Shown here: positions 1-64,000 of the stretch, one piece after another
How positions within the stretch are numbered: position 1 is the stretch's first letter
Layout: each line of letters opens with the position of its first letter
From: an uncultured Verrucomicrobiae bacterium
GTDB lineage: Bacteria; Verrucomicrobiota; Verrucomicrobiia; Chthoniobacterales; JAATET01
Direction: 5' to 3'
Length of the DNA stretch: 64,000 bases
Assembly: GCA_963761705.1 (NCBI GenBank)
Contig: CAVXHK010000001.1
Location: 1,283,140-1,347,139, forward strand
Made by a program: the position numbers and the translations under genes
Notes under the pieces: model-generated
Databases searched by the model: none
Told to the model about the DNA's origin: nothing
What the model saw: the letters and a program-made list of their open reading frames with translations, nothing else

Positions 1-258
1 ATCGTCGAGACGTTTGCGGTGACCGAACTGAAAACGAAAGGTTTCGTAGCCCTCGTGAACGACGCGTTCGCCGGAGCGAAGAAGACCCTCGTGATCGGAG
101 CGAGCTTCGACGAGACGACCTACAAGTCGGCCCGTAACGTGAAGACAACGCAGCTCACCGTCGCCGCCGACGTGAACACCGAGCAGCTTCTCGCTTTCGA
201 CAAAATCATCGTCACACGTGACGGCATCCAGAAACTCTCCGAACGCCTCGCAGCATGA
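1..258 (+). CDS. rplD: 50S ribosomal protein L4, C-terminal fragment (5' end upstream of window)
   Basis: Frame 1 is open from nt 1. The stop overlaps the L23 ATG (ATGA at 255-258). Canonical position upstream of rplW-rplB. Confidence 0.75.
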   Translation: MVETFAVTELKTKGFVALVNDAFAGAKKTLVIGASFDETTYKSARNVKTTQLTVAADVNTEQLLAFDKIIVTRDGIQKLSERLAA

Positions 259-539
259 GCCAGATCTTCGATAACATTCAGACCATTCTTCTCACTGAGA
301 AGGCGACCCTGCTCTCCGAGACGCAGAACAAATATGTTTTTCGCGTGAGCCGCAGCGCCAACAAGCTTGAGATCAAGCGCGCCGTCGAGGTGCTCTTCAA
401 AAAGTCGGTCACCTCCGTGAACACGATGAACTACGACGGCAAAAAGAAGCGCGAACGTCGCGCCGACTTCGGCCGCCGTGCTCATTGGAAAAAAGCCATC
501 GTCACCCTCAAAGCGGGCGACAAACTCGACCTCGTCTAA
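255..539 (+). CDS. rplW: 50S ribosomal protein L23
   Basis: 94 aa with an L23-like core ([21 protein letters not shown]). Lies between L4 and L2. Confidence 0.9.
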
Positions 540-556
540 GCGACGGGACACTAGCC

Positions 557-1408
557 ATGGGACTCAAAACATTTCGCCCGCTCACTCCGGCCAGCCGCTT
601 CAAGGCGCTGCCTGACTTCGCGGAGATTACCAAATCCGAACCGGAGAAGAGCCTTCTGCGGAAAATTAAGAAATCTGGCGGCCGCAACAACAATGGTCGA
701 ATGACCTCACGTCACCGTGGTGGCGGGCACAAGCGGCGCTACCGGATGATCGATTTCAAGCGCAAGACTCGCGACGTGGTCGCTGAGGTTATCGGCATCG
801 AATACGATCCGAATCGCTCCGCGCGCATCGCTCTTCTCAAGTATCCGGACGGCGAGAAGGCGTACATCCTGGCGCCAGTCGGTCTGACTGCGGGGGGCAA
901 AGTCACCGCGGGTGAGAAGGCCGAACCCAAGCCAGGCAACGCGATGCCCATTCGCAAAATTCCTCTGGGCATCACGATTCACAATTTGGAACTCATTCCC
1001 GGCCGCGGAGCCCAGCTCGTCCGCAGCGCTGGAACCGGAGCCGTCATCGCGAGCCGCGAGGGCGAATACGCCAACGTTAAACTTGCTTCCGGCGAACTCC
1101 GCCGAATTCACGTCGAGTGCTACGCCACGGTCGGCCAAGTCGGCAACACCGACCACGAGAACGTCTCGAGTGGCAAGGCCGGACGCTCCCGCTGGCTCGG
1201 CAAGCGTCCGCACGTTCGTGGTATGGTCATGAACCCGATCGATCACCCGAACGGTGGAGGTAACGGCAAGTCGAAGGGTGGTGGTGGACGTCAGCACCCG
1301 GTCAGCCCATGGGGTCAGCTCGCGAAGGGCTACAAAACTCGAACCAAGCACAAACCCTCCGACCGCTTCATCGTCGAGCGCCGGAAGAACAAGTCAAAAT
1401 CCAAGTAA
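557..1408 (+). CDS. rplB: 50S ribosomal protein L2
   Basis: Track ORF 485..1408 trimmed to ATG 557 ([15 protein letters not shown]). Contains GGGHKRRYR and [13 protein letters not shown] motifs. Confidence 0.97.
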
Positions 1409-1411
1409 GCC

Positions 1412-1690
1412 ATGGCCCGTTCACTCAAAAAAGGTCCCTACGTTGACATGAAGCTTCTCGAGAAGATCGATAAGCTCAACGACACGAACACGAAGAAGCC
1501 CATCAAGACCTGGGCGCGTCGCTCGACCATCACGCCGGATTTCGTCGGTCACACTTTCAATACCCACAACGGCAAAACCTTCGTCCCGGTGTTCGTCACC
1601 GAGAACATGGTTGGCCACAAGCTCGGAGAGTTTTCGCCCACGCGGATCTTCAAACGGCACGGATCTCACACCGCCAAGGTGAGCAAGTAA
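1412..1690 (+). CDS. rpsS: 30S ribosomal protein S19
   Basis: 92 aa; [12 protein letters not shown]...[27 protein letters not shown]. Confidence 0.97.
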
Positions 1691-1697
1691 GCGGAGG

Positions 1698-2486
1698 ATG
1701 AAACTGGCCGCGATAGCGCCAGTCCTTGGCGTCCTCGCGTTGGCACACGTTGCCAGCGGGCAGGACAATCGATCTTTGACAAATTCTGAATCACGCGTCC
1801 CGGAAGTTATTTCGGGAGTTCGGACGGACGTGCCCAGCGGGGACGCGCCGATTTACGAGCGCTTGCTGCTGCTGCAAAACTCCGTCCAAGCTCTCACGAG
1901 CAGTCTCGCCAACGCCAACGCGGAAGCTGAGATGTTCAAGCGCCAGTCGGAAGAGCTTTCGTTGAAGTTGCAGGCCCTGGGGATTGACGGCTTGGACGGC
2001 AATACGTCTAAGATCGAGCAGCGGCTCATCGCAGCGGTTCGTGATCTGCGTAACTCCAAGAAGGAAAGCGCGGAGCTGCGAACTCAAATGATCGAGTTGA
2101 CAGAGACCGTTCTAACGCTTATCCAATCCGCCCGCGAAATCCCGGTCGATGACCGAATGGCTGCGGAAACGCAACTCCGCAAGGCGAAGGAATTGCTGGG
2201 ATCCTCCCCCGAGGCGGTCCCGGCGCAATCGTTCGCTGCAAGTCTCTCCGATGGGATGGTGACCGAACTGAAGGACGAATGGTCCCTCGTCGTCGCCAAC
2301 ATCGGCGACAGGCAGGGAGTAAAGATCGGCATGCCTTTCGAGGTGTGGCGCGACGGCAATCGGATCGGAGAGGTCAAAGTCGTCGACGTCCGTGAGTCGA
2401 TCAGCGGTGCAGTGATTCAGAATTTAGACAACGAGAAGACTCCGATCAAAGTCGGAGACCGACTTCGGGTGAACGCCCGAAACTAA
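1698..2486 (+). CDS. secreted coiled-coil protein of unknown function, inserted inside the S10 operon
   Basis: 262 aa. Signal-peptide-like N-terminus (MKLAAIAPVLGVLALAHVASG), then a long heptad-like helical region, then a C-terminal beta-rich segment (GVKIGMPFEVW...IKVGDRLRV). Starts 8 nt after the rpsS stop and ends 32 nt before rplV. Confidence 0.7.
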   Translation: MKLAAIAPVLGVLALAHVASGQDNRSLTNSESRVPEVISGVRTDVPSGDAPIYERLLLLQNSVQALTSSLANANAEAEMFKRQSEELSLKLQALGIDGLDGNTSKIEQRLIAAVRDLRNSKKESAELRTQMIELTETVLTLIQSAREIPVDDRMAAETQLRKAKELLGSSPEAVPAQSFAASLSDGMVTELKDEWSLVVANIGDRQGVKIGMPFEVWRDGNRIGEVKVVDVRESISGAVIQNLDNEKTPIKVGDRLRVNARN

Positions 2487-2518
2487 ACAAATTTACAGCA
2501 ACTCAAACTCAGACACTC

Positions 2519-3007
2519 ATGCAGGTTCAATCGACATATCGCTACGCGAAGATCTCGGCATTCAAGGCACGCGAAGTGACCAAGGAAATTCAGGGCCTGC
2601 CCGCGTCCGAAGCTCTCAGTCTTCTTCAGTTTACGCCCAAGAAGGCGGCTGTTCTCATCATCAAGACACTCAAAAGCGCGATAGCCAACGCCGAGAACAA
2701 CAACAACCTGCGCAGTGAGAGTCTTGTCGTTCAGGAGGCCGTTGTTGGCGAGGGGCCGACGCTGAAGCGCTTCCGCCCGAAGGCTCGGGGTAGCGCTGGT
2801 GCGATCCGCAAACGGTCCTCGCACATCAAAATTACCCTCACCGACGAGATCGAAATCACACGGCGCGAGCCAAAGAGCACCAAGAAAAAGACGAAGTCGG
2901 CCAAGCCAGCCAAGTCGTCGAAAACCGTGGAGGCTGAGCCAGTTGAACCAGTGGCAGCCGCTCCAACCGAACAGACGCCCGCCGTGGCCGAGGAAACCAA
3001 AAGCTAA
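2519..3007 (+). CDS. rplV: 50S ribosomal protein L22 with K/A/P/E-rich C-terminal extension
   Basis: 162 aa. The N-terminal ~115 aa are L22-like (ISAFKAREVTKEIQG...GPTLKRFRPKARG). The tail is KSTKKKTKSAKPAKSSKTVEAEP... Confidence 0.93.
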   Translation: MQVQSTYRYAKISAFKAREVTKEIQGLPASEALSLLQFTPKKAAVLIIKTLKSAIANAENNNNLRSESLVVQEAVVGEGPTLKRFRPKARGSAGAIRKRSSHIKITLTDEIEITRREPKSTKKKTKSAKPAKSSKTVEAEPVEPVAAAPTEQTPAVAEETKS

Positions 3008-3010
3008 GTT

Positions 3011-3694
3011 ATGGGACAAAAAGTCAACCCAATTGGATTTCGCCTCCCGGTCACTCGTGACTGGAGATCGAAGTGGTATGCTTCCAAGAAGGAACTCAGT
3101 GAGTTTCTTTTCATTGACGCGAAGATTCGCAAGCACCTCACGAACCGCCTCAAGACGGCAGCGATGTCGAAAATTCTGATCGAGCGTGCCTGGAACACGG
3201 TCCGGATCACCATCTTCACCGCCCGCCCCGGCGTGGTGATCGGTCGGAAGGGTTCGGAAATCGAAAACATGACTCAGGAGATCGCCAACATTGCTGGTGG
3301 CAAGCAGGTCAAGATCGATATCGTGGAGATCAAGAAGCCGGAAATTGATGCTCAACTTGTTGCCGAGAACGTTGCCAGCCAGTTGTCCCGTCGGATCTCG
3401 TTCCGTCGCGCGATGAAGCGCTCGGTGCAGACGGGAATGGACATGGGTGCTGAGGGCATCAAGGTCCGCATCTCGGGCCGCCTCGGTGGTTCGGAGATCG
3501 CCCGGACGGAATGGTACCGCGAGGGGACGATCCCTCTGCACACCCTTCGGCAGCCGATTGATTACGGATTCTGCGAAGCCGACACCACCGCCGGTAAGAT
3601 CGGCGTCAAGTGCTGGGTCGTGAAGCCCGCCGAGAAGGAAGAAGAGAAGCCTGCCGTGCCACCGCCCGCACCGGAGCCAATCGCCGCTAGCTAA
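3011..3694 (+). CDS. rpsC: 30S ribosomal protein S3
   Basis: 227 aa; MGQKVNPIGFRL..., with KH and S3-C regions. Confidence 0.97.
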   Translation: MGQKVNPIGFRLPVTRDWRSKWYASKKELSEFLFIDAKIRKHLTNRLKTAAMSKILIERAWNTVRITIFTARPGVVIGRKGSEIENMTQEIANIAGGKQVKIDIVEIKKPEIDAQLVAENVASQLSRRISFRRAMKRSVQTGMDMGAEGIKVRISGRLGGSEIARTEWYREGTIPLHTLRQPIDYGFCEADTTAGKIGVKCWVVKPAEKEEEKPAVPPPAPEPIAAS

Positions 3695-3723
3695 CCAACA
3701 CAAGTTTTTAGGAGGACACTGAC

Positions 3724-4140
3724 ATGCCAATGATGCCCAAACGCGTGAAGTATCGGAAGTCGCAGCGCGGCAGCCGAAAGGGGAACGCGTCCCGCACACT
3801 TTCGATTGATTTCGGCGAATACGGACTCCAGACGCTTGAGCGCGCTTGGATCACGAACACGCAGATCGAGGCCGCCCGTGTCGCGATGAATCGCCACATG
3901 AAGCGCAAAGGAAAGTTGTGGATCCGCATGTTCCCGGACAAATCCGTCACCAAGCGTCCACCGGAGACCCGGATGGGTAAGGGTAAGGGCCAGCCGGAGT
4001 ACTGGGTCGCTACGATCCGCCCGGGCAACATCCTTTTCGAGATCGCCGGCATCCCCGAGTCGCTCGCCAAAGAATGTTTGCGTCTCGCCGCCAACAAGCT
4101 TCCTGTCCGCACGCGCTTTTTGTCGCGCCACCACGCCTAA
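3724..4140 (+). CDS. rplP: 50S ribosomal protein L16
   Basis: 138 aa; [16 protein letters not shown]...[14 protein letters not shown]. Confidence 0.97.
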
Positions 4141-4155
4141 AATTTTACCGAACCG

Positions 4156-4359
4156 ATGAAGATTCAAGAAGCCCGCGAGATGACTCTCCAAGAGCTGGCC
4201 GCCCGCAAGCGCGAGTTCCAGCAGGAAGCATTTAATCTCCGCATTCAGCAGCAGGGTGGCCAGCTCGAGAAGCCCCACCTGATCAAAGAAATCCGCCGCA
4301 ACGTTGCGCGGGTCGAGGCTGCGATCGTGGAGAAGTCGAAGGCCGTAACAGCCAAGTAA
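4156..4359 (+). CDS. rpmC: 50S ribosomal protein L29
   Basis: 67 aa, helical, in the operon position after rplP. Confidence 0.9.
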   Translation: MKIQEAREMTLQELAARKREFQQEAFNLRIQQQGGQLEKPHLIKEIRRNVARVEAAIVEKSKAVTAK

Positions 4360-4362
4360 GCC

Positions 4363-4647
4363 ATGAGCGAAGATACCACCGCCACCGTCGAACCAACTGA
4401 AACTCGCACGCTCCGCAAGACGCGCGTCGGGATCGTTGTCTCGGATAAGATGGAGAAATCCATCGTCGTCAAAATCACGAGCCGCGTCCCGCATCCGAAA
4501 TTCGGCAAGATTATCAAGCAAACCGCCAAGTTTCACGCTCACGACGAGAATAACGAAGCGAAAATCGGTGACCGCGTCGTCATTGCCGAGACCCGTCCTC
4601 TCAGCCGCCTCAAGCGGTGGCGTCTCGTCGAGGTAACCCAGCACTAA
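4363..4647 (+). CDS. rpsQ: 30S ribosomal protein S17
   Basis: 94 aa; [21 protein letters not shown]...[22 protein letters not shown]. Confidence 0.93.
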
Positions 4648-4661
4648 GCGCCTTCCGTTCT

Positions 4662-5027
4662 ATGATTCAGTTACTTTCCAGTATTGAGGTCGCCGATAAC
4701 ACCGGCGCTCGTCGGGCGCACATGATCGGCGTCATCGGCAAGGCGACGAAGTTCGCTGGCGTCGGTGACATCATCACTTGCAACGTCAAGGAGGCCTCGA
4801 CGGGTGGCGCGGTCAAGAAAGGGGATGTCGTTCGCGCCGTCGTCGTTCGTACCGCTCACCCGATCAAGCGCCGTGACGGTTCCGTCCTGCGTTTCGATAA
4901 AAACGCCGTCGTCATCATCGACAAAGATTCCAACCCCCGCGGGACCCGCGTCTTCGGACCCGTTGCTCGCGAACTCCGCGAGAAGAACTTCATGAAGATC
5001 GTTTCGCTAGCGCCGGAGGTTCTCTGA
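4662..5027 (+). CDS. rplN: 50S ribosomal protein L14
   Basis: Track ORF 4617..5027 trimmed to ATG 4662 ([17 protein letters not shown]); 121 aa. Confidence 0.97.
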
Positions 5028-5029
5028 CC

Positions 5030-5302
5030 ATGAAAAAAGAAGTGCAGAAAGTTTTTCACGTGAAGCGCGGCGACACCGTTGAGGTGGTCGCAGGCAACCA
5101 TAAGGGTTCGACTGGCAAGGTTATCGAGGTCATCCGCCCGAAGGCTCAAGTCCTCGTCGAAGGCGTGCGCATGATCAAGAAGACCCAAAAGAAGTCTCAG
5201 GATCAACCCAATGGCGCGATCCTGGAGCGAGAGGGTCCCATTCACATTTCGAACGTCAAACTCACTGAGAAAGGCGCGACCGACAAAAAAAAGGCCGCCT
5301 AA
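5030..5302 (+). CDS. rplX: 50S ribosomal protein L24
   Basis: 90 aa with a KOW-like VKRGDTVEVVAGNHKGSTGKV. Confidence 0.93.
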   Translation: MKKEVQKVFHVKRGDTVEVVAGNHKGSTGKVIEVIRPKAQVLVEGVRMIKKTQKKSQDQPNGAILEREGPIHISNVKLTEKGATDKKKAA

Positions 5303-5308
5303 TTGATC

Positions 5309-5932
5309 ATGTCCGCTTTAGCAGAACCAGAACTCCTCACCGAATACCGCTCACGCGTTGTTCCCGCGCTCCGCGAGAAGCACGGTTACACGAACTTACA
5401 CCAGATTCCGAAGGTGACGAAGGTCGTCATTAACAGCTGCGTCGGCTCCGCCCAAGACGTGAAGGAATCGCTCGAGATCGCGAAGAACGAGATCGCTGCA
5501 ATCTCCGGACAGCGTCCCATCGAGACGATCGCTAAGAAGAGTGTCGCAAACTTCAAGCTCCGCGAGGCTCAACCGATCGGCGCGAAGGTCACTCTTCGTG
5601 GGCGCACGATGTATGAATTCCTCGAGCGTCTCATCAAGACGGCGCTCCCGCGCATTCGTGATTTCCGTGGGGTCTCCCCCAAGGCTTTCGACGGCAATGG
5701 AAATTACACGCTGGGCGTCTCGGATCAGTCGATTTTCCCAGAGATCGAGCTCGACAAAATTAAACGCAACATCGGCTTCGACGTGACCATCGTCACGACG
5801 GCCATCACCAACGCGGAGGCGAAGGACCTGCTGATTGAACTTGGCGTGCCTTTCTCCGATAAACCCAAACCCGAGCCCGTTGGCAAAGCCGCCGAGCCCG
5901 AGGACGACAAGGAGGCTGCGACCCAAAGCTAG
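5309..5932 (+). CDS. rplE: 50S ribosomal protein L5 (acidic/K-rich C-terminal tail)
   Basis: ATG at 5309; the track starts at an in-frame TTG at 5303. L5 core (NLHQIPKVTKVVINSCVG...). The tail is KPKPEPVGKAAEPEDDKEAATQS. Confidence 0.95.
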   Translation: MSALAEPELLTEYRSRVVPALREKHGYTNLHQIPKVTKVVINSCVGSAQDVKESLEIAKNEIAAISGQRPIETIAKKSVANFKLREAQPIGAKVTLRGRTMYEFLERLIKTALPRIRDFRGVSPKAFDGNGNYTLGVSDQSIFPEIELDKIKRNIGFDVTIVTTAITNAEAKDLLIELGVPFSDKPKPEPVGKAAEPEDDKEAATQS

Positions 5933-5989
5933 TTAATTGGTTTTCCGGAATTTGTCCCGGAAGCCGCTGCTCGAATCGCTGCACACATC

Positions 5990-6385
5990 ATGACCGTATC
6001 AGACCCAATCGCCGACTTCCTGACCCGCCTGCGCAATGCGGCCGCCGTCAGCAAACCGGTTTTCGACGTGCCCTTCTCAAAAATGAAGGGCGAACTCTCC
6101 CGCATCCTCAAGGATGAGGGCTACATCAAGGACTACGAAGTGGACACGACTGGGAAATTCCCCGTCATCAAAGTCCAGACCAAGTTCGTTAAGAAGCAAT
6201 CGGCCGTGGTCGGCCTTAAGCGCGTCAGCAAACCTGGACTTCGCAAATACGTGGGATCGACCGAAATTCCGCGCGTTCTTGGCGGCATGGGGATCGCAAT
6301 TTTGTCGACGTCGAGTGGCATCATGACCGGCCACGAGGCCCGGCGTAAAAAAGTCGGTGGTGAGCTTCTCGCCTACGTCTGGTAA
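5990..6385 (+). CDS. rpsH: 30S ribosomal protein S8
   Basis: 131 aa; MTVSDPIADFLTRLRNA...GGELLAYVW. Confidence 0.97.
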   Translation: MTVSDPIADFLTRLRNAAAVSKPVFDVPFSKMKGELSRILKDEGYIKDYEVDTTGKFPVIKVQTKFVKKQSAVVGLKRVSKPGLRKYVGSTEIPRVLGGMGIAILSTSSGIMTGHEARRKKVGGELLAYVW

Positions 6386-6417
6386 TCCCGAAAACGAATA
6401 ACTGAGGAAATCCAGCC

Positions 6418-6957
6418 ATGTCACGTATCGGAAAAAAAGAAATTGTCCTTCCTGAGAAGGTGAAAATCGCCGAGGGCGACAATCGCCTTGTCACAGTCGA
6501 AGGTCCGAAAGGGAAGCTCGAGTGGACGCTTCCAAAAGCCATTAAGCTGACCGTCGCAGACGGGAAGGCGACGTTCGAGCGCGAAGGGGATGCCCGCAGT
6601 CTTCGCGCACTTCACGGCTTGTCCCGCGCCCTGGTCAACAACATGATCACGGGGGTTTCGACTGGGTTCAAACGCAACCTTGAGATTCAGGGCGTCGGTT
6701 TCAAAGCTGCCATGCAGGGATCGAAGCTCAATCTTAGCCTCGGCTTCTCTCACCCAATCCATCACGAAATCCCCTCGGACCTGACGGTCACCGTGACCGA
6801 TAACACGAAGATCCAAATCGAAGGAATCGACAAGCAAAGTGTCGGCCAGTGCGCCGCCAACATCCGGGCCTACTACCCGCCTGAACCCTACAAGGGCAAA
6901 GGCGTCCGCTACAGCGATGAGGTCGTCCGCCGCAAGGAAGGCAAGAAGGTTCAGTAA
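6418..6957 (+). CDS. rplF: 50S ribosomal protein L6
   Basis: 179 aa; MSRIGKKEIVLPEKV...PYKGKGVRY. Confidence 0.97.
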   Translation: MSRIGKKEIVLPEKVKIAEGDNRLVTVEGPKGKLEWTLPKAIKLTVADGKATFEREGDARSLRALHGLSRALVNNMITGVSTGFKRNLEIQGVGFKAAMQGSKLNLSLGFSHPIHHEIPSDLTVTVTDNTKIQIEGIDKQSVGQCAANIRAYYPPEPYKGKGVRYSDEVVRRKEGKKVQ

Positions 6958-6975
6958 TATTAACAGAAACGTCTC

Positions 6976-7332
6976 ATGGCACATCTCAACATTCGAAAAG
7001 TCCGTCACGCGCGGGTTCGCAAAAAGGTCCGCGGCACCGCCGAGCGCCCGCGGCTGGCCGTCCACTTCTCCGGACGCCACATCACCGCGCAAGTGATCGA
7101 CGACACTCTTGGTCTCACGCTCGCCTCGGCCAACACGACCGAGAAGGACGTCCGGGGCTCCGGCGACGCTCGCGCCAACGTTGCGACCGCCGAGAAAATC
7201 GGTAAGCTCCTCGCCGAGCGTGCCTCCGGCAAAAACATCAAGCGCGTCGTGTTTGATCGAGGTGGCTTTCAATACCACGGTAAGGTCAAGGCACTCGCTG
7301 ACGCAGCTCGCGCGGCGGGCTTCGACTTTTAA
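6976..7332 (+). CDS. rplR: 50S ribosomal protein L18
   Basis: 118 aa; ...[28 protein letters not shown]. Confidence 0.95.
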
Positions 7333-7357
7333 CCCCAATTTTTAAGGATATAGCATT

Positions 7358-7948
7358 ATGGCAATGGATCGCAGAAACAGCCGGGACCGCAAAGGTCGTG
7401 GCCCGGGCCTCCAAGAGGAGCCTTCGGAATTTACCGAGAAAGTCGTCTTCATCAATCGTTGCGCGAAGGTCGTCAAAGGTGGCCGTCGCTTCAGCTTCAG
7501 CGCTTTGATCGTGACCGGCAACCGCAAGGGTAAAGCTGGTTTCGGCTTCGGAAAAGCCAACGAAGTTGCCGAGGCAATCCGGAAAGGATCCGAGGCCGCT
7601 CGCAAAAATCTGAAAGACTACCCGATGCGCGAAACGACCATCCCGCACCGCGTGGAAGGTGAGTTCGGTGGCGGTCGCGTGATGCTTCGCCCCGCCTCAG
7701 CCGGAACTGGCGTCATCGCCGGTGGCGGTGTCCGCGCTGTCATTGAAGCGGTCGGCATCCGCGACATCCTCGCGAAGTCCCAGGGTTCGAACAATCACGC
7801 GAACGTCGTCAAGGCGACCTTCACCGCGCTCGACCTCCTTCGTCAGCGCGACGAGATCATGGCGCTTCGCGGCAAGCGCATCGCACCGCCAAAAACCGAA
7901 GCGGTTGCCGAAGAGCCGAAGGTCGAGGAAACCGCCGTAACTGCCTAA
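7358..7948 (+). CDS. rpsE: 30S ribosomal protein S5
   Basis: 196 aa; VVFINRCAKVVKGGRRFSFSALIVTGN... Confidence 0.95.
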   Translation: MAMDRRNSRDRKGRGPGLQEEPSEFTEKVVFINRCAKVVKGGRRFSFSALIVTGNRKGKAGFGFGKANEVAEAIRKGSEAARKNLKDYPMRETTIPHRVEGEFGGGRVMLRPASAGTGVIAGGGVRAVIEAVGIRDILAKSQGSNNHANVVKATFTALDLLRQRDEIMALRGKRIAPPKTEAVAEEPKVEETAVTA

Positions 7949-7954
7949 ACACCG

Positions 7955-8431
7955 ATGAGACTTCACGATTTAAAACCCAATCCAGGTGCGAAACATCGGA
8001 AAAAGCGCCTCGGTATTGGCGAAAGCTCCGGCCAGGGAAAGACTTCCGGCAAGGGACACAAGGGCCAGAAAGCTCGTTCCGGCGGGTCGATTCGTCCCGG
8101 ATTTGAGGGCGGTCAGATGCCGCTCTTCCGTCGGTTGCCCAAGCGCGGCTTCAACAACAAGCAGTTCAAGACAGTTTTCGGTACGGTCAATCTTGATGAC
8201 CTCGATCGTTTATTCGACGAGGGAGCGACGGTCGATCAGGCTGCTTTGCGCGAGAAGGGACTCGTCCGCGGAAAGCTTGATGGCGTCAAAGTTTTGGGAC
8301 GCGGTGAGATCACAAAAAAGCTGACGTTGGAAATCGATCACCTCACGGCGACGGCCCGCGAGAAAATCGAAGCCGCCGGTGGCTCGATTTCGCTCCGCGA
8401 GAAAACTGCGGCACTGCGCCCCAAGGCGTAG
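7955..8431 (+). CDS. rplO: 50S ribosomal protein L15
   Basis: 158 aa; MRLHDLKPNPGAKHRKKRLGIG..GQGKTSGKGHKGQ. Starts 6 nt after the rpsE stop, so there is no rpmD. Confidence 0.95.
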   Translation: MRLHDLKPNPGAKHRKKRLGIGESSGQGKTSGKGHKGQKARSGGSIRPGFEGGQMPLFRRLPKRGFNNKQFKTVFGTVNLDDLDRLFDEGATVDQAALREKGLVRGKLDGVKVLGRGEITKKLTLEIDHLTATAREKIEAAGGSISLREKTAALRPKA

Positions 8432-8676
8432 CAAATCGTCCCTCTGGCATTGGTCGTCAGCTCGCGAGCGCGGCATCGGTTTCCGACCGGTGGTGTTTAC
8501 GCGCTCCGGCCGGGGGCCGATCAAACGCAATGCTAGCTCGACGGGTGCTGTTTGGAGTCATGTTGATCCGGCAAACCGGGCGGCGGGGTTAAAGACACAA
8601 TGCTCCACCCCCGTTTTTCGATTGCGCCGGTTGCCGTCCCCACGTTTCATCGCGCTCCCGCTTTTTCCCTGAATTT

Positions 8677-10176
8677 ATGATTTCCGCCTTTACCAATATT
8701 TTCAAAATTCCGGAACTCCGGCAACGCGTGTTGTTCACGCTCGCAATGATTGTGATCATGCGGGTCGGAGCGGCGATCACGACGCCGGGTGTGAACGCCG
8801 AAGTTCTTCGCGTTTGGTTTCAGAGCGCCGGGGAAAACACGGGAGGCGGCGTCGCTGCTTTGTTCAACCTTTTCAGCGGTGGGGCGCTGCAGGCGGCGGC
8901 AATTTTTTCGTTGGGCATTATGCCCTACATCTCAGCGTCGATCATGATGCAGCTTCTCACGGCGGTGATCCCGCAGCTGGGCAAGCTCTCCCGCGAAGAC
9001 GGCGGGCGTCAAAAAATTACCCAATACACCCGGTACGCGACGCTTGCGCTCTGCGTTTTCCAGGGTTATCTGCTCGCGCTGTCCCTTGAAAACCCGGCGG
9101 CGAACCCATTCCTTCCGGGGATCACGGACACGATCACCAGACTTGGTATTCCTCTGGTCTCCGACCCGGGAATGGGCTTCCGGCTTCTGACCGTGCTGAC
9201 AATGAGTGCGGGAACGATGTTCCTCATGTGGTTGGGCGATCAGATCACGGATCGAGGAATCGGCAATGGCGTGTCGCTCATCATTACGGTCGGCATCCTC
9301 GCGCAGCTCCCGGCTGGCTTGATTCAGGCGTGGCGCACCTTTGTTCCTACCGGCGACGGGGCAGCACAGGTGAGTCCGGTGGTTCTCGTTCTCATGGTGG
9401 CGTTCCTGTTAATCGTCATTGCGGCGGTGATCGCGGTCACGCAGGCACAGCGAAAGATCGCGATTCAATACGCGAAGCGCGTGGTCGGCCGAAAGGTTTA
9501 CGGCGGGCAGACGCAATACATGCCGCTCAAGGTGAATTACGCGGGCGTGATGCCGATCATTTTTGCTCAGGCAATTCTGCTGTTCCCGTCGACAATCGCG
9601 CAGATGGCGTTTCCACAGTCAGATTTGGCACGTTCGATTGCGGACGCGCTGACAGTAGGTTGGCCGCATTACGTCTTCTTCGGCGCGATGATCTTCTTCT
9701 TTTCTTACTTCTGGGTCGCTACGCAATTCCAGCCTTCGCAGATCGCCGACGATTTGAAGAAATACGGCGGATTCATCCCAGGGGTGCGACCGGGCAAGCC
9801 GACAGCCGAGTTCCTCGATTACACGATGACGCGTCTGACGTTTGCAGGTGCTATTTTCCTGACCATCATTGCCGTTCTCCCCCAGCTGCTGAGCCGATGG
9901 CTCCAAGTCCCCTACATGACCGCGCAGTTCTTCGGTGGAACGGGACTGCTCATTATTGTTGGCGTCGTGCTCGACACCATGCGGCAGATCGAAACGCACT
10001 TGCTCCAGCGCCATTACGACGGATTCCTTCGGAAGGGGAAAATTCGTGGATCTCGCGAGACTCGCCGGATGGGCTCAACCAACGTCATTTCCGACAGCTC
10101 GCTGGTTTGGATCTACGTTGCGATCGCAGTCATCGTCCTCGCCGGAATGACGGTGTGGCTCGCTTCCGGACAATAG
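8677..10176 (+). CDS. secY: preprotein translocase subunit SecY (with ~45-aa C-terminal extension containing an extra hydrophobic helix)
   Basis: 499 aa. SecY hallmarks are present (LFSGGALQAAAIFSLGIMPYISASIMMQLL, ten recognisable TM segments). The tail is LVWIYVAIAVIVLAGMTVWLA. Confidence 0.97.
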   Translation: MISAFTNIFKIPELRQRVLFTLAMIVIMRVGAAITTPGVNAEVLRVWFQSAGENTGGGVAALFNLFSGGALQAAAIFSLGIMPYISASIMMQLLTAVIPQLGKLSREDGGRQKITQYTRYATLALCVFQGYLLALSLENPAANPFLPGITDTITRLGIPLVSDPGMGFRLLTVLTMSAGTMFLMWLGDQITDRGIGNGVSLIITVGILAQLPAGLIQAWRTFVPTGDGAAQVSPVVLVLMVAFLLIVIAAVIAVTQAQRKIAIQYAKRVVGRKVYGGQTQYMPLKVNYAGVMPIIFAQAILLFPSTIAQMAFPQSDLARSIADALTVGWPHYVFFGAMIFFFSYFWVATQFQPSQIADDLKKYGGFIPGVRPGKPTAEFLDYTMTRLTFAGAIFLTIIAVLPQLLSRWLQVPYMTAQFFGGTGLLIIVGVVLDTMRQIETHLLQRHYDGFLRKGKIRGSRETRRMGSTNVISDSSLVWIYVAIAVIVLAGMTVWLASGQ

Positions 10177-10186
10177 AACGAGTTTC

Positions 10187-10846
10187 GTGAAAAGCCGGAT
10201 TGTGCTCTTGGGTCCGCCCGCTTCCGGCAAGGGAACGCAAGCGGAACTACTGGCCCGAGCGTGCGGAATCCCCTCGGCTTCGACTGGAGCGATGATGCGG
10301 GAAGAGAGGGCGCGTGAAACGGAACTTGGTCGCGAGATGGAACGATGGACGAAGGAGGGACGCTTGTTTCCCGACGACGTCGCGGTCCGAATCCTGATTA
10401 ACTGGCTGGACGAGGGGCACTGGGGTGCCTTTTTGCTCGATGGGTTTCCACGAACACTTGGTCAGGCAAAGGCCTTCGATGAAGAATTGGATCGGCGTGG
10501 TGGAAAGATCGATCTGGCGATCAACCTCACGTTGAACGACGACGTAATCAGGGATCGTATTCTGAACCGGGTGACTTGTGTGCGCTGTGGGGCAACCTAC
10601 GGAATGACGTTCCATCGTCTGAAGCCTGGCGACCTCTGCGAGGACTGTGGCGCACGGCTGGAGCGGCGGTCGGATGACACGCCGGAGACCCTGGACCAAC
10701 GCCTCCAGGAGCACCGACGGCACACGAATCCGGTGATCGACTACTATCGGAAATGCGAAATTCTCAACGACGTGGACGCTTCGGCGGGACGGGACGCCGT
10801 TTTCGCGGCAATCTCACAGACCCTTGGTTTGGAGGTGACGAAGTGA
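10187..10846 (+). CDS. adk: adenylate kinase (Cys4 zinc-lid type)
   Basis: GTG start. P-loop GPPASGKGTQ. Lid region CVRCG...CEDCG. Confidence 0.95.
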   Translation: MKSRIVLLGPPASGKGTQAELLARACGIPSASTGAMMREERARETELGREMERWTKEGRLFPDDVAVRILINWLDEGHWGAFLLDGFPRTLGQAKAFDEELDRRGGKIDLAINLTLNDDVIRDRILNRVTCVRCGATYGMTFHRLKPGDLCEDCGARLERRSDDTPETLDQRLQEHRRHTNPVIDYYRKCEILNDVDASAGRDAVFAAISQTLGLEVTK

Positions 10847-11610
10847 TTCCTCGAAAATCGGCTTCGGAAATTGAAAAAATGCGTCGCTCCGGGGAGTTGG
10901 CGGCAGAAATTCTGAATCGCGTCGCGGATCAGATCGCGCCGGGCGTCACCACGCAGGAGTTGGACGATTTAGCTGGCCAGCTGATCGCCGAAGCCGGGGC
11001 CAAGAGCGCTTTCAAAGGCTACCGGGGCACGTTTCCGGGTGAGCTCTGCATCTCCGTAAACGATGAAGTTGTTCACGGATACGGGGGACCGCGCAAGATT
11101 GCTTACGGCGATATCGTGACCCTCGACTGTGGAGTGATCTTCAACGGTTACATCGGCGACACGGCGTCGACGATTCCCGTCGGCATCATCGATCCGGCGA
11201 CGGAGAAGTTGCTGCACGTGACGGAGCAAATCCTCATGGAAGCGATTCAGCTGGCGCGCGGCGGCAGGCGCCTGGGCGACATGTGTTCGTTCATCGAGGC
11301 CGAGACAGTGCGGCACGGGTATTCCGTGGTGCGTGAGTTCGTTGGGCACGGTGTCGGGCGGAAATTGCACGAGGACCCGCAGGTTCCCAACTACGGCAAA
11401 CGGGGGACCGGGCCGAAGCTCAAGTCGGGCATGACCCTGGCGGTCGAGCCGATGATCAACCTGGGAGCGGCGGAGGTCGAGGTGCTCGACGATAAGTGGA
11501 CGGTGGTGACCCGCGATGGATCGCCTTCGGCGCACTTCGAGCACACAATTTTAATCACCGATGGAGCACCAGAAGTGTTGACATCAAAACGGAGATCGCT
11601 ATTGAAATAA
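10843..11610 (+). CDS. map: type I methionine aminopeptidase
   Basis: Track ORF 10753..11610 trimmed to GTG 10843, which overlaps the adk stop (GTGA). Motifs: SASEIEKMRRSG, HGYGG, FVGHGVG, EHTILIT. Confidence 0.93.
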   Translation: MIPRKSASEIEKMRRSGELAAEILNRVADQIAPGVTTQELDDLAGQLIAEAGAKSAFKGYRGTFPGELCISVNDEVVHGYGGPRKIAYGDIVTLDCGVIFNGYIGDTASTIPVGIIDPATEKLLHVTEQILMEAIQLARGGRRLGDMCSFIEAETVRHGYSVVREFVGHGVGRKLHEDPQVPNYGKRGTGPKLKSGMTLAVEPMINLGAAEVEVLDDKWTVVTRDGSPSAHFEHTILITDGAPEVLTSKRRSLLK

Positions 11611-11800
11611 GGAATACGGTCGTCGAGGTGTCCCTAGACGATGGTTTTGCGTCTCCGGATGCTGACCGGAGGGACGCCCGACCAAGCTACCGGAGCCAGG
11701 AGAGGATGCCCATCATCCGCATCCTCCCAGACGACTCGTCCGGGCCGCAGCGACGCCGCATGACCCGGCTTCGGCCATCGAAATCATTTCCTAAATCCGC
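11580..11800 (+). pseudogene. infA: decayed translation initiation factor IF-1 (infA) relic
   Basis: The slot between map and rpmJ normally holds infA. Frame 0 reads IKTEIAIEIRNTVVEV...ERMPIIRILPDD, which resembles IF-1 (AKEDxIEMEGTVVE...KMRxxyIRILPGD). There is no start codon. The centre and C-terminus are recoverable only weakly in other frames (TPHDP vs SPYDL). Confidence 0.45.
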
Positions 11801-11806
11801 AAAACC

Positions 11807-11920
11807 ATGAAAGTCCGAGCCTCCGTCAAGCGCCTCTGTGAGAGCTGCAAGATCGTCAAGCGGCAGAATGTCGTCCGCGTCATCTGCAAGAATCCCCGTC
11901 ACAAACAAAAACAGGGCTAG
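11807..11920 (+). CDS. rpmJ: 50S ribosomal protein L36 (zinc-binding C3H form)
   Basis: 37 aa, [37 protein letters not shown]. Too short to appear in the ORF track. Confidence 0.93.
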
Positions 11921-11995
11921 AAAACTTTCGATCCTCGCTGTTTTCGAGTGGTCGAATTCTCCCTCTGATTCCTTCAACCTTACCCTTTAAACATT

Positions 11996-12391
11996 ATGCC
12001 ACGCCTACTCGGAGTCGACATTCCTGGAAACAAACGCATCGAAGCTTCCCTTCCCTACATTTACGGGATCGGGCCGAAGACCGCCAAAAAGCTGCTCGAG
12101 CAGTCGGACATCGATCCGAACCTTCGGGCTAAGGACATGACGCCCGAGCAGATCGGCACGTTGATCCACGCGATCAGCGAGAGTCGCGTTGTCATCGAAG
12201 GAGATCTCCGCCGCGAAATTCAGGGAAATCTGAAACGGCTTCAGGCGATCAACTGCTATCGCGGGATCCGCCATCGCAGGGGGCTTCCCGTCCGCGGTCA
12301 GCGCACCCAAACGAACGCGCGCAGTCGCAAGGGGCCGCGTCGCACGGTTGGCGTTCAGCGCAACCCGAATGCCAAGACCGGCAAAGTTTAA
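11996..12391 (+). CDS. rpsM: 30S ribosomal protein S13
   Basis: 131 aa; [26 protein letters not shown]. Confidence 0.97.
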
Positions 12392-12424
12392 TCCCCAGAT
12401 TTTTAGATCCAGACGAGAACGACC

Positions 12425-13207
12425 ATGGCCGACGAAGAAAACACACCGAACGAAGAAACTCCCGAGAACGAGGTTAAGGCTGAGGCCAACCCGGAAACGG
12501 CTCCCGAAGCGAGCGAAACACCAGCTGCCTCGGAAGAGGAAGCAGTGACCGCCACACCAGCCGACGAGGCAGGGTCCTCCGTCGAAGCGAAGAACGAAGA
12601 AGCGCCGAAGGCGGAAGCTGCTCCGGAGGTCGAGGAAGCGCCAAAGGCCGAAGAGACGAAAATTGAAGACCCGAAGGCTGATGTTCCGAAAGCGGACGAA
12701 GTTAAGACCGATGAAGCCGCTGCGCCGAAGGCAAAGGCACCCAAGAAGTCGAAGAAAAAAGAGGCCGAGGCAACGACGTCCGCCCAGCCCTCTGCGGTCA
12801 GCATCTCGCTGGACGACAACATCGAACCAATCAAGGTCGTCAAAGCCAAGGGGAGCAAAAACGTCCACACGGGTATTGCTCACGTTCAGGCGAGCTTCAA
12901 CAACACGATCGTCACCATCACCGACCTCACCGGAGCGGTGCTTGGTTGGTCCAGCGCAGGCAAGTGCGGCTTCAAGGGCTCTCGCAAGAGCACGGCTTAC
13001 GCCGCGCAGATGGTCGCGCAGGATGCCTGCCGCCAGGCCATGGGCCACGGAGTAAAAGAGGTCGAAGTGCGCGTCAAGGGACCGGGTTCCGGGCGTGAAT
13101 CCTCGGTCCGTGCGATGCAGGCCATCGGATTGGACATCAGCACGATCAAAGACGTGACTCCAGTGCCGCACAATGGTTGCCGCCCGCCGAAACAGCGCCG
13201 CGTCTGA
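12425..13207 (+). CDS. rpsK: 30S ribosomal protein S11 with ~140-aa acidic/Ala/Pro/Lys-rich N-terminal extension
   Basis: 260 aa. The C-terminal ~120 aa are canonical S11 ([18 protein letters not shown]...[13 protein letters not shown]). No in-frame ATG/GTG/TTG lies close to the conserved core; the nearest in-frame start downstream of ATG 12425 is a GTG near 12545. Confidence 0.9.
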
Positions 13208-13241
13208 TCGAACGAAACGGAACTCAACCATTTAAAATCTC

Positions 13242-13853
13242 ATGGCTCGTTACACAGGACCCAAAACCAAAGTCAGCCGCCGCTTCAACGTCATGTTGGG
13301 CGGCTCGGGCAAGGCTTTCGAACGCAAAAATTACCGCCCAGGCATGCATGGACCGAAGGGTTCACGCCGCAAGGTTTCCGACTACGCCCTCGCGTTGGCT
13401 GAGAAGCAGAAGCTTCGTTTTCAATACGGAGTGCTGGAAAAGCAGTTCCGCCGCTATTTTCACATTGCGCTGAACAAGCGGGGTGTCACGGGAGAGACGT
13501 TGCTCCAGCTGCTCGAGACTCGCGTCGACAACGTCGTTTTCCGCATGGGCTTCGCGAAAACGAGGGCCGCTGCTCGACAGATGGTTTCGCACGGCCACGT
13601 TCAGATCAATGGTCGGAAGCACGACGTTTCGTCGGCGAATTTGCGGCCTGGTGATAAGGTTCTCATCAAGGACGTGCAGGGTTCGCGCCGCCTGGCTCAG
13701 CGGAGCATGGACCAGACGGCGGTCGTGCCAGTCCCAGATTGGGTGATGGTCGATAAGGACAATTTTTCCGGAGAAGTCGTGCGCATCCCGACGAGGGACG
13801 AAATCAACCCGATTGCGAACGAGCAGTTGGTGGTCGAGCTCTACTCGCGATAA
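13242..13853 (+). CDS. rpsD: 30S ribosomal protein S4
   Basis: 203 aa; MARYTGPKTKVSRRF... with an S4 domain. Confidence 0.97.
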   Translation: MARYTGPKTKVSRRFNVMLGGSGKAFERKNYRPGMHGPKGSRRKVSDYALALAEKQKLRFQYGVLEKQFRRYFHIALNKRGVTGETLLQLLETRVDNVVFRMGFAKTRAAARQMVSHGHVQINGRKHDVSSANLRPGDKVLIKDVQGSRRLAQRSMDQTAVVPVPDWVMVDKDNFSGEVVRIPTRDEINPIANEQLVVELYSR

Positions 13854-13905
13854 TTTCCCCGACACTCAGGTTGCGCGGGTCAGTTTGACTGCGCGGCCCC
13901 GAAGA

Positions 13906-13940
13906 GGCGTTCACCGGTTGTATTGGTGAGCGCCTTTTTT
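13906..13940 (+). terminator. rho-independent terminator after rpsD
   Basis: 10-bp stem GGCGTTCACC/GGTGAGCGCC (one G-U pair), 9-nt loop, followed by TTTTTT. Confidence 0.7.
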
Positions 13941-14316
13941 GCGGGAGCGTTCGGGGGGGCGATGTGACAAATTGTGCGATGGAACATCGCTCGATGCTCG
14001 GGAGATGATGGAGACAAGCACCCGCGGGGTGTCAGCCTTGCCCTCGATGGGGGGCGCCGCGCGCTTGTCGGAAGGGCACAATTCGAGACGTTTCCCGACG
14101 ATCGATCCCACTTTTTGGTGGGCGCTGTGCTGGTCCCGCGAGAGGGGAGGCGACGATGCTTCACGCTGGAGTCAATTTCCGTCGCCTTCTCGCAATGCCA
14201 GATTTCCATCGATTTCTGGAATCGTGCGAGAGGCCGCGAGTGCGACTTGATCTCAGAACAAGCTTCCAAAGCGCCAAGGTGCGCGCGCGAAAAATGGCAG
14301 CACTGCCATTTGAATT

Positions 14317-14378
14317 TGGGTCGGCGGTTGGAAATCGCCGTTCTTTGAGTTGTCCGTTCCCGCAGCGGCTTTGCGGAC
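14317..14378 (+). repeat. copy C of a dispersed ~50-nt element (degenerate -12 box), preceded by a perfect palindrome at 14292..14311
   Basis: TGGGTCGGCGGTTGGAAATCGCCG...TTTGAG...CTTTGCGGACG aligns with copies at 15799 and 20036. The hairpin CGGCGGTT-GGA-AATCGCCG is conserved. Confidence 0.45.
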
Positions 14379-14401
14379 GTCCACTGAGCGCTGGGAGAGA
14401 G

Positions 14402-14599
14402 CTATCGGGCAGCTTTTGCCGGGCGGTGGCGAGACTTGAAGACCGTGACCGCGGTGAGGGTCAGGGCAATGAGGGCGGCGGCGGGCGCGAGGTGGAGGAG
14501 CGAGTGGGTCGTCGTGTCGACTGCCTCCGGGTGGCCGCCGTGGGCGAAGGCGACGATGGGGAGTGCGAAAATCGAAAGAGTGGTGAGAATAGTTTTCAT
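14402..14599 (-). CDS. small His-rich secreted/membrane-anchored protein
   Basis: 65 aa, taken from the 3' end of an otherwise spurious 927-aa track ORF. Signal peptide MKTILTTLSIFALPIVAFA, then HGGHPE..THSLLH, then a C-terminal TM helix. Confidence 0.5.
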   Translation of the reverse strand: MKTILTTLSIFALPIVAFAHGGHPEAVDTTTHSLLHLAPAAALIALTLTAVTVFKSRHRPAKAAR

Positions 14600-14894
14600 C
14601 GGCAGCGGCGCTGAGAACTTGAACGTGGTGGGATGGATTCGCAATTGGAAACTGAACGGGACCAGGTCCGACTGAGGATTTTGCTGCCGCGATTGATTTC
14701 GTCTTCGAGGCGATCGATGAGGTCGGTGACGTCGCGGTCTCCGTTTTTCATGAGCTCGATCTGGATGATGAGCACCTCGGCGGTAGTGAGGAGGGTGCGT
14801 GTTCGAGCGACTCGGCGGTGTCTGGGTAGGATTGGTCGCTGGCCCGTCGGCGGAGTTCCTCGTTCCTAACAAGGGTGGGCAGGGGACTGGCCGT

Positions 14895-15746
14895 CTACCT
14901 TTGGATCTTGGCTTCGATTTGGCCGTGGGGGTCGTCGGCGGGGAGGAAGGTGAGGTTGGGGTTCTCGAAGCCGAGCGGTGCCAGGTTGGCAGTGAAGTAG
15001 TGCTTGTTGGGCATGCTGAGGTCGATTTCGGCGATCGCGGGGGCGGCAGCGAGGGCGGCTTCGCCCATCTCGAAGAGGGTGCGCTGCACGGAGGGGCTAA
15101 AGTTTTTGGTGAAAATGGCGAGGAGGGTTTCGCGGACTTGGGCGTTGGTGGCACGGAAGTCGCCTTCCGGCTTTTCCCACTTCCACGTGGCGGCCAGTTC
15201 GGTGGAGAGGATGCGGTCGGCGGCGTCTGGAAGGGTGGTGAATTCGGTGTGGTCGAAGCCGGTGAAGGCGGAGTTGGTCGCGTTAAGAATGACGAGTCCG
15301 CGGACCCCGGAGTGGAGGGTGAAGCCGTCGCGGGTGGCGAGGAGGCGGGTGAACGGTTGGCCGCCCGCGGCGGCTTGGAAGCTGTGGGGGGCGGGTTCGC
15401 CGTCGACGGTGAGGCGCTGCCAGGTGAACTCGCGGAGCTCGACGTGGACGCGGTCGACGTGGGGGTGGGTGTCGAGGAAATGGTGGCCGAGGATGAGGGC
15501 GAAGTCTTCGATGCAGGGTCCAAGGTGCTGGTGGGCGAGGGCGATGATGGTGTTTTTACACGTGTCGGTGGCGACGATCTGGGAGTTGTCGTTGCCGAGG
15601 TAGGAGCGTTCGAACGCGCCTTCGAGGAGGACGTCGGCGTTGATTTCGACGACGGATTGGGTGTCGCCGTCGACGTGTTTGCGAAGGACGCGGACGCATT
15701 GCTTGCCGTAACGATTGGTACCGAGTGTTGCCATGGGGTGGAGCAT
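14895..15746 (-). CDS. uox: urate oxidase (cofactor-independent uricase)
   Basis: 283 aa. Contains YGKQCVRVLRK, a TDTCKNT-like T-fold repeat and the SMPNKHY motif. Alternative ATG at 15734. Confidence 0.88.
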   Translation of the reverse strand: MLHPMATLGTNRYGKQCVRVLRKHVDGDTQSVVEINADVLLEGAFERSYLGNDNSQIVATDTCKNTIIALAHQHLGPCIEDFALILGHHFLDTHPHVDRVHVELREFTWQRLTVDGEPAPHSFQAAAGGQPFTRLLATRDGFTLHSGVRGLVILNATNSAFTGFDHTEFTTLPDAADRILSTELAATWKWEKPEGDFRATNAQVRETLLAIFTKNFSPSVQRTLFEMGEAALAAAPAIAEIDLSMPNKHYFTANLAPLGFENPNLTFLPADDPHGQIEAKIQR

Positions 15747-15798
15747 AGCGTGGATCGCGGGGGGTTTTCGAAGAAAGATTTGACGCTCCGATTCCCCG

Positions 15799-15847
15799 CT
15801 GGTTCGGCGATTGCAAATTGTCGCTCCTTGAGGTGCCCTTGCGGACG
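15799..15847 (+). promoter_or_regulatory. copy A of the dispersed element: sigma-54-like -24/-12 motif plus hairpin, immediately upstream of uraD
   Basis: CTGGTTCGGCGATTGCAAAT has GG-N10-GC spacing and matches TGGCACG-N4-TTGCW at 10 of 12 positions. Hairpin at 15805..15823. The element ends at the uraD ATG. Confidence 0.45.
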
Positions 15848-16318
15848 ATGGAAAGAGGAGATCTGGATGGGGTGTGGGAGCACTCGCCTTGGGTGGTGGA
15901 TCGGGCCTGGATGGGGCGGCCCTTTGCGGATCGGGAGGAGTTGATTGCGGCCATGGAGGGGGTGGTTGATGCGGCGTCGGGGGACGAGCGGCTGGCGCTC
16001 ATCTGCGCGCACCCGGACCTGGCCGGGAAGCTGGCGGCGGCGGGGCGGTTGACGGCGGAGTCGACGGGGGAGCAGGCGGGGGCGGGGCTGGATGCATTGA
16101 CGGATGAGGAGCGGGTGGCTTTCGGGGAGCGGAACGAGGCTTACCGGGAGCGGTTTGGGTTCCCATTTATCATCTGTGCGCGGGAGCACGGTAAAGGGGG
16201 GATCCTGGCCGAGTTTGACCGGCGGTTGGGGAATGGGCTTGAGGAGGAAAGGCGGGTGGCCATTTCGGAGATCAAGAAAATCGCGCGGTTGCGGGTCCTC
16301 GATCGGATCGCGGGATGA
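15848..16318 (+). CDS. uraD: 2-oxo-4-hydroxy-4-carboxy-5-ureidoimidazoline (OHCU) decarboxylase
   Basis: Track ORF (TTG 15818) trimmed to ATG 15848. Contains EHSPWVV, AHPDLAG, ESTGEQAGAGL and FPFIICAR motifs. Confidence 0.88.
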   Translation: MERGDLDGVWEHSPWVVDRAWMGRPFADREELIAAMEGVVDAASGDERLALICAHPDLAGKLAAAGRLTAESTGEQAGAGLDALTDEERVAFGERNEAYRERFGFPFIICAREHGKGGILAEFDRRLGNGLEEERRVAISEIKKIARLRVLDRIAG

Positions 16319-16363
16319 TTTTTTCTCGCCCGGAAGCGCTGAGGTGCTGAGGGTCGGAGAATC

Positions 16364-16693
16364 ATGGCTGGGAAGTTGACGACACACGTGTTGGATCTGG
16401 TGAAAGGTCGGCCGGCCGCGCGGATGCGGATCGAGCTGGTCGACGACATGGGCGGACTGCTCAAGGACGTCGTAACGAACGACGATGGGCGCACGGTGGA
16501 GCCGATGCTTTCGGCGGCGGAACTGCGGGAGGGGACGTTCGAGCTGAGGTTTCACGTGGGGGACTATTTTGGGGATGCGGAGGGATTTCTCGACGTGGTG
16601 CCGATCCGGTTTCGGATCGCGGAGTCTGGGGGGGCTTTTCACGTGCCGCTGCTTTGCACGCCGTGGAGTTATTCGACTTACCGGGGGTCTTGA
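16364..16693 (+). CDS. uraH: 5-hydroxyisourate hydrolase (transthyretin-like)
   Basis: 109 aa; LTTHVLD...[17 protein letters not shown], with the C-terminal YRGS signature. Confidence 0.92.
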
Positions 16694-17913
16694 AAGAGGG
16701 GGATCCATATGAGGTCGGTGCCGCCCGGTTAATCGGATGGATCGACGAACTCGCGGCGGTGTCGGACGACGTCGTTGGAACGACGCGGACGTTTTTGTCG
16801 CCAGCGATGGCCGAGGCGAACGCGATGGTGGCGGGCTGGATGCACGGGGCGGGGATGTCCGCACGGATCGACGGTGCGGGGAATCTGGTCGGGCGGTGCG
16901 AGGGGGCGGGGGACGCGGTGCTGCTGACGGGTTCGCACCTGGACACGGTGCGGAACGCGGGGCGGTTCGACGGGATCCTGGGGGTGCTGCTGCCGATTGT
17001 GGCGGTCGAGTTGTTGCGGGCGGACGGTTGGGAGCCGGGGTTTTCGCTGGAGGTGTTTGGATTTGCGGACGAGGAGGGGGTGCGTTTTCAGGCGGGTTGT
17101 CTGGGGAGTAAGGCGGTGGCCGGGCGGCTGTCCGAGGCGGACTTCGAGTTGCGGGACCGGGATGGAGTGACGTTGCGGGAGGCATTGGTTGCGTTCGGTG
17201 GAGGGGAATATCTGGCTCCGTCTTGGCCGGCGGGCCGGGTGTTGGGTTACGTCGAGGCGCACATCGAGCAGGGGCCGGAGCTGGAGCTGGCGGATTGTCC
17301 GGTGAGCTTGGTAACGGGAATCAACGCGCAGCACCGGATCGCCGTGCGGGTGACGGGGCGGGCGGGGCACGCGGGGACGACGCCGATGGCGGCGCGGCTG
17401 GACGCGGGGGTCGGGGCGGCGGAATTCGCGGTCGCGGTCGAGCGCTTTGCTCGGGAGGCGGCGGGTCTCGTCGCGACGATCGGGATGTTGGAATTGCGGC
17501 CGGGGGCGGGAAACGTGATCCCGGGTGAGGCGGAGTTTTCGCTGGACGTCCGGCACGCTTCGGACGCGAGGCTGGGGACGGCTTGCGCGGGGCTGCGGGA
17601 GCGATTGGCGGAGATCTGCGCGAGACGCGGGTTGGGATTCGATTGGGATGTGGTGGACTCGATGCGGGCGGTGGGATTTGACGAGGGCCTCACGTCGGGC
17701 TTCGAGGCTGCGGTGCGGGCGGCGGGTTGTTCGGTGCTCGAGCTGCGGAGCGGGGCGGGGCACGACGCGATGGTGCTGGCGGAGCGGTGCCCGACGTCGA
17801 TGCTGTTCGTGCGGTGTCGGGGTGGGTTGAGCCATCACCCGGAGGAATTTGTTTCGGTGGCCGATGTCGCGGTGGCGTTGCGGGTCTTTTGTTCATTTTT
17901 GCGGGGGTTGTGA
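16654..17913 (+). CDS. allC: allantoate amidohydrolase (M20 family)
   Basis: Contains [19 protein letters not shown] and FADEEGVRF. The start is uncertain: ATG 16654 gives a 40-nt overlap with uraH, while TTG 16690 gives a 4-nt overlap. Confidence 0.85.
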
Positions 17914-17915
17914 AG

Positions 17916-19266
17916 ATGCGGGGAATGGTGATTCGGGGCGGCACGGTGGTGACGGACGACGCGGCGAGGGTGGCGGACGTGCGGATCAAAGCCGGACGGA
18001 TCGCGGAGATCGGGCCGGGGCGGGACCGAGTCGGACGATGTGATCGACGCGACCGGGGCGTGGGTGCTGGCGGGGATCGTGGACGGGCACGTGCATTTCA
18101 ACGAGCCGGGGCGGACGGAGTGGGAGGGATTTGCGACCGGGTCGCGGGCCTTGGCGGCCGGGGGTGGGACGACGTTCATCGACATGCCTCTCAACGCGTC
18201 GCCGCCAACGGTGGATCGGGAGGGTTTCGAATTGAAACGGGCGGCGGGCGAGGCGAGTTCGGTAATGGATTTTGCGCTCTGGGGTGGGTTGATTCCAGGG
18301 AATACGGGGCGGATGGAGGAGCTGGCGGCGTGCGGGGTGGTGGGATTCAAGGCGTTCATGTTGGACAGCGGGGTCGACGATTTTCCCGGGGTGGACGTGG
18401 CGACTTTACGGCGGGGGATGAGGGAAGCGGCCAGGCTTCGGCTGCCGGTGGCGGTGCACGCGGAGGACGCGGGAATCATCGCGCGGCAGACGCGGGTCTT
18501 TCAGGACGCGGGGCGGCGGGACGCGCGGGCGTTTTTGGATTCCCGACCGACCGAGGCGGAGGTCGAGGCGGTGCGGGTAGCGCTGGACGTGGCGGGCGAG
18601 ACCGGGTGCGCGCTGCACGTCGTGCACGTCAGCTGTCTGGAGGCGGCGGAGCTCATCGCCGAGGCGCGGTTGAGGGGGGCGGACGTGACGTTGGAGGTGT
18701 GCGCCCACCACCTGCTGTTGGACGAAGAGGAGACGTTTCTGCAGGGAGCGATGGCGAAGTGCGCGCCTCCGCTGCGACCCGCATCGACGGTATCGGAAAT
18801 GCGGGACTTGCTGCTCGCCGGGAGGGTGGATGTCGTGGGATCGGATCATTCGCCGGCTCCGCCAGAGATGAAGACGGGGGACGATTTGTTTGCGGCTTGG
18901 GGGGGAATCATGGGTTGTCAGCACGGGTTCTTGTTGCTGCTCGATTGGTTGATCCGGAAGGACGTGGGTCGTCTGCCGGAAGTGTGGCGGACGTTGACGA
19001 CGGGACCGGCGCAGCGATTTGGGCTGCCGAAGCGGGGGCTGGCGGTGGGTGGCGACGCGGACCTCATCATCGTGGAGACAGTGGAGGACCGGGTGATCCG
19101 GCGGGAGGAGCTGCTCACGCGGCACCGGACGTCGCCTTACGTTGGGAAAAGGCTAGGGGTACGGGTGCGGGAGTCTTATCTGCGGGGAGAACCGCTCGTT
19201 CACCGTAGCGACGAAAACGTGACGGGGCGGGGACGGTTTTTGAAACGATCCGGGCGGCTGCCGTGA
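17916..19266 (+). pseudogene. allB: allantoinase interrupted by an apparent 1-nt frame disruption near 18018-18024
   Basis: Codons 17916..~18020 in frame 0 read MRGMVIRGGTVVTDDAARVADVRIKAGRIAEIGPG, the AllB N-terminus. The remainder, from ..TESDDVIDATGAWVLAGIVDGHVHFNEPGRTEWEG to the stop at 19266, is in frame 1. The switch lies within GGGCCGGGGCGGGACC. Confidence 0.85.
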
Positions 19267-20006
19267 AGGTAGAATTCCTGGTAATCGGGGCGCAGAAGTC
19301 CGGGACGACGGCGCTCAATCGGATGCTCCGGCAGCACCCTGGCTTGTGTCTGGCCGAGAAGAAGGAGGTTCATTTTTTCGACCGGGACGCGGCGTTTGCG
19401 GATGGGGACCCCGATTGGGAGGAGTATCATTCTCATTTCTCGCCGGGGGACGGACAAGTCGTGGGGGAAAACACGCCGGTGTATCTGTATTGGAAGCCGG
19501 CGGCGGAACGGATTGCGCGATACAACCCGGCCATGCGCCTGCTGGCGGTGCTGCGGGATCCGGCGGAGCGGGCGTTTTCACATTGGCAAATGACGACGCG
19601 TAATGGTGATGAGACGCTGCCCTTTAGCGACGCAATCCGGCGGGAGGAGGAGCGGTGCGCCGCGGCGGGGCCTGGCGGGGCGGGGCAGCACCGGTTCTGG
19701 TCCTACGTGGATCGGGGGCGCTACGCGGGACAGATCGAGCGGTTTCGGCGGTTCTTTCCGGTGAAGCAGATGCTGGTGCTGCGGAGCGAGGAGCTGCGGG
19801 AGGAGCCGCAGGAGGTGTATGAGCGGCTGGCGGATTTCTTGGGCTTGGAGCGGCGGCAGTTTCGGGTTCGGCGGAAGCCGGTGAAGGTGCGTTACACGGA
19901 CGAGATGTCGGCTGAGGATCGGGAGTATCTGCGCGGGGTGTTTGCGCCGGAGGTGGACGCCCTGGAGGAATTGCTGGGGTGGGATCTGGTGGCGTGGCGG
20001 GGATGA
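19263..20006 (+). CDS. sulfotransferase family protein
   Basis: 247 aa. PAPS-binding-like 5'-PSB motif VIGAQKSGTTAL. The GTG start overlaps the allB stop (GTGA). Confidence 0.8.
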   Translation: MKVEFLVIGAQKSGTTALNRMLRQHPGLCLAEKKEVHFFDRDAAFADGDPDWEEYHSHFSPGDGQVVGENTPVYLYWKPAAERIARYNPAMRLLAVLRDPAERAFSHWQMTTRNGDETLPFSDAIRREEERCAAAGPGGAGQHRFWSYVDRGRYAGQIERFRRFFPVKQMLVLRSEELREEPQEVYERLADFLGLERRQFRVRRKPVKVRYTDEMSAEDREYLRGVFAPEVDALEELLGWDLVAWRG

Positions 20007-20035
20007 TGGGACGTGTCCGGCGGAGGCGGAGCGGA

Positions 20036-20088
20036 CTGGTTCGGCGATTGCAAATCGCCGCGCCTTGAACGGTTGCGCCCTTGCGGGT
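20036..20088 (+). promoter_or_regulatory. copy B of the dispersed element: sigma-54-like -24/-12 motif plus perfect hairpin, upstream of cimA
   Basis: CTGGTTCGGCGATTGCAAAT is identical to copy A over 20 nt. Hairpin CGGCGATT-GCA-AATCGCCG, followed by CCTTGAA and CCCTTGCGG blocks. Confidence 0.45.
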
Positions 20089-20119
20089 GGTGGTGCGGTC
20101 GGGTAGTTATCGCGGTCCG

Positions 20120-21712
20120 ATGGAAGCGAAACGAGTGACCCTCTACGACACGACTCTGCGCGATGGGACGCAGGGGACGGGGATTTCGTTTTCGGTTCAA
20201 GATAAGATCCGGGTGGCGGAGCGGCTGGATGCGTTTGGGTTCGACTACATCGAGGGCGGTTGGCCGGGGTCGAATCCGCGAGACGTGGCGTTTTTTCAGG
20301 AGGCGGCGAAGCGAACTTGGAAAAACGCGAAAATCGCGGCGTTTGGCATGACGCGGAGGGGGAAGCTGGGGGTCGAGGACGACGCGCAGGTCCGGTTGTT
20401 GCTGGAGGCGGAGACGCCGGTGGTGACGATCGTGGGGAAGACGTGGCCGCTGCACGTGACGGAGGTTTTCAACGTCTCGCTGGAAGAAAATCTGGCGATG
20501 ATCGCGGACACCGTCGCGTTTTTGAAAATAAACGGTCGCGAGGTCATCTACGACGCTGAGCATTTTTTCGATAGTTACGTCGAAGACACGGAGTATTCGC
20601 TCGCGACGGTGCGGGCGGCGCGGGACGCCGGGGCGGATCTCGTGGTGCTCTGCGACACGAACGGCGGGTCGATGCCCGAGACTGTCGGGTCGGTCACGCA
20701 GGACGTGATGGCGCACCTCGGCGTGGCGGTCGGCATCCACACTCACAACGATTGCGGGGTCGGGGTGGCGAACGCGCTCGCGGCGGTTCGCGCTGGAGCA
20801 GTGCAGGTGCAGGGCACGATCAATGGCTACGGCGAGCGGGTGGGGAATTGCAACCTCACCAGTGTGATTCCAAATCTTCAGCTCAAGCTCGGCCTGCCGG
20901 TCGTCGACGATCTGTCACGTCTCCGGGAACTTGCGGTCTTCGTTGACGAGATGGCGAACGTGCCGCACGACATCCGCGCTCCCTACGTCGGAGCCGCTGC
21001 GTTCACCCACAAGGGTGGGTTGCACGTCCACGCGGTGCAGAAGCTGGCGCGAACTTACGAGCACGTGCCGCCGGGTGTGGTGGGGAATCGGCAGACGATC
21101 GTCGTCTCGGATCTCTCGGGTCAGTCGAACGTGCTGATCAAGGCGAAAGAGCTTGGGTTCGACTTGGCAAAAGGGGCGCCGGAGGTCGCGGCGACGTTGG
21201 CCGAGATCAAACGGTTGGAGAACGACGGGTTCGAATTCGAGGCTGCTGACGGGTCATTCGATTTGCTCGTGCGGCGGTCGCTGGGCGCTTGGCGGGCGTT
21301 GTTTGATCTGAAGGAATATCATTGCACGTTCCGACACTCGCCCGTTGGGGGGTCGGTCAACACGTGCGAGGCGACCGTGAAACTGCACGTCGGCGGCGAG
21401 GCGGAATACACCGTGGCCGAAGGTGATGGACCGGTGAACGCGCTGGACGCGGCGTTGCGAAAGGCGTTGCGACCATTTTACGGCTGGATCGATGGGATCG
21501 CGCTCACGGATTACAAAGTGCGGATCGTGGACGGGAAAATGGGGACCGCCGCCCGGACCCGGGTGCTCATCGAATCGGCGGATGGTGAATCTTCCTGGGG
21601 AACGGTTGGCGTGTCGGACAACATCATCGAAGCCAGCTGGCAGGCGCTCGTGGATAGCTACGAATACGCCGCGCTGAAGAGCGGGCGATTGAACGTGGAG
21701 GCTGCGACGTGA
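20120..21712 (+). CDS. cimA: citramalate synthase (LeuA-related, CimA type)
   Basis: Track ORF trimmed to ATG 20120 (MEAKRVTLYDTTLRDGTQG). Contains HTHNDCGVGVANALAAV and a C-terminal LeuA-dimer-like domain. Confidence 0.88.
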   Translation: MEAKRVTLYDTTLRDGTQGTGISFSVQDKIRVAERLDAFGFDYIEGGWPGSNPRDVAFFQEAAKRTWKNAKIAAFGMTRRGKLGVEDDAQVRLLLEAETPVVTIVGKTWPLHVTEVFNVSLEENLAMIADTVAFLKINGREVIYDAEHFFDSYVEDTEYSLATVRAARDAGADLVVLCDTNGGSMPETVGSVTQDVMAHLGVAVGIHTHNDCGVGVANALAAVRAGAVQVQGTINGYGERVGNCNLTSVIPNLQLKLGLPVVDDLSRLRELAVFVDEMANVPHDIRAPYVGAAAFTHKGGLHVHAVQKLARTYEHVPPGVVGNRQTIVVSDLSGQSNVLIKAKELGFDLAKGAPEVAATLAEIKRLENDGFEFEAADGSFDLLVRRSLGAWRALFDLKEYHCTFRHSPVGGSVNTCEATVKLHVGGEAEYTVAEGDGPVNALDAALRKALRPFYGWIDGIALTDYKVRIVDGKMGTAARTRVLIESADGESSWGTVGVSDNIIEASWQALVDSYEYAALKSGRLNVEAAT

Positions 21713-22173
21713 CGGGCGAAGATTGGGTGCAGGCGACGAACCTGGTTCTGCTTGGGCTCCTGGCGGGGTGTGACTTGGCGTCCGTGCTGTTCGTGCAGCC
21801 CGCTTTGGTGCGGCTGCCGGAGACGCAGCGGGCCGAGGCGGTGCGGGCGGTTTTCCGGCGGACGGGGCGGCTACTGCCGGTGCTCGCGGTCGCCGGGCTG
21901 GTGACTGCCCTGGCTGCGACCGGGATTGTGGCGGTGACTCGGACGCTGAGCGTGTGGTTGCCGCTGATCGGTTTGCTGGCGCTCGCGGGTATGGTCGCGG
22001 CGAGCGTGAAGGGAAGTCTGCCCGCTTTGAAGGGCTTGCTCGCGCTGCCGGATGGCACCGATGAGAAAGCGTGGAAAGTGCTGTGGCACCGATGGGACCG
22101 CTGGCAGACGCTGCGGGTCGGCTTGGAGATCGTGGCGCTCGGAGCCTTCGCCGTGGCGGCGGTCTGGGAATGA
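21709..22173 (+). CDS. DUF1772-like integral membrane protein
   Basis: 154 aa with four hydrophobic helices. The GTG start overlaps the cimA stop. Confidence 0.6.
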   Translation: MTGEDWVQATNLVLLGLLAGCDLASVLFVQPALVRLPETQRAEAVRAVFRRTGRLLPVLAVAGLVTALAATGIVAVTRTLSVWLPLIGLLALAGMVAASVKGSLPALKGLLALPDGTDEKAWKVLWHRWDRWQTLRVGLEIVALGAFAVAAVWE

Positions 22174-22357
22174 GGCGGGGCGATCCGTTTTCCGGGTAGG
22201 GAAGCCGCGCGGTTGGGTGCCCGCTTTCAAGACGGGGGCGTGCGATCCACGCTGAGTGGAAGATCGCTTCGGGTCGGCGATCCACCCGCTGGGAGCAAGT
22301 CACGGAACCCGCGGCGCGGCTTCCCTTCCCAGGTGTCGATGCGGTAGCGTTCGCGAC

Positions 22358-23638
22358 GTGGCGGGTGAATCTTTGACTTTGCAGAAACTGGTTCACCCGA
22401 AGGAGGAGACGTATTTCATCGCTCTGCTCGTGATCTCGGTCCTCATCTGGATCGTTATCTCGTGCTTCGCGATTTTCTTTTTACCGTTCGTCGCACTGTT
22501 CGGGTGGCTTGCGAACGGATTATTCGTCGCGCAGCTGCGGAGCGAGTCCGTCGAGGTGACGGAGACGCAGCTACCGGCGCTCCACCGGGCGTTCCGCGAG
22601 ACTTGTGACCGGCTGGCGCAAACGAAGATGCCGCGGCTTTACGTGCTACAGGCGGGCGGGTTGCTGAACGCTTTCGCGACGCGCTTCTGTGCTCGAGATT
22701 TCGTGGTTCTTTATTCGGACATCGTCGAGGCGACGGGCACGGATTCGTGCGAGATGCGGTTCATCTTGGGACACGAGATCGGGCACGTGCGGCGAAAGCA
22801 TCTTCTCAAGGAGCTCATTCTCCTGCCGGGCCTGTTGTTGCCGCTGATCGGAAATGCCTACCGCCGGAGCCGCGAGACGACGTGTGACCGCTACGGGATG
22901 TTTGCTGCGAACGACGCGCGCGGCGCGGTGCAGGCGATGATGATGCTGGCCGGAGGGCGCGAGGCGAAGCGGTTGTTTTTGCCCGAGGAATTTGCGGACC
23001 AGGCGGTGCGGGAGCGTGGGTTCTTCGTGTCGTGGCACGAACTGCTGTCGAGCTATCCGACCTTGTCGCGGCGAGTGGCTGATCTGTTGGCGCTTGAGCG
23101 TGGCGAGCCGGAGCGCAAGCCAAAGCGTCACCCGCTTGCTTACGTGATCGCCCTGTTTTCACCGAGCACGCCGGGCGGCGGGGTCGGGAGTCTGATCGTC
23201 ACCGTTATCGTGTTGTTCTATCTGGCGATGGTCGGGGCGTCCGTGCTGGTGCCGGTGGTTACAAAACTGGCGGCGAAAGACAATGCGGCTGCCGTCCAAG
23301 GATCGGCGGAATCCGACTTAGTTCAGTCCGAAGTCCGGGAGGACGGTGTCATCGAGACTGGCTTGATCGGCGAATGGATCGGTTCGTCGCCGGAAGATTC
23401 GATGACCTGGACGACGAAGCGAATGGCCGATGGGACGTTGGAAACCATCTTTGACGAGGCGACGGACGACGAGTTCCGTCAACTTGGAGACTGGCGGGTC
23501 GTCGGCGACACTTACTACGAACTCCTCGGTGCGAACGGCATGGTTGAGTTCGAGATCATCGAGCGAAGTGACGGAGTGGTTAAATTCGTCGACGAGGGAT
23601 CGGGGCCGGATTCGGCCTACGTCGAACGACGGAAATAA
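22358..23638 (+). CDS. M48-family zinc metalloprotease, membrane-embedded, with extra C-terminal domain
   Basis: HEXXH motif (LGHEIGHVRRKH) and N-terminal TM helices. The track start at 22256 lies inside a structured non-coding element, so the in-frame GTG at 22358 is preferred. Confidence 0.75.
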   Translation: MAGESLTLQKLVHPKEETYFIALLVISVLIWIVISCFAIFFLPFVALFGWLANGLFVAQLRSESVEVTETQLPALHRAFRETCDRLAQTKMPRLYVLQAGGLLNAFATRFCARDFVVLYSDIVEATGTDSCEMRFILGHEIGHVRRKHLLKELILLPGLLLPLIGNAYRRSRETTCDRYGMFAANDARGAVQAMMMLAGGREAKRLFLPEEFADQAVRERGFFVSWHELLSSYPTLSRRVADLLALERGEPERKPKRHPLAYVIALFSPSTPGGGVGSLIVTVIVLFYLAMVGASVLVPVVTKLAAKDNAAAVQGSAESDLVQSEVREDGVIETGLIGEWIGSSPEDSMTWTTKRMADGTLETIFDEATDDEFRQLGDWRVVGDTYYELLGANGMVEFEIIERSDGVVKFVDEGSGPDSAYVERRK

Positions 23639-23644
23639 CGGCGC

Positions 23645-24349
23645 TCAGATCGTCGTGTAGAGGAGCCGATTGCAGTTCGGGCAGTGGACGATTGCCTTCG
23701 ATGCTTTGACGGCGAGAACGGTCTGCGTGGTGACTTTGACGTGGCAGCCGGTGCAGTTGTCACCATCGAGTTCCACGATGGCGGTGCCGAGTTTGCCTTT
23801 GAAGATGCGGTCGTATTGATCGAGGAGATCTTCGTCGAGTCCTTCGGTGAGCGCTGGGCGACTGGCGAGAAGCTCCGTTACGGAGGCATCGACGTTGACC
23901 TTTTTCTTGCCGAGTTCGGTGATTTGGGTCTCGAGTTTGGCGCGCTCCTCGGTGTGGGCTCGTTCGGCCTCGGCGACGGCGGGCTGGAGGGATTCGGTCT
24001 CCTCCATGAGGTCGAGTTCACGATCCTCGATCGCGCGGATCGACTTCTCGGCGGTCTCGATCTCGTGGCCGAGGGCGGCGAATTGTTCATTCTTACGCGT
24101 CTCGAGCTGCTGAGTTTTGTAGCGGGCGATGTTGCCGCGTTTGGTGCCGGCTTCGAGTTCGAGAGATTTTCGCTCGAGTTCGATGGCGCGGAGGCGCGTC
24201 TTGGAGGCTTCCAGGCGGGCGGCTGAGGAGGCGATCTGCTTCTCCTTCGCGGCCTTTTCGTCCGGGATGGCGGCGAGTTCGAGTTTGAGTGCGCGGATGC
24301 GTTGGTCGCGGTCCTGAATGGTGAGGAGGGTTTCGATTTCCGGAAGCAT
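23645..24349 (-). CDS. coiled-coil protein with C-terminal C4 zinc ribbon (COG1579/DUF164-like)
   Basis: Track ORF trimmed to ATG 24349 (MLPEIETLLTIQDRD). The C-terminus is CTGCHVKV...HCPNCNRLLY. Confidence 0.8.
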   Translation of the reverse strand: MLPEIETLLTIQDRDQRIRALKLELAAIPDEKAAKEKQIASSAARLEASKTRLRAIELERKSLELEAGTKRGNIARYKTQQLETRKNEQFAALGHEIETAEKSIRAIEDRELDLMEETESLQPAVAEAERAHTEERAKLETQITELGKKKVNVDASVTELLASRPALTEGLDEDLLDQYDRIFKGKLGTAIVELDGDNCTGCHVKVTTQTVLAVKASKAIVHCPNCNRLLYTTI

Positions 24350-24466
24350 CGGTGAGGGGAGGCTGTCCAATCGGGCGCGGCGGGACCAGCCCGAAATTCC
24401 GGGATCGAGAGTTGCTTGCGCGTCGGACTTGAATAAAGGTCCGCTCCGCTCGTTACTCGCTCGACC

Positions 24467-25612
24467 ATGCCCGTTCCCGTGAATCCTGATAATCCGCACG
24501 TCGCGGTGCCCGGGAAGCGGTCGAAATACCTCCCGCAGCTCGACGGGTTGCGCGGCATCGCGATCCTCACGGTGCTGCTCCATCACTTTCACGTTCATCT
24601 CCCGGCGTGGGTGGACTGGGGTCCGATCGGAGTGCGTCTATTTTTTCTGTTGAGTGGGTATCTCATCACGCTGTCGCTGTGGAAGATGAACGCCCGGTCC
24701 GTCGCGGGCGCGAGCTGGTGGCGCGGGCTTTGGGGATACCACACCCGCCGCTTCACCCGGCTGGCTCCGGTGCTGTATCTCATGCTGGCCATCGCGTTTC
24801 TGCTCGGGCTGCCGGAATACCGCGACGCGCTCCTTTGGCACGCGGCGTTCCTCACAAATTTTTACGCAACGTTCGAAAACCAATGGCCGGGCGCGGCATC
24901 GCACCTCTGGTCGCTCTCGGTGCAAGAGCAATTTTACGTGCTTTGGCCGTTCGTGATTCTCGTCATCCCACGGCGGATTTTACCGTGGGCGATGCTGGCC
25001 CTCATCGGCGGGGCGTTTTCCTTCCGTTTCTGGGCGTCGGCGACGGACGCATCCGATTTTATCAAATGGACGATGCTGCCTGGGGTGATCGACAGTTTTG
25101 CGCTTGGAGCGATGATTTCGTGCTGGAAAGCCTCGCCCGAGCGGATGCCACTGGCGACCGGGCGGCTCGGTCTCATCGTCTCAGCGCTCGCGCTCGCCTG
25201 CTACGTGGCTGCCCGGTTCATGCGTTACGCAAAGTTCGACTCGCCCTGGCTGGCGTTCACCGAGACGTTCGAGAACGTCTTTCTTGGCTGGGTGATGTTG
25301 CGGACGATCGAGGGTTGGCCGGGATTGCTTGGGCGTTTTTTTGAGAACCGGTTGCTCGTTTACATCGGAAAGGTGAGCTACGGGATCTACGTCTTCCACG
25401 TGTTGGTGCACGTGCTCGTTGGTCCGCTCCTCGACGAGATCGGGTTCAAGCCCCACGTGTTCGCGCGCGCGGTGGTGCTCTCCGCAATCTCGATCGGCGT
25501 GGCGACGCTGTCCTGGAGAGTCCTGGAAAATCCGCTCACCGTCTGGGTCCGAAGGCACGAAGCGGAGAAGCGAGCGACTTCCAGTGAGACGTCGAAAGTC
25601 GCGGCGAGGTGA
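24467..25612 (+). CDS. acyltransferase family 3 (OafA-like) membrane protein
   Basis: 381 aa; YLPQLDGLRGIAILTVLLHHF, with multiple TM helices. Confidence 0.85.
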   Translation: MPVPVNPDNPHVAVPGKRSKYLPQLDGLRGIAILTVLLHHFHVHLPAWVDWGPIGVRLFFLLSGYLITLSLWKMNARSVAGASWWRGLWGYHTRRFTRLAPVLYLMLAIAFLLGLPEYRDALLWHAAFLTNFYATFENQWPGAASHLWSLSVQEQFYVLWPFVILVIPRRILPWAMLALIGGAFSFRFWASATDASDFIKWTMLPGVIDSFALGAMISCWKASPERMPLATGRLGLIVSALALACYVAARFMRYAKFDSPWLAFTETFENVFLGWVMLRTIEGWPGLLGRFFENRLLVYIGKVSYGIYVFHVLVHVLVGPLLDEIGFKPHVFARAVVLSAISIGVATLSWRVLENPLTVWVRRHEAEKRATSSETSKVAAR

Positions 25613-25720
25613 GGCGGTAGGGGCCTCGATCGCCAGCCTGCGGATCGGGAAACGTTCACTGGCTCGGAAATTGCTTCGTGGCGGCGGTGTCCAGCCGACG
25701 ATTGTCCAAACGTCGCCTCA

Positions 25721-25747
25721 CGAAAAAGGGCGCGCCGAAGCGCGCCC
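25721..25747 (-). terminator. rho-independent terminator of the 25773..26027 gene
   Basis: GGGCGCGC-CGAA-GCGCGCCC stem-loop, followed on the minus strand by TTTTTCG. Confidence 0.7.
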
Positions 25748-25772
25748 TCATCAAATTGGTCCGTTGGAAGAT

Positions 25773-26027
25773 TTACTCGAGTTCGTCGGCCTTGCGGGAG
25801 AGCCGGTTCGAAAGGATGAAGAAGCTCGGGACCCAGAGGCCAATGAAGATGCCAAAGCGTTCACCGTAGGCTCGATTTTCGCGCGAGGCGGTGAACCAGG
25901 TGATGATCGAGGCCAGGATGGAAACGAATCCCAGGTAGAGGCAAACGTCGGAAACCAAACGAAGGTTGTCCGCGTTCACGCTGTTGGTCACTGGCTTCAC
26001 GTAGTCTTCAATGTCTGATTTTTTCAT
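25773..26027 (-). CDS. small two-TM membrane protein
   Basis: 84 aa (MKKSDIEDYV...), taken from the 3' end of a spurious 495-aa track ORF. Two hydrophobic helices, with a strong terminator downstream. Confidence 0.55.
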   Translation of the reverse strand: MKKSDIEDYVKPVTNSVNADNLRLVSDVCLYLGFVSILASIITWFTASRENRAYGERFGIFIGLWVPSFFILSNRLSRKADELE

Positions 26028-26111
26028 ACTTTTGTAACGTATCGAAGTAACGGTTTGGCCGCAATGATTGTTGCTCGACACGGACAAAATGCCGCCGGAC
26101 AGTGCCGCGAC

Positions 26112-27776
26112 ATGAAAAAGGCTCTCCCAATCCTCATTCTTCTGGCGGTTATCGTCGCCGCGGTCGCCTGGTATCTCTCCGGCCAAAAAATCGCGCTGGA
26201 CGGCACTCGCCTGCTCCCGGCGACGACGCTTTTCTACGCTTCGCTGCCCGACGTCGAGCGATCCGGTGAGCGTTGGCGCGAGACGGCCCTCGCGAAAATC
26301 GGCTCCGACGAGGCGGTCAAAGCCTTCCTCGAGAAACCTCTGGAGATGCTGTCCAGCCAGGGCGGCGGCGAGGCGACCAAGATCCTGGAAAAAGTCGATC
26401 CCGGCAGTCTCTTCCTGGCTGTCCCGTCGGCCACTTCCGACGGCGTCGACGTTCTGCTCGGTTTCCAGTTCGAAGGGAGTCAAGCCGATCTGGACGAAGC
26501 CATGGGCCGACTCCACGCCGAGTTGGAACTTTTTTTCCCGGTCGCGACGAAAGCGACGACTGAATACGAGGGCAATGTCGTAACCGCATTCGCGTCTCCG
26601 AACGGCACACTCTACAGCGCGTCGCGAGACTCGTGGGGATTTCTGAGTTCCAGTGAGAAAGCCGCGCAAGCTGCGCTCGACCGGGTCGCGGGGCTGGCGA
26701 AGGGGCCTTCGCTCGCCGAGGACGAGGACTTCGCTTCTGTCACTGACCGTCTTGCGGAGAGTCCCGAGATGCTGTGGTTCGTCCGGCTCCAGCCGGTGAT
26801 CGATGAGATCGTCAGATTCGGCCAAGGTGTTGGTGCCGACACGAGCAGCTTTGAGAGTGCGCAGATGCGCCAGATCGTCGCCGTCGGCGGGACGCTCCTC
26901 TTCGACGGTCTCGATCAGCAGGAGACGCTCTTCGTGCTCGCGCCGGGATTGAAGACGGACTACCCGGCGATCAAGCACGAAGGCATAGCCTTCACCACGC
27001 CAGAGACCTCCATTTACTTCGAAGCGATTCAGGACTGGTCGTCGATCAGTACGCCGGAATACCTCGCTTCGCTCCCGGAAGAGGTGCGGCAATTTCTCGA
27101 AACGAACGAGATCGATCTCGCGAAAGTCCCTTCTTGGTTCGGAAGCGACTCCACGTTGGTTGTCAACTGGGCAACCAATGCGATGGTGCCGAGCGTTCTC
27201 GCGGCGATCGCGATCGCCGATCGGCCCGAGATCGAGTCCGCCGTCGAACGGGTTTCCCAAGCGGCTGGGCTTGATCTGACCCGCTCCGATCTCGACGGAG
27301 CGACCGCCTTCACCTTCCCCGCCATGCAGATCCAGCTCATCGATCCCGTCTTGGCGGTCAGCGACAAATACCTCCTCGGAGCTCTCACGAACGCGACGGT
27401 CGTAGCCGCACTCTCGCCGACGCCCGAAGCGAAGACGCTGCTCGACGCCCCTGGATTTGCGAAGGCGAGAACCGCCTTCGATACGCCCGCCCAGGGCTTT
27501 GGCTACATCGACGCAAAGGTCGTCTTCGAGCGGCTCTACAATCAGCTGCGCCCCGTCGCGATGTTCGCCGCCGCCATGTCGCCCGACCTCTCCGAGAAGG
27601 TCGACGTGAGCAAGCTGCCCGAGACCGAGGACATCGCGCAGTACCTCCGCCCGATCACCTATCTTCAGCGGCAGGTCGATTCCGGCTGGCTCATGGAGAG
27701 CTCGGCCCGATCACCATCTCCGAAGTTGGCTTGCTCGGCGGCATCGGTGTCGGGGTGGCAGCTTTCAGCCAAATGA
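26112..27776 (+). CDS. N-terminally anchored protein of unknown function
   Basis: Trimmed to ATG 26112 (MKKALPILILLAVIVAAVAWYL). About 555 aa with non-biased composition. The last ~25 codons look wrong-frame; see the finding at 27690. Confidence 0.65.
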   Translation: MKKALPILILLAVIVAAVAWYLSGQKIALDGTRLLPATTLFYASLPDVERSGERWRETALAKIGSDEAVKAFLEKPLEMLSSQGGGEATKILEKVDPGSLFLAVPSATSDGVDVLLGFQFEGSQADLDEAMGRLHAELELFFPVATKATTEYEGNVVTAFASPNGTLYSASRDSWGFLSSSEKAAQAALDRVAGLAKGPSLAEDEDFASVTDRLAESPEMLWFVRLQPVIDEIVRFGQGVGADTSSFESAQMRQIVAVGGTLLFDGLDQQETLFVLAPGLKTDYPAIKHEGIAFTTPETSIYFEAIQDWSSISTPEYLASLPEEVRQFLETNEIDLAKVPSWFGSDSTLVVNWATNAMVPSVLAAIAIADRPEIESAVERVSQAAGLDLTRSDLDGATAFTFPAMQIQLIDPVLAVSDKYLLGALTNATVVAALSPTPEAKTLLDAPGFAKARTAFDTPAQGFGYIDAKVVFERLYNQLRPVAMFAAAMSPDLSEKVDVSKLPETEDIAQYLRPITYLQRQVDSGWLMESSARSPSPKLACSAASVSGWQLSAK

Positions 27777-27878
27777 ATGGCGCTGCCCCGACGCCCTGAT
27801 CGGTGAGATGGAGGCAGCATTCCGCTTGCAATCGGGGCGGGTCGAATTATTCTCCTGCTCCCTTCACAGGACGGCAAA

Positions 27879-27951
27879 GGCTGGATAGCTCAGTTGGTAG
27901 AGCAGAGGATTGAAAATCCTCGTGTCGGGGGTTCGATTCCCTCTCCAGCCA
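27879..27951 (+). tRNA. tRNA-Phe (anticodon GAA)
   Basis: GGCTGGATAGCTCAGTTGGTAGAGCAGAGGATTGAAAATCCTCGTGTCGGGGGTTCGATTCCCTCTCCAGCCA forms a cloverleaf with a 7-bp acceptor stem and a TTCGATT T-loop. CCA is not encoded. Confidence 0.95.
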
Positions 27952-27956
27952 CCTTT

Positions 27957-28805
27957 TTAGGAGCCTTGGTTTTCACTTCGCTGGGGTTCGGTTTTTCGTA
28001 GCCACTTCCAGATCTCTGGCCAGTCGGCGAGGAGTCGCTCGGTCTCGTTATGGTGGGCGTTGGGGATGAGCCAGAGGCGCTTTTTGCCGGGGTAGCTCCC
28101 GTAGAGGGTCTGGCCGAGCTTCGCGGGAACGGTGCGGTCGTCGGCGGCGAGGATGAAGGCAGTGGGGCCGGGGAAGTTCTTCAGATTGTCGACCGAATTG
28201 AAGCGGTGGCGGATGAGGAGCGGGACCGGGAGCCAGGGGTAGTGGACGTTGGCGGCGTGGGCAAGCGAGTCGAAGGGAGTGACGAGGATGAGGGCATCGA
28301 TGGCGGCGGGGCGGGCGTGGGCAGCGGCGCTGGCGACGCCGGAGCCGAGGGATTGGCCGAGGAGGGTGAGGCGGCGGGCGGGGTCGGCGGCGAGGGTGTC
28401 GACGGCTTCGACGGCGGCGGCGGTGAGACTTGTCTCGGAGGGGGTGCCGGGCCGGGCGCCGTAGCCGGGGTATTCGAGGAGAAAGACTTTTGGTGGATTC
28501 GACCCATCGGCGGCGGTGGTGGAGTAGGCGAAGTAGTTGCGGTGGAGGGCGTAGCCGCCGTTGCCGTGACAGATGAGGAGGGCGTCGGTGGGGTTGCCGG
28601 TCGTGGATTGCCAGCCGATGCGGTCGCCCTCGGAGTTGACCCACGGCTTGAAGCCGCTGGCGCGGGCTTCGGGATCGAGTTGCGTCTCGGTCGCTTGGCG
28701 AGGGAAGAAGATGAGCCGGTCTTGCTGAAAGTACAGGAAGCCGCAAATGGCGACGTAGCCTCCGACGAGGATGAGCGCGAGAGAGATCATGAGACGGCGG
28801 AGCAT
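27957..28805 (-). CDS. alpha/beta hydrolase (serine hydrolase, membrane-anchored)
   Basis: Trimmed to ATG 28805 (MLRRLMISLALILVGG). Nucleophile elbow GQSLGSG and a HGNGG oxyanion region. Confidence 0.85.
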   Translation of the reverse strand: MLRRLMISLALILVGGYVAICGFLYFQQDRLIFFPRQATETQLDPEARASGFKPWVNSEGDRIGWQSTTGNPTDALLICHGNGGYALHRNYFAYSTTAADGSNPPKVFLLEYPGYGARPGTPSETSLTAAAVEAVDTLAADPARRLTLLGQSLGSGVASAAAHARPAAIDALILVTPFDSLAHAANVHYPWLPVPLLIRHRFNSVDNLKNFPGPTAFILAADDRTVPAKLGQTLYGSYPGKKRLWLIPNAHHNETERLLADWPEIWKWLRKTEPQRSENQGS

Positions 28806-28870
28806 GGGAAAGGGTGACGAAATTAGATAACGAATCGACGGGAACGCTGAAAGTCGGAAGGGTCGCGGAC

Positions 28871-29782
28871 ATGGCTGGGAAACGGAGAACGGCGTCATCG
28901 GCGACGCGGGATCGGTCGGGATGGTGGCTGGTCTGCGTTCACGATGAGTCGGCTCGCGCTTTGGAGCTGCTGGCTTACCGGGCGCTCGAGCGCGAGGTGG
29001 GAAGGCTGCGCGCGGGATTGGACGGCTTCGAGAAGCGGGACGTGTCGGCTTTTGCGGAATGGGAGGACCGCACGTTTCGCGCTACGTTGACCAGGATCGG
29101 AGAGCTGGAGAGCGGAATCAGCGAGCAGCTCCGGCTGCTTGAGAAGATCGCCGACGAGGCGCGGTGCTCCGGGTGTTCGCGGGTGACGGCGTATCGGCGA
29201 GTCATGGATGGTGCGGGCACCCCATCAAGCGAAGAGGCGGTGGAAGATCGCGATACCTCGCCGGATGAGAAACGGGCGCAGAGCGACGGCGGATGGAGAG
29301 GCCAATCGTTGGCGGCGCCGACGGATCGGCGCGTAAAAGCGCTCTATCGACAGCTGGTTCGGCAGCTTCACCCGGATGGGAAAGCGACCTTCGGCGCTCG
29401 GGAAAGGGATCTGTGGCACGAGGTGCAGGCAGCTTATCAGGATCGAGATCTAGAACGGCTCGTGGCGCTCGCGGGTCGGGTCGAACTGGTCAACGGTGGT
29501 GACTCCGAGGGATTGCCTTTGGGAACGCTGCGCCGAATGACCGCTGACTTGGGTCGGGATCTGCTGGCGCTCAAAGTGAAGACGACGCAGGCGAAGCGGC
29601 AGCTTGCGTGGGGGTTTCGGAGGCTGACGAAGCGAAAAGGAATCGAAGCGACGAGACGGGTGCAACTGGAGCGGAGAGAGGCGGAAACGCGGGAGGAGTT
29701 CCGCTTGGTGGCGGCGGAGTTGGATGTCCTCGCGCGGCGGGCTGAGCGGGGGAAGCGGCCGAGTCGGCGGGCGGGGCGGTGA
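28871..29782 (+). CDS. J-domain-containing protein
   Basis: Trimmed to ATG 28871. Central KALYRQLVRQLHPD (HPD motif). No DnaJ zinc-finger or C-terminal domains. Confidence 0.65.
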   Translation: MAGKRRTASSATRDRSGWWLVCVHDESARALELLAYRALEREVGRLRAGLDGFEKRDVSAFAEWEDRTFRATLTRIGELESGISEQLRLLEKIADEARCSGCSRVTAYRRVMDGAGTPSSEEAVEDRDTSPDEKRAQSDGGWRGQSLAAPTDRRVKALYRQLVRQLHPDGKATFGARERDLWHEVQAAYQDRDLERLVALAGRVELVNGGDSEGLPLGTLRRMTADLGRDLLALKVKTTQAKRQLAWGFRRLTKRKGIEATRRVQLERREAETREEFRLVAAELDVLARRAERGKRPSRRAGR

Positions 29783-29823
29783 TTTTTTTGCCGATTTAAT
29801 CCCGCGGAGGGTGCGAGAAATTT

Positions 29824-31842
29824 TCAGAATGCCAAGCCGACGGTGAAGTGGATCGCGCCGATGGCTTCGCCGGAGCGCGGGGCCGGATTGAGAGCGGCGT
29901 CGAGGCGGATGGGGCCGATGGGGAGGTCGTAGCGAAGGCCGGCTCCGATGCCGGTGCGGAGGATTCCAAACTCGGAAGAGGTCTGCCCGACGCTGCCGGC
30001 GTCGACGAAGACGGCGGCCTTGAGCGAGTCGACGATGGGGACGACGTATTCCAGGTTGAAGACCGTGTAGGTCTGGCCGCCGGTCGGGTAGCCGTTGTTG
30101 TGGGGACCGAGTTCGCGGTCGGCGAAACTGCGGACGGAGGAAGCCCCGCCGTTGAAGAAGCGTTCGTCGATGGGGACGGACGAGTTGCCTTCGGTCGGGA
30201 TCATGATTCCGCCGCGGGCACCGAAGGCGAGGAGGGTGTTGCCGAGGGGGAGGTAATAGGCCGCGCGGGCGGCGAAACGGGCGAAACTGACCTCGCTGCC
30301 GAGGGCGCGGGTGGCGAAGTCGGCGGTGGTGCCGAGGACGAAGCCCTGGTCGGGGTTGAGCGGATTGTCGCGGGTATCGTAGACGGAGGTGAGCCCGATG
30401 CTGTTGGCGAGGTAGGGAGTGCGCCCGATGAGATTGTCGCTGATGCCCTCGGCTTCGACGGAGACGCCTTTGGCGAGGAGGAAGACCGAGGCGGTGAGCC
30501 GGGGGGTGAGTGTCCAGGTGAGTTCGGGGCGGAGGGCGAGTTCGCTCTTCGTGTAGCCTTCGAGGCGGCGGTTGAGGACGGTCGCTCGGAAAGTGAGCGC
30601 GAGGTCGTCCCGGTCGAGGAACCACGGGTCTTCGAGGGTGAGGTCGGCTCCGAAGGTGCGTTGGGTCGCGTCGATGGAGGCGGTGAAGGAGCGACCCGTG
30701 CCGAAGAGGTTGCGCTCGACGAAGCGGATGCCACCGCCCGCGCCTTCGAAGGTGCCGTAGCCGAGAGAGAAGCCGACCTCTCGACTCGGGGCGGGTTCGT
30801 ATTCGATGGCGAGATCGACTTCGTTGGTTGTGGGATCGGGAAGTTGGCGGAGGCGGAGTTGGTCGTAGAGGCCGGTGCCGAGCTGGCGTTGGAAGCGGGT
30901 GTTGAGGGCTGCGGGATCGTAGGGGCGATCGGTGAGGGAGGCGAAGCGACGGCGAACGAAGCGGGGTGGGAGGCTGGGGTCGCCGGGCGGGTGATCGGCG
31001 GTGACGGTGCCGAAGCGGAAGGGTGGACCTGGCGTGACCTGGATGGTGACGGGGACCTCCTCTGCGAGGATGGGTTGACGCGATTTCGCCCGGATGGAAA
31101 TTGCGGGTCCTCGCCGTGCGGTGGCTTTTGCCTGGTAGTGGCCGGCTTTTTGAAATTCGTAGGCGACCCTTTCCTCGATGAGACGGAGGCGGTTTGAGCT
31201 GTAGGGTTGGGTGGTGAGGTCGGCGAGCGATTCGCGGAGAGTTGCGATGGGAACGGCGCTGCTGCCGACGATGGCGATCGGGCCGAAGGTGTAAGGGGGA
31301 CCTTCGGAGATGGTGACGGTGGCGCTGGCGTCGGTTCGGTCGTTGGAGAGGGCGACGGTCGGGGTGGTGATCTCGACGTCGAGGTAGCCGTCGGAGAGGT
31401 AGAGGTCGCGGAGGCGATCGACGCCTTCCGCCAGTTTGTCGGGAACGTAGGGGAGGTCGTCGCCGGTGACGTTCTCGCGGGTGGGGCCGAGGAGGAAGTC
31501 GGCGAGTTTTTTTTCGTCGTAGGCGGTGGCGCCGAGGAAGGTCGTTGTGGTGAGCTGCGTGCGAGGGCCTTCGGTGATGTCGAGGGTCAGGGTGTCGGCG
31601 GTGATCTGCGGGGTGACCGTGGCTTCGGTGAAGCCATTGTCTAGGTAGGTGAGTCCGGTGAAGTAGCTGAGGTCGTCGGCGCGGGCGGGGGTGACGCCGG
31701 TGGATTCGATCTGGGCGATTTGTCCGGCGACTTTTTCGCGGAGGGACGCGGTGGGGAGTTTTTCGTTGCCGACAAACTGAACGGTGGCGGCGTGGGCTTC
31801 GAACGTCAGGACGACGAGTGCGGTGAAGACGCGGTGGTTCAT
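29824..31842 (-). CDS. tamA: Omp85/BamA-family outer membrane protein (TamA-like)
   Basis: 672 aa with a signal peptide, POTRA-like repeats and a beta-barrel ending ...HFTVGLAF. The start overlaps the tamB stop. Confidence 0.88.
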   Translation of the reverse strand: MNHRVFTALVVLTFEAHAATVQFVGNEKLPTASLREKVAGQIAQIESTGVTPARADDLSYFTGLTYLDNGFTEATVTPQITADTLTLDITEGPRTQLTTTTFLGATAYDEKKLADFLLGPTRENVTGDDLPYVPDKLAEGVDRLRDLYLSDGYLDVEITTPTVALSNDRTDASATVTISEGPPYTFGPIAIVGSSAVPIATLRESLADLTTQPYSSNRLRLIEERVAYEFQKAGHYQAKATARRGPAISIRAKSRQPILAEEVPVTIQVTPGPPFRFGTVTADHPPGDPSLPPRFVRRRFASLTDRPYDPAALNTRFQRQLGTGLYDQLRLRQLPDPTTNEVDLAIEYEPAPSREVGFSLGYGTFEGAGGGIRFVERNLFGTGRSFTASIDATQRTFGADLTLEDPWFLDRDDLALTFRATVLNRRLEGYTKSELALRPELTWTLTPRLTASVFLLAKGVSVEAEGISDNLIGRTPYLANSIGLTSVYDTRDNPLNPDQGFVLGTTADFATRALGSEVSFARFAARAAYYLPLGNTLLAFGARGGIMIPTEGNSSVPIDERFFNGGASSVRSFADRELGPHNNGYPTGGQTYTVFNLEYVVPIVDSLKAAVFVDAGSVGQTSSEFGILRTGIGAGLRYDLPIGPIRLDAALNPAPRSGEAIGAIHFTVGLAF

Positions 31843-34800
31843 TTGAGCCGGAGGACGTAACGCAGGCGGCCGCGGAAGTCGCCGTTGACATCGAGGTCGC
31901 CGATGAGGTGGAAGGCGGGGGTGAGTCGGTAACGGGCGGAGAGGCTTTGTTTGCCGGTCTTGGGGTCGATGGCGCCGACTTCGAGATCGAATTTGTCACG
32001 GAAACTGTCCGTTTCGCCGGGTTTGGCGGGGAAGAATCTCTGGTAGAGCTGTTGGAGAAGGAGGAGGGCGGCGCGTCCGGCGATGACGTCGGTGCCGCCC
32101 GTGAGTTCCTTGGCGGTTGCGCCGGTGGAGAGGAGGGCGACGATGTCCTCGGGGGGGAGCGGGGGGTTGCTGGTGAAGGTGACTTCGGGGTCGTTGGCGG
32201 TGCCAGAAATGAGAACGGTGATCACGTAGTCGCGGATCTCGGAGCGTCCGCGGAGATTGAGAACGGGGTCGAGCGGATCGGCGGGGTTGAAGTAAACGCT
32301 GCCATTGGCGATATCCAGGGTGCTGAACGGCAGGGTGAGGATGAGGTCCTCGACGTTCGCGCTGCCTTCGAGGCGTGGCGCGAGGCCGGTGCCGGTGAGG
32401 CGGAGATCGGCGGTTGCGCGGCCATTCGCGAGGTTGCCGCGGATGAGGAAGGGCGAGTCGGTGCCAATGGTGACGTCGAATTGCCAATCGCGGATCGGTG
32501 GGTTGGGGAAACTGAGGCGGGGCGGATCAGCGGACGGGGCTTGGGGGGCTTTGCGTTTGCCGGGTTGGCCGAAGGGGAGAACGACGATCTGCTTGAAGAG
32601 GCGGCTGTCGATGAGACCGAGGTGGCCCGAGAGTTTGGCGGAGTCGGGCGGGCCGGTGAGCGTGAGGTTGGCGTTCGCTCGCGCGAGGAGGTCGGGGCTG
32701 CGGGCGAGGAGGAGGGATTGCCCGTCGAAGGTGAAGTCCAGCTGAGGAGATTCCGGGTCGGTCAGATCGGCGAAGCCGGTGAGGGTGATCTGACCGCCGG
32801 AGACGTTACCGGTGAAGTTCCGGATGGCGATCTTTTCGCGGGAGAGATCGAGGCGGGCGTCGACATTGGTGACTTCGGGAAGTTCGTCGGCGGCGAGAGC
32901 GAGGCGCTTGATCTGCAGGGTGGCGGCGCCGGTGGGCACGGGTTTCTGGAGGGTTCCGCCGACTTCGATGCGGGCGGAGGCGTTGCCTTCGACGAAGCTG
33001 ATGGCCGGTGCGAAGGTCGGGATCAAGGCGAGATCAATCCCGGGGACGCCGATGCGGAGATTGATGGGCGTGTCGGGATCGAGGGGTTCGCCGGGAATGA
33101 AGGGGAAGCTGCCATTGATGGTGACGGGTTCGAGGCGGCGTTGTTGAAAGGTGGCGGCGAGACGGGCGTCGCCTTCGGCGACGGAGAGGCGGAGATCGAG
33201 CTGGGCGGGTTCGATCCGGGTGAGTTGCTCCGGCTGGAGGTCGGTGGCCGTGAGGTGAAGGTCGGCGACGAGGGTCGTGAGGGTGCCCTTGGCGGTGAGG
33301 TTGAGTTGGGCGGCACCGAGTAGAGGTGGGGCGGGTTGGTTCGCGATGGCGGCGAGCTGGGTGACGGTTAGTTCGGGGGTGGAGACGGCGAGATCCAGGG
33401 GGCGGTCGCGGGGGATAGGTTGGTCGTTGTTGTTCAAATCAAGGGGGAGGGTGACGTGGCCGGTGAGGATGCGTTGGCCGCGAAGATCGGCGGTGAGGGT
33501 GGGAATGGTGAGTTCGGTCGGGGTGTAGGTGCCGACGGCGGTCGCGTCGAAGTCGGCGATCTGGTCGGTGCGGGCGTCGGTGAGGGTGAGCGCGAATTCG
33601 CCGGAGTGGTTGGTGTTCTCGACTTCACCGGAACCGGACCAGGTGAGCGCAAGCTGGCCGCCGAGGTTGATGGGGTTGCGTTCGGGAGGGACGAGCGCGG
33701 TGAGATCGGCGAGGTCGATGGTGAGTTGGCCGCGGTAGGCGTAGGGGGCGGTGAGGTCGGCGGTGCCGCTGGCAGTGATGGCGTTGGCGGGGCCGAGGTT
33801 GATTTCGAAGGTGCGGACGTTCGCGACGTTGTCGGCGATGGGTGCGTCGATGGTGATGGCGGGAATGGTGTAGCCTCGAGCGGAAAGGTTCGTGGCGGTG
33901 ACGTGGAGGCCGCCTTGGAAGGCTTGGTTTTCCCGGTGGATGTCGGCGTCGACTTTCAGGGAACCGGAGAGGACGGTGCCGCGGGTATCCCGGACGAAGT
34001 CCTCAAGGCGGGGGGCGTCGATCTCGAGTTTCAGATCGAGGAGGTCGAGGTTGACCCGGGTTGGATCGGTGGGGACTTCGTAGCTGCCGACGAGGCGGAC
34101 GAAATTGCCTTGGTAATTGAGTTCGAGTTTTTCGAGTGCGACGGATTTCTCGGCGGAGCTGAGTTCGATGATGGCCTCGTCGGCTTCGTAGTTTTGGTAG
34201 GTGATCGTGGCGGCGCGTCCGCCGAGACGGGTGGTGAGGTTGGTCGTGATGGGTTCGCTCGCGCCGGGCGGCGGGAGTTTTTTCGAGAACGTGACGGCGA
34301 GGTCGGCGTTGGCGAGGCGAAGGTCCTGGAAGTCGAGTCGGCGGGCTTCGACCTTGAGGTTGGCGCTGAGGTTGGGGGCGTTGTAATCGAGTCGACCGGA
34401 GCCGGTGATGGTGCCTAGGGCGAGGGGAGCGACGCCGGGGACGAGGGTGGAGAGGTCGGGGGCGTCAAGGGTGATCGTGCCTGCGTAATTGTCGGGCGGA
34501 AGGTTGGCGATGGTGGCTGGAAGGTTCGAGACGAGTTGGCCGGTGAGGGTGTTGACGTCGCGGCGGAGGTCGCGGAGGTCGATCCGGGCGCGGCCGTCGG
34601 CCAGGGTGAAAACGGCAAGGAGATGATCGACGCGGGGTTGGTCGAGCTGGAGGTCGGTGAATTCGGCGCGGCCCTCTCCGGTCCACGTGAGGGGGCGGAA
34701 GAGTTCGCCTTCGTAGTTGAGGGTCAGATCGGCGATGGTGCCGGTCGGGGCGGGGACGAGGTTGAGAAAGGTGCCGACGCGGTCGAGTTCGATGCCGGTG

Positions 34801-35621
34801 ATCTTGAGGCGGAGGCTGGAATGGTTGGTCTCGTAGATATCGTGGATGGCGATGTCGAGGTGGGCGGTGCCGCCGAAGCCGGAGACGTCGGCGGCCAGGC
34901 CGAGACGGCTTTCGGCGAGGTGGGAGGCGTCGAAATTGAACCGATTGATGGTGATCCCGGGACCGACGGCGAGGTCGGTGAGGATGAGGTTGCGGTCCGT
35001 GAAGGTGGTGCGGCCCTCGAGGTTCTCGAAGGTCGGGGAGCCCGGGGCCTGGAAGCGTCCGACGCGGAGGGTGCCGGGGCGGTCGGGGAGGAGAAGGAGA
35101 GTGAAGCCGGTGAAGGTAAAGTCGCCGTTGGCGGAGCGGGAGATGAAGCTGAAGTTGGTAATCTCGACCCGCTCGGGAAAGAGGAGGGGGAACTTTAAGG
35201 TTTCCAGGTTTTGGGGGTTTGAAGTTTTGGGGTTCCGGCGTTTTTGCGGGCGGGGGGTGAATTTTGATTGGTCGATCTCCAGGTCAAAGTTGGTGAGGCG
35301 AATGGATTTCAGGAGACCCGGGTAGCCATCTTTGACCCAACCGAGGAGGCTGTACTGGAGGCCGATCTCGCCGATGGTGAGTTTGCGGATCGGGCTGTCG
35401 GGGTCCGGGTCGGCGACGACGTTGGTGACGCGAAGGGTCGTAAAGATCGAGCCGCCGAGTTCGTAAGTGAGGCGGAGTTGCTGGTCCGCGGCGGTGCGGA
35501 CGAGAAGACGACGGGTGAGTTCGAAGACGAGGGGGCGGTGGAAAGCGAAGAGGGTCGCGACGAGTGCGAGGAGGGTAAGGATGGGCCAGCGAAGTCGGCG
35601 GAGGAGACGGGGGACGGGCAC
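31839..35621 (-). CDS. tamB: translocation and assembly module protein TamB (AsmA-like, DUF490 C-terminus)
   Basis: 1260 aa. N-terminal TM anchor, a long beta-rich repetitive body, and coupling to the Omp85 gene. Confidence 0.8.
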   Translation of the reverse strand: MPVPRLLRRLRWPILTLLALVATLFAFHRPLVFELTRRLLVRTAADQQLRLTYELGGSIFTTLRVTNVVADPDPDSPIRKLTIGEIGLQYSLLGWVKDGYPGLLKSIRLTNFDLEIDQSKFTPRPQKRRNPKTSNPQNLETLKFPLLFPERVEITNFSFISRSANGDFTFTGFTLLLLPDRPGTLRVGRFQAPGSPTFENLEGRTTFTDRNLILTDLAVGPGITINRFNFDASHLAESRLGLAADVSGFGGTAHLDIAIHDIYETNHSSLRLKITGIELDRVGTFLNLVPAPTGTIADLTLNYEGELFRPLTWTGEGRAEFTDLQLDQPRVDHLLAVFTLADGRARIDLRDLRRDVNTLTGQLVSNLPATIANLPPDNYAGTITLDAPDLSTLVPGVAPLALGTITGSGRLDYNAPNLSANLKVEARRLDFQDLRLANADLAVTFSKKLPPPGASEPITTNLTTRLGGRAATITYQNYEADEAIIELSSAEKSVALEKLELNYQGNFVRLVGSYEVPTDPTRVNLDLLDLKLEIDAPRLEDFVRDTRGTVLSGSLKVDADIHRENQAFQGGLHVTATNLSARGYTIPAITIDAPIADNVANVRTFEINLGPANAITASGTADLTAPYAYRGQLTIDLADLTALVPPERNPINLGGQLALTWSGSGEVENTNHSGEFALTLTDARTDQIADFDATAVGTYTPTELTIPTLTADLRGQRILTGHVTLPLDLNNNDQPIPRDRPLDLAVSTPELTVTQLAAIANQPAPPLLGAAQLNLTAKGTLTTLVADLHLTATDLQPEQLTRIEPAQLDLRLSVAEGDARLAATFQQRRLEPVTINGSFPFIPGEPLDPDTPINLRIGVPGIDLALIPTFAPAISFVEGNASARIEVGGTLQKPVPTGAATLQIKRLALAADELPEVTNVDARLDLSREKIAIRNFTGNVSGGQITLTGFADLTDPESPQLDFTFDGQSLLLARSPDLLARANANLTLTGPPDSAKLSGHLGLIDSRLFKQIVVLPFGQPGKRKAPQAPSADPPRLSFPNPPIRDWQFDVTIGTDSPFLIRGNLANGRATADLRLTGTGLAPRLEGSANVEDLILTLPFSTLDIANGSVYFNPADPLDPVLNLRGRSEIRDYVITVLISGTANDPEVTFTSNPPLPPEDIVALLSTGATAKELTGGTDVIAGRAALLLLQQLYQRFFPAKPGETDSFRDKFDLEVGAIDPKTGKQSLSARYRLTPAFHLIGDLDVNGDFRGRLRYVLRLK

Positions 35622-35697
35622 GTTTCGGGCTTTTAACGCGTGCTTTTTGGTTGGAGCGTCGATGGGAAATCATCGCTCCTCGAAAGTGGGCGACGGG

Positions 35698-39414
<3,717 letters not shown>

Positions 39415-39515
39415 ATCAACGTATTAGATTGTATTCATGCGTTCAGGTCGCGCAAGGGGCTTCTCGGTGAAAAGAGTTGGTGGTGAACGGGGTTGGCACG
39501 GTAGGAAGTGGAAGG

Positions 39516-40204
39516 ATGGACGGCGAGAGAAAGGCGGTGATCTGGTCGGAAACGTTGGACCAGGAAGTCACGTTACGCGTGGGGTTGCCGCCGGGGTATG
39601 GAGGTGGGCGACGCTTTCCCGTTGTGGTTTGCTTGAGCGGGGGCTCTTCGAGTCGGCCTGCGAGTGGGTCGTGACGCTGGCTGGGGAGGGGTCGATGCCG
39701 CTGGCGATCGTGGTCGGGGTGGACCCTGGGGTGGGGGGGCGATTCGTGACGGAGGAGCTGGTCGGATGGATCGACGCGGAATACCTGACCTTGGGGGTGC
39801 CCGAGGCGCGGGTGCTGATCGGGTCGGGTTTTGGGGCGCTCGAGGCGGCGCGGTTGGCGTTGGGAAGGCGGGGACGAGACGGGTCGCCGCCGTTTGGGAA
39901 GGTAGCGGGGCTTTCGACGTCGTTCGAGGGGAAGGCTGGTGACCTGCCGGGGGACTGCGAGGGGCTGCGAGAAATCGAGGAGCTGGACGCTCTGCCGGTC
40001 GGAGTGCGGATGTATTTCGACTACGGGACCGTGGCGCTCGACGAGTGCTACGAGCCGTATCACGCCGAGCTTGGGTCGCTCCTGCGGGAGCGCGGGTGGC
40101 GGGACGGGCGGGAATTTGTGATCGAACGGGTGCCGGGTGGGGCGCAGACGGCGGGGTCGTGGCGGAAGCGGCTCGGTCCCGCGCTGCGGTGGCTGTGCGG
40201 CTGA
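39516..40204 (+). pseudogene. esterase-family (PF00756-like) alpha/beta hydrolase, frame-disrupted in a G5 run and lacking the nucleophile Ser
   Basis: Frame 0 reads ...TLRVGLPPGYGGGRRFPVVVCLSGG. It then continues in frame 2 as LFESACEWVV..PLAIVVGVDPG..LIGSGFGALEAARLAL. The switch is at AGCGGGGGCTC (39636-39646). The expected GHSMGG is GSGFGA here. Confidence 0.6.
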
Positions 40205-40666
40205 TCAGCGCTCGTGTTTTTTCGGGATCGGGATGACGAGGACCGGGATCTCGGAGCGCTTGAGGATGCCGGTGACGACGCTGCCGGCGAAGAGATTGTA
40301 GAGTGCTCCGTGGCCGTGCGAGCCGACGAGGATCGTGTCGGCTTGCTGGGTCTCGGCGGTGTTGACGATTTCTTCGGCGGCAAGACCGATCACGGCGATG
40401 GAGTCGGCTTCGAGGCCGTCGGTGCGGGCGGCGGCGACGAGCTTGGCGAGGCGCTCTTTTTGGGGTTCGGCGTCGAGTTCCATCATCGGCGGCGGGGCGG
40501 TCTCGATGACGTCCATGGCCGCTCCGACGGGGACGTAGTTGGCGACGGGTTCGACCACGTGGACGAAAAAAATCTTGGCGGGGAGGGCTTTCGCGAGGGC
40601 GTGAGCTTGGTCGATGACCTTGGTGGAGGCATCGCTGAAATCAACGGCGGCGAGGAGGATTTTCAT
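40205..40666 (-). CDS. universal stress protein (UspA family)
   Basis: 153 aa; MKILLAAVDFSD...ILVGSHGHGALYNLFAGSV. Confidence 0.9.
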   Translation of the reverse strand: MKILLAAVDFSDASTKVIDQAHALAKALPAKIFFVHVVEPVANYVPVGAAMDVIETAPPPMMELDAEPQKERLAKLVAAARTDGLEADSIAVIGLAAEEIVNTAETQQADTILVGSHGHGALYNLFAGSVVTGILKRSEIPVLVIPIPKKHER

Positions 40667-40730
40667 GGAATGAGGTTAATTCGGGTTGGAGTGGCTTGCG
40701 AGTGAATAGCTGGCCCGCGATGATGGGTGG

Positions 40731-42065
40731 GTGGAGGATTTATTTGGTTCGGACGCCGAGGTGGTGGTCGACGCGAACGCGCCGCTGGCGGCGCGCATGC
40801 GGCCGCGAGTGATTGGGGAGGTGGTGGGTCAGCGGCACATTCTGGGGGAGGGGAGGTTGTTGCGGCGGGCGATCGAGGCGGATCGGATCTCGTCGATTCT
40901 GTTGTTCGGGCCGCCGGGGACGGGGAAGACGAGTCTGGCGCACGTGATCGCGGGGGCAACGGAGTCGCGATTCGAGCGGATGAACGCGGTGGAGAGTAAC
41001 GTGGCGGACATCCGTCGCGTGGCGGGGGCGGCGGCAAACCGGGCGCGGGGCGGCGGGGCGCGGACGATTTTGTTCATCGACGAGATTCACCGCTTCAACA
41101 AGGCGCAGCAGGACGTGTTGCTGCCGGACGTGGAGAGTGGGCTGGTGAGGCTGATCGGGGCGACGACGCACAATCCGTATTTTTACGTAAATTCGCCGCT
41201 CGTCTCGCGATCGCAGGTCTTCGAACTCCAGCCGTTGGTGGAGGACGATCTGGTTGCGTTGATGGAGCGGGCGGTGGCGGACGAAGAGCGCGGGTTGGGC
41301 GGGCGGGGCGTGGTGCTGGAAGCGGAGGCGGCGCGGCATCTGGCGGTGATCAGCGACGGGGACGCGCGCAAGTGTCTCAACGGACTGGAGCTGGCGGCGT
41401 TGACGACGGCGGCGGACGCGGCGGGGCGGGTGGTGATTTCGCTGGGGGTGGCGGAGGAGAGTATCCAGCGGAAGGCGGTGGTTTACGACGGGGATGGGGA
41501 CGGGCACTACGACACGATCAGCGCATTCATCAAGAGTCTCCGTGGGTCGGACCCGGACGCTTCGATTTATTGGCTGGCGAAAATGCTCTACGCCGGGGAG
41601 GACGTGCGGTTCATCGCGCGGCGGATGGTCATTTGTGCGAGCGAAGACGTGGGGCTGGCGGATTCGAGCGCGCTATCGGTGGCCGTGGCGGCGGCTCAAG
41701 CGATCGATCTGGTGGGGCTGCCGGAGGTGCAGCTCAATCTGGCGCACGCGGCGATCTACCTCGCGACGGCTCCAAAAAGCAATCGGGCGACGGTCGCGAT
41801 CGGGGCGGCGAACAAGGACGTGCGGGAAGGGCGGACCCTGGCGGTGCCGCAACATTTGAGGGACGGGCATTACGCGGGCGCGGAGAAGCTGGGCCACGGG
41901 GTGGGTTACAAATACAGCCATGATTTCGAGGGGGCGTTTGTGCCGCAGGCGTATTTGCCGGAAGGGCGGCGGTATTACGAGCCGACGGAAAACGGGATGG
42001 AGAAGCGGGTGGGTGAGCGGTTGGCTTACTGGCGAGAGATTTTCGAAAGAGAAGCCGGGGTTTGA
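40731..42065 (+). CDS. rarA: replication-associated recombination protein A (AAA+ ATPase)
   Basis: Contains LFGPPGTGKTSLA and FIDEIHRFNKAQQD, plus a MgsA C-terminal domain. Confidence 0.95.
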   Translation: MEDLFGSDAEVVVDANAPLAARMRPRVIGEVVGQRHILGEGRLLRRAIEADRISSILLFGPPGTGKTSLAHVIAGATESRFERMNAVESNVADIRRVAGAAANRARGGGARTILFIDEIHRFNKAQQDVLLPDVESGLVRLIGATTHNPYFYVNSPLVSRSQVFELQPLVEDDLVALMERAVADEERGLGGRGVVLEAEAARHLAVISDGDARKCLNGLELAALTTAADAAGRVVISLGVAEESIQRKAVVYDGDGDGHYDTISAFIKSLRGSDPDASIYWLAKMLYAGEDVRFIARRMVICASEDVGLADSSALSVAVAAAQAIDLVGLPEVQLNLAHAAIYLATAPKSNRATVAIGAANKDVREGRTLAVPQHLRDGHYAGAEKLGHGVGYKYSHDFEGAFVPQAYLPEGRRYYEPTENGMEKRVGERLAYWREIFEREAGV

Positions 42066-42107
42066 TCGTGAGCGGGGGCGGGCGCCGCTTGAAAGCGAAG
42101 GTGCGCT

Positions 42108-42668
42108 CTACCGACTCGTGGTGGGCAGCGCCGCCGCGCGTTGAGCGATGTCGACGTATCGGTCGGTGAAAGGAATCCAGGTGTCGCTTTTGTCCCGGGC
42201 GTCGTTGCGGCGGACGACGTTGAGCGTGGTCTGGAGTTCGCGGAGAGCCTTATCGAATCGGTTGCGTTCCGGGGGTCGGTTCATGCCGGTTTTTTGGCGG
42301 AGTTCGCCGGTCGTGAGGGGATCCAGTTCAACGAGGGCGAAGAGGTCGCGGGCGAGGCGGGAGCAATCACGGATGGCGCGGTGCGCTTCGGCGTAGTGGG
42401 TGGTGAGGCGGTCGGTGGTCATCAGGACCGCTTGGCCGTTGGGGAGTTTGCCGTAGAAGATTTCGTCCGGGTAGGCGGCGGGGAGTTCGTTTTTCCACGA
42501 CCAGATCGCGGAGACTTTCTGGCCCCAGCCGGATTCGCCGGGTTGCTTTTCGGGGAGGTCGACGGCGTCCCAGAGCGACGGGACGGTCGATTTTTTGTCG
42601 CCAAAGATGCCAACGATGCCGTGATGGCGGACGAAGGCGCGGGCTTGGGCGAGGGTGCGGATTGGCAC
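42108..42668 (-). CDS. conserved-looking hypothetical protein (possible winged-helix C-terminus)
   Basis: 186 aa with unbiased composition. No family confidently recognised. Confidence 0.55.
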   Translation of the reverse strand: MPIRTLAQARAFVRHHGIVGIFGDKKSTVPSLWDAVDLPEKQPGESGWGQKVSAIWSWKNELPAAYPDEIFYGKLPNGQAVLMTTDRLTTHYAEAHRAIRDCSRLARDLFALVELDPLTTGELRQKTGMNRPPERNRFDKALRELQTTLNVVRRNDARDKSDTWIPFTDRYVDIAQRAAALPTTSR

Positions 42669-42694
42669 GGCGTCGGGGAGTGCCGCGCTCTGGA

Positions 42695-43807
42695 TTACCC
42701 GAGCAAGTGATCCGGATTGAGCTTCTGCAGGGCTTTGGGGAGGAAAATGCCATCCTGGCGGATGAGCTTGCCGTCGAACCAGATCTCGCCGCCGCCGTAG
42801 TCTTTGCGTTGGATGTTGACCATGTCCCAGTGGATGCGGCTCTTGTTGCCGTTGCCAGCGCGCGCGTAGGCTTGGCCGGGAGTGAAGTGGAAGGACCCCG
42901 AGATTTTTTCGTCGAAGAGGATGTCACGCATCGGGTGGAGGATGTGCGGATTGAAGCCGATGGCGAACTCGCCGATGAACCGCGAGCCGGCGTCGCTGTC
43001 GAGGATCTTATTGAGCGCTTCGGTGTTGTTGGACGTGGCCTTGACGATCTTGCCTTTGGAAAATTCGAGGACGATGCCTTCGAAGGCGATGCCCTGGTAG
43101 ATCGTCGGCGTGTTGTAGGTGATGACGCCTTCGACGCTGTCTTTGACTGGGCAGGAAAAGACTTCGCCATCGGGAATGTTGCGATCGCCGCCGCACATTT
43201 CGGAGCCGATGCCTTTGATCGAGAAGCGAAGATCGGTGCCGGGACCCTTGAGGTGAACTTTGTCGGTCTTGTCCATGAGGGACTTGAGCGCCTTCATGCC
43301 CGGGAGCATGCGGCTGTAATCGAGGGTGCAAACTTTGAAGTAGAAATCCTCGAACGCCTCGGTGCTCATCTGCGCCTGTTGCGCCATGGAAGGAGTGGGC
43401 CAGCGGAGGACGACCCACTTGGTCTTGTTGATCCGGTAGTCGAGGACGGGGCGCATCTTGCCGCCGATGAGCAACATGCGGTCCTCGGGGATGTCGGACA
43501 TCTCGGTGATGTTATGGCTGCCGCGGATGGCGATGTAGGCGTCCATCTTCTTCATGCGGGCCAGCTCGATGGTGCTGGAGACCGCGAGCTGGGCTTCGTC
43601 GACCCCGGCGGCGAGTTCGCGCGAGATGCGGGCGTTGTGGAGCTGAACGAATGGCGTGGCCTTGGCGGCGCGGACGGCGCGGACGAGGGTGATCACGAAT
43701 TCTTCGGGGATGTCGAAGGCGTCAATGAGGACCTTCTCGCCGGGTTTGAGGTCGGTCGAGTGGCGGGTGAGGACGGCGGAGAGGTCGTTGAAGCGGGGAT
43801 CGGTCAT
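42695..43807 (-). CDS. aminopeptidase, M29 (PepS/AmpS) family
   Basis: 370 aa; [20 protein letters not shown]...HFTPGQAY. Overall M29 layout. Confidence 0.88.
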
Positions 43808-43818
43808 GGGGAAAGTGT

Positions 43819-45231
43819 CTAGGTTTCGGAGTTTTTCGGTTCCTTCGGAGCGTCGATTTCTGGTTCGGCGACCGGGTCTTTTTTGAAATGGACTTCGAGG
43901 ATGCGGCGGGCGTCGGATTTGGCGACGGTGGCGAGCCAGTGGCCGATGCGGGCGGTTTCGCCGACGACCGGGAGATGGCCAAGTTCGGAAGTAATGTAGC
44001 CGCCGATGGTGGTGACGTCGGCTTCATCGAACTTGAAATCAAGTTTTTCTTCGAGTTCGTAGAGGGCGTGGGTGCCGTCGGTTTCGAACTCGGATTCGTT
44101 GATCTTGCGGTAGTCCTCGGCGGCAACGTCGAATTCGTCCTGAATGTCTCCAACGAGTTCTTCGAGGACGTTGTCGAGAGTGACGATGCCGACGGCTCCA
44201 CCGTATTCGTCGACGGCGACGGCGAGGTGGGCGTGCTTGGTCAGGAAGAAGCGGAGAAGCTTCTCCAGGGGCATCATTTCCGACACGTGGAGGAGTTCGC
44301 GCTTGATCGAGTCGAAGTCCTGGCGGTTCTCGCGGATGAGGGCAAGGAGGTCTTTGATGTGAACGAGGCCGACCGCGTCGTCGAGGTGCTCGCGGCAGAG
44401 CGGGAAGCGAGTGTGGCGGGATTCCATCGCAGTCTTCATCTCGCCATCGAAAGGCTCGTCGAGATCGAGGTAAACGACCTCGCCGCGGGGTGTCATGATG
44501 TCGCGGACGATCCGGCGTTTGAGGTCGAGGGCGGCGATGCTGATCTCGCGGCCAAGGGACGAAACTTCGTCGGACTTCTGGCTCTCGGCGATGATGAGTC
44601 GGAGTTCCTCTTCGCTGTGGGCGAGTTCGGATTCGCCGGCGGGTTCGACCTTGAAAGCGTGGCGGAGGAGGAAGTTCGCGTTGCCGTTAAGGAACCAGAT
44701 CAGTGGCTTGAAGACGAGGTAGAAGAGGCGCAGCGGTCCGCTGACGAGCATGGTGATCTGAAGGGCCTTTCGGATGGCGAGCGACTTCGGGGCGAGTTCG
44801 CCGAGGACGATGTGAAGGTAGGTGATGATCGAAAACGCGATGGCGAAGCCCGCGGTGTGGACCACAACGGCTGACTCGATCCCGACTCGGTGGAAAACGG
44901 GCTCGATCATGGCCGCAAGGAACGGCTCGCCTATCCAGCCGAGGCCGAGACTGGCGAGAGTGATGCCGAGCTGCGTGGCGGAGAGGTATTCGTCGAGATG
45001 GGCGACGACGACGCGGGCGCGGGCAGCATTTTTCACGCCCTGATCGATGAGGGCATCGACCTGGCTCCCGCGGACTTTGACGATGGCGAATTCGGAGGCG
45101 ACGAAGAAACCGTTCAGGAGGACGAGAACGAGAATCGCCAGGAGCTTGATGAAGACAACTCCGGGGGAATCCCAGTCGGTGATGACAGCGCCGTCGACGG
45201 CTGCAGCCAGAAAGAGATGCGAGATTTCCAT
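43819..45231 (-). CDS. CNNM/HlyC/CorC-family transporter-associated protein (DUF21-CBS pair-CorC_HlyC)
   Basis: 470 aa with N-terminal TM DUF21, a CBS pair and a C-terminal CorC domain. Confidence 0.9.
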
Positions 45232-45457
45232 TAGAATCCAGAGGTGGGCCGTCAGCTCCCGGGGTCTGGGCCCCGAAGGTTAGTGAATTGGCTAATAGCG
45301 TGGATGTCCCGGGTTCTTTCAGGTCGTCGGACGGCATGCAACGGATGAGTTCGGGGGAAGCTGAGTGGCTTTTGGCAGCGTGCTAGAAACGAAGACGGGA
45401 CGGATGTTACCCCGTCCCTTCCGTGCGGCGGGATCAGACCCGCCCAGCGATGACTGC

Positions 45458-45727
45458 TTACCAGCTCGACTTGGTGACGCCGGGAATGTAGCCGTTCAGA
45501 GCAAGTTCGCGGAAAGTCATCCGGGAGAGTTTGAAGCGGCGCAGGAAAGCGCGGCGGCGGCCGGTGAGTTGGCAGCGATTCACGACGCGGGTCGGGCTTG
45601 CGTCGCGAGGGAGTTGGGTGAGACCGATGTAGTCTTTGTTTGCTTTGAGTTCCGCGCGAATCTCGGCGTACTTTTCAACTGTCTTTCGCTTGCGGTCGTT
45701 CCGCTCGAGCCATGCTTTCTTTGCCAT
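45458..45727 (-). CDS. rpsN: 30S ribosomal protein S14 (long, non-zinc form), located away from the spc operon
   Basis: Trimmed to ATG 45727; 89 aa, [20 protein letters not shown]...[23 protein letters not shown]. Confidence 0.93.
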
Positions 45728-45855
45728 AAGGAACCCGGAATTATGCACGGGGGCATCGGGATGGCAAGGCGTAAGTGAGGTGCTTGGGGTTTTTCTTTGA
45801 GTCAGGTTTTGGGAGGGTTTGGGTCATTGCGGGTCATTGGCCGCGGGCGATGGTT

Positions 45856-46317
45856 TTATCGGACAACGAGGATGCGGGCTGGCGGGTTCTCGAGGGAATC
45901 GTCGGGCATTTTTCCCATCAATTGCCCACCGAGCGGCGATTCCGGCGTGATGAGCGTGATGGACTGTTCGTCGAAAACGATTTCGGTTCCGCCGCCCGCT
46001 GGAGCGAGGAAGAACCAGTGCCTTTCACCGGGAAGCTCAAGCTCGATGGCGGCTCCGAGATCGATCGGGTCGGCGGGGGCGAACGCGCGAGGGGTGAGTG
46101 TGTCGAAGGCGGCGAGGGCTTCGCGGGCGGTGAGGGCTTGCTTGGCGAGACCGTCGGCGAGGTAGTTCTGTTCCGTTGAGAGGGTATCGTATTTGTCTTC
46201 GGCGCGGCTCTCTTCGTCGTTGCCGCCGGCGCGGGTTTGGCGGGAGGCGGCGCGGAGGTTTTCGAACTCCGCGAGCAGGGTCGCCCGGATGGCTTCGAAG
46301 AGGTCGGGTTTATTCAC
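45856..46317 (-). CDS. GreA/GreB-family elongation-factor-like protein
   Basis: 153 aa. Helical N-terminus and a C-terminal domain with a Gre-like ITLITPESPLGGQLMGKMPDD. Confidence 0.65.
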   Translation of the reverse strand: MNKPDLFEAIRATLLAEFENLRAASRQTRAGGNDEESRAEDKYDTLSTEQNYLADGLAKQALTAREALAAFDTLTPRAFAPADPIDLGAAIELELPGERHWFFLAPAGGGTEIVFDEQSITLITPESPLGGQLMGKMPDDSLENPPARILVVR

Positions 46318-46876
46318 CGGTCGGCAAGGAGCGGATCACTCGAGCGGGGTTGCCAACGGCGACGACGCGATCGGGAAGGGAGCGGGTCACCACGCTACCG
46401 GCTCCGACGACGGTGTGATCGCCGATGGTGACGCCGGGGCAAATGAGGGCCCCGCCGCCGATCCAGACGTTGTCGCCGATGGTGATGGGAAGGCCGAGTT
46501 CGAGATCTTGGAGGCGAAGGTGAGCCTCCAACGGGTGGGTGGCGGTGTAGATCTGGACGCTGGGCGCGAGGAGGACGTGGTTGCCGATGGTTACCGGTGC
46601 CACGTCGAGGATCAGGCAGTTGAAGTTAGCGTAGAAGTCGTTGCCGACGGTGATGTTCCAGCCGTAGTCAACGGAGAAGGGCGGCTCGATCCACGGGTTA
46701 GCGCCGACGGAGGCGAGGCCTTCGCGGATGAGGTTCTGGCGGGCCGGGCGGTCGTCCGGCGAGGACGCGGCGAGCCGGACCATCCAGTGGCGGGCGCGGG
46801 TGCGCTCGGCGGAGAGGTCGTCGTCGCCGCCGAAGTAGAGCTCGCCGGCGAGCATTTTTGCGCGTTCGGATTTCAT
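46310..46876 (-). CDS. maa: sugar O-acetyltransferase (maltose/galactoside acetyltransferase type, hexapeptide repeat)
   Basis: 188 aa with a Mac N-terminal region and left-handed beta-helix repeats (IGDNVWIGGGALICPGVTIGDHTVVGAGSVV). Confidence 0.85.
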   Translation of the reverse strand: MKSERAKMLAGELYFGGDDDLSAERTRARHWMVRLAASSPDDRPARQNLIREGLASVGANPWIEPPFSVDYGWNITVGNDFYANFNCLILDVAPVTIGNHVLLAPSVQIYTATHPLEAHLRLQDLELGLPITIGDNVWIGGGALICPGVTIGDHTVVGAGSVVTRSLPDRVVAVGNPARVIRSLPTGE

Positions 46877-46941
46877 CGGTTGGATGATGCTGAAGCGCGG
46901 CGCGGCGTCGAGGGACTTCGCGGCTGGGAGTCGTCGGCTTG

Positions 46942-47490
46942 CTAGAATTTGCTCTCGGCGGAGGCGGTGGCGGTCGCGGACTGGACCGTCACGCCGTCGG
47001 AAAGAGTCCGGGAGCCGGACAGCTTGGCTTTGGTGGCGACTTTCTTCCCGCGGATCTTGGAAGTTGCGCGGGCGACTCCGCTGTAGGCTGGTCCGTCGCC
47101 GTCGAGACTCAGCGAACCCGCGTCTCCTTTGGCGACGTATTTGATCACCTTGCCGTTGCGTTTGACTTTGGCCTTTTTGACGTCGCCCTCTGATCGAGTG
47201 TCCAAACCATCCTCCGGGCCGCCGTGTTTGACGGGGGTCTCGGTGTTTCCGTCTTTCTTAGGAATTTTCGCTTTGCCCTGCCGGTCGAAGGATTCCTCGG
47301 TGACCGTGCCGGACGGTCCGGACGTCGTGAAGACCACGTTGGTCAGCTCCCCGTCTGCCAAACCGCCTGCCTTCCGCAGGACGCGCTTTTCGTTAACAGT
47401 GTCGGCGTGGACGAGGCCGCCCGCGAAGACACTGACTCCAACGAGGGCGGGGATGAGAAAACGGCGATTGCTGCTGGTGTGGATGCTCAT
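46942..47490 (-). CDS. secreted Lys/Gly-rich protein of unknown function
   Basis: 182 aa, taken from the 3' end of a spurious 509-aa track ORF. Signal peptide MSIHTSSNRRFLIPALVGVSVFAGGLVHA. Confidence 0.55.
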   Translation of the reverse strand: MSIHTSSNRRFLIPALVGVSVFAGGLVHADTVNEKRVLRKAGGLADGELTNVVFTTSGPSGTVTEESFDRQGKAKIPKKDGNTETPVKHGGPEDGLDTRSEGDVKKAKVKRNGKVIKYVAKGDAGSLSLDGDGPAYSGVARATSKIRGKKVATKAKLSGSRTLSDGVTVQSATATASAESKF

Positions 47491-47580
47491 TACAAGCTCC
47501 ACCGTCGCACCTGAGGGAGCGAGGTCAATGACATTGTCCGTGGCTTTTTGGTCGTAAATTGCCATTAAGGTGAGGCGTCC

Positions 47581-49839
47581 GTGACTGGGATCTTTCATCA
47601 TTTGATCGTTCGGCCCCGGACGTGCTTGGCGATCGGGGCGCTCCTGACGCTCGCTCTCGGCTTGGGAGTCGTCCGGCTGCAGATTGATAATTCCACGAGC
47701 GGCTTGTTTTTGGACGACGATCCGGACGTTGGCTATTGGGGTGACGTGCGGGCTAATTTCGGCCCGGACCCGGATCTGTTCGTCATCGTGCGGAGCGGGG
47801 ATCTGTTTGGCGGCGGGGCGCTGGGAGCGGCGAGGGAATTGGCGGCGGCGGTGGCGGCGGTGCCCGGGGTGCGGCGGGCGGTGAGTCTTTTTAACGTCCG
47901 GACGATGCGCGAGGAGACATTCGAGGTCGGCGGGCGGAGCTACCAACGGGTCGCACCCGGAACGGTGCTGGCCCGGCTCCCGGCAACGGTTGCGGAATCG
48001 AAGCGGGTGAGGATGGAGATTCTCGGGGACTCCGTGCTGCGCGACACGTTGGTCAATGGCGCGGGTAACGCGATGGTCGTGGGGCTGGAGATCGACGTTT
48101 CGCCCGGGGGCGGATCGACCGAAGAAGCCGTCGTGGCTGCGGTGGTGGCGACGACCAAGGCGCTGACAACGACTTTGGAGGCTGCCGGGTTGGAGGTCGA
48201 AGTCTACGGGCGCGCTTTCGTCAAAGCGGCGATCACGGAGTCGATCTGGGAAAACTTGGCGCTGCTCGGGCCGGTCGCGTTGGTGGTGGTGCTGGGGATC
48301 ATCCTGGCGGCGTTTCGGTCGGTCGTCGCGATGGCGCTGCCGCTGCTGACGGGGGTGACGAGCGTGTTGGCGACGCTGGGGTTGATGGGTTATCTCGGGA
48401 TCGCGATGACGCCGATCTCTTCGACGGTCGTGGTGCTCGTCCTCGTGATCGGATGCGTGGAGGACATTCATCTGGTGGCGGGTTACGCGCGGGGGATCCG
48501 GGCCGGGCGGGAGCGGATCGAGGCCGTGCGGGCGCTCGGGGAGACGACGATCCCCGCGTCCGTGCTGGCGGTGCTCACAACGGTGCTGGGTTTCCTGGCG
48601 ATTGTCCCCAGTCCGGTTCCGCAGTTACGCGAATTTGCGGTTGCGTGCGCGGCCGGGGTGCTCATTAACTTCGTGCTCACGCTGCTGTTCGTTCCAGCGC
48701 TGTTGGGGCTGCTGCCGATCCCGCGGGCCTTTCGACGGACGAGTTCGGTCGGCGGGCGGGTGACGGAAGGCTGCGGGCGGATCCTGCGGGCTCGCGGGTG
48801 GGTGCTGGGTGGATTTGCGGTGTCGGCTGCCGTGGCGGGGTTGGGGGTCGCGCGGCTGGAAACTGACACCGATTACCTTCGGTTTTTCCCGGCGGATTCT
48901 CCCGTTAACGAGATCGCCGAACGGGTGTCGAACGACTTCGGCGGGAGCGCGGTTTTTTCGGTTGCGGTGGAGACGGAGCGGGCGGACGGGATCTACGAGT
49001 GGGAGACCTTCCGGGCGCTGAACGCGTTCAGCGGGCGGCTGGAGGAGCGGTTCGGCCACGCGCTGAGCGTGGGGGATCTGCTGCGTGAACTTCCGCGCGA
49101 TCCGCCGACGTCGCAGGCGGACTTGGACGAGCTGATTGCCTTGCTCCCTCGGTCGTTACTCTCGCCGTTTGTCGATCATGATGGCTCTCGGGCGCTGATC
49201 CGGGTGCGTTCGTCGAGCTCGGGGTCGAAGGGGATGCGATTGGACGCGGAGGCGGTGAAGGCGCTTGCCGATGAGGTTTTGCCCGCGGGGATCGAGGTGC
49301 GGATCTCGGGCGAGTTGCCGTTGCTCCACCGATTTGCGGATGAAGTTGTGGGTGGGTTGGTGCAGGGTCTGGCGCTGCTGCTGGCCGCCGTGGGGCTGGT
49401 CTTCGGGCTGGCGTTCCGTTCGTGGCGGTGCGGGGCAATCGGAGTGGTGGTCAATTTTTTCCCTTCGGTGGTGACGCTCGGCTTGATGGGTTGGATGGGT
49501 ATCCCGCTGGGGGTGGGGACATTTGCCATCGCCATCGTGGCGCTGGGGATCAGTGCCGACGACACGCTGCACTTCCTGGTGCGGCAGCGGGCGGAGCGGC
49601 GGCGGGGCGGGCCGCCGAACGGGGCTGTCGCGGTAGCCTTCGCGACGGAACTCCAACCCGTCCTCGTGACGACGGTAGCGGTGACGGTCGGGTTTCTGGT
49701 GCTCGGGCTGAGTTCGCTCGCGCTGCACCGCGAGGCAGCGGTCTTGTATGCGGTCGCGTTCGGGTCGGCGCTCGTGGCGGACTTGTTGCTATTACCCTGC
49801 CTTTTGGCGGGGCGGGATCAGTCGAGAAATTTGTCGTAG
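47581..49839 (+). CDS. MMPL/RND-superfamily lipid exporter (HpnN/MmpL-like)
   Basis: 752 aa with two 6-TM bundles, each preceded by a soluble loop. GTG start. Confidence 0.82.
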   Translation: MTGIFHHLIVRPRTCLAIGALLTLALGLGVVRLQIDNSTSGLFLDDDPDVGYWGDVRANFGPDPDLFVIVRSGDLFGGGALGAARELAAAVAAVPGVRRAVSLFNVRTMREETFEVGGRSYQRVAPGTVLARLPATVAESKRVRMEILGDSVLRDTLVNGAGNAMVVGLEIDVSPGGGSTEEAVVAAVVATTKALTTTLEAAGLEVEVYGRAFVKAAITESIWENLALLGPVALVVVLGIILAAFRSVVAMALPLLTGVTSVLATLGLMGYLGIAMTPISSTVVVLVLVIGCVEDIHLVAGYARGIRAGRERIEAVRALGETTIPASVLAVLTTVLGFLAIVPSPVPQLREFAVACAAGVLINFVLTLLFVPALLGLLPIPRAFRRTSSVGGRVTEGCGRILRARGWVLGGFAVSAAVAGLGVARLETDTDYLRFFPADSPVNEIAERVSNDFGGSAVFSVAVETERADGIYEWETFRALNAFSGRLEERFGHALSVGDLLRELPRDPPTSQADLDELIALLPRSLLSPFVDHDGSRALIRVRSSSSGSKGMRLDAEAVKALADEVLPAGIEVRISGELPLLHRFADEVVGGLVQGLALLLAAVGLVFGLAFRSWRCGAIGVVVNFFPSVVTLGLMGWMGIPLGVGTFAIAIVALGISADDTLHFLVRQRAERRRGGPPNGAVAVAFATELQPVLVTTVAVTVGFLVLGLSSLALHREAAVLYAVAFGSALVADLLLLPCLLAGRDQSRNLS

Positions 49840-50948
49840 ATGCGTTGGGTGCGGCAGTGCTTGGCTCCGAAGGCTTCGGCGAGATCGCGAGTGATCCGGT
49901 TGTCCTCGAGGATCCAGGCCAGCTCGATGGTCTGGAGGGCGGGGAAGTCGCGGCGGCGCTCCTGAATCGTGCGCAGCATGAGCGGATTGATTGGGTGCTG
50001 GCGAAACTCCGGCAGCGACCCGAGGAGGAGCACGCGGCAGCGGGTGACGCGGTGACGACCGGCGAGGAGTCGAAGTGCGCCGAGTGGACCGAGTCGTCCG
50101 TTGAGCTTGTGAAGGACCTCCGCCGGGTCCGGGACCGCGAGGAAGATCGCGGCGGGCTCGCCGAAGACGGTCACAACGTAGCCGAGCCGCTCGTCGAAAT
50201 ACGGACCCAGCTCACGCGCGGCCCGAACCAGGTCGGCGGGCAGAATGGGGAAGGCTCCCCAATTATCGTCCCATGACGCTGAGAAAACGCGGGCGAGCAA
50301 TTCCGCCTCGCGCTCGAGGCACGAGCGATCGAGCTGGCGGATCGCAACGGCGCTGCGTTTCACGTCCGCAAAGGTGCCCTCGTATTGAAATAAGGCCCGC
50401 TCCAGCGCGTCAAAGGTGAGGTGGTAGGTCAGAAGATCGCGGGCCTTGCGGTAGCCAGCGGACGTGAGGAGGTCGGCGTAGTGCGGCGGTGTGTAGCCGC
50501 TGAGTAACGACGGGCGGACGTTGGTGCCGAGGATCGTGATGCCCGCGGCGTCGTTGAGCGTGAAGCTGGTCGGGCCGCGGGCGACGGTGAGGCCGCGCTC
50601 GCGCAGCCAGCGCTCCGCCTCGGCGAGCAGGGCGTGGGCGACGCCGGGATCGTCGAGCGATTCGAAAAATCCGAAAAATCCAACGCCGTCCTGGTGGCGC
50701 GTGAGGTGGCGCTCGTTGCGGATGGCGGCGATGCGTCCGACGATCTCGCCGTCGCGGCGGGCGAGAAAAAACTCGGCGGTCGACCCGAAGCCGTCGGTGA
50801 AAAATGGTCCGCGCCGGGGGTCGATTTCGCGTCTCTGGTGCGACAAGGTCGGCGGCACCCATTGCGGGAAGTCGCGGTAGACGCGCCACGGAAATCGGAG
50901 AAATGCCCGGCGGTCCCGGTGGGTGCGAACGGGCGAGACGGTGAGCAT
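49818..50948 (-). CDS. GNAT-fold acyltransferase (376-aa family of unknown substrate)
   Basis: FLRFPWRVYRDFPQWVPP...IVGRIAAIRN...GFFGFFES. Convergent with the MMPL gene, overlapping it by 22 nt. Confidence 0.7.
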   Translation of the reverse strand: MLTVSPVRTHRDRRAFLRFPWRVYRDFPQWVPPTLSHQRREIDPRRGPFFTDGFGSTAEFFLARRDGEIVGRIAAIRNERHLTRHQDGVGFFGFFESLDDPGVAHALLAEAERWLRERGLTVARGPTSFTLNDAAGITILGTNVRPSLLSGYTPPHYADLLTSAGYRKARDLLTYHLTFDALERALFQYEGTFADVKRSAVAIRQLDRSCLEREAELLARVFSASWDDNWGAFPILPADLVRAARELGPYFDERLGYVVTVFGEPAAIFLAVPDPAEVLHKLNGRLGPLGALRLLAGRHRVTRCRVLLLGSLPEFRQHPINPLMLRTIQERRRDFPALQTIELAWILEDNRITRDLAEAFGAKHCRTQRIYDKFLD

Positions 50949-50996
50949 GCTTGGAAGGGAAGTTGACGCTGGAAGTCACTGTGTTTCGATGGGCGC

Positions 50997-52271
50997 GTGT
51001 CTGCGCGCAATCAATTATGGACGGGGATTTTGATCGGCACATCGCTTGGCATCGGGGTGACGACGCTGGTTTACCAGTCCCGCCCGAACCCGCTGGCTCC
51101 GTCTGTCGAGTCGGCGTCGCCAGAAGCGGTTGCGACCACTCTCCCGGTCGCCGGATCCGCGGAGGAGCCACTCAAACCAGTGCTTTCAAGCGTCGATCCG
51201 ACCGACCAGCGGTTGTCGTTTCGGGAGTTGCGGCGTGAGGCCGGGCGGTTGGCTTTGAGCGATCCCGAGGCGGCGCTGCGGGTGGCGATGGCGATACCCG
51301 GAACGGACAATCGCGAGGCATTTTTCGGCGAGGTCCTGCGCACTTGGGGAGAGACGGATGGACCGGGCGCGACGGCGTGGACAGCGGCAAATCTCGCGGG
51401 TGAGCAGCGCGGCGACGCCTTCTATTACATCGCCGACGGCTGGGCTGAATCCGAACCTCAAGCCGCGGCGGAGTGGTTCGCGCAGAACACGAGCGGCGTT
51501 GTGCTCGACGACGCGGCGTGGGAGATCCTCGAATCGTGGGGCCGCCAGGATCCCGAAGCGGCCGTCCGCTGGACTGAGACGCTCGACCCCTACGTGAAGC
51601 AGACCGCGATGCAGGGATTGGCCGAGGGCTGGGCAGCGGTGAGACCGGTCGCGGCGAAGGAGGCCGGCTTGCGGATGCTCGCGGCGGGCGAGCCGCACGC
51701 CGGGGAGTTTTTACAATCGGTTGCCTCGCAGTGGGGTGGTGCCGATCCGTTCGCCGCCGCTGATTGGGGCGTGACGCTGCCGGACGAACGTCTCCGCTCG
51801 GTGATCCTTGAAGAGGTCACCGACGTCTGGTCGCGGACCGACCCGCGTGCTGCAGCGACGTGGGTTGAGACCGTCGCCGATCCGGGCAGTCGACGCTTCG
51901 CCGAGGCCGGACTCGCGGCGGGATGGGGCGAGCACGATCCGGGTGCGGCGGTGGATTGGGCGTTGGAGAAGGGCACTGGCGGCGCGGAGGTCGGACCGAT
52001 CGTGAGCGATTGGGTTGAGATCGATCCGCGGGGAGCGACGCGCTGGATCGAGGAAAAGCCGCCGGGTCCGGGACGAGATGCCGCGCTCGAGGCCTTCACC
52101 GGCGCGATTATCGCCGATGAACCCCAGGCCGCCGTCGCGTGGGCCAAACAGATCGACGACCCCGCCCGCCGCCGGGCGCAGCTTGAGACGCTCACGGCGC
52201 GCTGGATTCAAGCGGACGGCGCAACGGCTGTCGAAGCGCTCCGCGAAATGAACCTGACTCCCGCCAATTGA
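50997..52271 (+). CDS. membrane-anchored helical-repeat protein (W-x-x-DP-x-AA-x-W repeats)
   Basis: 424 aa. GTG start, one N-terminal TM helix, and at least 8 repeat units. The stop overlaps the PKS TTG start (TTGA). Confidence 0.7.
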   Translation: MSARNQLWTGILIGTSLGIGVTTLVYQSRPNPLAPSVESASPEAVATTLPVAGSAEEPLKPVLSSVDPTDQRLSFRELRREAGRLALSDPEAALRVAMAIPGTDNREAFFGEVLRTWGETDGPGATAWTAANLAGEQRGDAFYYIADGWAESEPQAAAEWFAQNTSGVVLDDAAWEILESWGRQDPEAAVRWTETLDPYVKQTAMQGLAEGWAAVRPVAAKEAGLRMLAAGEPHAGEFLQSVASQWGGADPFAAADWGVTLPDERLRSVILEEVTDVWSRTDPRAAATWVETVADPGSRRFAEAGLAAGWGEHDPGAAVDWALEKGTGGAEVGPIVSDWVEIDPRGATRWIEEKPPGPGRDAALEAFTGAIIADEPQAAVAWAKQIDDPARRRAQLETLTARWIQADGATAVEALREMNLTPAN

Positions 52272-55200
52272 GTTCGCCCGCCGAGCCGCTGGCCATCGTC
52301 GGTATCTCGTGTCGGCTGCCCGGCGGGGTGGTCGACGCGGAGTCGTTCTGGGAGCTGCTGAGTGCGGGTCGCTCGGGAGTGACGGAAGTCCCGCCGGACC
52401 GCTGGAGTGCGGCGCGGTACCACTCGGCGGACGTCGCCGCGAGGGGGAAAATGGTGACACGCTGGGGAGGATTCGTGGATCAACTCGCGGAGTTCGATGC
52501 GGAATTTTTCGGCATCACGCCGCGCGAGGCTGCGCGGATGGACCCGCAGCAGCGTTGGTTGCTCGAGCTGGCCTGGGAGGCGCTCGAGGACGGCCTGGTT
52601 CCTCCCGCCACGTTGAGTGACTCGACGACGGGCGTGTTCGTTGGGCTGTCGAACAGCGACTACGGGCAGATCCAGCAGAAATTCGTGGAGCGGATCGACG
52701 GTTACACAAACAGCGGGAACTCGTTGAGCATCGCGGCGAACCGCATCTCGTATCAGTTCGACCTGCGCGGCCCGTCTGTCGCCGTCGACACCGCGTGTTC
52801 GTCGGGTCTCGTCGCCGTGAGTATGGCGTGCCAGCAGATCTGGTCGGGCGCGTGCGAGGCCGCGCTGGTTGGCGCGGCGAGCGTGATCATTCTGCCCGAT
52901 GGATCACTTGGTTTCAGCAAGGCTTCGATGCTGTCGCCTACGGGCCGGTGCGCCGCGTTCGACGCCCGCGCAGACGGTTACGTGCGGAGCGAGGGCGCGG
53001 GAATGATCTTCCTCAAACCCCTGGCGCGCGCCCTGGCGGACGGCAATCCCGTGCGAGCGGTGATCCGCTCGTGCGTGGTGAATCAGGACGGACGGACGTC
53101 GTCCATGACCGTGCCGCGACTCGATTCGCAACGCGAATTGGTTGAGGCCGCGCTCGCTGCAGCCGGCGTCGCGTCGGATCGCGTCGGCTACGTCGAGGCG
53201 CATGGCACCGGCACGCCGGTCGGCGATCCCATTGAGGCGCGGGCGCTCGGCGCGGCGCTTTCGCCGGGCCGGGCGCCCGACGCGCCGTGTCTCATCGGCT
53301 CGGCGAAGTCGAATCTTGGCCACCTCGAGACCGCCGCCGGCCTCGCGGGCATCATCAAGGCGGCGCTCGTCCTCGAGCATCGGCGGGTCCCGCCGAGCCT
53401 CCATTTTTCGATCCCGAACCCGCACATTCCCTTCGACGAGTTGCGGCTCCGGGTCGCGACGGAGATGACCGATCTGCCGGTCGGTGAAGACGGTCGGGCC
53501 TTTGTCGCGGTGAATTCCTTTGGCTTCGGCGGGACGAACGCCCACGCGCTGCTCGAGGCGGCGCCCCCGTTCGAGCCACCCCCATCGGTCGAGATCGTGC
53601 GACCGCTTCTCGTCCCGGTCTCGGCGAGATCTCCGGCGGCGCTCGCCGAGCAGGAGATTTGGCTGCGCGATCGCATCGCCGAGTCGCCGGGCGAGGTCGC
53701 CGTCGCCGCCGCCACCGGGCGCGACCACCTCGAGCACCGGTCGGTTCTCGGAGGGGACGGCGAGGGCAAGATCGCCACCGGGCGAGCGGCGGTCGGAGCT
53801 GACGCGCGACCGGTCTTTGTTTTCACCGGTCAGGGCGTGCAGTGGTGTGCGATGGGGCAGGGCTTGCTGGAGCGCGAACCGGTTTTTCGCGAAGCGGTGC
53901 TGGAAATCGACGTTCGTTTGCAAGGAATCTCGCTGCTCGACGAGTTGAGGAAGGCCGAGGCAGCGTCGCGGATCCACGACACTGAGGTCGCGCAACCCGC
54001 TCTATTCGCCGTGCAGGTTGGCCTCGTAGCGTTGTGGGCATCTTGGGGCGTGCGGCCCGCCGCGGTCGTCGGACACAGTGTCGGCGAGGTGGCCGCCGCG
54101 CACGCCGTCGGGATCCTCTCGCTCGACGATGCCGTGGCTCTTGTCCGCCACCGGAGTCGATTGCAGGGGACGACCGGCGGTCGGGGGCGGATGGTGGTCG
54201 TGGGGCTGTCCGAGGAGCAGGCCCACGCGCGCCTCGTCGAAGGCGTGGAGATCGCCGCGATCAACGGGCCAAGCTTGATCACGCTGGCGGGCGACACGCG
54301 ACCGCTCGAAGCGGTCGTTGGCGGGGTCGAGACCGACGGAATTTTTGTCCGTTGGCTCCCGATCGATTACGCTTTTCACACCCACCAGATGGACCCGATC
54401 GCGGACGAATTGCGGGTCGCGCTGCGTGATCTCGAGCCCCGTGATGCCTCCGTTCCGTTCGTCTCGACGGTCGATGGGCGCGAGTTGCCGGGCGCCGCGC
54501 TCGACGCCGAATACTGGTGGCGGAACGTCCGCGAGCCGGTGCGGTTCGGTGCCGTCATCGAAGCGCTGGTCGCAGAGGGACGGCGAACGTTTCTCGAGAT
54601 CGGTCCGCACCCGGCGCTCGCTTCGGCGATCCGCGAGGGCTGCGCGGCTCGGGGCGTGAGCGGGCACATTCTGCATTCGCTGCGGCGTGAGACCGACGAT
54701 TCGACCGAGCTGGCGCGGAATCTCGCCGGGCTGCACGTTGTTGGCGCGGACGTCGACTGGCGGGCCTATCTGCCGAAGGTTGCCGGGCCGCGGGTTCGGC
54801 TGCCGCTCTACGCGTGGCAGCGCAAGTCGTTTTGGCAGGAAGCCCCGGAGGCGCGGCGGCAGCGGGTCGGGGACTTGGTTCATCCGTTGCTCGGAATACC
54901 GGTGGCCGGGCCGGCGGCGCGGTGGGAGTTTTTGCTCGATCCGCGGAGCTTTCCCTACCTGAGCGATCATCAATTCTGGCAGCGGATCGTCTTCCCCGCG
55001 GCGGGGCACATCGAGATCGGGTTGGCCGTCGGTCGGGCGCAATTTCCCGACGTGGTTTTCGCATTGGAGGAGATCGAGATCCGGCGCGTCCTTTTCGTCT
55101 CGACCGGATACCCGCCGACGATTCGGGTGGAATTTGACGCCGACGATCGCCGCTACCGCGTCTTCGGCAAACGGATCGACGACGAGACGTGGACGCTTCA

Positions 55201-58200
55201 CGCCACGGGCCGGGTGGTCCCGCAACCCGCGACGCCGCGCCCGCCGGTGGCGCTCGGCCCGATCCGTAACTCTCTGCCGAAACACTCGGCGCACTGGGAT
55301 TGTTACGAGCGGTTTCGGGGCGATGGGTATGACTTTGGTCCGGCTTTTCAACGGATCGAGCAGGTCTGGCACGGGCCGAATGAATCCCTGGCCGAAGTCA
55401 TCGCTCGCCCCACTTTGGTGTCGGACGGATATCACTTCCATCCGGTGCTCATTGACTCGGGCTTTCAAGCGTTGCTTGCCGCCGCCGGGGGGGGCGCCGA
55501 CCCGGATCGGGGGGGGCATTTTTTGCCCGCTGTGATCGGACGATTCGAATTCGATGCCGCCGAGCCGCCGCGGCGATTCTGGATTCACGCCCGGATCACC
55601 GCGACGGCGAAGGAGCGGATGAGCGGTGAGTTGCAATTCCTCGATGGCGAGGGGATGCCGTTCGGCCGCATCGTCGGAATCGAATTGAACTGGGTGCGCG
55701 GTCAATCGGAGTCGGCGACCGCCGGCGATTGTTTCTACTCGTTGGAATGGGAGGATGCCCCCGAGTTGGTTGAAGTGGCGGAGAGGCCGCGGGTGCGGCT
55801 GGTCGACGATCGCGGTGGCGTGGCCGAGCGGCTCGCCGCGGAGCTGGGGGCGCGCGGAGTCGTCGTGACGCGGGGCGCGATCGGCGAGCCCGACGACGAC
55901 ACGGTGATCGTCGACCTGTCGGCGCTGGATCATCCGGCGGACGCCGCACTGGACGCGACCCGTCTCGGGGAGGCGCAGGCAACGGGTGTCAACGGGCTGC
56001 TCAACGTCGCGCGGACGCTGCAAAGCCGAGAGATGACCGGGCGCGTCTGGTGCGTCGCCGGGTGCTCGGCGGCGGGGGTCGCGCGGCTCGCGTCCGCGCC
56101 AGTGATCGGATTCTTGCGGGTAGCGGCGAACGAATTGCCCAGCGTCGCGTGGACCCTCGCGCTGCTGGAATCGACGGACGACCTCCCGGCGCTCGCGGAT
56201 CGGATCCTGGCGGGCGGCGGGGAGAGCGAGGTTGCGTTTTTTTGCGGACGGACGCACGTGCGGCGGCTGCGACGCGTTCGCGAGACCGACCTACTGCGGC
56301 GGACGCGTAGCGCCGATAAGTTGGTGCCCTTTCGACTTGAGAACGAGCGGCCCGGCACGCTCGAGCGGCTCGTCGTGAACGAGACCGCCCGGTGCGAACT
56401 GGCCCCGGACGAAGTCGAAGTCCGGGTCCAAGCGGCCGGCATCAATTTCCGAGATCTGATGAAGTTGCTCGGTGTCTACCCCGGTGAGTGGGGTGAAAAC
56501 GAACGGCTGGGCGATGACTTTGCCGGGGTCGTGCTCGGCGTCGGTGTTGGCGTGACCGATCTCCGCGCGGGAGACGAGGTGGTGGGGATGGCGGAGAAGT
56601 GCTTTCAGTCGCACGTCGTCGCGAATCGTGGGTTGGTCTTTCGCAAGCCGGCGGCGCTCTCCTTCGCGGAGGCGGCTTCGTTGCCGACTGTCTTCCTGAC
56701 TGCGCACCACGCGCTGGTGGAGGTCGGGAGGCTGCGGGCGGGTGAGTCGATTCTCATTCACGCGGCGGCGGGCGGGGTCGGGTTGGCGGCGATTCAGGTC
56801 GCGCGCCGGTTGGGACTCGAGATTTTCGCGACTGCGGGGTCGCCGGAGAAGCGGAAGTTGCTGCGCGGACTCGGGATCGCGCACGTGTTGGATTCGCGAT
56901 CTTTGGCGTTCGCGGAGGAGATCCCGCGAATCACGGGCGGGCGTGGCGTCGACGCGGTGCTCAATTCGTTGTCGGGCGAATTCATCCCGAAAAGTCTGTC
57001 CGTCCTCGCGCCGTTCGGGCGGTTTCTGGAGATCGGGAAGGTCGACATTTTTGCGAGGCGGATGCTTGGCCTCCACGCGCTGCGGAACAACGCGACCTAC
57101 GCGGTGATCGACGTCGGCCAACTCCTCGCCGAGCGGCCCGAAGGCGCGGGTGGGTTGATCGAAGAGCTGGGCCGTGCGTTCACCGACGGCGTCTACCGGC
57201 CCAATCCGGTGCGGGTTTTCCCGGTGGGCGACGCGGCGGAGGCCTTCCGCGAGATGTCGCGCGGCGGGCACGTCGGCAAGCTGGTTCTGGATTTTTCGCC
57301 GGAGGATCTTGTGGTCGGGAGGACGAATGACTTCGGGCGATCGGGTGCGATCCTCATCTCCGGCGGCGCTCGGGGCATGGGCTTTGAGGTCGCGAAATGG
57401 CTGGCGCAAAACGGCGCGCGCAACCTCGCGCTCCTGAGCCGAAGCGGTCCGGGTGACGACGCGGTGCGGGCAGGCATCGAAGGGATGCAGGCCGAGGGCG
57501 TGGGGGTCGCCGACCTGCGCGTGGACGTGACCGACGCCAACGCGGTCGCGGAAGCCGTCCGCGAGGTCGAAGCGACGATGGGTCCGATCGTCGGCGTCGT
57601 CCACGCGGCGATGGCGCTCGACGATCGATTTATCGCGGACTTCGATGAGGCGTCCTTCTCGTCGGCGCTCGATCCGAAGATGCTCGGGGCTTGGAATCTG
57701 CACGCCGCCACGTCGCACCGGGAGCTGGAGTTTTTCGTGGGATTCTCGTCGTTCTCGGCCGTGGTGGGTTCGATCCGGCAGGCAAATTACGCGGCGGGTA
57801 ACGCATTCCTCGACGAGCTCGCGCGCCACCGCCGCTCGCTTGGCCTGGCGGCACTCTCGGTCAATTGGGGGGCAATCGTCGGAGCGGGCTTCGTGCAGCG
57901 AAACGAAAAGACGCGCACCTACCTTGAGTCCATCGGCATCGAGCCGTTCTCAGTCGATGAGGCGATGAATCTGCTCGAACGATTGCTCACGAGGGACGTT
58001 GCGGGCATCACGGCGGCACGAGTGGATTGGGCGTCGTTGCTGCGGCTGCTGCCGGGGTTGGGTCGCAGGAATCTCTACTCGCCGGTGACGGAAGTGATCG
58101 GCCGCGGCGGCGCTGGCGGCTCGATGCGGGCGCTCATTTTGGCCGTCCCGGCGGATCAGCAGCGGAGGCTGATTGAGGACCTCATCGCCCGGGAAGTCGC

Positions 58201-58423
58201 GGCGGTCTTCGGCGCGGACGGAAGCTCGCTGGATCGGGAGACGCCGGTCAGCCAGCTCGGGTTGGACTCGATCATGGCCATCGAACTTCTCAACCGGATC
58301 GAGGGCGAGCTGGGAATCGCTTTTCCCATGGGGAGCGTGCTCAACGGCCCGTCGATCCAGCAACTCGCCGGGCCGGTGCTCGCGGCCCTGCGCGACTCGG
58401 AGCAGCCCGAGGTCGAGGGATGA
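52268..58423 (+). CDS. type I polyketide synthase, single fully reducing module KS-AT-DH-ER-KR-ACP
   Basis: Approximate domain coordinates and motifs: KS ~52283-53560 (DTACSSGL, HGTGT, NLGH). AT ~53810-54790 (GHSVGE, YAFHT). DH ~54875-55700 (HPLLG..P, LIDSGFQ). Structural psiKR ~55720-56300. ER ~56330-57295 (HAAAGGVG). KR ~57345-57900 (GGARGMG, LDD, YAAGN). ACP ~58170-58390 (LGLDSI). No TE or R domain. Confidence 0.95.
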   Translation: MSSPAEPLAIVGISCRLPGGVVDAESFWELLSAGRSGVTEVPPDRWSAARYHSADVAARGKMVTRWGGFVDQLAEFDAEFFGITPREAARMDPQQRWLLELAWEALEDGLVPPATLSDSTTGVFVGLSNSDYGQIQQKFVERIDGYTNSGNSLSIAANRISYQFDLRGPSVAVDTACSSGLVAVSMACQQIWSGACEAALVGAASVIILPDGSLGFSKASMLSPTGRCAAFDARADGYVRSEGAGMIFLKPLARALADGNPVRAVIRSCVVNQDGRTSSMTVPRLDSQRELVEAALAAAGVASDRVGYVEAHGTGTPVGDPIEARALGAALSPGRAPDAPCLIGSAKSNLGHLETAAGLAGIIKAALVLEHRRVPPSLHFSIPNPHIPFDELRLRVATEMTDLPVGEDGRAFVAVNSFGFGGTNAHALLEAAPPFEPPPSVEIVRPLLVPVSARSPAALAEQEIWLRDRIAESPGEVAVAAATGRDHLEHRSVLGGDGEGKIATGRAAVGADARPVFVFTGQGVQWCAMGQGLLEREPVFREAVLEIDVRLQGISLLDELRKAEAASRIHDTEVAQPALFAVQVGLVALWASWGVRPAAVVGHSVGEVAAAHAVGILSLDDAVALVRHRSRLQGTTGGRGRMVVVGLSEEQAHARLVEGVEIAAINGPSLITLAGDTRPLEAVVGGVETDGIFVRWLPIDYAFHTHQMDPIADELRVALRDLEPRDASVPFVSTVDGRELPGAALDAEYWWRNVREPVRFGAVIEALVAEGRRTFLEIGPHPALASAIREGCAARGVSGHILHSLRRETDDSTELARNLAGLHVVGADVDWRAYLPKVAGPRVRLPLYAWQRKSFWQEAPEARRQRVGDLVHPLLGIPVAGPAARWEFLLDPRSFPYLSDHQFWQRIVFPAAGHIEIGLAVGRAQFPDVVFALEEIEIRRVLFVSTGYPPTIRVEFDADDRRYRVFGKRIDDETWTLHATGRVVPQPATPRPPVALGPIRNSLPKHSAHWDCYERFRGDGYDFGPAFQRIEQVWHGPNESLAEVIARPTLVSDGYHFHPVLIDSGFQALLAAAGGGADPDRGGHFLPAVIGRFEFDAAEPPRRFWIHARITATAKERMSGELQFLDGEGMPFGRIVGIELNWVRGQSESATAGDCFYSLEWEDAPELVEVAERPRVRLVDDRGGVAERLAAELGARGVVVTRGAIGEPDDDTVIVDLSALDHPADAALDATRLGEAQATGVNGLLNVARTLQSREMTGRVWCVAGCSAAGVARLASAPVIGFLRVAANELPSVAWTLALLESTDDLPALADRILAGGGESEVAFFCGRTHVRRLRRVRETDLLRRTRSADKLVPFRLENERPGTLERLVVNETARCELAPDEVEVRVQAAGINFRDLMKLLGVYPGEWGENERLGDDFAGVVLGVGVGVTDLRAGDEVVGMAEKCFQSHVVANRGLVFRKPAALSFAEAASLPTVFLTAHHALVEVGRLRAGESILIHAAAGGVGLAAIQVARRLGLEIFATAGSPEKRKLLRGLGIAHVLDSRSLAFAEEIPRITGGRGVDAVLNSLSGEFIPKSLSVLAPFGRFLEIGKVDIFARRMLGLHALRNNATYAVIDVGQLLAERPEGAGGLIEELGRAFTDGVYRPNPVRVFPVGDAAEAFREMSRGGHVGKLVLDFSPEDLVVGRTNDFGRSGAILISGGARGMGFEVAKWLAQNGARNLALLSRSGPGDDAVRAGIEGMQAEGVGVADLRVDVTDANAVAEAVREVEATMGPIVGVVHAAMALDDRFIADFDEASFSSALDPKMLGAWNLHAATSHRELEFFVGFSSFSAVVGSIRQANYAAGNAFLDELARHRRSLGLAALSVNWGAIVGAGFVQRNEKTRTYLESIGIEPFSVDEAMNLLERLLTRDVAGITAARVDWASLLRLLPGLGRRNLYSPVTEVIGRGGAGGSMRALILAVPADQQRRLIEDLIAREVAAVFGADGSSLDRETPVSQLGLDSIMAIELLNRIEGELGIAFPMGSVLNGPSIQQLAGPVLAALRDSEQPEVEG

Positions 58424-59388
58424 TGTCGACCACGCTCGTCACCGGAGCGACTGGGCTGCTCGGCAACAACGTCGTCCGCGCCCTCCTCGGGCGCGGAGCA
58501 TCCGTGCGCGTTCTGGTGCGCGATCGTGCCGACCCGCGTCCGCTCGCCGGACTGGACGTCGAGGTCCGCCGGGGTGACGTGCGGGATGCGGCGGCGGTGG
58601 AGGCGGCGTGTCGGGGTGCGGAGGTCGTGGTCCACGCGGCGGCGAAGGTCGGGATCGGTAGCGTCGGATTGGCGAGCTATCGCGAGGTCAACGTGGGAGG
58701 AACGGAGAACGTCCGTCGCGCCGTCATGCGGCACGGGAGTCGCCTCATTCACGTGTCGACGTCGGACACCGTCGCGAGCTCCGCGCACGGCGAACCGGCG
58801 GACGAGACCGCGTCGTTCGACGCGACGCACACCACGGCCTACAGCGTGAGTAAATGGGAAGCGGAGGCCTTGGCCGCAGATGCGGTGATCGTGAACCCGG
58901 GATTCTTGCTGGGACCGTGGGATTGGAAACCGTCCTCCGGGCGGATGCTACTGGCGATCTCCCGCGGCCAGGGATTGCTCGCGCCGCGCGGCCACGGAAG
59001 CTTTGTCGATGCGCGGGACGTGGCGGCGGCGATCCTCGCCGCGGCGGAGCGAGGGCGGGCGGGGCAACGTTATTTGTTGACGGGCGAACGACTTGCCTGG
59101 GTGGACGCGTGGAGTTTGTTTGCGGATGTGACCGGCGGTCGCGCGCCTCGGGGCCGGGTCTGGCCGCTGGCCGCGTGGATCGGCGGTCGGTCGGGCGACC
59201 TCATCGCGAAATTCACCGGGCGGGAGCCGGATGTGAATTCCGCCGCGTTGCGGTCGGCTCTCCGTCCGTCACGATTTTCGAGTCGCCTCGCCGAGGAGGA
59301 GCTGGGATTCCGTCGCCGCCCGTTGCGGGAGACGGTGGTGGACGCGTGGGCGTGGTTCGAGGCGCGGGCGAAAAATCAGCGCCAGTAG
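58420..59388 (+). CDS. NAD(P)-dependent SDR of the epimerase/dehydratase-reductase fold
   Basis: 322 aa; VTGATGLLGNNVV Rossmann motif and YSVSK catalytic pair. The ATG overlaps the PKS stop (ATGA). Confidence 0.85.
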   Translation: MMSTTLVTGATGLLGNNVVRALLGRGASVRVLVRDRADPRPLAGLDVEVRRGDVRDAAAVEAACRGAEVVVHAAAKVGIGSVGLASYREVNVGGTENVRRAVMRHGSRLIHVSTSDTVASSAHGEPADETASFDATHTTAYSVSKWEAEALAADAVIVNPGFLLGPWDWKPSSGRMLLAISRGQGLLAPRGHGSFVDARDVAAAILAAAERGRAGQRYLLTGERLAWVDAWSLFADVTGGRAPRGRVWPLAAWIGGRSGDLIAKFTGREPDVNSAALRSALRPSRFSSRLAEEELGFRRRPLRETVVDAWAWFEARAKNQRQ

Positions 59389-59792
59389 CCGCCACGGTAG
59401 TAGCCACGACCGCCCCGGGTGTAGTAGCGGCTGGGGTAGTAGCTGACGCCGACGCGGGGGCGATTCACGTAGCGACCGCGGCGCCAATTCCAGTTGTTGC
59501 CCGACCAAGCGTAGTGGCCCTGGACGTAGACGGGGTCGCGGTAGCCCGCCGGGATCACGGTGGGGCGCTGCTCGTAGATCGGGCGAGGGCGGGGTTGGGT
59601 GACGACAATTTCGCGGGGTTCGTTGTATTCGTAGTAGTAATTATCGTCGTAGCCGGGGTCGTTGCGGATGGCTCCGAAGATGGCGCGACCGATCGGATCG
59701 GGTGGGGTGAATTGGCCGCGCGAGTTCACGCAGCTTGTGAGCGTCAGTGCGGCGGTGCCCGCGGCGAGGAGGAGGGCGATGTGGATTTTCAT
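59376..59792 (-). CDS. lipoprotein rich in Tyr/Trp/Arg/Gly (YxWGxW-like repeats)
   Basis: Trimmed to ATG 59792. Lipobox LTLTSC. The C-terminus is ...YYTRGGRGYYRGGYWR. Confidence 0.6.
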   Translation of the reverse strand: MKIHIALLLAAGTAALTLTSCVNSRGQFTPPDPIGRAIFGAIRNDPGYDDNYYYEYNEPREIVVTQPRPRPIYEQRPTVIPAGYRDPVYVQGHYAWSGNNWNWRRGRYVNRPRVGVSYYPSRYYTRGGRGYYRGGYWR

Positions 59793-59857
59793 GATGGGCG
59801 ACAGGTTGGTTGCGAACGGAATTGCCGTGCGTGGCAAAAGCGTGCAGTCAATAGAGC

Positions 59858-60037
59858 ATGGAAACCGAGCCGCTCCCACCGTCCTTTTCAAAAACCTACC
59901 TCATTTTCATCGTCATCGGTGCATTGTTGTTCGTCGGGATTTTCGTGGGATTTGCGGTGTTGGGTGACGACGTCCCATCGACGCCGGGTGACACCGAAGA
60001 ACTGCAACAGCCCGCGGGTGAGCGCCTCGACCAGTGA
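59858..60037 (+). CDS. 59-aa single-TM protein, translationally coupled to the NYN-LOTUS gene
   Basis: METEPLPPSFSKTYLIFIVIGALLFVGIFVGFAVLGDD... The stop overlaps the GTG at 60034 (GTGA). Below the track length cutoff. Confidence 0.4.
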   Translation: METEPLPPSFSKTYLIFIVIGALLFVGIFVGFAVLGDDVPSTPGDTEELQQPAGERLDQ

Positions 60038-60843
60038 GCGACTCCGACGCCACGATGGCGGTGTTTTTGGATCTCGAAAACATTGCGCTCGGCGCACGGG
60101 ACGCAAATTTCCCCCGCTTCGACATCCAGCTGGTGATGACGCGGCTGCTCCTGCGCGGGCACATCGTGGTAAAGAAAGCCTACTGCGACTTCGAGCGGTA
60201 TCGGGAGTTCAAGCGGGACTTGCACGAGGCCGCGTTCGAGCTGATCGAGATTCCGCACATCCGGCAGTCGGGCAAAAATAGCGCCGACATTCGCATGGTC
60301 GTCGACGCGCTCGACCTCTGCTACACGAAGCCGCACTTGGACACGTTCGTGGTGCTGAGCGGCGACTCGGACTTCTCGCCGCTGGTCAGTAAGCTGCGGG
60401 AAAACGCGAAAACGGTCGTCGGCGTCGGGGTGAAGAGTTCCAGCTCGGACCTGTTCATCAACAATTGCGATGAGTTCATTTACTACGATGATCTCGTGCG
60501 GGAGCGGCCGGTGAAAAAGACGTCGCGGCCCGCGCGGAAGCCGCCCGAGTCGAAAGAGAATGGGGCTGCGGTCGAGGCGACGCCGGGCAAAGGTCCGACG
60601 CTCGAGCAGGCGCTCGACCAGCTGGCGGCGACGCTTGAAGCTCTCGTTGAGGAGCGGGGCGATGACATCATCTGGGCGTCCATGATCAAGCCAGCGATGA
60701 AGCGGCGCAATCCCGGCTTCAACGAGCGGGCGCACGGGTTTCGTTCCTTCAACGATCTGCTCAAAGCGGCGGAGAAAGAGGGCATCGTCGCGCTCGAGCG
60801 CAACGAGAAGCTCGGACAATACAGCGTGCGCCCGGTCGAGTAG
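60034..60843 (+). CDS. NYN (LabA/DUF88, PIN-like) domain protein with C-terminal OST-HTH/LOTUS domain
   Basis: Contains AVFLDLENIALG, VVLSGDSDFSPLVSKLRE and a C-terminal IIWASMIKPAMKRRNPGFNERAHGFRSFNDLLKAAEKEG. Alternative ATG at 60055. Confidence 0.88.
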   Translation: MSDSDATMAVFLDLENIALGARDANFPRFDIQLVMTRLLLRGHIVVKKAYCDFERYREFKRDLHEAAFELIEIPHIRQSGKNSADIRMVVDALDLCYTKPHLDTFVVLSGDSDFSPLVSKLRENAKTVVGVGVKSSSSDLFINNCDEFIYYDDLVRERPVKKTSRPARKPPESKENGAAVEATPGKGPTLEQALDQLAATLEALVEERGDDIIWASMIKPAMKRRNPGFNERAHGFRSFNDLLKAAEKEGIVALERNEKLGQYSVRPVE

Positions 60844-60849
60844 TCGGGG
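60793..60849 (+). repeat. direct repeat copy 1 (authentic 3' end of the NYN-LOTUS gene)
   Basis: CTCGAGCGCAACGAGAAGCTCGGACAATACAGCGTGCGCCCGGTCGAGTAGTCGGGG, matched at about 85 percent by 61499..61556. Confidence 0.7.
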
Positions 60850-61498
60850 CGAGGGATCGAACGCGAGCGCTGATGCGGGATCGTTTCAGCGAGTTTCCGG
60901 GCCGATTCGTCGGAATTTGCCGGAAGATGTGGGCAAGTGGGTCGAGGAATTCCTCGCGCCGCCGGTCCGCCTCGCGGGGTGCGAGCTTCAGCCCAAAATT
61001 GATCCGAGGACAAATTAGCAACTGAATTCATGACCGATCGGGCTTTTTTGAATCAGGGTCGGCGCTTCAATCGCCCTCTTCTGTTGGCTCGGAGGGGTCT
61101 CTTTGCGGGTCCAGGCCCTCGTCGATGCGACGATCTCGCCGGCGGGAACTTCCGCTTTCACGTTCAACCCGAGCGGGATGTTTCCGGCACGGGCGCGCAG
61201 TTTGGCCTCAGCCTTTTGGGTAACGGGGCCGACGGAGCATCGACCAGCCAGGATGGGGTGAAGGCTTCGGGGAGAGCGTTCAGCGGCGGCATCACGGTGA
61301 CCCTTTTCGGTGGCACGAGCGCCACGCCCGGTATTTCTCGGGTGCACTGAGCGGCAGTGCGGGCTGGCAACTGCAGACCAGCGATCGCACAAGCGTCTTC
61401 ATCGGACACGAGTGGGAATACTCGGACGGGGTGACCAGCAACGGCGCGGCCGCGGGCGTGAATTCTCGGTTCTGACCCCGGGGGGGGACCCGCCGCGC

Positions 61499-61556
61499 CT
61501 CGAGAGCGCAGCGAGAAGTTTGGGCAATGCGGCGTGCGCCCGGTCGAGTCGTCGGG
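61499..61556 (+). repeat. direct repeat copy 2 (decayed duplicate of the NYN-LOTUS 3' end)
   Basis: CTCGAGAGCGCAGCGAGAAGTTTGGGCAATGCGGCGTGCGCCCGGTCGAGTCGTCGGG. It has one extra base relative to copy 1 and has lost the stop codon. Confidence 0.7.
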
Positions 61557-61571
61557 TAGGATTTTCGCTCG

Positions 61572-61886
61572 ATGCTCCGCAAAGCCTTCGTCCTCCAACT
61601 CCTCCCCGGCCACGAGGCCGAGTATCAGCGACGCCACGACGAGATATGGCCCGACATGGTCGCCATGCTGAAGCGGCACGGCGTGCATCATTACGTCATC
61701 TTCTTGGACCCGGAGACCTTGCAGCTTTTCGGGTCGCTGGAGATCGAGGATGAAGTCCGGTTTGCGGCGGTGCCGGGTACCGAAGAGTGCCTACGGTGGT
61801 GGAAATACATGGACGACATCATGGTTTACCATCCGGACGGGACGCCGAAAGCGCGGGAGCTGCGCGAGGTGTTCTACTTAAACTGA
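61572..61886 (+). CDS. rhaM: L-rhamnose mutarotase
   Basis: 104 aa; MLRKAFVLQLLPGHEAEYQRRHDEIWPDMVAMLKRHGVHHYVIF... Confidence 0.9.
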   Translation: MLRKAFVLQLLPGHEAEYQRRHDEIWPDMVAMLKRHGVHHYVIFLDPETLQLFGSLEIEDEVRFAAVPGTEECLRWWKYMDDIMVYHPDGTPKARELREVFYLN

Positions 61887-62156
61887 GCGGCTCGGTCAGT
61901 CAGTCGGTTGTTCAACCTCGCGCGGCGGCCTCGCCCTGGTCTCCGAGCCTTCCGATCGCTCCGCGAACGAATTGAACGTGAAAAATCTTTCCCGTTCTGA
62001 TGGCGCGCCTCCGTGATCGGGGTAACCGAGTGCCCCGAGTCAGCGTTGGTTATTTCTGAGGATGATGCGTCTTTCGATCCGTTTGACCGCTCTGAGTTTC
62101 CGAGTGACGAAGTCGGCGCTTGGGGCGAGACCTGGTTTACCCCGGCGCGAGTTCGC

Positions 62157-62702
62157 TCAATCCAGGCGGGCGGAGATGATCGAGCCGTTGGTGGCGAGGA
62201 TCTGAAGCTCGCCGATGTCGTTGCCGGCGGGGTCGTAGCACCAGACGGACCAGATCGGGGCGGCGCTGGCGCCTTCTTGCTCGAGGACGTAGCTGACGGT
62301 GCCGAGGCGCTTGCCATGGCTCCGGCAGTAGTCGACCGCGATGTCCCAGGCTCCGAGGGAGTCGATCTCGAGCTTGGCAAGATTGATTGGCGTGGGTTTG
62401 CCGAGGAGGGCACCGAGGTTGAAGGAGGGTTTCTCGAGGTTGAGGACGCCGTTGGTGACTTCGAGCGAGTAGACGTCGTTGGCTTTGTTGGCGTTGCGTG
62501 CCTGGAAATACCAGGTTTCGGGGTTCGGGTTGCCGTCGTCGGCGGAGACTTTTACGATACCTCGGCGGTATTCTGGCGGGAGGACTTGAATGGTGTCGAG
62601 GAAGCCACCGGGTGCAGTGAGCCGGGAGGGGTCGGTGATGTCCGCGCGGGCGGCGAGCGGCAGGGCGAGGGCGAATGCGAAAAGGAACGCGAGTAGCTTC
62701 AT
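62157..62702 (-). CDS. secreted protein of unknown function
   Basis: Trimmed to ATG 62702. Signal peptide MKLLAFLFAFALALPLAARA; 181 aa. Confidence 0.6.
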   Translation of the reverse strand: MKLLAFLFAFALALPLAARADITDPSRLTAPGGFLDTIQVLPPEYRRGIVKVSADDGNPNPETWYFQARNANKANDVYSLEVTNGVLNLEKPSFNLGALLGKPTPINLAKLEIDSLGAWDIAVDYCRSHGKRLGTVSYVLEQEGASAAPIWSVWCYDPAGNDIGELQILATNGSIISARLD

Positions 62703-62783
62703 GGGGACACCGATAGCCGACGCGGCGGGACCCGTCCAGCGGTGGGCTTGCATTCGCGCGGGGAGGGGGCAGTTTCTGCGGCG

Positions 62784-63260
62784 ATGTCGGATGTTTTTTG
62801 GTGGTCACTGTCGGTGTTTCTCATGCTAGTCGGGCTGGCGGGGACGGTGGTGCCACTCATCCCGGGGACGGTGCTCATCCTGGCCGGGGCGATCCTGGTG
62901 CACGCGTTCATCGGCGTGATCGGGTGGTCGACTTTGATCGCCTTGATCGTGCTCGCGATCGTCGCGCAGGCGCTCGACATCGTGAGCGGATCTTTGGGGG
63001 CCAAATGGTTCGGCGCGACGCGGTGGGGCGCGGTCGGGGGAATCCTCGGGGCGATTGTTGGGCTATTTTTTGGGCTGATTGGGATCTTCGTCGGGCCGCT
63101 GGTCGGCGCGGTGGTCGGTGAGGTGCTGGGCGGGAAGGGGATCCTCCCGGCGGGGAAATCGGGTTGGGGAACGCTGGTGGGGACGACGGCGGGGATCGTC
63201 GGGAAATTTGCCATTGGCGTGATCATGATCGGGTGGTTCGCGGTGGCGGCGATTCTCTGA
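62784..63260 (+). CDS. DUF456-family membrane protein
   Basis: Trimmed to ATG 62784. GTVVPLIPGTVLILAGAIL plus glycine-zipper-rich TM helices. Confidence 0.8.
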   Translation: MSDVFWWSLSVFLMLVGLAGTVVPLIPGTVLILAGAILVHAFIGVIGWSTLIALIVLAIVAQALDIVSGSLGAKWFGATRWGAVGGILGAIVGLFFGLIGIFVGPLVGAVVGEVLGGKGILPAGKSGWGTLVGTTAGIVGKFAIGVIMIGWFAVAAIL

Positions 63261-63435
63261 GGCCGCGGATCGGACGGGTGGGGTGAAGGAGATTTTTAGC
63301 GCGGCGTTGCCGCTTTGGGCGGTCGTGATCCTGACGACGGTGCTCTTTCCGGCGGTTGTTGGGTTCGGTTGTCTGGCGCTGGCGGTGATGCTGGTCTGGC
63401 GTCGGCGGGTCATTTAATCCTCACTGTCGGGAGGT

Positions 63436-64000
63436 ATGGAGATGCATCAGCTGCGGTATTTCGTCGAGGTGGCGCGGCGGGGGAATTTCACGCGCGCGGC
63501 GGAGGCGTGCCACGTGACGCAGCCGACGCTCAGTCATCAAATCCACAAACTGGAGGACGAGCTGGGTGAGCCCCTCTTGGAGCGGCGGCGGAGCGGTGCG
63601 GTCACGACGGAGTTGGGGGATCGATTTTTTCCGAGAGCGGTGCGGATCCTGGAGGAAGTGGAACTGGCGCTGCGGGAGGCGGTTGAGCACCGGGACGCCG
63701 TGGAGGGAATGGTGCATTTGGGAGTGATCCCGACGGTTGCTCCCTACCTGCTGCCGGATCTGCTGGCGCGGGCAAGGGGAGAGCATCCTCGGATGAAGTT
63801 CGAGGTGCTGGAGGGGCCGACCCACGAGTTGCTTCGGAAGTTGCGGGCTGGAGACCTCGACGCGGCGATCTTGAGTCCGCCGGTGGACGGCCGGGATCTG
63901 CGGGTGCGCGATCTGATCGAGGACGAATTCCTGTTGGCGCTGCCGCCGGGGCACGACCTCGAGGGAGCGGAAAAAATTGGGATGGGCGAGATCGCGGGCG
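63436..64000 (+). CDS. LysR-family transcriptional regulator (OxyR-like), 3' end outside window
   Basis: MEMHQLRYFVEVARRGNFTRAAEACHVTQPTLSHQIHKLEDELG. Open to the window end, so it is absent from the track. Confidence 0.9.
   Translation, partial: MEMHQLRYFVEVARRGNFTRAAEACHVTQPTLSHQIHKLEDELGEPLLERRRSGAVTTELGDRFFPRAVRILEEVELALREAVEHRDAVEGMVHLGVIPTVAPYLLPDLLARARGEHPRMKFEVLEGPTHELLRKLRAGDLDAAILSPPVDGRDLRVRDLIEDEFLLALPPGHDLEGAEKIGMGEIAG

Follow-up and report, generated by a model that had tools for sequence, protein, structure and literature searches.

Non-ribosomal genes are known to reside in ribosomal-protein operons. Examples are secY, adk, map and infA, passengers of the spc operon that are located at its distal end, are near-universal and have known functions. 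The neighbouring S10 operon has an internal order that is among the most stable bacterial gene strings. FlgT-C-like barrels, in turn, are known as periplasmic modules. The C-terminal domain of FlgT (PF16538; structures 3W1E and 8Z5N) is a small periplasmic beta-roll/barrel, and in the Vibrio H-ring protein it scaffolds the T ring via MotY (PMC13521929). TsaP, a type IV pilus secretin-associated protein made of a LysM domain and two FlgT-C-like domains (3JC8, chain Ta), is an accessory protein of the periplasm; its barrels attach to a larger assembly, the two FlgT-C-like domains forming a belt around the PilQ secretin (bioRxiv 10.1101/2020.05.29.123786). MreC (PF04085) is built from a TM segment, a coiled coil and two beta-barrels. 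CpoB/YbgF-type adaptors are periplasmic: once their signal peptide has been cleaved off, they consist of a coiled coil at the N-terminus and a domain for protein interaction at the C-terminus; CpoB itself ends in TPR repeats and belongs to the tol-pal cluster.

We analysed a window of 64,000 nt from an uncultured Verrucomicrobiae bacterium (GCA_963761705.1 CAVXHK010000001.1:1283140-1347139) in which a gene, called X here, stands between rpsS and rplV. The gene order is L2-S19-X-L22-S3, in an S10 string that is otherwise canonical, and the ribosomal identities in this segment are backed by Pfam E-values from 1e-35 to 1e-52 (Table 1). An earlier note on this DNA had described a 262-aa ORF at the S19/L22 junction, 8 nt after rpsS and 32 nt before rplV. 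The ORF was found as described between Pfam-confirmed genes, and the downstream distance is correct, but the upstream spacer measures 7 nt; its GGAGG directly adjoins the ATG of X. Like secY, adk, map and infA, X is co-directional, tightly packed and non-ribosomal within a ribosomal-protein operon, and secY is an envelope/export gene, as X is predicted to be. Unlike these passengers, X lies inside the S10 string and is, by label, a gene of the Verrucomicrobiota.

Table 1. Features of gene X (aa, residues of the X protein) and of the surrounding operons, in window coordinates.
Feature	Position	Strand	Basis or remark
L23	255-539	+	S10 operon segment
L2	about 557-1408	+	S10 operon segment
rpsS (ribosomal protein S19), upstream neighbour of X	1412-1690	+	Pfam Ribosomal_S19, E=2.2e-37
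rpsS-X spacer, 7 nt, GCGGAGG	1691-1697	+	direct sequence reading
X, CDS, predicted 262-aa exported coiled-coil / FlgT-C-like barrel protein	1698-2486	+	ORF, ATG start, homologs, dN/dS
predicted Sec signal peptide, aa 1-21, MKLAAIAPVLGVLALAHVASG then QD	1698-1760	+	family-wide n-region/h-region/small-x-small pattern
low-confidence linker, aa 22-49, motif NRSLTNS	1761-1844	+	alignment A1; pLDDT <50
helix 1, aa 50-93, heptad coiled coil, motif LTxSLAxANxEAExFKR	1845-1976	+	AF2; heptad test p<0.0005
helix 2, aa 103-144, heptad coiled coil, motif EQRLLxAVRDL	2004-2129	+	AF2; heptad test p=0.0005
helix 3, aa 150-167	2145-2198	+	AF2 model; heptad signal not significant
six-stranded beta-barrel, aa 186-258, FlgT-C / TsaP-like	2253-2471	+	domain model, Foldseek, Pfam, PDB profile
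X-rplV spacer, 32 nt, A/C-rich, unstructured	2487-2518	+	fold dG -0.1 kcal/mol, z=+1.4
rplV (L22), 162 aa, K/A/P-rich tail, downstream neighbour of X	2519-3007	+	Pfam Ribosomal_L22, E=1.3e-36
S3	3011-3694	+	S10 operon segment; then L16, L29, S17 and onward
secY	8677-10176		present in window, adjacent spc operon
secY, adk, map together	8677-11610		present in window

Is X a genuine gene? In a collection of 5.8 billion proteins, X has 1,104 homologs at E<=1e-3, of which almost every one is 255-290 aa long and covers the whole query; no entry was identical to the exact protein of the window. Against representatives clustered at 50% identity, the X profile matched 535 clusters at E<=1e-10, 221 of them with E<=1e-30. 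A profile built from the most divergent members (A2) gave 36 matches. When one genome per species was scanned, at least 380 GTDB species were found to encode a relative of X, and length and architecture are kept in hundreds of species. Thirty-six members, the most distant at 43% identity, were aligned, and 31 columns distributed along the protein proved invariant. The dN/dS ratio of X is 0.09–0.14 against its closest relatives, for which dS is unsaturated, and about 0.25 at greater distance, compared with 0.01–0.1 for the flanking ribosomal genes. Thus, by homolog counts, invariant columns and dN/dS, X is a genuine gene under purifying selection and not a spacer. The earlier note had raised the possibility that relatives lack the ORF; they conserve it.

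The N-terminus of X shows the succession of n-region, h-region and c-region found in Sec signal peptides, which bears out the signal-peptide-like character that the earlier note had given it. In the 311 full-length members, a hydrophobic 12-mer core starts near residue 9 in 95%, K/R precedes this core in 90%, and no later TM-like segment was detected in any. The consensus forms of the signal peptide end in AxA followed by Q, and these features hold family-wide even though the N-terminal sequence itself diverges in distant clades. X is therefore very probably exported. The window protein contains no Cys, hence none at position +1 and no lipobox, so it is not a lipoprotein. In the linker that follows, the NRSLTNS motif is conserved in Chthoniobacterales, with S26 and L27 present in at least 90% of the sequences of alignment A1, and the full-length AF2 model is disordered to about residue 46. 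The N-x-S sequon of this motif was considered as a candidate glycosylation site, but it has no acidic residue at position -2.

The central part of X is helical. Heptad periodicity was taken from family-wide hydrophobicity profiles and evaluated by a shuffle test, and positions a and d were found to be hydrophobic in 80% (helix 1) and 75% (helix 2) of cases versus 27–29% elsewhere (p<=0.0005). Between the two helices, across a conserved Gly loop, the heptad register changes. The heptad-like helix proposed in the earlier note is thus present, but its extent of about 150 aa was overestimated: the helical region spans aa 50–167, about 118 aa. Invariant residues occur in all three helices (L66, T67, L70, A71, A77 and E78 in helix 1; L110, A113, L117 and E136 in helix 2; R153, E157 and R161 in helix 3). 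Because the polar motifs of the helices are unusually well conserved, they suggest specific contacts beyond those of a merely structural coiled coil. No family match to the helical region emerged from Pfam, NCBIfam or PDB sequence searches, or when Pfam was run on 36 full-length members. The full-length AF2 model of X is of low confidence (pLDDT 64, pTM 0.27).

What is the domain at the C-terminus? The earlier note had pointed to a small beta domain, and an alignment restricted to this domain (A3, 98 sequences) gave a confident AF2 model of a six-stranded barrel over aa 186–258 (pLDDT 91, pTM 0.81). Pfam FlgT_C matched 61 of the 98 members at E<=0.1 (best E=6.5e-6), the Pfam MreC barrel core matched 21 at the same threshold (best E=5.5e-5), and no other Pfam family recurred in more than 7. 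For the window barrel alone, the FlgT_C match (E=0.013, 16.3 bits) is below the Pfam gathering score of 27 bits, and full-length X matched FlgT_C with E=0.16. The best PDB sequence match of the domain profile is TsaP, in the C-terminal FlgT-like region of 3jc8 chain Ta (E=4.8e-5), and X and TsaP share motifs of the types hVVxxGxxxGVxxGxxFxhxR and hGxhxVxxVxxxxSxxhh...GDR. Foldseek, which the earlier note had recommended for this domain, returned FlgT first (8z5n, LPHT ring structure, E=1.1e-3, TM 0.69) and second (3w1e, crystal structure, E=1.5e-3, TM 0.68), so that the barrel model superposes on the FlgT-C fold at TM 0.68–0.69. Since Pfam, the PDB profile and Foldseek agree, each individually below threshold, a FlgT-C-type beta-roll is the best assignment for the barrel that these three weak and independent tests suggest. 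For full-length X, searches of Pfam, NCBIfam and PDB sequences yielded no curated family at threshold and coiled-coil noise only, and the earlier note was right in recognising no family.

Four other candidates were rejected. F1-ATPase N-terminal barrels come closely after FlgT in the Foldseek list with scores nearly as good, and Foldseek on the full-length model retrieved only generic F1/FliI N-terminal barrels; this was treated as a generic fold resemblance, with no sequence support. An HlyD/MFP adaptor was indicated by a 35-residue hairpin motif matching a MexC-like protein (E=3.8e-4) and by NCBIfam HlyD at E=0.5, but the topology is wrong: in HlyD/MFP adaptors an alpha-hairpin splits a lipoyl domain, and beta-barrel and membrane-proximal domains come after it, whereas the helices of X precede the beta domain and do not interrupt it. 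For LpoB, a lipoprotein with an LpoB/TolB-N-like domain, no match emerged from Pfam or NCBIfam, nor from PDB sequences or fold comparison, and the window protein has no lipobox Cys. Finally, a PilZ-like (D/N)xSxxG pattern noticed by eye in VVDVRxxISGA does not fit in register, and Pfam returned no PilZ match.

The overall architecture of X departs from that of each protein with a related barrel or layout. X has neither the N nor the M domain of FlgT and carries a long coiled coil in their place, its N-terminal 185 aa being signal peptide and helices, and its locus is the S10 operon rather than a flagellar one. In comparison with TsaP, X has one barrel instead of two and a coiled coil that TsaP lacks; X shows no link to pilus genes, and Pfam detected no LysM domain in the window protein or in 36 full-length members. 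The layout of CpoB/YbgF-type adaptors is X-like, but X ends in a beta-barrel, and no search gave a sequence or fold match between them and X.

The earlier note had likened the barrel to those of MreC and LpoB. The second comparison fell with the searches above; the first stands, in weakened form, and must be weighed as an origin for X. X could be a divergent MreC-like protein with a single barrel, anchored in the membrane and serving peptidoglycan synthases as a coiled-coil scaffold, whose gene has moved into the S10 operon. Both proteins run from an N-terminal hydrophobic segment through a coiled coil to a beta-barrel, Pfam recognises the MreC barrel core in the 21 members (of 98) mentioned above, and Foldseek places MreC 7eft at rank 45 (TM 0.47, 26% identity over 57 columns). 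We nonetheless find an MreC origin unlikely on several grounds: (i) FlgT_C was matched three times as often, and FlgT occupies the first two ranks by fold; (ii) the barrel of X, about 75 aa long, is single, as opposed to the two-barrel core of MreC; (iii) the N-terminus of X has small-x-small cleavage sites and is predicted to be a cleavable signal peptide, not a stable anchor; (iv) the genomic context is not mreB/mreD but rpsS-rplV, in 137 of the 138 loci where both flanks are visible; and (v) a survey of PVC bacteria reported canonical MreC in verrucomicrobial proteomes (PMC5147048).

How general is the position of X? The earlier note had proposed comparing the S10 operons of relatives, and we did so by tblastn with the S19, X and L22 of the window over 155 loci, 70 of which were added by scanning metagenomes with a profile built from divergent members. 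The order S19-X-L22 was found in 137 of the 155, and in 17 others one neighbour is visible while a contig end cuts the other side. Thus, wherever both flanks are visible, X lies between S19 and L22 with a single exception (137 of 138 loci). Upstream, rpsS is present wherever the sequence extends far enough to reveal it; downstream, rplV is present at all loci with room for it, save the exceptional one (L027, a Terrimicrobiaceae MAG, JBGTGQ010000073.1). In L027, L2-S19-X is followed by a gene for DNA polymerase III delta-prime (holB; Pfam DNA_pol3_delta2, E=1.6e-44). When L027 was compared with a close relative of normal order (L009), similarity stopped exactly at the X stop codon, and the break point falls in a repeat-rich stretch. 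Whether L027 reflects a chimeric assembly or an operon that broke recently, X stays with S19 in both cases. Five highly divergent members, which had come from the search of clustered representatives, were looked up individually; each of them has S19 on one side and L22 on the other, and contigs of sufficient length show a full S10-spc operon around it.

All of the best 80 among the at least 380 GTDB species with X are Chthoniobacterales, an order whose carriers include Terrimicrobiaceae, Chthoniobacter, Udaeobacter and 'Spartobacteria'. One Nitrospirota-labelled contig apart, all carriers have Verrucomicrobiota labels, being Chthoniobacterales or MAGs labelled Verrucomicrobiales. The Nitrospirota label is most likely a binning error, so that, going by the labels, X occurs in Verrucomicrobiota alone. 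The divergent carriers are MAGs labelled 'Verrucomicrobiales', 'Verrucomicrobiae' or 'Verrucomicrobiota bacterium', with no cultured genus among the labels. In the most divergent of them, S19 is 59–70% and L22 52–62% identical to the window proteins, compared with 68–79% for the ribosomal proteins of Udaeobacter. Judged by these identities, the insertion is not local but common to lineages far more divergent than the order to which the window belongs. Since the ribosomal proteins of divergent carriers are 52–70% identical to those of the window, the insertion predates several deep verrucomicrobial lineages. Given that S10 order is very stable and that this one junction is kept in hundreds of species, such a long-kept coding insertion represents a rare genomic change, usable as a clade marker within the Verrucomicrobiota.

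How is X expressed? Over the first 8 kb of the window, the + strand carries no terminator-like site; promoter-like sites are at or below shuffled expectation. Junctions are tight: over 80 loci, the first in-frame start of X follows the S19 stop at a median distance of about 4 nt, and L22 starts a median of 24 nt beyond the stop of X. With no terminator-like site, a promoter scan at background and tight junctions, X is likely to be co-transcribed with the S10 operon, and it is probably translationally coupled to S19. By sequence, X thus has the traits of a passenger gene, namely co-direction, short gaps, a conserved position and no intervening promoter- or terminator-like site. The earlier note had expected co-transcription at ribosomal-protein levels. 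The transcriptional half of this expectation appears sound, whereas the level does not: codon adaptation of X to the ribosomal genes of the operon is 0.54, below every ribosomal gene (0.66–0.75) and near the mean of the other ORFs in the window (0.57). X is therefore, as far as codon usage can tell, probably translated below ribosomal-protein stoichiometry. Such ordinary codon adaptation argues against very high expression and weakens the case for stoichiometric coupling. In Udaeobacter-type loci, strong hairpins occur between X and rplV.

Could the S19/L22 position itself be under selection? Being translated directly after S19, X would of necessity be made together with ribosomal proteins; its co-translational export might tether the polycistronic S10 mRNA to the membrane (transertion), or the arrangement might fix a ratio of envelope scaffold to ribosomes. 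The position is kept at all but one of the 138 loci with both flanks visible, across very deep divergence; coupling distances between S19 and X are extremely short; X remains with S19 in the only rearranged locus (L027); and the window also contains secY, likewise related to export and a classic passenger gene of the neighbouring spc operon. The same retention may, however, reflect the difficulty of excising a gene harmlessly from an essential operon, the codon adaptation of X suggests an expression that is not matched to that of ribosomal proteins, and the Udaeobacter-type hairpins could uncouple the two halves of the operon. We consider selection on the position improbable. If it were true, S10 mRNA and early ribosomal-protein synthesis would be anchored at the cytoplasmic membrane, and operon architecture would hard-wire envelope biogenesis to ribosome biogenesis, a coupling peculiar to one deep clade of verrucomicrobia.

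X might instead be a ribosome-associated factor, cytoplasmic or membrane-anchored, with its hydrophobic N-terminus serving as an anchor or resulting from a start-codon artefact. Guilt by association with the S10 operon and the tight coupling to S19 speak for such a role, which we nevertheless regard as very unlikely. Mature X is acidic, with a pI of 5.0 (family median 5.2, with 90% of members below 7), while S19, L22, L2 and S3 have pI values of 9.9–10.8. The conserved signal-peptide features, with K/R on the N-terminal side, predict an external C-terminus; FlgT, TsaP and MreC, the only domain relatives that could be detected, are periplasmic; and Pfam and NCBIfam gave no RNA-binding or ribosomal family match. 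X is thus non-ribosomal, as the earlier note had it. A non-functional ORF, arisen by chance in a long spacer or left by an insertion in decay, has nothing in its favour except the failure of X to match a curated family, and the conservation data (dN/dS 0.09–0.25, the 31 invariant columns of the 36-member alignment, length and architecture conserved in hundreds of species) already refute this reading, leaving it next to no probability.

What, then, is the role of X? The data show a genuine gene under purifying selection, kept in one place, whose product has signal-peptide features, heptads and a barrel that resembles FlgT-C in fold. From this architecture and the operon context we infer export, oligomerisation, a docking or scaffold function and co-transcription; any adaptive meaning of the position would likewise be inferred. 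The reading that we favour, and hold to be somewhat better than evenly balanced, is that X is a lineage-specific gene, co-transcribed with the S10 operon, for a periplasmic coiled-coil scaffold whose barrel docks on an envelope partner. The signal peptide (about aa 1–21) would be removed during Sec export, releasing a soluble periplasmic protein. Helices 50–93 and 103–144, connected by the conserved Gly loop and followed by helix 150–167, would form a coiled-coil stalk or hairpin, probably oligomeric, and the FlgT-C-type barrel (aa 186–258) would act as a protein-docking module. Because FlgT-C-type domains dock periplasmically in FlgT and TsaP, X may serve as an envelope scaffold or tether that docks on a periplasmic or outer-membrane partner. 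The lineages that carry X are not known to depend universally on flagella or pili, so the docking partner cannot simply be transferred from FlgT or TsaP. Read-through transcription in the S10 operon, together with the probable coupling to rpsS, would make the supply of X track ribosome synthesis, in amounts likely below ribosomal-protein stoichiometry.

Two aspects of X appear to be new: the combination of a signal peptide, a coiled coil and a single FlgT-C-like barrel outside any curated family, and the long-term residence of such a gene in the S10 string at the S19/L22 junction. We found no prior description of X or of its insertion in the full-text literature, a scope outside which most subscription-journal papers fall. 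X is predicted to be an envelope protein that is conserved, and probably well expressed, in bacteria abundant in soil (Chthoniobacterales, Udaeobacter), and its docking partner could reveal an envelope structure that is particular to these organisms.

Is rplV always the neighbour of X, the 262-aa predicted exported coiled-coil protein encoded behind rpsS? Among the 155 fetched X-bearing loci, 17 of which end at a contig edge beside X, we found a single case in which rplV is not the next gene (L027:4745–5911, contig JBGTGQ010000073.1). There, the X stop codon is followed by a repeat-rich spacer with TCGAAAATC-like units and then by a DNA polymerase III delta-prime gene. When this locus was compared with its close relative L009, similarity stopped precisely at the X stop codon. 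Either the operon was broken here recently or the assembly is chimeric. A second anomaly concerns a taxon name: L067 (contig JBLMXH010000179.1) is a typical Udaeobacter-like L2-S19-X-L22-S3 locus filed under "Nitrospirota bacterium"; the MAG was probably binned or labelled wrongly.

In P0261, a protein called on a metagenome contig, the X C-terminus continues directly into L22 before a frameshift. Fusion and frameshift are most likely due to sequencing errors, but the protein shows independently that X adjoins rplV. L22 itself is long in X-carrying lineages: the window protein has 162 aa, including a Lys/Ala/Pro-rich C-terminal tail of ~50 aa, and that of a Verrucomicrobiales-labelled locus (L083:5825–6487) reaches 220 aa and gives a weak HHH_5 match.

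Further along the window, the ribosomal genes are followed by secY, adk, and map, which are textbook examples of non-ribosomal genes carried in the spc operon (see table). No Pfam match at E≤1e-5 was found for three long ORFs in the window, some of which may be wrong-strand artefacts, the DNA being GC-rich.

Features of the window discussed in this section
Feature	Position	Strand	Remarks
N-terminal motif of X	1761–1781		aa 22–28, QDNRSLT
X-rplV spacer	2487–2518		32 nt
L22	2519–3007		162 aa
secY, adk, map	8677–11610
Long ORF	12005–13231	-	408 aa; no Pfam match at E≤1e-5
Long ORF	14402–17185	-	927 aa; no Pfam match at E≤1e-5
TamA-like Omp85/POTRA protein	29824–31842	-	outer-membrane assembly pair with TamB-like (29824–35621)
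TamB-like protein	31839–35621	-
MetH	35698–39414
MMPL/RND-type transporter	47581–49839		upstream of synthase-like ORF
Type I polyketide/fatty-acid synthase-like ORF	52268–58423	+	2,051 aa; KS-AT-DH-ER-KR-ACP
Long ORF	58854–60281	+	475 aa; no Pfam match at E≤1e-5

Directly behind its predicted cleavage site, X carries an N-[RS]-S-L-[TS] motif that is near-invariant across Chthoniobacterales and missing from distant clades. Candidate roles for this motif are a mature N-terminus, a sorting signal, or a modification signal.

The X-rplV spacers of the Udaeobacter-type loci L049, L074, and L078 are long (~60–117 nt) and contain strong predicted hairpins (folding energies of −22 to −37 kcal/mol, z scores of −3.4 to −5.7), even as their sequences are not alike from locus to locus. 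In contrast, the window spacer is short and unstructured. The Udaeobacter-type hairpins could act as intercistronic stabilisers, processing sites, or attenuators uncoupling X from the downstream ribosomal genes.

Follow-up and report, generated by a model that had tools for sequence, protein, structure and literature searches.

The map-rpmJ junction and its infA remnant

The window (the whole stretch of 64,000 nucleotides that was analysed, from a soil Verrucomicrobium) contains secY, adk and map, followed by a spacer and then by rpmJ, rpsM, rpsK and rpsD. Its Map and RpmJ relatives place it in a Chthoniobacterales/Terrimicrobiaceae-related group of Verrucomicrobiota. These relatives were gathered through a Map scan of genome representatives and from contigs encoding an identical RpmJ, and the relatives' loci that were compared with the window are labelled with L-numbers (L001, L082 and so on). 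The features of the junction are:

8677-10176: secY, from the list of open reading frames
10187-10846: adk, from the same list
10843-11610, + strand: map (methionine aminopeptidase), an open reading frame with homologues; its stop codon TAA is at 11608-11610
last 28 nt of map, + strand: also codons 1-9 of the former infA, corresponding to the 28-nt map/infA overlap of intact relatives
11583-11794, + strand: infA relic, from the former Met1 codon ATC (11583-11585) through a TAA (11792-11794) in the -1 frame
11583-11585, + strand: lost start codon, ATG to ATC, from alignments with intact orthologues
11611-11806: map-rpmJ spacer, 196 nt
11733-11736 (near 11734/11735), + strand: secondary loss of 1 nt, CAGACGA-CTCG where L103 has CAGACCAACTCG
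11766-11806, + strand: A/T-richer, poorly conserved tail that reaches the rpmJ start and has no Shine-Dalgarno sequence
11807-11920, + strand: rpmJ (L36), the first gene past the relic, followed by rpsM, rpsK and rpsD

Downstream, rpoA and rplQ are missing, an unusual operon organisation in the clade that carries the relic.

An earlier note on this DNA had proposed that the spacer between map and rpmJ, given there as 197 nt, holds a decayed infA, the gene for IF-1. The spacer is present, but with the map stop at 11608-11610 and rpmJ beginning at 11807 its length is 196 nt. The translation quoted in that note was recovered in one + strand frame (an ORF at 11496-11810) that runs from the end of map through the spacer as IKTEIAIEIRNTVVEVSLDDGF...ERMPIIRILPDDSS, and TPHDPASAIEIIS* comes next in the -1 frame.

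The register for comparison with IF-1 was set beforehand by synteny: in intact orthologues infA starts 28 nt short of the map terminus, a position corresponding to 11583-11585 in the window. In this fixed register the gapless alignment to IF-1 that the note had claimed holds up, with 15-16 identities over 72 residues (z=4.3-5.8). With the three canonical IF-1 queries, at most 1 in 20,000 shuffles matched the observed score, and none did so with L082 or B. subtilis; the match persists past the map stop (residues 11-53, z=4.3-5.7). As a second line of evidence, a DNA profile was built from four intact infA genes, using only the part downstream of the map stop. Searched with nhmmer over the 64-kb window, it gave a single match, at 11615-11765 on the + strand (E=3.2e-6; the next best hit had E=0.68), and in L085 and L103 it picked out the corresponding relics at about 1e-4. 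A weak second nhmmer match in L007 (5510-5602) was judged spurious.

Protein-level searches gave nothing significant. Neither Pfam nor NCBIfam found an IF-1 domain in any frame or in frame-repaired translations of the relic, the only match of either collection being Phage_T4_Gp30_7 (E=0.039), which is noise. When the IF-1 proteins of E. coli, B. subtilis and Thermus were run against the 64-kb window with tblastn, the relic scored E=36, level with dozens of chance matches, and with a clade HMM made from 120 same-order IF-1 proteins the spacer ranked second without significance (i-E=1.3). The homology is thus visible only through synteny and DNA-level comparison. The earlier note had suggested a six-frame search with PF01176/TIGR00008 and would have abandoned the claim on a blank result; no match was found, and the claim would in that way have been wrongly dismissed. 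From gene order and nucleotide similarity, we regard the segment 11583-11794 as almost certainly homologous to infA, and the note's derivation of the spacer from this gene agrees with the profile match, with the fixed-register score and with intact orthologues in the same slot.

The remnant occupies the map-rpmJ slot with the same 28-nt overlap with map as intact orthologues and is about 7 nt shorter than the intact 219-nt infA. The lesions described in the note were borne out. In the register of the intact orthologues the position of Met1 is ATC, and in the other relic lineages introduced below the former start codon reads ATC, AAT or ATT. The OB-fold core (FRVELENGH...AHISGKMR) is absent and FASPDADRRDARPSYRSQER stands there in gapless register: codons ~22-40 are overwritten, with the beta-strand core FRVELENGH... 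changed to FASPDADRR... The TPHD of the note's C-terminal TPHDP, derived from SPYD, has been shifted into the -1 frame by the 1-nt deletion, and since L103 has the same residues in a single frame (IIRILPDQLVRAAATPHD), the frameshift of the window is secondary. With ATC at Met1 and the -1 frameshift, there is no uninterrupted ORF of ~72 codons with a start codon, as a functional infA would have, and the relic is incapable of encoding IF-1.

Intact orthologues, other relics and the source of IF-1

The comparison of spacers among close relatives proposed in the earlier note found an intact infA in the same slot in L082, L098-L100, L105 and L113. Altogether, intact in-slot genes of 72-79 codons are present in L082/84/86, L098, L099, L100, L105 and L113 (Map identity 70-73%), and infA is likewise intact in the slot of L109. 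These genes start 28 nt inside map and end between 4 nt inside rpmJ and ~21 nt before it; in L113/L114 the stop codon of infA and the rpmJ ATG overlap (ATGA), and in the others 4-21 nt separate the stop from the rpmJ start downstream. With the infA stop overlapping or near the rpmJ start, and with an rpmJ that has no Shine-Dalgarno sequence, L36 synthesis was in the ancestor probably coupled to infA translation.

The relic is found in six lineages: the window, L085 (Map identity 92.5%), L103 (88%), L081 (83%), and L001 and L083 (82-84%). L081 is identical to L104. The ATG is missing in 6 of 6, and the altered 5' part is common to all of them, which indicates that infA died once, in their common ancestor. 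The overwritten centre is common to the window, L085, L103 and L081; L001 and L083 have lost the 3' two-thirds and have spacers of 115-116 nt. In addition, a stop directly follows the former start in L001, and the relic of L081 contains several 1-nt indels. L002 (Map identity 63%), which lies outside the group with intact lineages, has an independent relic in which the losses run the other way: the N-terminal half is missing and ...KVRLPVIHNLPRRKVMLNISPYDLTKARN is still detectable (HMM 1.7e-6). The in-slot infA has therefore been lost at least twice independently, once in the window's clade and once in L002. Among distant Verrucomicrobiota, L004, L007 and L061 have intact, unusually divergent IF-1-like ORFs in the slot, and L041 has no IF-1-like ORF there; in L010, L017, L029, L036 and L077 map is directly followed by rpmJ, with no infA.

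Another reading is that the relic is still a functional, extremely divergent IF-1 gene read from a non-AUG start. The infA frame is indeed open for 75 codons from the ATC in the window, and the N-terminal and IRILP motifs are kept. Against this, IF-1 profiles find no match, the beta-strand core has been replaced and the substitution pattern is non-coding, and the reading would have to accommodate the 1-nt indels of L081, the early stop of L001, and L001 and L083 genes lacking two-thirds of their length. We consider it scarcely credible.

IF-1 is universal and essential, and infA is among the most stably placed bacterial genes. No intact infA was found in the 64-kb window (tblastn and the clade HMM), and tblastn found no second or double infA copy in any of the relatives' loci that were compared; the contexts of six IF-1 clusters (P0001, P0002, P0005, P0006, P0032 and P0103) are all in-slot. 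Solely because IF-1 is known to be essential, we infer that a further infA copy at another place in the genome would provide it. That the relic clade is altogether without an IF-1 gene is very unlikely. In E. coli, infA is monocistronic and stands outside the spc/alpha cluster. Genomes of the E. coli type show that infA can leave the map-rpmJ slot; genomes with infA outside spc/alpha have no trace of it in that slot, whereas here ~97% of its length is present.

Conservation of the relic core

At four-fold degenerate positions in secY, adk, map, rpsM and rpsD, the window is 41-49% identical to the other relic lineages. The relic core of 155 nt (11611-11765) is, by comparison, 91% identical to the window in L085, 92% in L103 and 79% in L081 (Fisher p from 7e-17 to 1e-29), and ordinary intergenic DNA elsewhere in the operon is 45-57% identical. 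The conserved block begins sharply at the map stop and gives way to the tail at 11766-11806, where identity to L085 is 0.67 (0.89-0.95 upstream) and GC is 0.49 (0.65 in the relic). From these comparisons, the core is very probably under strong purifying selection at the nucleotide level.

Several ordinary causes of such conservation were tried. Over the last 40 map codons, synonymous identity is 0.47-0.62, the same as in the rest of map; since flanking synonymous identity is not raised, a recombination or transfer tract is ruled out. A repeat or mobile element is likewise ruled out, the relic being single-copy in the window. Scans of metagenome contigs with motifs of the relic returned nothing or, in one case, 11 unrelated chance matches, from a collection that does not contain this clade.

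A coding cause was excluded by tallying synonymous and non-synonymous changes in each of three frames and by the indels of L081. The 20 differences from L085 are distributed 3/8/9 over the codon positions of the old infA frame; as changes fall at all codon positions, stops interrupt the other two frames and L081 has indels, no protein encoded on either strand explains the constraint. A related proposal is that a translated upstream ORF delivers ribosomes to the SD-less rpmJ start, or encodes a new small protein. The ancestral infA and rpmJ genes were probably coupled, and an ORF in the old frame (GTG at 11627) exists in the window, L103, L083 and L001, its stop overlapping or abutting the rpmJ ATG despite differing spacer lengths. 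L081 has a different ORF that stops 3 nt before the ATG, and an ATG at 11641 after GAGGTG is conserved in 6 of 6 lineages. But L085 has no such ORF and that of L081 is in another frame, so that an ORF kept open to the rpmJ ATGA is inconsistent across lineages. Moreover, ~40-60 open codons are fairly frequent by chance in DNA of 63% GC, a synonymous excess is found in no frame and stops occur in two of the three, and an ORF whose peptide is irrelevant cannot account for 90% nucleotide identity. We hold this proposal to be quite improbable.

The earlier note had pictured the spacer as a snapshot of infA caught while leaving the spc/alpha cluster. As judged from the divergence of the sequences, the relic is instead ancient: the six lineages sharing it have near-saturated synonymous sites, and its core has stayed far above neutral expectation. 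A functionless, neutrally decaying pseudogene, recently left behind in this way, would fit the disabling lesions (no start codon, lost core, frameshift), the deletion of two-thirds of the relic in L001 and L083, and the independent relic of L002 at a different stage of decay. It does not fit a core identity of 0.79-0.92, against 0.41-0.49 at four-fold sites, or a relic GC of 0.65, against 0.41-0.49 in true spacers; neutral evolution since inactivation is not what the core displays. Nor does it fit the substitutions described below, which separate the relic from intact genes and perfect a helix instead of scrambling it. Neutral decay is in our estimation highly improbable.

A predicted RNA fold and its possible role

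RNA folding predicts a compact domain within the core, composed of the following elements:

11611-11641, + strand: helix H1, 5' strand (former codons 10-20), conserved in 6 of 6 relic lineages
11736-11764, + strand: helix H1, 3' strand (former codons 51-61), from MFE folds and pair counts
11642-11668, + strand: hairpin P2, more variable than any other core segment
11702-11726, + strand: hairpin P3 (GAGGAUGC / GCAUCCUC, former codons 40-48), invariant among relics

H1, for which the evidence is the MFE folds of the window and L103, an alignment fold and pair counts, would be an interrupted long-range helix of 22 pairs that closes a domain around P2 and P3; P3 has a weaker form in the intact genes. 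The cores of the window and L103, folded independently, gave the same predicted architecture with z=-2.5 and -2.85, MFE z-scores that are modest and that the intact L105 gene equals. Pairs were counted after three relics and seven intact genes had been aligned without gaps in codon register, with H1 defined from the relic sequence: canonical pairs numbered 20-22 of 22 in relics and 12-16 (about 15) in intact genes, against 4-13 with slid partners. For 57 infA genes from other phyla, this register gave 10.7±1.6 of 22, which is the slid-partner background, and it is thereby ruled out that H1 complementarity is a by-product of encoding IF-1.

From intact genes to relics, three H1 pairs were altered on both strands and kept their pairing, all on one branch. 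Six of six mismatches became pairs, three G.U pairs became G-C, and no pair was lost. By formal count, 77% of H1 was paired, compared with 32-47% for slid partners, and 0 of 500 shuffles, which ignore relatedness, reached the observed pairing, the two-sided changes or the covariation score. P2 carries most of the substitutions among relics, and two of its pairs changed on both sides (C-G/G-C and C-G/U-A) in a set of only four long relics, where the result is not significant. The many G.U pairs point to a structure on the + strand RNA, and that the constraint acts on this RNA is moderately supported by the modelled pairing.

Two observations limit what H1 can explain. In the intact genes of L098, L099 and L109, synonymous changes break H1 pairs without compensation, so there may have been no selection on the helix while infA was still alive. 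In L001 and L083, P3 and the 3' strand of H1 are deleted and the 5' strand is still conserved; H1 therefore does not account for everything, and these two lines can do without the domain. A local pairing, P1 (11622-11636 with 11670-11682), is an alternative to H1 and possibly an alternative conformer; it is compatible with three relics and largely broken in L081. Rfam searches of the relic, at the gathering threshold and at E<=10, returned noise only, and a scan of 11300-12100 found no promoter or terminator consensus.

Conservation could instead act on DNA, if the core were an extended promoter or operator for rpmJ-rpsM-rpsK-rpsD. Nucleotide-level conservation stops ~40 nt upstream of rpmJ, where the A/T-rich segment starts, and the absence of rpoA and rplQ downstream marks the clade's operon as unusual. 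The consensus scan, on the other hand, found no sigma-70-like promoter, and ~150 nt of 65% GC at ~90% identity do not look like known promoter regions. Complementarity links the two most conserved blocks, and the variable positions of P2 preserve pairing with G.U pairs that matter in RNA only. A DNA-level element appears improbable to us, and we somewhat favour the modelled RNA structure as the basis of the conservation, with the encoded fold probably still in use. The relic would then be what remains of the ancestral infA in a small Chthoniobacterales-related clade, selectively retained as an RNA element, which we think probable with appreciable reservation.

The infA gene was inactivated in the ancestor shared by the window, L085, L103, L081, L001 and L083, through loss of the start and overwriting of codons ~22-40; a 1-nt deletion in some lines and the large 3' deletion in L001/L083 are later lesions. 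Beyond this history we put forward a hypothesis. H1 would have been about two-thirds present already in the intact infA mRNAs of the order and completed after the coding constraint was lifted. After the death of infA, the last ~40 nt may have turned A/T-rich and variable, which would suit an open initiation region, and the upstream 155 nt may have been frozen as a compact fold. This fold would act in cis where the secY-adk-map and rpmJ-rpsM-rpsK-rpsD parts of the transcript meet; candidate roles are mRNA processing, mRNA stability and access to the SD-less rpmJ start, and it might stand in for the ancestral translational coupling of infA to rpmJ. Folding and position weakly suggest a cis effect of the domain at the map-rpmJ junction, within the polycistronic ribosomal-protein mRNA, and any specific function assigned to the relic is, at this stage, unlikely to be the right one. 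The full sequence of an exaptation, with a helix embedded in the living infA mRNA that outlived its coding role and was perfected, by substitutions that were compensatory or repaired mismatches, into a new cis-acting RNA derived from infA, is a tentative proposal from the predicted structure.

Rfam includes r-leader families, and the S4-binding alpha-operon pseudoknot of E. coli is another regulatory RNA of ribosomal-protein genes. Like such leaders, the relic is a conserved, predicted structured non-coding segment just upstream of ribosomal-protein genes, in an operon that includes rpsD (S4); unlike them, it has no Rfam match, is derived from a protein-coding gene, and is truncated or missing in two of the clade's own lineages. 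It also resembles functional RNA structures embedded in coding sequence, since H1 lies partly inside intact infA ORFs and persists after the death of the ORF. To our knowledge, no case of exaptation from coding sequence to RNA has been described for infA or for the bacterial spc/alpha cluster. A literature search surfaced no precedent in bacteria, though part of its results was swamped by 'infant'.

The nearest parallel is in plastids, where Millen et al. (Plant Cell, 2001) reportedly found many parallel losses of infA from chloroplast DNA and infA pseudogenes in angiosperm plastids. The title phrase of the infA-loss paper recurs in plastome papers such as PMC3696114 and PMC5476734. In both settings the same gene, in the same ancestral ribosomal-protein cluster beside rpl36/rpmJ, has been repeatedly inactivated and has left a recognisable relic, and for plastid infA the function is supplied from another location. 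The case described here differs in that the host is a free-living bacterium and that the relic, far from merely awaiting deletion, seems to be under strong purifying selection.

Bacterial pseudogenes are normally cleared fast (Kuo and Ochman 2010, PMC2916853). This relic has not been cleared in the usual way, and its constraint equals that at the amino-acid-determining positions of the neighbouring genes. With infA dead in its ancestral slot across the whole clade and in L002, the gene has probably been replaced or has moved in free-living bacteria. Such relics are invisible to protein-profile scans and are revealed only by synteny and by DNA profiles from close relatives. Should the reading as an RNA structure be true, this locus would be a clean natural example of a coding sequence turned into a regulatory or structural RNA, and the junction would be an unrecognised control point in the spc/alpha operon of Verrucomicrobiota.

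The 5' block of the infA relic

Two of the lineages that carry the dead infA (IF-1) gene between map and rpmJ retain only a short relic:

L001 6769-6884, short infA relic
L083 2886-3000, short infA relic

Both have lost the hairpin P3 and the 3' strand of H1, the predicted 22-pair long-range RNA helix, while CGGTCGTCGAGGTGTCCCTGGACGATGGTTTCGCGTC has persisted nearly unaltered. Since this element is kept even where P3 and the H1 3' strand are gone, we infer from the pattern of conservation that the 5' block of the relic must have a function independent of both. The block contains a conserved GAGGTG-N10-ATG and can fold into a hairpin by itself. Directly 5' of the former infA start lies a perfect TTGACA (window 11577-11582), which is encoded by the Map C-terminal codons (E)VLT and is found at homologous sites in nearly all relatives; the promoter scan detected no -10 element to match it.

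The distal operon and the genes beyond rpsD

The lowest coding conservation in the operon, 0.65-0.72 nucleotide identity between the window and the relic-bearing locus L085, falls within the N-terminal extension of ribosomal protein S11.

Window 12425-13207, rpsK, ribosomal protein S11, 260 aa

The Pfam S11 domain is limited to residues 150-259, and the 149 residues ahead of it are acidic and rich in Ala, Pro, Glu, and Lys. The extension is also found in relatives, where its length varies (S11 calls there range from 223 to 267 aa).

An alpha operon of the common type continues from rpsD into rpoA and rplQ. In the window (13854-23700), rpsD is not succeeded by these genes, and among the ORFs that lie downstream are those of an M20 peptidase, a LeuA/HMGL-like enzyme, and an M48 peptidase. 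Because the genes after rpsD vary by locus among relatives (adenine glycosylase, MMPL, DUF192, secretin, or TPR), rpsD is the last gene of the cluster in this group. At 14402-17185 (- strand) and other sites, real genes are overlapped, or opposed on the antisense strand, by very long ORFs rich in Pro, Arg, and Ser (e.g., one of 927 aa); the 63% GC content probably gives rise to these ORFs, which do not look like genes. One tRNA gene (27879-27951) is the sole Rfam gathering-threshold match within the 64-kb window.

Divergence and repeated loss of in-slot infA

Intact but divergent IF-1-like ORFs occupy the usual infA position in other Verrucomicrobiota, including an Akkermansia sp. and a Limisphaerales MAG:

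L004 6750-6956, intact in-slot IF-1-like ORF
L007 727-927, intact in-slot IF-1-like ORF
L061 ~6726-6950, intact in-slot IF-1-like ORF
L020 6744-6938, intact in-slot IF-1-like ORF

Their identity to Bacillus subtilis IF-1 is only 43-49%, the figure for most bacteria surveyed being 65-88%, and the L061 ORF gave no tblastn match at E<=1e-3. Such divergence, unusual for IF-1, may mean that constraint has been relaxed or that these genomes have a second copy.

Within Chthoniobacterales, one in-slot cluster is also unusually divergent:

L109-L112 (JGI 3300050210/11, SRR35795012/13), in-slot IF-1, cluster P0103 (…SLVRVRSGDTVKVEVSPYDLDKGRIISRQNETSKPVHQ)

Complementarity at H1 in these infA genes is 12/22, the minimum among intact genes; rpmJ exists in these loci, yet was missed by the gene finder. 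In the relative L113 (GCA_041748215.1, 2667-5028), no adk lies between secY and map, and the stop codon of infA shares bases with the start codon of rpmJ (ATGA).

A further relic occurs in a more distant MAG, MFD04580.bin.2.110:

L002 6760-6953, independent infA relic

Its N-terminal half has been erased, and the C-terminal half (KVRLPVIHNLPRRKVMLNISPYDLTKARN) is still matched by the IF-1 HMM (1.7e-6). This independent relic indicates that in-slot infA was lost separately at least two times.

Follow-up and report, generated by a model that had tools for sequence, protein, structure and literature searches.

A fully reducing polyketide synthase paired with a bacterial ceramide synthase-family acyltransferase in a probable sphingolipid-type gene cluster

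To our knowledge, SgaAB is the only characterised system in which a polyketide synthase (PKS) serves sphingolipid synthesis. The mycobacterial MAS/Pks2 loci for PDIM and sulfolipid-1 combine an iterative KS-AT-DH-ER-KR-ACP synthase with PapA and MmpL, and the sulfolipid-1 locus also has a sulfotransferase. Characterised bacterial ceramide synthase (bCerS) takes acyl-CoA and is not known to use acyl-ACP. SgaAB(C) from P. fluorescens MYb115 has a monomodular type I PKS for a sphingolipid-type lipid with very long chains, and SgaB is a demonstrated SPT (PMC12134224). In sphingolipid producers, spt is often unlinked from bcerS (PMC11334938), and in Myxococcus an MmpL gene was reported to adjoin spt (bioRxiv 10.64898/2026.04.12.717747). 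Here we analysed a 64-kb stretch of DNA (the window) on a 2,144,686-bp contig, whose host is a PVC bacterium, probably of the verrucomicrobial branch. The window holds a cluster that we read as a form of bacterial sphingolipid synthesis, akin to PKS-derived sphingolipids. Given the bCerS-family membership of its acyltransferase, its most likely product is an exported, sphingolipid-like lipid of the envelope with a fatty chain from a dedicated PKS. A description of a PKS paired with a bCerS homologue was not found in the searchable literature.

A sequence-only reading of this DNA had listed five genes with intact motifs and two start-stop overlaps, and the ORF check of the window and the sequence confirmed all of these at the same coordinates (Table 1). 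Coding-type GC3 is 0.76-0.82 across the cluster ORFs. The TTG start of the PKS gene overlaps the stop of the repeat-protein gene (aaTTGAg, 52268-52271), and the ATG start of the SDR gene overlaps the PKS stop (gATGAtg, 58420-58423). The acyltransferase gene is read in the other direction, so that it converges on the MMPL gene, with 22 nt shared by the two 3' ends, and diverges from the repeat-protein gene. The sixth gene, for a small secreted protein, was masked by a spurious 509-aa ORF and had been missed in the earlier reading. The layout differs from those of hgl, ols, pfa and PDIM, as that reading had stated.

Table 1. Genes of the cluster in the 64-kb window
Feature	Length	Position	Strand	Basis
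Small secreted protein	182 aa	46942..47490	-	Sixth conserved cluster gene
RND-superfamily MMPL/HAE3 lipid exporter (predicted), 12 TM	752 aa	47581..49839	+	Pfam, NCBIfam, hydropathy
Tandem-GNAT N-acyltransferase, bCerS/YghO family	376 aa	49818..50948	-	Fold, homology, synteny
Membrane-anchored repeat protein	424 aa	50997..52271	+	Hydropathy, repeats, orthologues
Single-module fully reducing type I PKS	2051 aa	52268..58423	+	Pfam domains, motifs
Extended SDR	322 aa	58420..59388	+	Pfam, NCBIfam, GxxGxxG + YxxxK

The PKS operon had been called an orphan. However, the same gene set recurs in related contigs, and contigs of equal length in three protein searches tie a PKS and/or an alpha-oxoamine synthase (AOS) to a bCerS homologue in about 10 cases. 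The metagenome contigs of the relatives are probably verrucomicrobial or planctomycetal. Every one of the six loci that show enough of their surroundings (the window, L082, L083, L084, L086 and L095) has the PKS, the bCerS homologue and the small secreted protein. The bCerS homologue is the most constant partner of the PKS; the SDR, MMPL and repeat-protein genes are variable. L082, L083, L084 and L095 encode a FAAL-ACP-AOS fusion, of which the AOS, Spt-like by sequence, is beside the same acyltransferase. In the E. coli sphingolipid locus FAAL and Spt are separate proteins; the fusion proteins share 34-35% identity with them, and 50-58% in their AOS domain with the AOS encoded after SgaA-like PKSs. 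No AOS/Spt, FAAL-ACP-AOS fusion or sulfotransferase is present within the whole 64-kb window, and the claim that the pathway is self-contained did not survive this comparison with the relatives. Among the best 120 homologues, no cluster-type FAAL-ACP-AOS came from the contig of the window. L089 also combines a bCerS homologue with a PKS of this architecture, one from a branch of its own, and the two genes are accompanied by a glycosyltransferase and an MsbA-like ABC exporter.

The AlphaFold2 model of the 376-aa acyltransferase has a pLDDT of 90.2. Its top Foldseek matches are tandem GNATs (2wpw, 7q3a and MshD), and the structural neighbours include MshD, a glucosamine N-acetyltransferase and a histidine acetyltransferase crystallised with N-myristoyl-histidine. 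Over the full length, the enzyme is 28-37% identical (E 1e-55 to 1e-75) to the acyltransferases of sphingolipid loci from E. coli (YghO), Sphingomonas, Roseomonas, Streptomyces and Rubrobacter, and 23 invariant residues are common to all of them. The E. coli locus contains lptF/lptG, AOS, ACP, epimerase, FAAL and yghO genes. The Roseomonas homologue adjoins LptF/G paralogues, as in Caulobacter; this type of locus has been described (bioRxiv 10.64898/2026.04.12.717747; PMC9393093). The Streptomyces and Rubrobacter homologues are in AOS-GNAT-SDR operons. Opitutales homologues directly after an AOS gene are 41-42% identical to the window enzyme; these isolate loci also contain MIPS, PAP2_3 and a classical SDR and, in Rariglobus only, a CDP-alcohol phosphatidyltransferase. 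Homologues of 36-42% identity directly follow AOS genes in L090, L091, L101 and L102, and PKS-linked homologues are 50-65% identical. Because of this homology and synteny, we assign the acyltransferase to the bCerS/YghO family as a PKS-linked subclade, an assignment built on synteny-defined homologues. The sequence-only reading had correctly recognised a GNAT acyltransferase but treated it as an add-on that perhaps acylates the product; this does not fit an enzyme of the bCerS family that is the most constant partner of the PKS. Membership of this family assigns the cluster to sphingolipid-type metabolism, a context absent from the earlier reading.

The cluster thus shares with canonical sphingolipid loci (PMC9393093, PMC11087976, PMC10865984) a full-length homologue of their N-acyltransferase and an extended SDR, and its sister clusters have FAAL, ACP and Spt-like AOS, fused in one protein. 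In contrast to these loci, the constant partner of the acyltransferase is a 2051-aa fully reducing PKS, an MMPL/HAE3 RND pump and two novel accessory proteins take the place of LptF2/G2 export, and most relatives carry a sulfotransferase. Moreover, the window has no Spt, ACP or FAAL genes, and its SDR is not clearly a CerR orthologue.

The PKS consists of KS (6-380 aa), AT (516-828), DH (872-1147), ER (1380-1674), KR (1693-1870) and ACP (1972-2034) domains, and Pfam found no TE, R or C domain after the ACP, in agreement with the earlier reading. The motifs of KS and AT (DTACSS, EAHGTGT, NLGH, GHSVGE and YAFH) and of ER, KR and ACP (HAAAGGVG, GGARGMG, YAAGN and GLDSI) are intact; the DH has HxxxxxxxxP and DSGFQ, in which position +4 is Gln instead of the usual Gly. 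The domain order is MAS-like, as proposed before; full-length mycocerosic acid synthase is the best solved-structure match (987 bits), and Pks2 is the second-best NCBIfam model, although all NCBIfam equivalog scores are far under their cutoffs. On its sequence, the PKS is MAS-like with an AT of the malonyl type (YAFH), and we infer that it acts iteratively and makes a long chain. Orthologues in the related clusters have the same architecture and 50-54% identity.

Like the MAS/Pks2 loci, the cluster combines a TE-less PKS of the same domain order with a putative trans-acting release acyltransferase and an MmpL-type exporter, and its relatives add a sulfotransferase; the view of a conserved cluster of envelope-lipid type, with a MAS-like fully reducing PKS at its centre and an RND/MMPL exporter, is upheld. 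However, the AT motif of MAS/Pks2 is of the methylmalonyl type (YASH), their release enzyme is the condensation-domain-like PapA rather than a bCerS-family tandem GNAT, and the FadD loader is not in the window. The SgaA-like PKSs are about 40% identical to the window PKS but longer (about 2470-2620 aa), and a neighbour-joining tree based on the KS-AT region separates them from the bCerS-linked PKSs, which group in a single clade. In Sga clusters, the AOS gene is directly after the PKS gene, no bCerS homologue is present and the reductase is a classical KDSR-type SDR, whereas the PKS of the present cluster has a ceramide synthase homologue as its partner, with no AOS in the window and, in relatives, an AOS fused to FAAL-ACP.

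The SDR has the GxxGxxG and YxxxK motifs and matches the Pfam families Epimerase (91 bits) and 3Beta_HSD (74 bits) and, partially, NAD_binding_4. With NCBIfam, it scores 206 bits against HpnA, under the cutoff of that model, and 53 bits against the thioester-reductase (TR) model, the cutoff of which is 213. Hydropathy revealed no TM segment or signal peptide, consistent with a cytoplasmic enzyme. The SDRs of L082 and L084 are 55% identical to it, CerR-position SDRs of the E. coli, Streptomyces and Rubrobacter sphingolipid operons 28-34%, and HpnA about 35%. Because it is of the same extended-SDR type and in the same operon position as the CerR-position SDRs, we propose that it may be a 3-ketoreductase in the CerR/KDSR role. 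Against this role, its similarity to HpnA equals that to the CerR-position SDRs, and of the four sister clusters that are visible in full, two (L083 and L095) have no SDR.

We give about an even chance to the following sphingolipid-branch route. The malonyl-specific, fully reducing PKS would use its own ACP to build an acyl chain that is long, straight and saturated, and the bCerS homologue would then attach this chain to a long-chain base at the amino group. This base would be 3-ketosphinganine-like and come from an Spt-type AOS, encoded beyond the window in this organism. The SDR would reduce the 3-keto group, the HAE3/MMPL pump would move the ceramide-like lipid to the outer envelope, and the repeat protein and the small secreted protein would probably assist transport. 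The product would be sulfated in most sister clusters; the window cluster has no sulfotransferase. We infer the acyl-ACP donor, the acceptor, the SDR role and the direction of transport. Off-loading probably falls to the bCerS homologue because the PKS lacks any release domain and because no other acyl-transferring partner is visible in the window, L086 (where the contig ends inside the PKS) or L089. The FAAL-ACP-AOS fusion argues for a FAAL to ACP to AOS channel of its own, so that the PKS chain would be left to the bCerS homologue. The MmpL gene beside spt in Myxococcus is in line with this route. Against it, the window has no AOS/Spt, no cluster-type FAAL-ACP-AOS from its contig is among the best 120 homologues, and the donor of characterised bCerS is acyl-CoA.

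A possible but rather unlikely alternative is that the PKS chain becomes the long-chain base: an Spt-like AOS, encoded elsewhere in this organism and as a domain of the fusion in sister clusters, would condense acyl-(PKS)ACP with serine or alanine, the SDR would reduce the 3-keto group, and the bCerS homologue would add an ordinary chain from acyl-CoA or acyl-ACP. SgaA, an iterative PKS, and SgaB make C24-C28 sphinganines in this way (PMC12134224), and this feeding of the AOS, not an N-acyltransferase, speaks against off-loading by the bCerS homologue. At least 16 proteobacterial loci have a PKS gene immediately followed by an AOS gene of the 50-58% identity given above, and FAAL-ACP didomains commonly prime PKSs (PMC11837247), as the sister FAAL-ACP would do. 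However, tight linkage of PKS and bCerS homologue holds in the window and L089, where no AOS is visible (L086 also shows none, its downstream side being unseen), no bCerS homologue was found within 10 kb of Sga-type clusters, and the bCerS-linked PKSs form their separate clade. Furthermore, the fusion mirrors the one-unit ACP-synthetase/ACP/Spt trio of the Caulobacter and E. coli loci (PMC9393093).

It is still less probable that the GNAT off-loads the PKS chain onto another amine (an amino acid, amino sugar or polyamine), to give a non-sphingoid N-acyl lipid that the SDR modifies at the head group or chain and the MMPL protein exports. The lack of an AOS in the window, the structural neighbours acting on amino sugars and amino acids, and the glycosyltransferase and ABC exporter of L089 agree with it. 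The distance of the PKS-linked subclade from canonical bCerS (28-37% identity) does so too and, with the 41-42% to Opitutales members, weakens the bCerS off-loading model. Nevertheless, Spt-like AOS adjoins the same acyltransferase in four sister clusters, homologues directly follow AOS genes in the four loci named above, and unlinked spt is common among sphingolipid producers. The sequence-only reading had the SDR cleave the ACP thioester reductively, to give a fatty aldehyde or alcohol that is perhaps acylated and is exported by the MMPL protein. We regard this as very improbable: L083 and L095 keep PKS, acyltransferase and small protein without the SDR, the SDR resembles HpnA far more than the TR model, and the acyltransferase family is one of N-acyltransferases tied to alpha-oxoamine synthases, not O-acyltransferases. 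The start-stop overlap of SDR and PKS genes, the partial NAD_binding_4 and TR matches, cinnamoyl-CoA reductases among the distant structural relatives of the SDR, and the fused TR domains of many PVC homologues of the PKS are consistent with such release.

The exporter matches Pfam MMPL in two stretches (105.9 bits) and Sterol-sensing (48 bits), and NCBIfam HAE3 at 216.8 bits, under the cutoff; HpnN matches are weaker. Its 1+5/1+5 hydropathy pattern corresponds to the 12 TM segments claimed earlier. Orthologues lie among the same genes in L084 (33% identity) and L086 (55%). The repeat protein (413 aa by the start of the collection's gene call) has one N-terminal TM segment and about eight repeats of about 32 aa with a DPxxAxxW-type motif. 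It matched no Pfam or NCBIfam family, and its orthologues (L084, 40% identity; L086, 56%) are found only in MMPL-carrying clusters. The small protein, the start codon of which was read in the sequence, is Lys-rich, with an N-terminal hydrophobic segment, a Sec-type signal peptide and a conserved C-terminal Phe. It has no Pfam or NCBIfam match, belongs to no described family and is 37-49% identical to an approximately 178-aa PKS neighbour in L082, L083, L084, L086 and L095. Only 29 representatives were present among 1.84 billion proteins searched, and by this distribution the small protein is cluster-specific.

The six-frame ORF list and its translations confirmed all five genes that the sequence-only reading had placed in the PKS cluster, each with a coding-type GC3 (0.76-0.82). 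The TTGA overlap between the repeat-protein stop and the PKS start, and the ATGA overlap between the PKS stop and the SDR start, can be read straight from the sequence. A conserved cluster gene was overlooked in that reading: it encodes a 182-aa secreted protein, runs divergently from the MMPL gene and lies inside a spurious 509-aa ORF. The genes that flank the cluster are housekeeping genes unrelated to it, namely RarA/MgsA, an M29 peptidase, CNNM and a hexapeptide acetyltransferase upstream, and an NYN-domain protein, rhamnose mutarotase and DUF456 downstream. The ribosomal-protein/SecY operon, MetH and TamA/TamB are located farther upstream.

Coordinates of cluster genes, other window features and segments of the compared loci
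Feature	Sequence	Coordinates	Strand	Basis or remark
Ribosomal protein superoperon (L2, S3, L5, S8, SecY, Map)	window	1-13300		at the start of the window
tRNA-Phe	window	27879-27953		Rfam
TamA (Omp85)/TamB pair and MetH	window	29824-39414	-	12-22 kb upstream of the cluster
Small secreted protein, 182 aa	window	46942-47490	-	
MMPL gene	window	47581-49839	+	six-frame ORF list and translation
Acyltransferase ("GNAT"), 376 aa	window	49818-50948	-	six-frame ORF list and translation
Repeat protein, 424 aa	window	50997-52271	+	six-frame ORF list and translation
PKS, 2051 aa	window	52268-58423	+	six-frame ORF list and translation
SDR, 322 aa	window	58420-59388	+	six-frame ORF list and translation
ORF, 171 aa	window	59376-59891	-	13-nt overlap with SDR stop
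PKS/acyltransferase-homologue locus	L089	768-10881		third layout
Sphingolipid-type genes	L090	3053-11807		outer-membrane biogenesis neighbourhood
Locus with acyltransferase homologue after AOS	L101	8727-10004		Verrucomicrobia bacterium IMCC26134
Locus with acyltransferase homologue after AOS	L102	6012-9950		Rariglobus hedericola

Pfam finds KS, AT, DH, ER, KR and ACP domains in the PKS, forming one module, with nothing C-terminal of the ACP and no release domain. All catalytic motifs are there, as had been claimed, with one deviation: the DH motif HxxxGxxxxP has Gln in place of the usual Gly. The top PDB sequence match is full-length mycocerosic acid synthase (MAS; 987 bits), and the single KS-AT-DH-ER-KR-ACP module without a release domain is shared with MAS-like iterative PKSs. 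In AT motifs, Phe marks malonyl specificity, and the YASH type marks methylmalonyl-CoA specificity. MAS has a YASH-type methylmalonyl AT, whereas the motif of the window PKS is YAFH (Y/HAFH across orthologues). Because this motif is of the malonyl type, the predicted product is expected to be a straight chain. That the PKS consists of one module, and that its gene neighbours are of a lipid type, suggests that the module may be used iteratively.

The 376-aa acyltransferase carries a Pfam Acetyltransf_1 match of 26.7 bits. A PDB sequence search gave no match for it; the informative comparison was by fold. For an AlphaFold2 model derived from 40 homologues (pLDDT 90.2, pTM 0.88), the top Foldseek matches are tandem-GNAT proteins (probability 1.00, TM 0.54-0.60). 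The nearest PDB folds are the tandem-GNAT N-acyltransferases: clavulanate tandem GNAT, MAB_4324, MshD and glucosamine N-acetyltransferase. Thus, the modelled fold is that of a GNAT-type acyl-CoA N-acyltransferase. Aligned over about 99% of its length, the protein shares 28-37% identity with E. coli YghO and with homologues from Sphingomonas, Roseomonas, Streptomyces and Rubrobacter (E 1e-55 to 1e-75), and 23 residues are invariant across 13 aligned sequences.

The gene neighbourhoods of these homologues are informative. In E. coli, yghO lies with lptF, lptG, AOS (alpha-oxoamine synthase), ACP, epimerase and fatty acyl-AMP ligase genes. The Sphingomonas parapaucimobilis locus encodes an NAD(P)H-binding protein, ACP, AOS, LptF, LptG, a desaturase and the N-acetyltransferase. 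Streptomyces and Rubrobacter have three-gene operons of AOS, GNAT and NAD-dependent epimerase. Beside the Roseomonas homologues are LptF/G paralogues, sterol-desaturase-family and acylglycerol-kinase-family genes and a CDP-alcohol phosphatidyltransferase. These loci match the published sphingolipid locus of Caulobacter, in which the bacterial ceramide synthase gene (bcerS, CCNA_01212) is beside lptG2/lptF2 (01213/01214) and is accompanied by spt 01220, acp 01221, cerR 01222 and acps 01223 (PMC9393093; bioRxiv 10.64898/2026.04.12.717747).

Among distant homologues, an AOS association is seen in L090, L091 and L097-L102. In L090 and L091 the homologue (36% identity) directly follows an Spt-like AOS, and the Opitutales homologues of L101 and L102 (41-42%) also directly follow an AOS. 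Sequence comparison therefore strongly supports membership of the bCerS/YghO family, the placement being made through synteny-defined homologues rather than the characterised enzymes CCNA_01212 of Caulobacter or BF9343_4218 of B. fragilis. The enzyme may act as a ceramide synthase, N-acylating a sphingoid base. Within the family, the PKS-linked acyltransferases form their own subclade (mutual identity 45-65%). NCBIfam gave no match for the window protein or for the L090 homologue beside the Spt-like AOS, and apparently holds no model recognising this acyltransferase family.

Several of these distant loci have further features. L090 has, one after another, BamA, two Skp/OmpH genes, a glycosyltransferase, the Spt-like AOS, the bCerS homologue and a HAD phosphatase, so that sphingolipid-type genes sit within an outer-membrane biogenesis neighbourhood. 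The Opitutales loci, which are from cultured bacteria, also encode myo-inositol-phosphate synthase, PAP2_3, a classical SDR and a MacB-type exporter, and that of Rariglobus has a CDP-alcohol phosphatidyltransferase; they look like inositol-phosphoceramide-type loci. The Rariglobus AOS is a 1312-aa KS-ACP-(DH)-AOS fusion.

The cluster had been called an orphan, and a GTDB species-representative scan with the PKS, taken alone, pointed that way. The PKSs of its 80 loci are at most 48% identical to that of the window, neither the GNAT nor the repeat protein is matched in any of the loci, and the window's neighbours are otherwise absent save for weak, scattered MMPL or SDR matches in six. A 5.8-billion-protein collection overturned this idea: it contains PKSs that share the domain layout, are 50-54% identical and have the same partners on their contigs. 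We therefore rejected the orphan status. A metagenome scan with the GNAT gave five loci only. Of the related clusters, the closest is L086, which has a PKS N-terminus 70% identical to that of the window and the window's gene order, with a Sulfotransfer_3 gene added between the acyltransferase and MMPL genes. L084 encodes repeat protein, MMPL, PKS, SDR, small protein and acyltransferase, then a 1105-aa FAAL-ACP-aminotransferase (FAAL-ACP-AOS). L082 has PKS, SDR, small protein, sulfotransferase, acyltransferase and FAAL-ACP-aminotransferase, and L083 and L095 have the same set minus the SDR.

All six loci, including the window, share the PKS, the acyltransferase (56-65% identity) and the small secreted protein. 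The SDR and the MMPL gene with the repeat-protein gene are variable, as are the sulfotransferase and FAAL-ACP-AOS. When contigs are matched by length across three protein searches, the PKS/acyltransferase/AOS linkage reaches about ten contigs. Those relatives that have a name are MAGs of Verrucomicrobiae and Verrucomicrobiales, and L082 and L084 also bear genes characteristic of PVC bacteria (PSCyt/PSD1/DUF1501). FAAL-ACP-AOS is present in L082, L083, L084 and L095; the window has the SDR and no AOS within its 64 kb. Neither FAAL-ACP-AOS nor sulfotransferase was found in the window by tblastn, which speaks against a self-contained pathway. Among the best 120 FAAL-ACP-AOS homologues, none is on a contig with the length of the window's own (2,144,686 bp), a negative that is not conclusive.

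In a neighbour-joining tree of the KS-AT region (no bootstrap support), the PKSs linked to bCerS homologues fall into a single clade apart from SgaA-like PKSs, and its sister group consists of other PVC PKSs with C, TR, TE or MT domains. The PKS of L089 is also paired with a bCerS homologue but branches elsewhere, so the two genes may have come together on more than one occasion. L089 has a third layout: a bCerS homologue (49% identical), a 2115-aa KS-AT-DH-ER-KR-ACP PKS, an MsbA-like ABC exporter and a DXD glycosyltransferase.

The accessory proteins were classified by profile searches. The MMPL protein matches Pfam MMPL in two stretches (105.9 bits, cutoff 20.5) and NCBIfam HAE3 with 216.8 bits, which is under the subfamily cutoff of 351.9. 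Its MMPL domains, two large loops and 12 TM segments, whose 1+5/1+5 hydropathy pattern bears out the RND-type topology read earlier, identify it as a predicted MMPL/HAE3 RND transporter. In the related loci, the repeat protein is found only where the MMPL gene is found. The small secreted protein belongs to a rare family (29 representatives among 1.84 billion proteins) with no described domain, and a single-sequence AlphaFold model of it was unusable (pLDDT 38). The sister FAAL-ACP-AOS fuses into one chain what E. coli and Caulobacter encode as three proteins, and is 34-35% identical to E. coli FAAL and Spt; a FAAL review describes no such fusion.

Because the PKS has no release domain and its sole universal enzymatic partner is a ceramide-synthase-family N-acyltransferase, the most economical reading is that the acyltransferase takes the chain from the PKS and transfers it to the amino group of a long-chain base. 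The self-contained FAAL-to-ACP-to-AOS protein would supply this base in the sister clusters. In the window organism it would be made by an Spt-type enzyme whose gene is not linked to the cluster; genomes in which spt and bcerS lie apart have been documented (PMC11334938). Reduction of the 3-keto group would fall to the SDR and export of the lipid to the RND pump, with sulfate added in relatives. We give this full mechanism an even chance, with donor, acceptor and chain length all inferred. Release of the chain by the SDR as proposed earlier is very improbable. The SDR is missing from L083 and L095, and it scores poorly as a thioester reductase: TIGR01746 gives 52.7 bits against a cutoff of 213.35, over residues 4-164 only, the Pfam NAD_binding_4 match (49.8 bits) is partial, and neither model matches the full length. 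Instead, the protein is a cytoplasmic extended SDR (Epimerase/3Beta_HSD/HpnA-like) without an adh_short-type match in Pfam or NCBIfam. Its scores are 205.7 bits for HpnA, 161 for SdmB, 72 for OleD and 53 for thioester reductase. CerR, the bacterial ceramide reductase, is an NDUFA9-like extended SDR. The window SDR shares 28-34% identity with the proteins that occupy the CerR position in the sphingolipid operons of E. coli, Streptomyces and Rubrobacter, and about 35% with proteins annotated as HpnA. Therefore, the earlier interpretation is supported only in part: its reductive release is weakened, and its orphan and self-contained character did not hold.

The PKS chain may alternatively pass to an AOS and itself become the base. 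In P. fluorescens, SgaB is a demonstrated SPT, and SgaA and SgaB produce C24-C28 sphinganines (PMC12134224). In at least 16 of the 80 GTDB PKS loci (among L040-L076; Bordetella, Pararobbsia, Stellaceae, Marinobacterium and others), the PKS of about 2500 aa is followed, roughly 300 nt downstream, by an AOS; these are SgaAB-type clusters as in P. fluorescens MYb115. The AOS domain of the sister clusters is 50-58% identical to the AOS directly after the SgaA-like PKSs in these proteobacterial loci, and a dedicated type I PKS is common to the SgaAB(C) cluster and the window. However, the SgaAB type has its AOS beside the PKS, whereas the window has none and the related AOS of the sister clusters is fused to FAAL-ACP, two to three genes away from the PKS. 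The window PKS is about 37-42% identical to the PKSs followed by SgaB-like AOS (SgaA itself was not in the comparison), is 400-550 aa shorter and falls in a different clade. SgaC is a classical KDSR-type SDR, unlike the extended SDR of the window, and no bCerS homologue was found within 10 kb of the SgaAB-type PKS-AOS loci. We consider this routing unlikely, though worth keeping in view. A non-sphingoid amine acceptor for the acyltransferase seems improbable. Among the nearest known systems is also the canonical Spt/bCerS/CerR pathway, which has the acyltransferase family in common with the window.

In logic only, the cluster also resembles the mycobacterial MAS/Pks2, PapA and MmpL loci, which combine a PKS lacking a TE with an acyltransferase that acts in trans and an exporter of the MmpL type; the window has no PapA. 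The Spt, bCerS and CerR steps of bacterial sphingolipid synthesis were elucidated only in 2021-2022, and a PKS route to sphingoid bases was not reported until 2024-2025. We found no paper describing a PKS-bCerS cluster in the searchable library, and a conserved pairing of a PKS with a ceramide synthase homologue would, judging from these comparisons, be new within known bacterial and PKS-linked sphingolipid synthesis. If conserved, the pairing of an iterative PKS with such a homologue would add a third layout, with a PKS chain that is probably amide-linked, and sphingolipid-type envelope lipids would extend to poorly studied Verrucomicrobia and Planctomycetes. The MMPL/HAE3 pump, the repeat protein and the rare secreted protein are candidates for sphingolipid export, to our knowledge an open question in the field.

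The cluster family is also a testable candidate for environmental ceramides with extremely long, sulfated acyl chains that lack known producers or genes. For the C32-C39 sulfated (1-deoxy)ceramides of the Black Sea, a specific producer has not been identified (PMC11334938), and the clusters with sulfotransferase and Spt fusion could underlie them. On the boldest reading, which we consider unlikely, the cluster family would define a new mode of chain ending: its ceramide-synthase-family tandem GNAT would act in trans to free the chain from an iterative PKS that lacks a TE and would, with the sister sulfotransferase and FAAL-ACP-Spt, be the missing genetic basis of ceramides and 1-deoxyceramides whose C32-C39 fatty-acyl chains bear sulfate. 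If so, the PKS would be a dedicated very-long-chain N-acyl synthase for ceramides, and the window a sulfotransferase-less, Spt-unlinked version in a verrucomicrobial-type genome.

Other features of the window were also recorded. The 171-aa ORF that overlaps the SDR stop has a coding-type GC3 (0.80), and an internal Met yields MKIHIALLLAAGTAALTLTSC, a lipobox-like signal, then a Tyr/Arg/Gly-rich tail. It has no Pfam match and no counterpart beside the related clusters; therefore, it is probably outside the pathway. Rfam gave no match in the window beyond the tRNA-Phe, and a search for promoters and terminators did no better than chance. The low GC of the first 13 kb raised the idea of an island, which was rejected because the lower GC and purine richness of these 13300 nt are due to the ribosomal-protein/SecY operon. 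The plus-strand GC skew is unusually high over window positions 14000-50000 (+0.2 to +0.38 in 2-kb windows) regardless of gene orientation, and falls to +0.07 to +0.16 over the PKS cluster (50000-62000). This drop could reflect recent acquisition or PKS composition.
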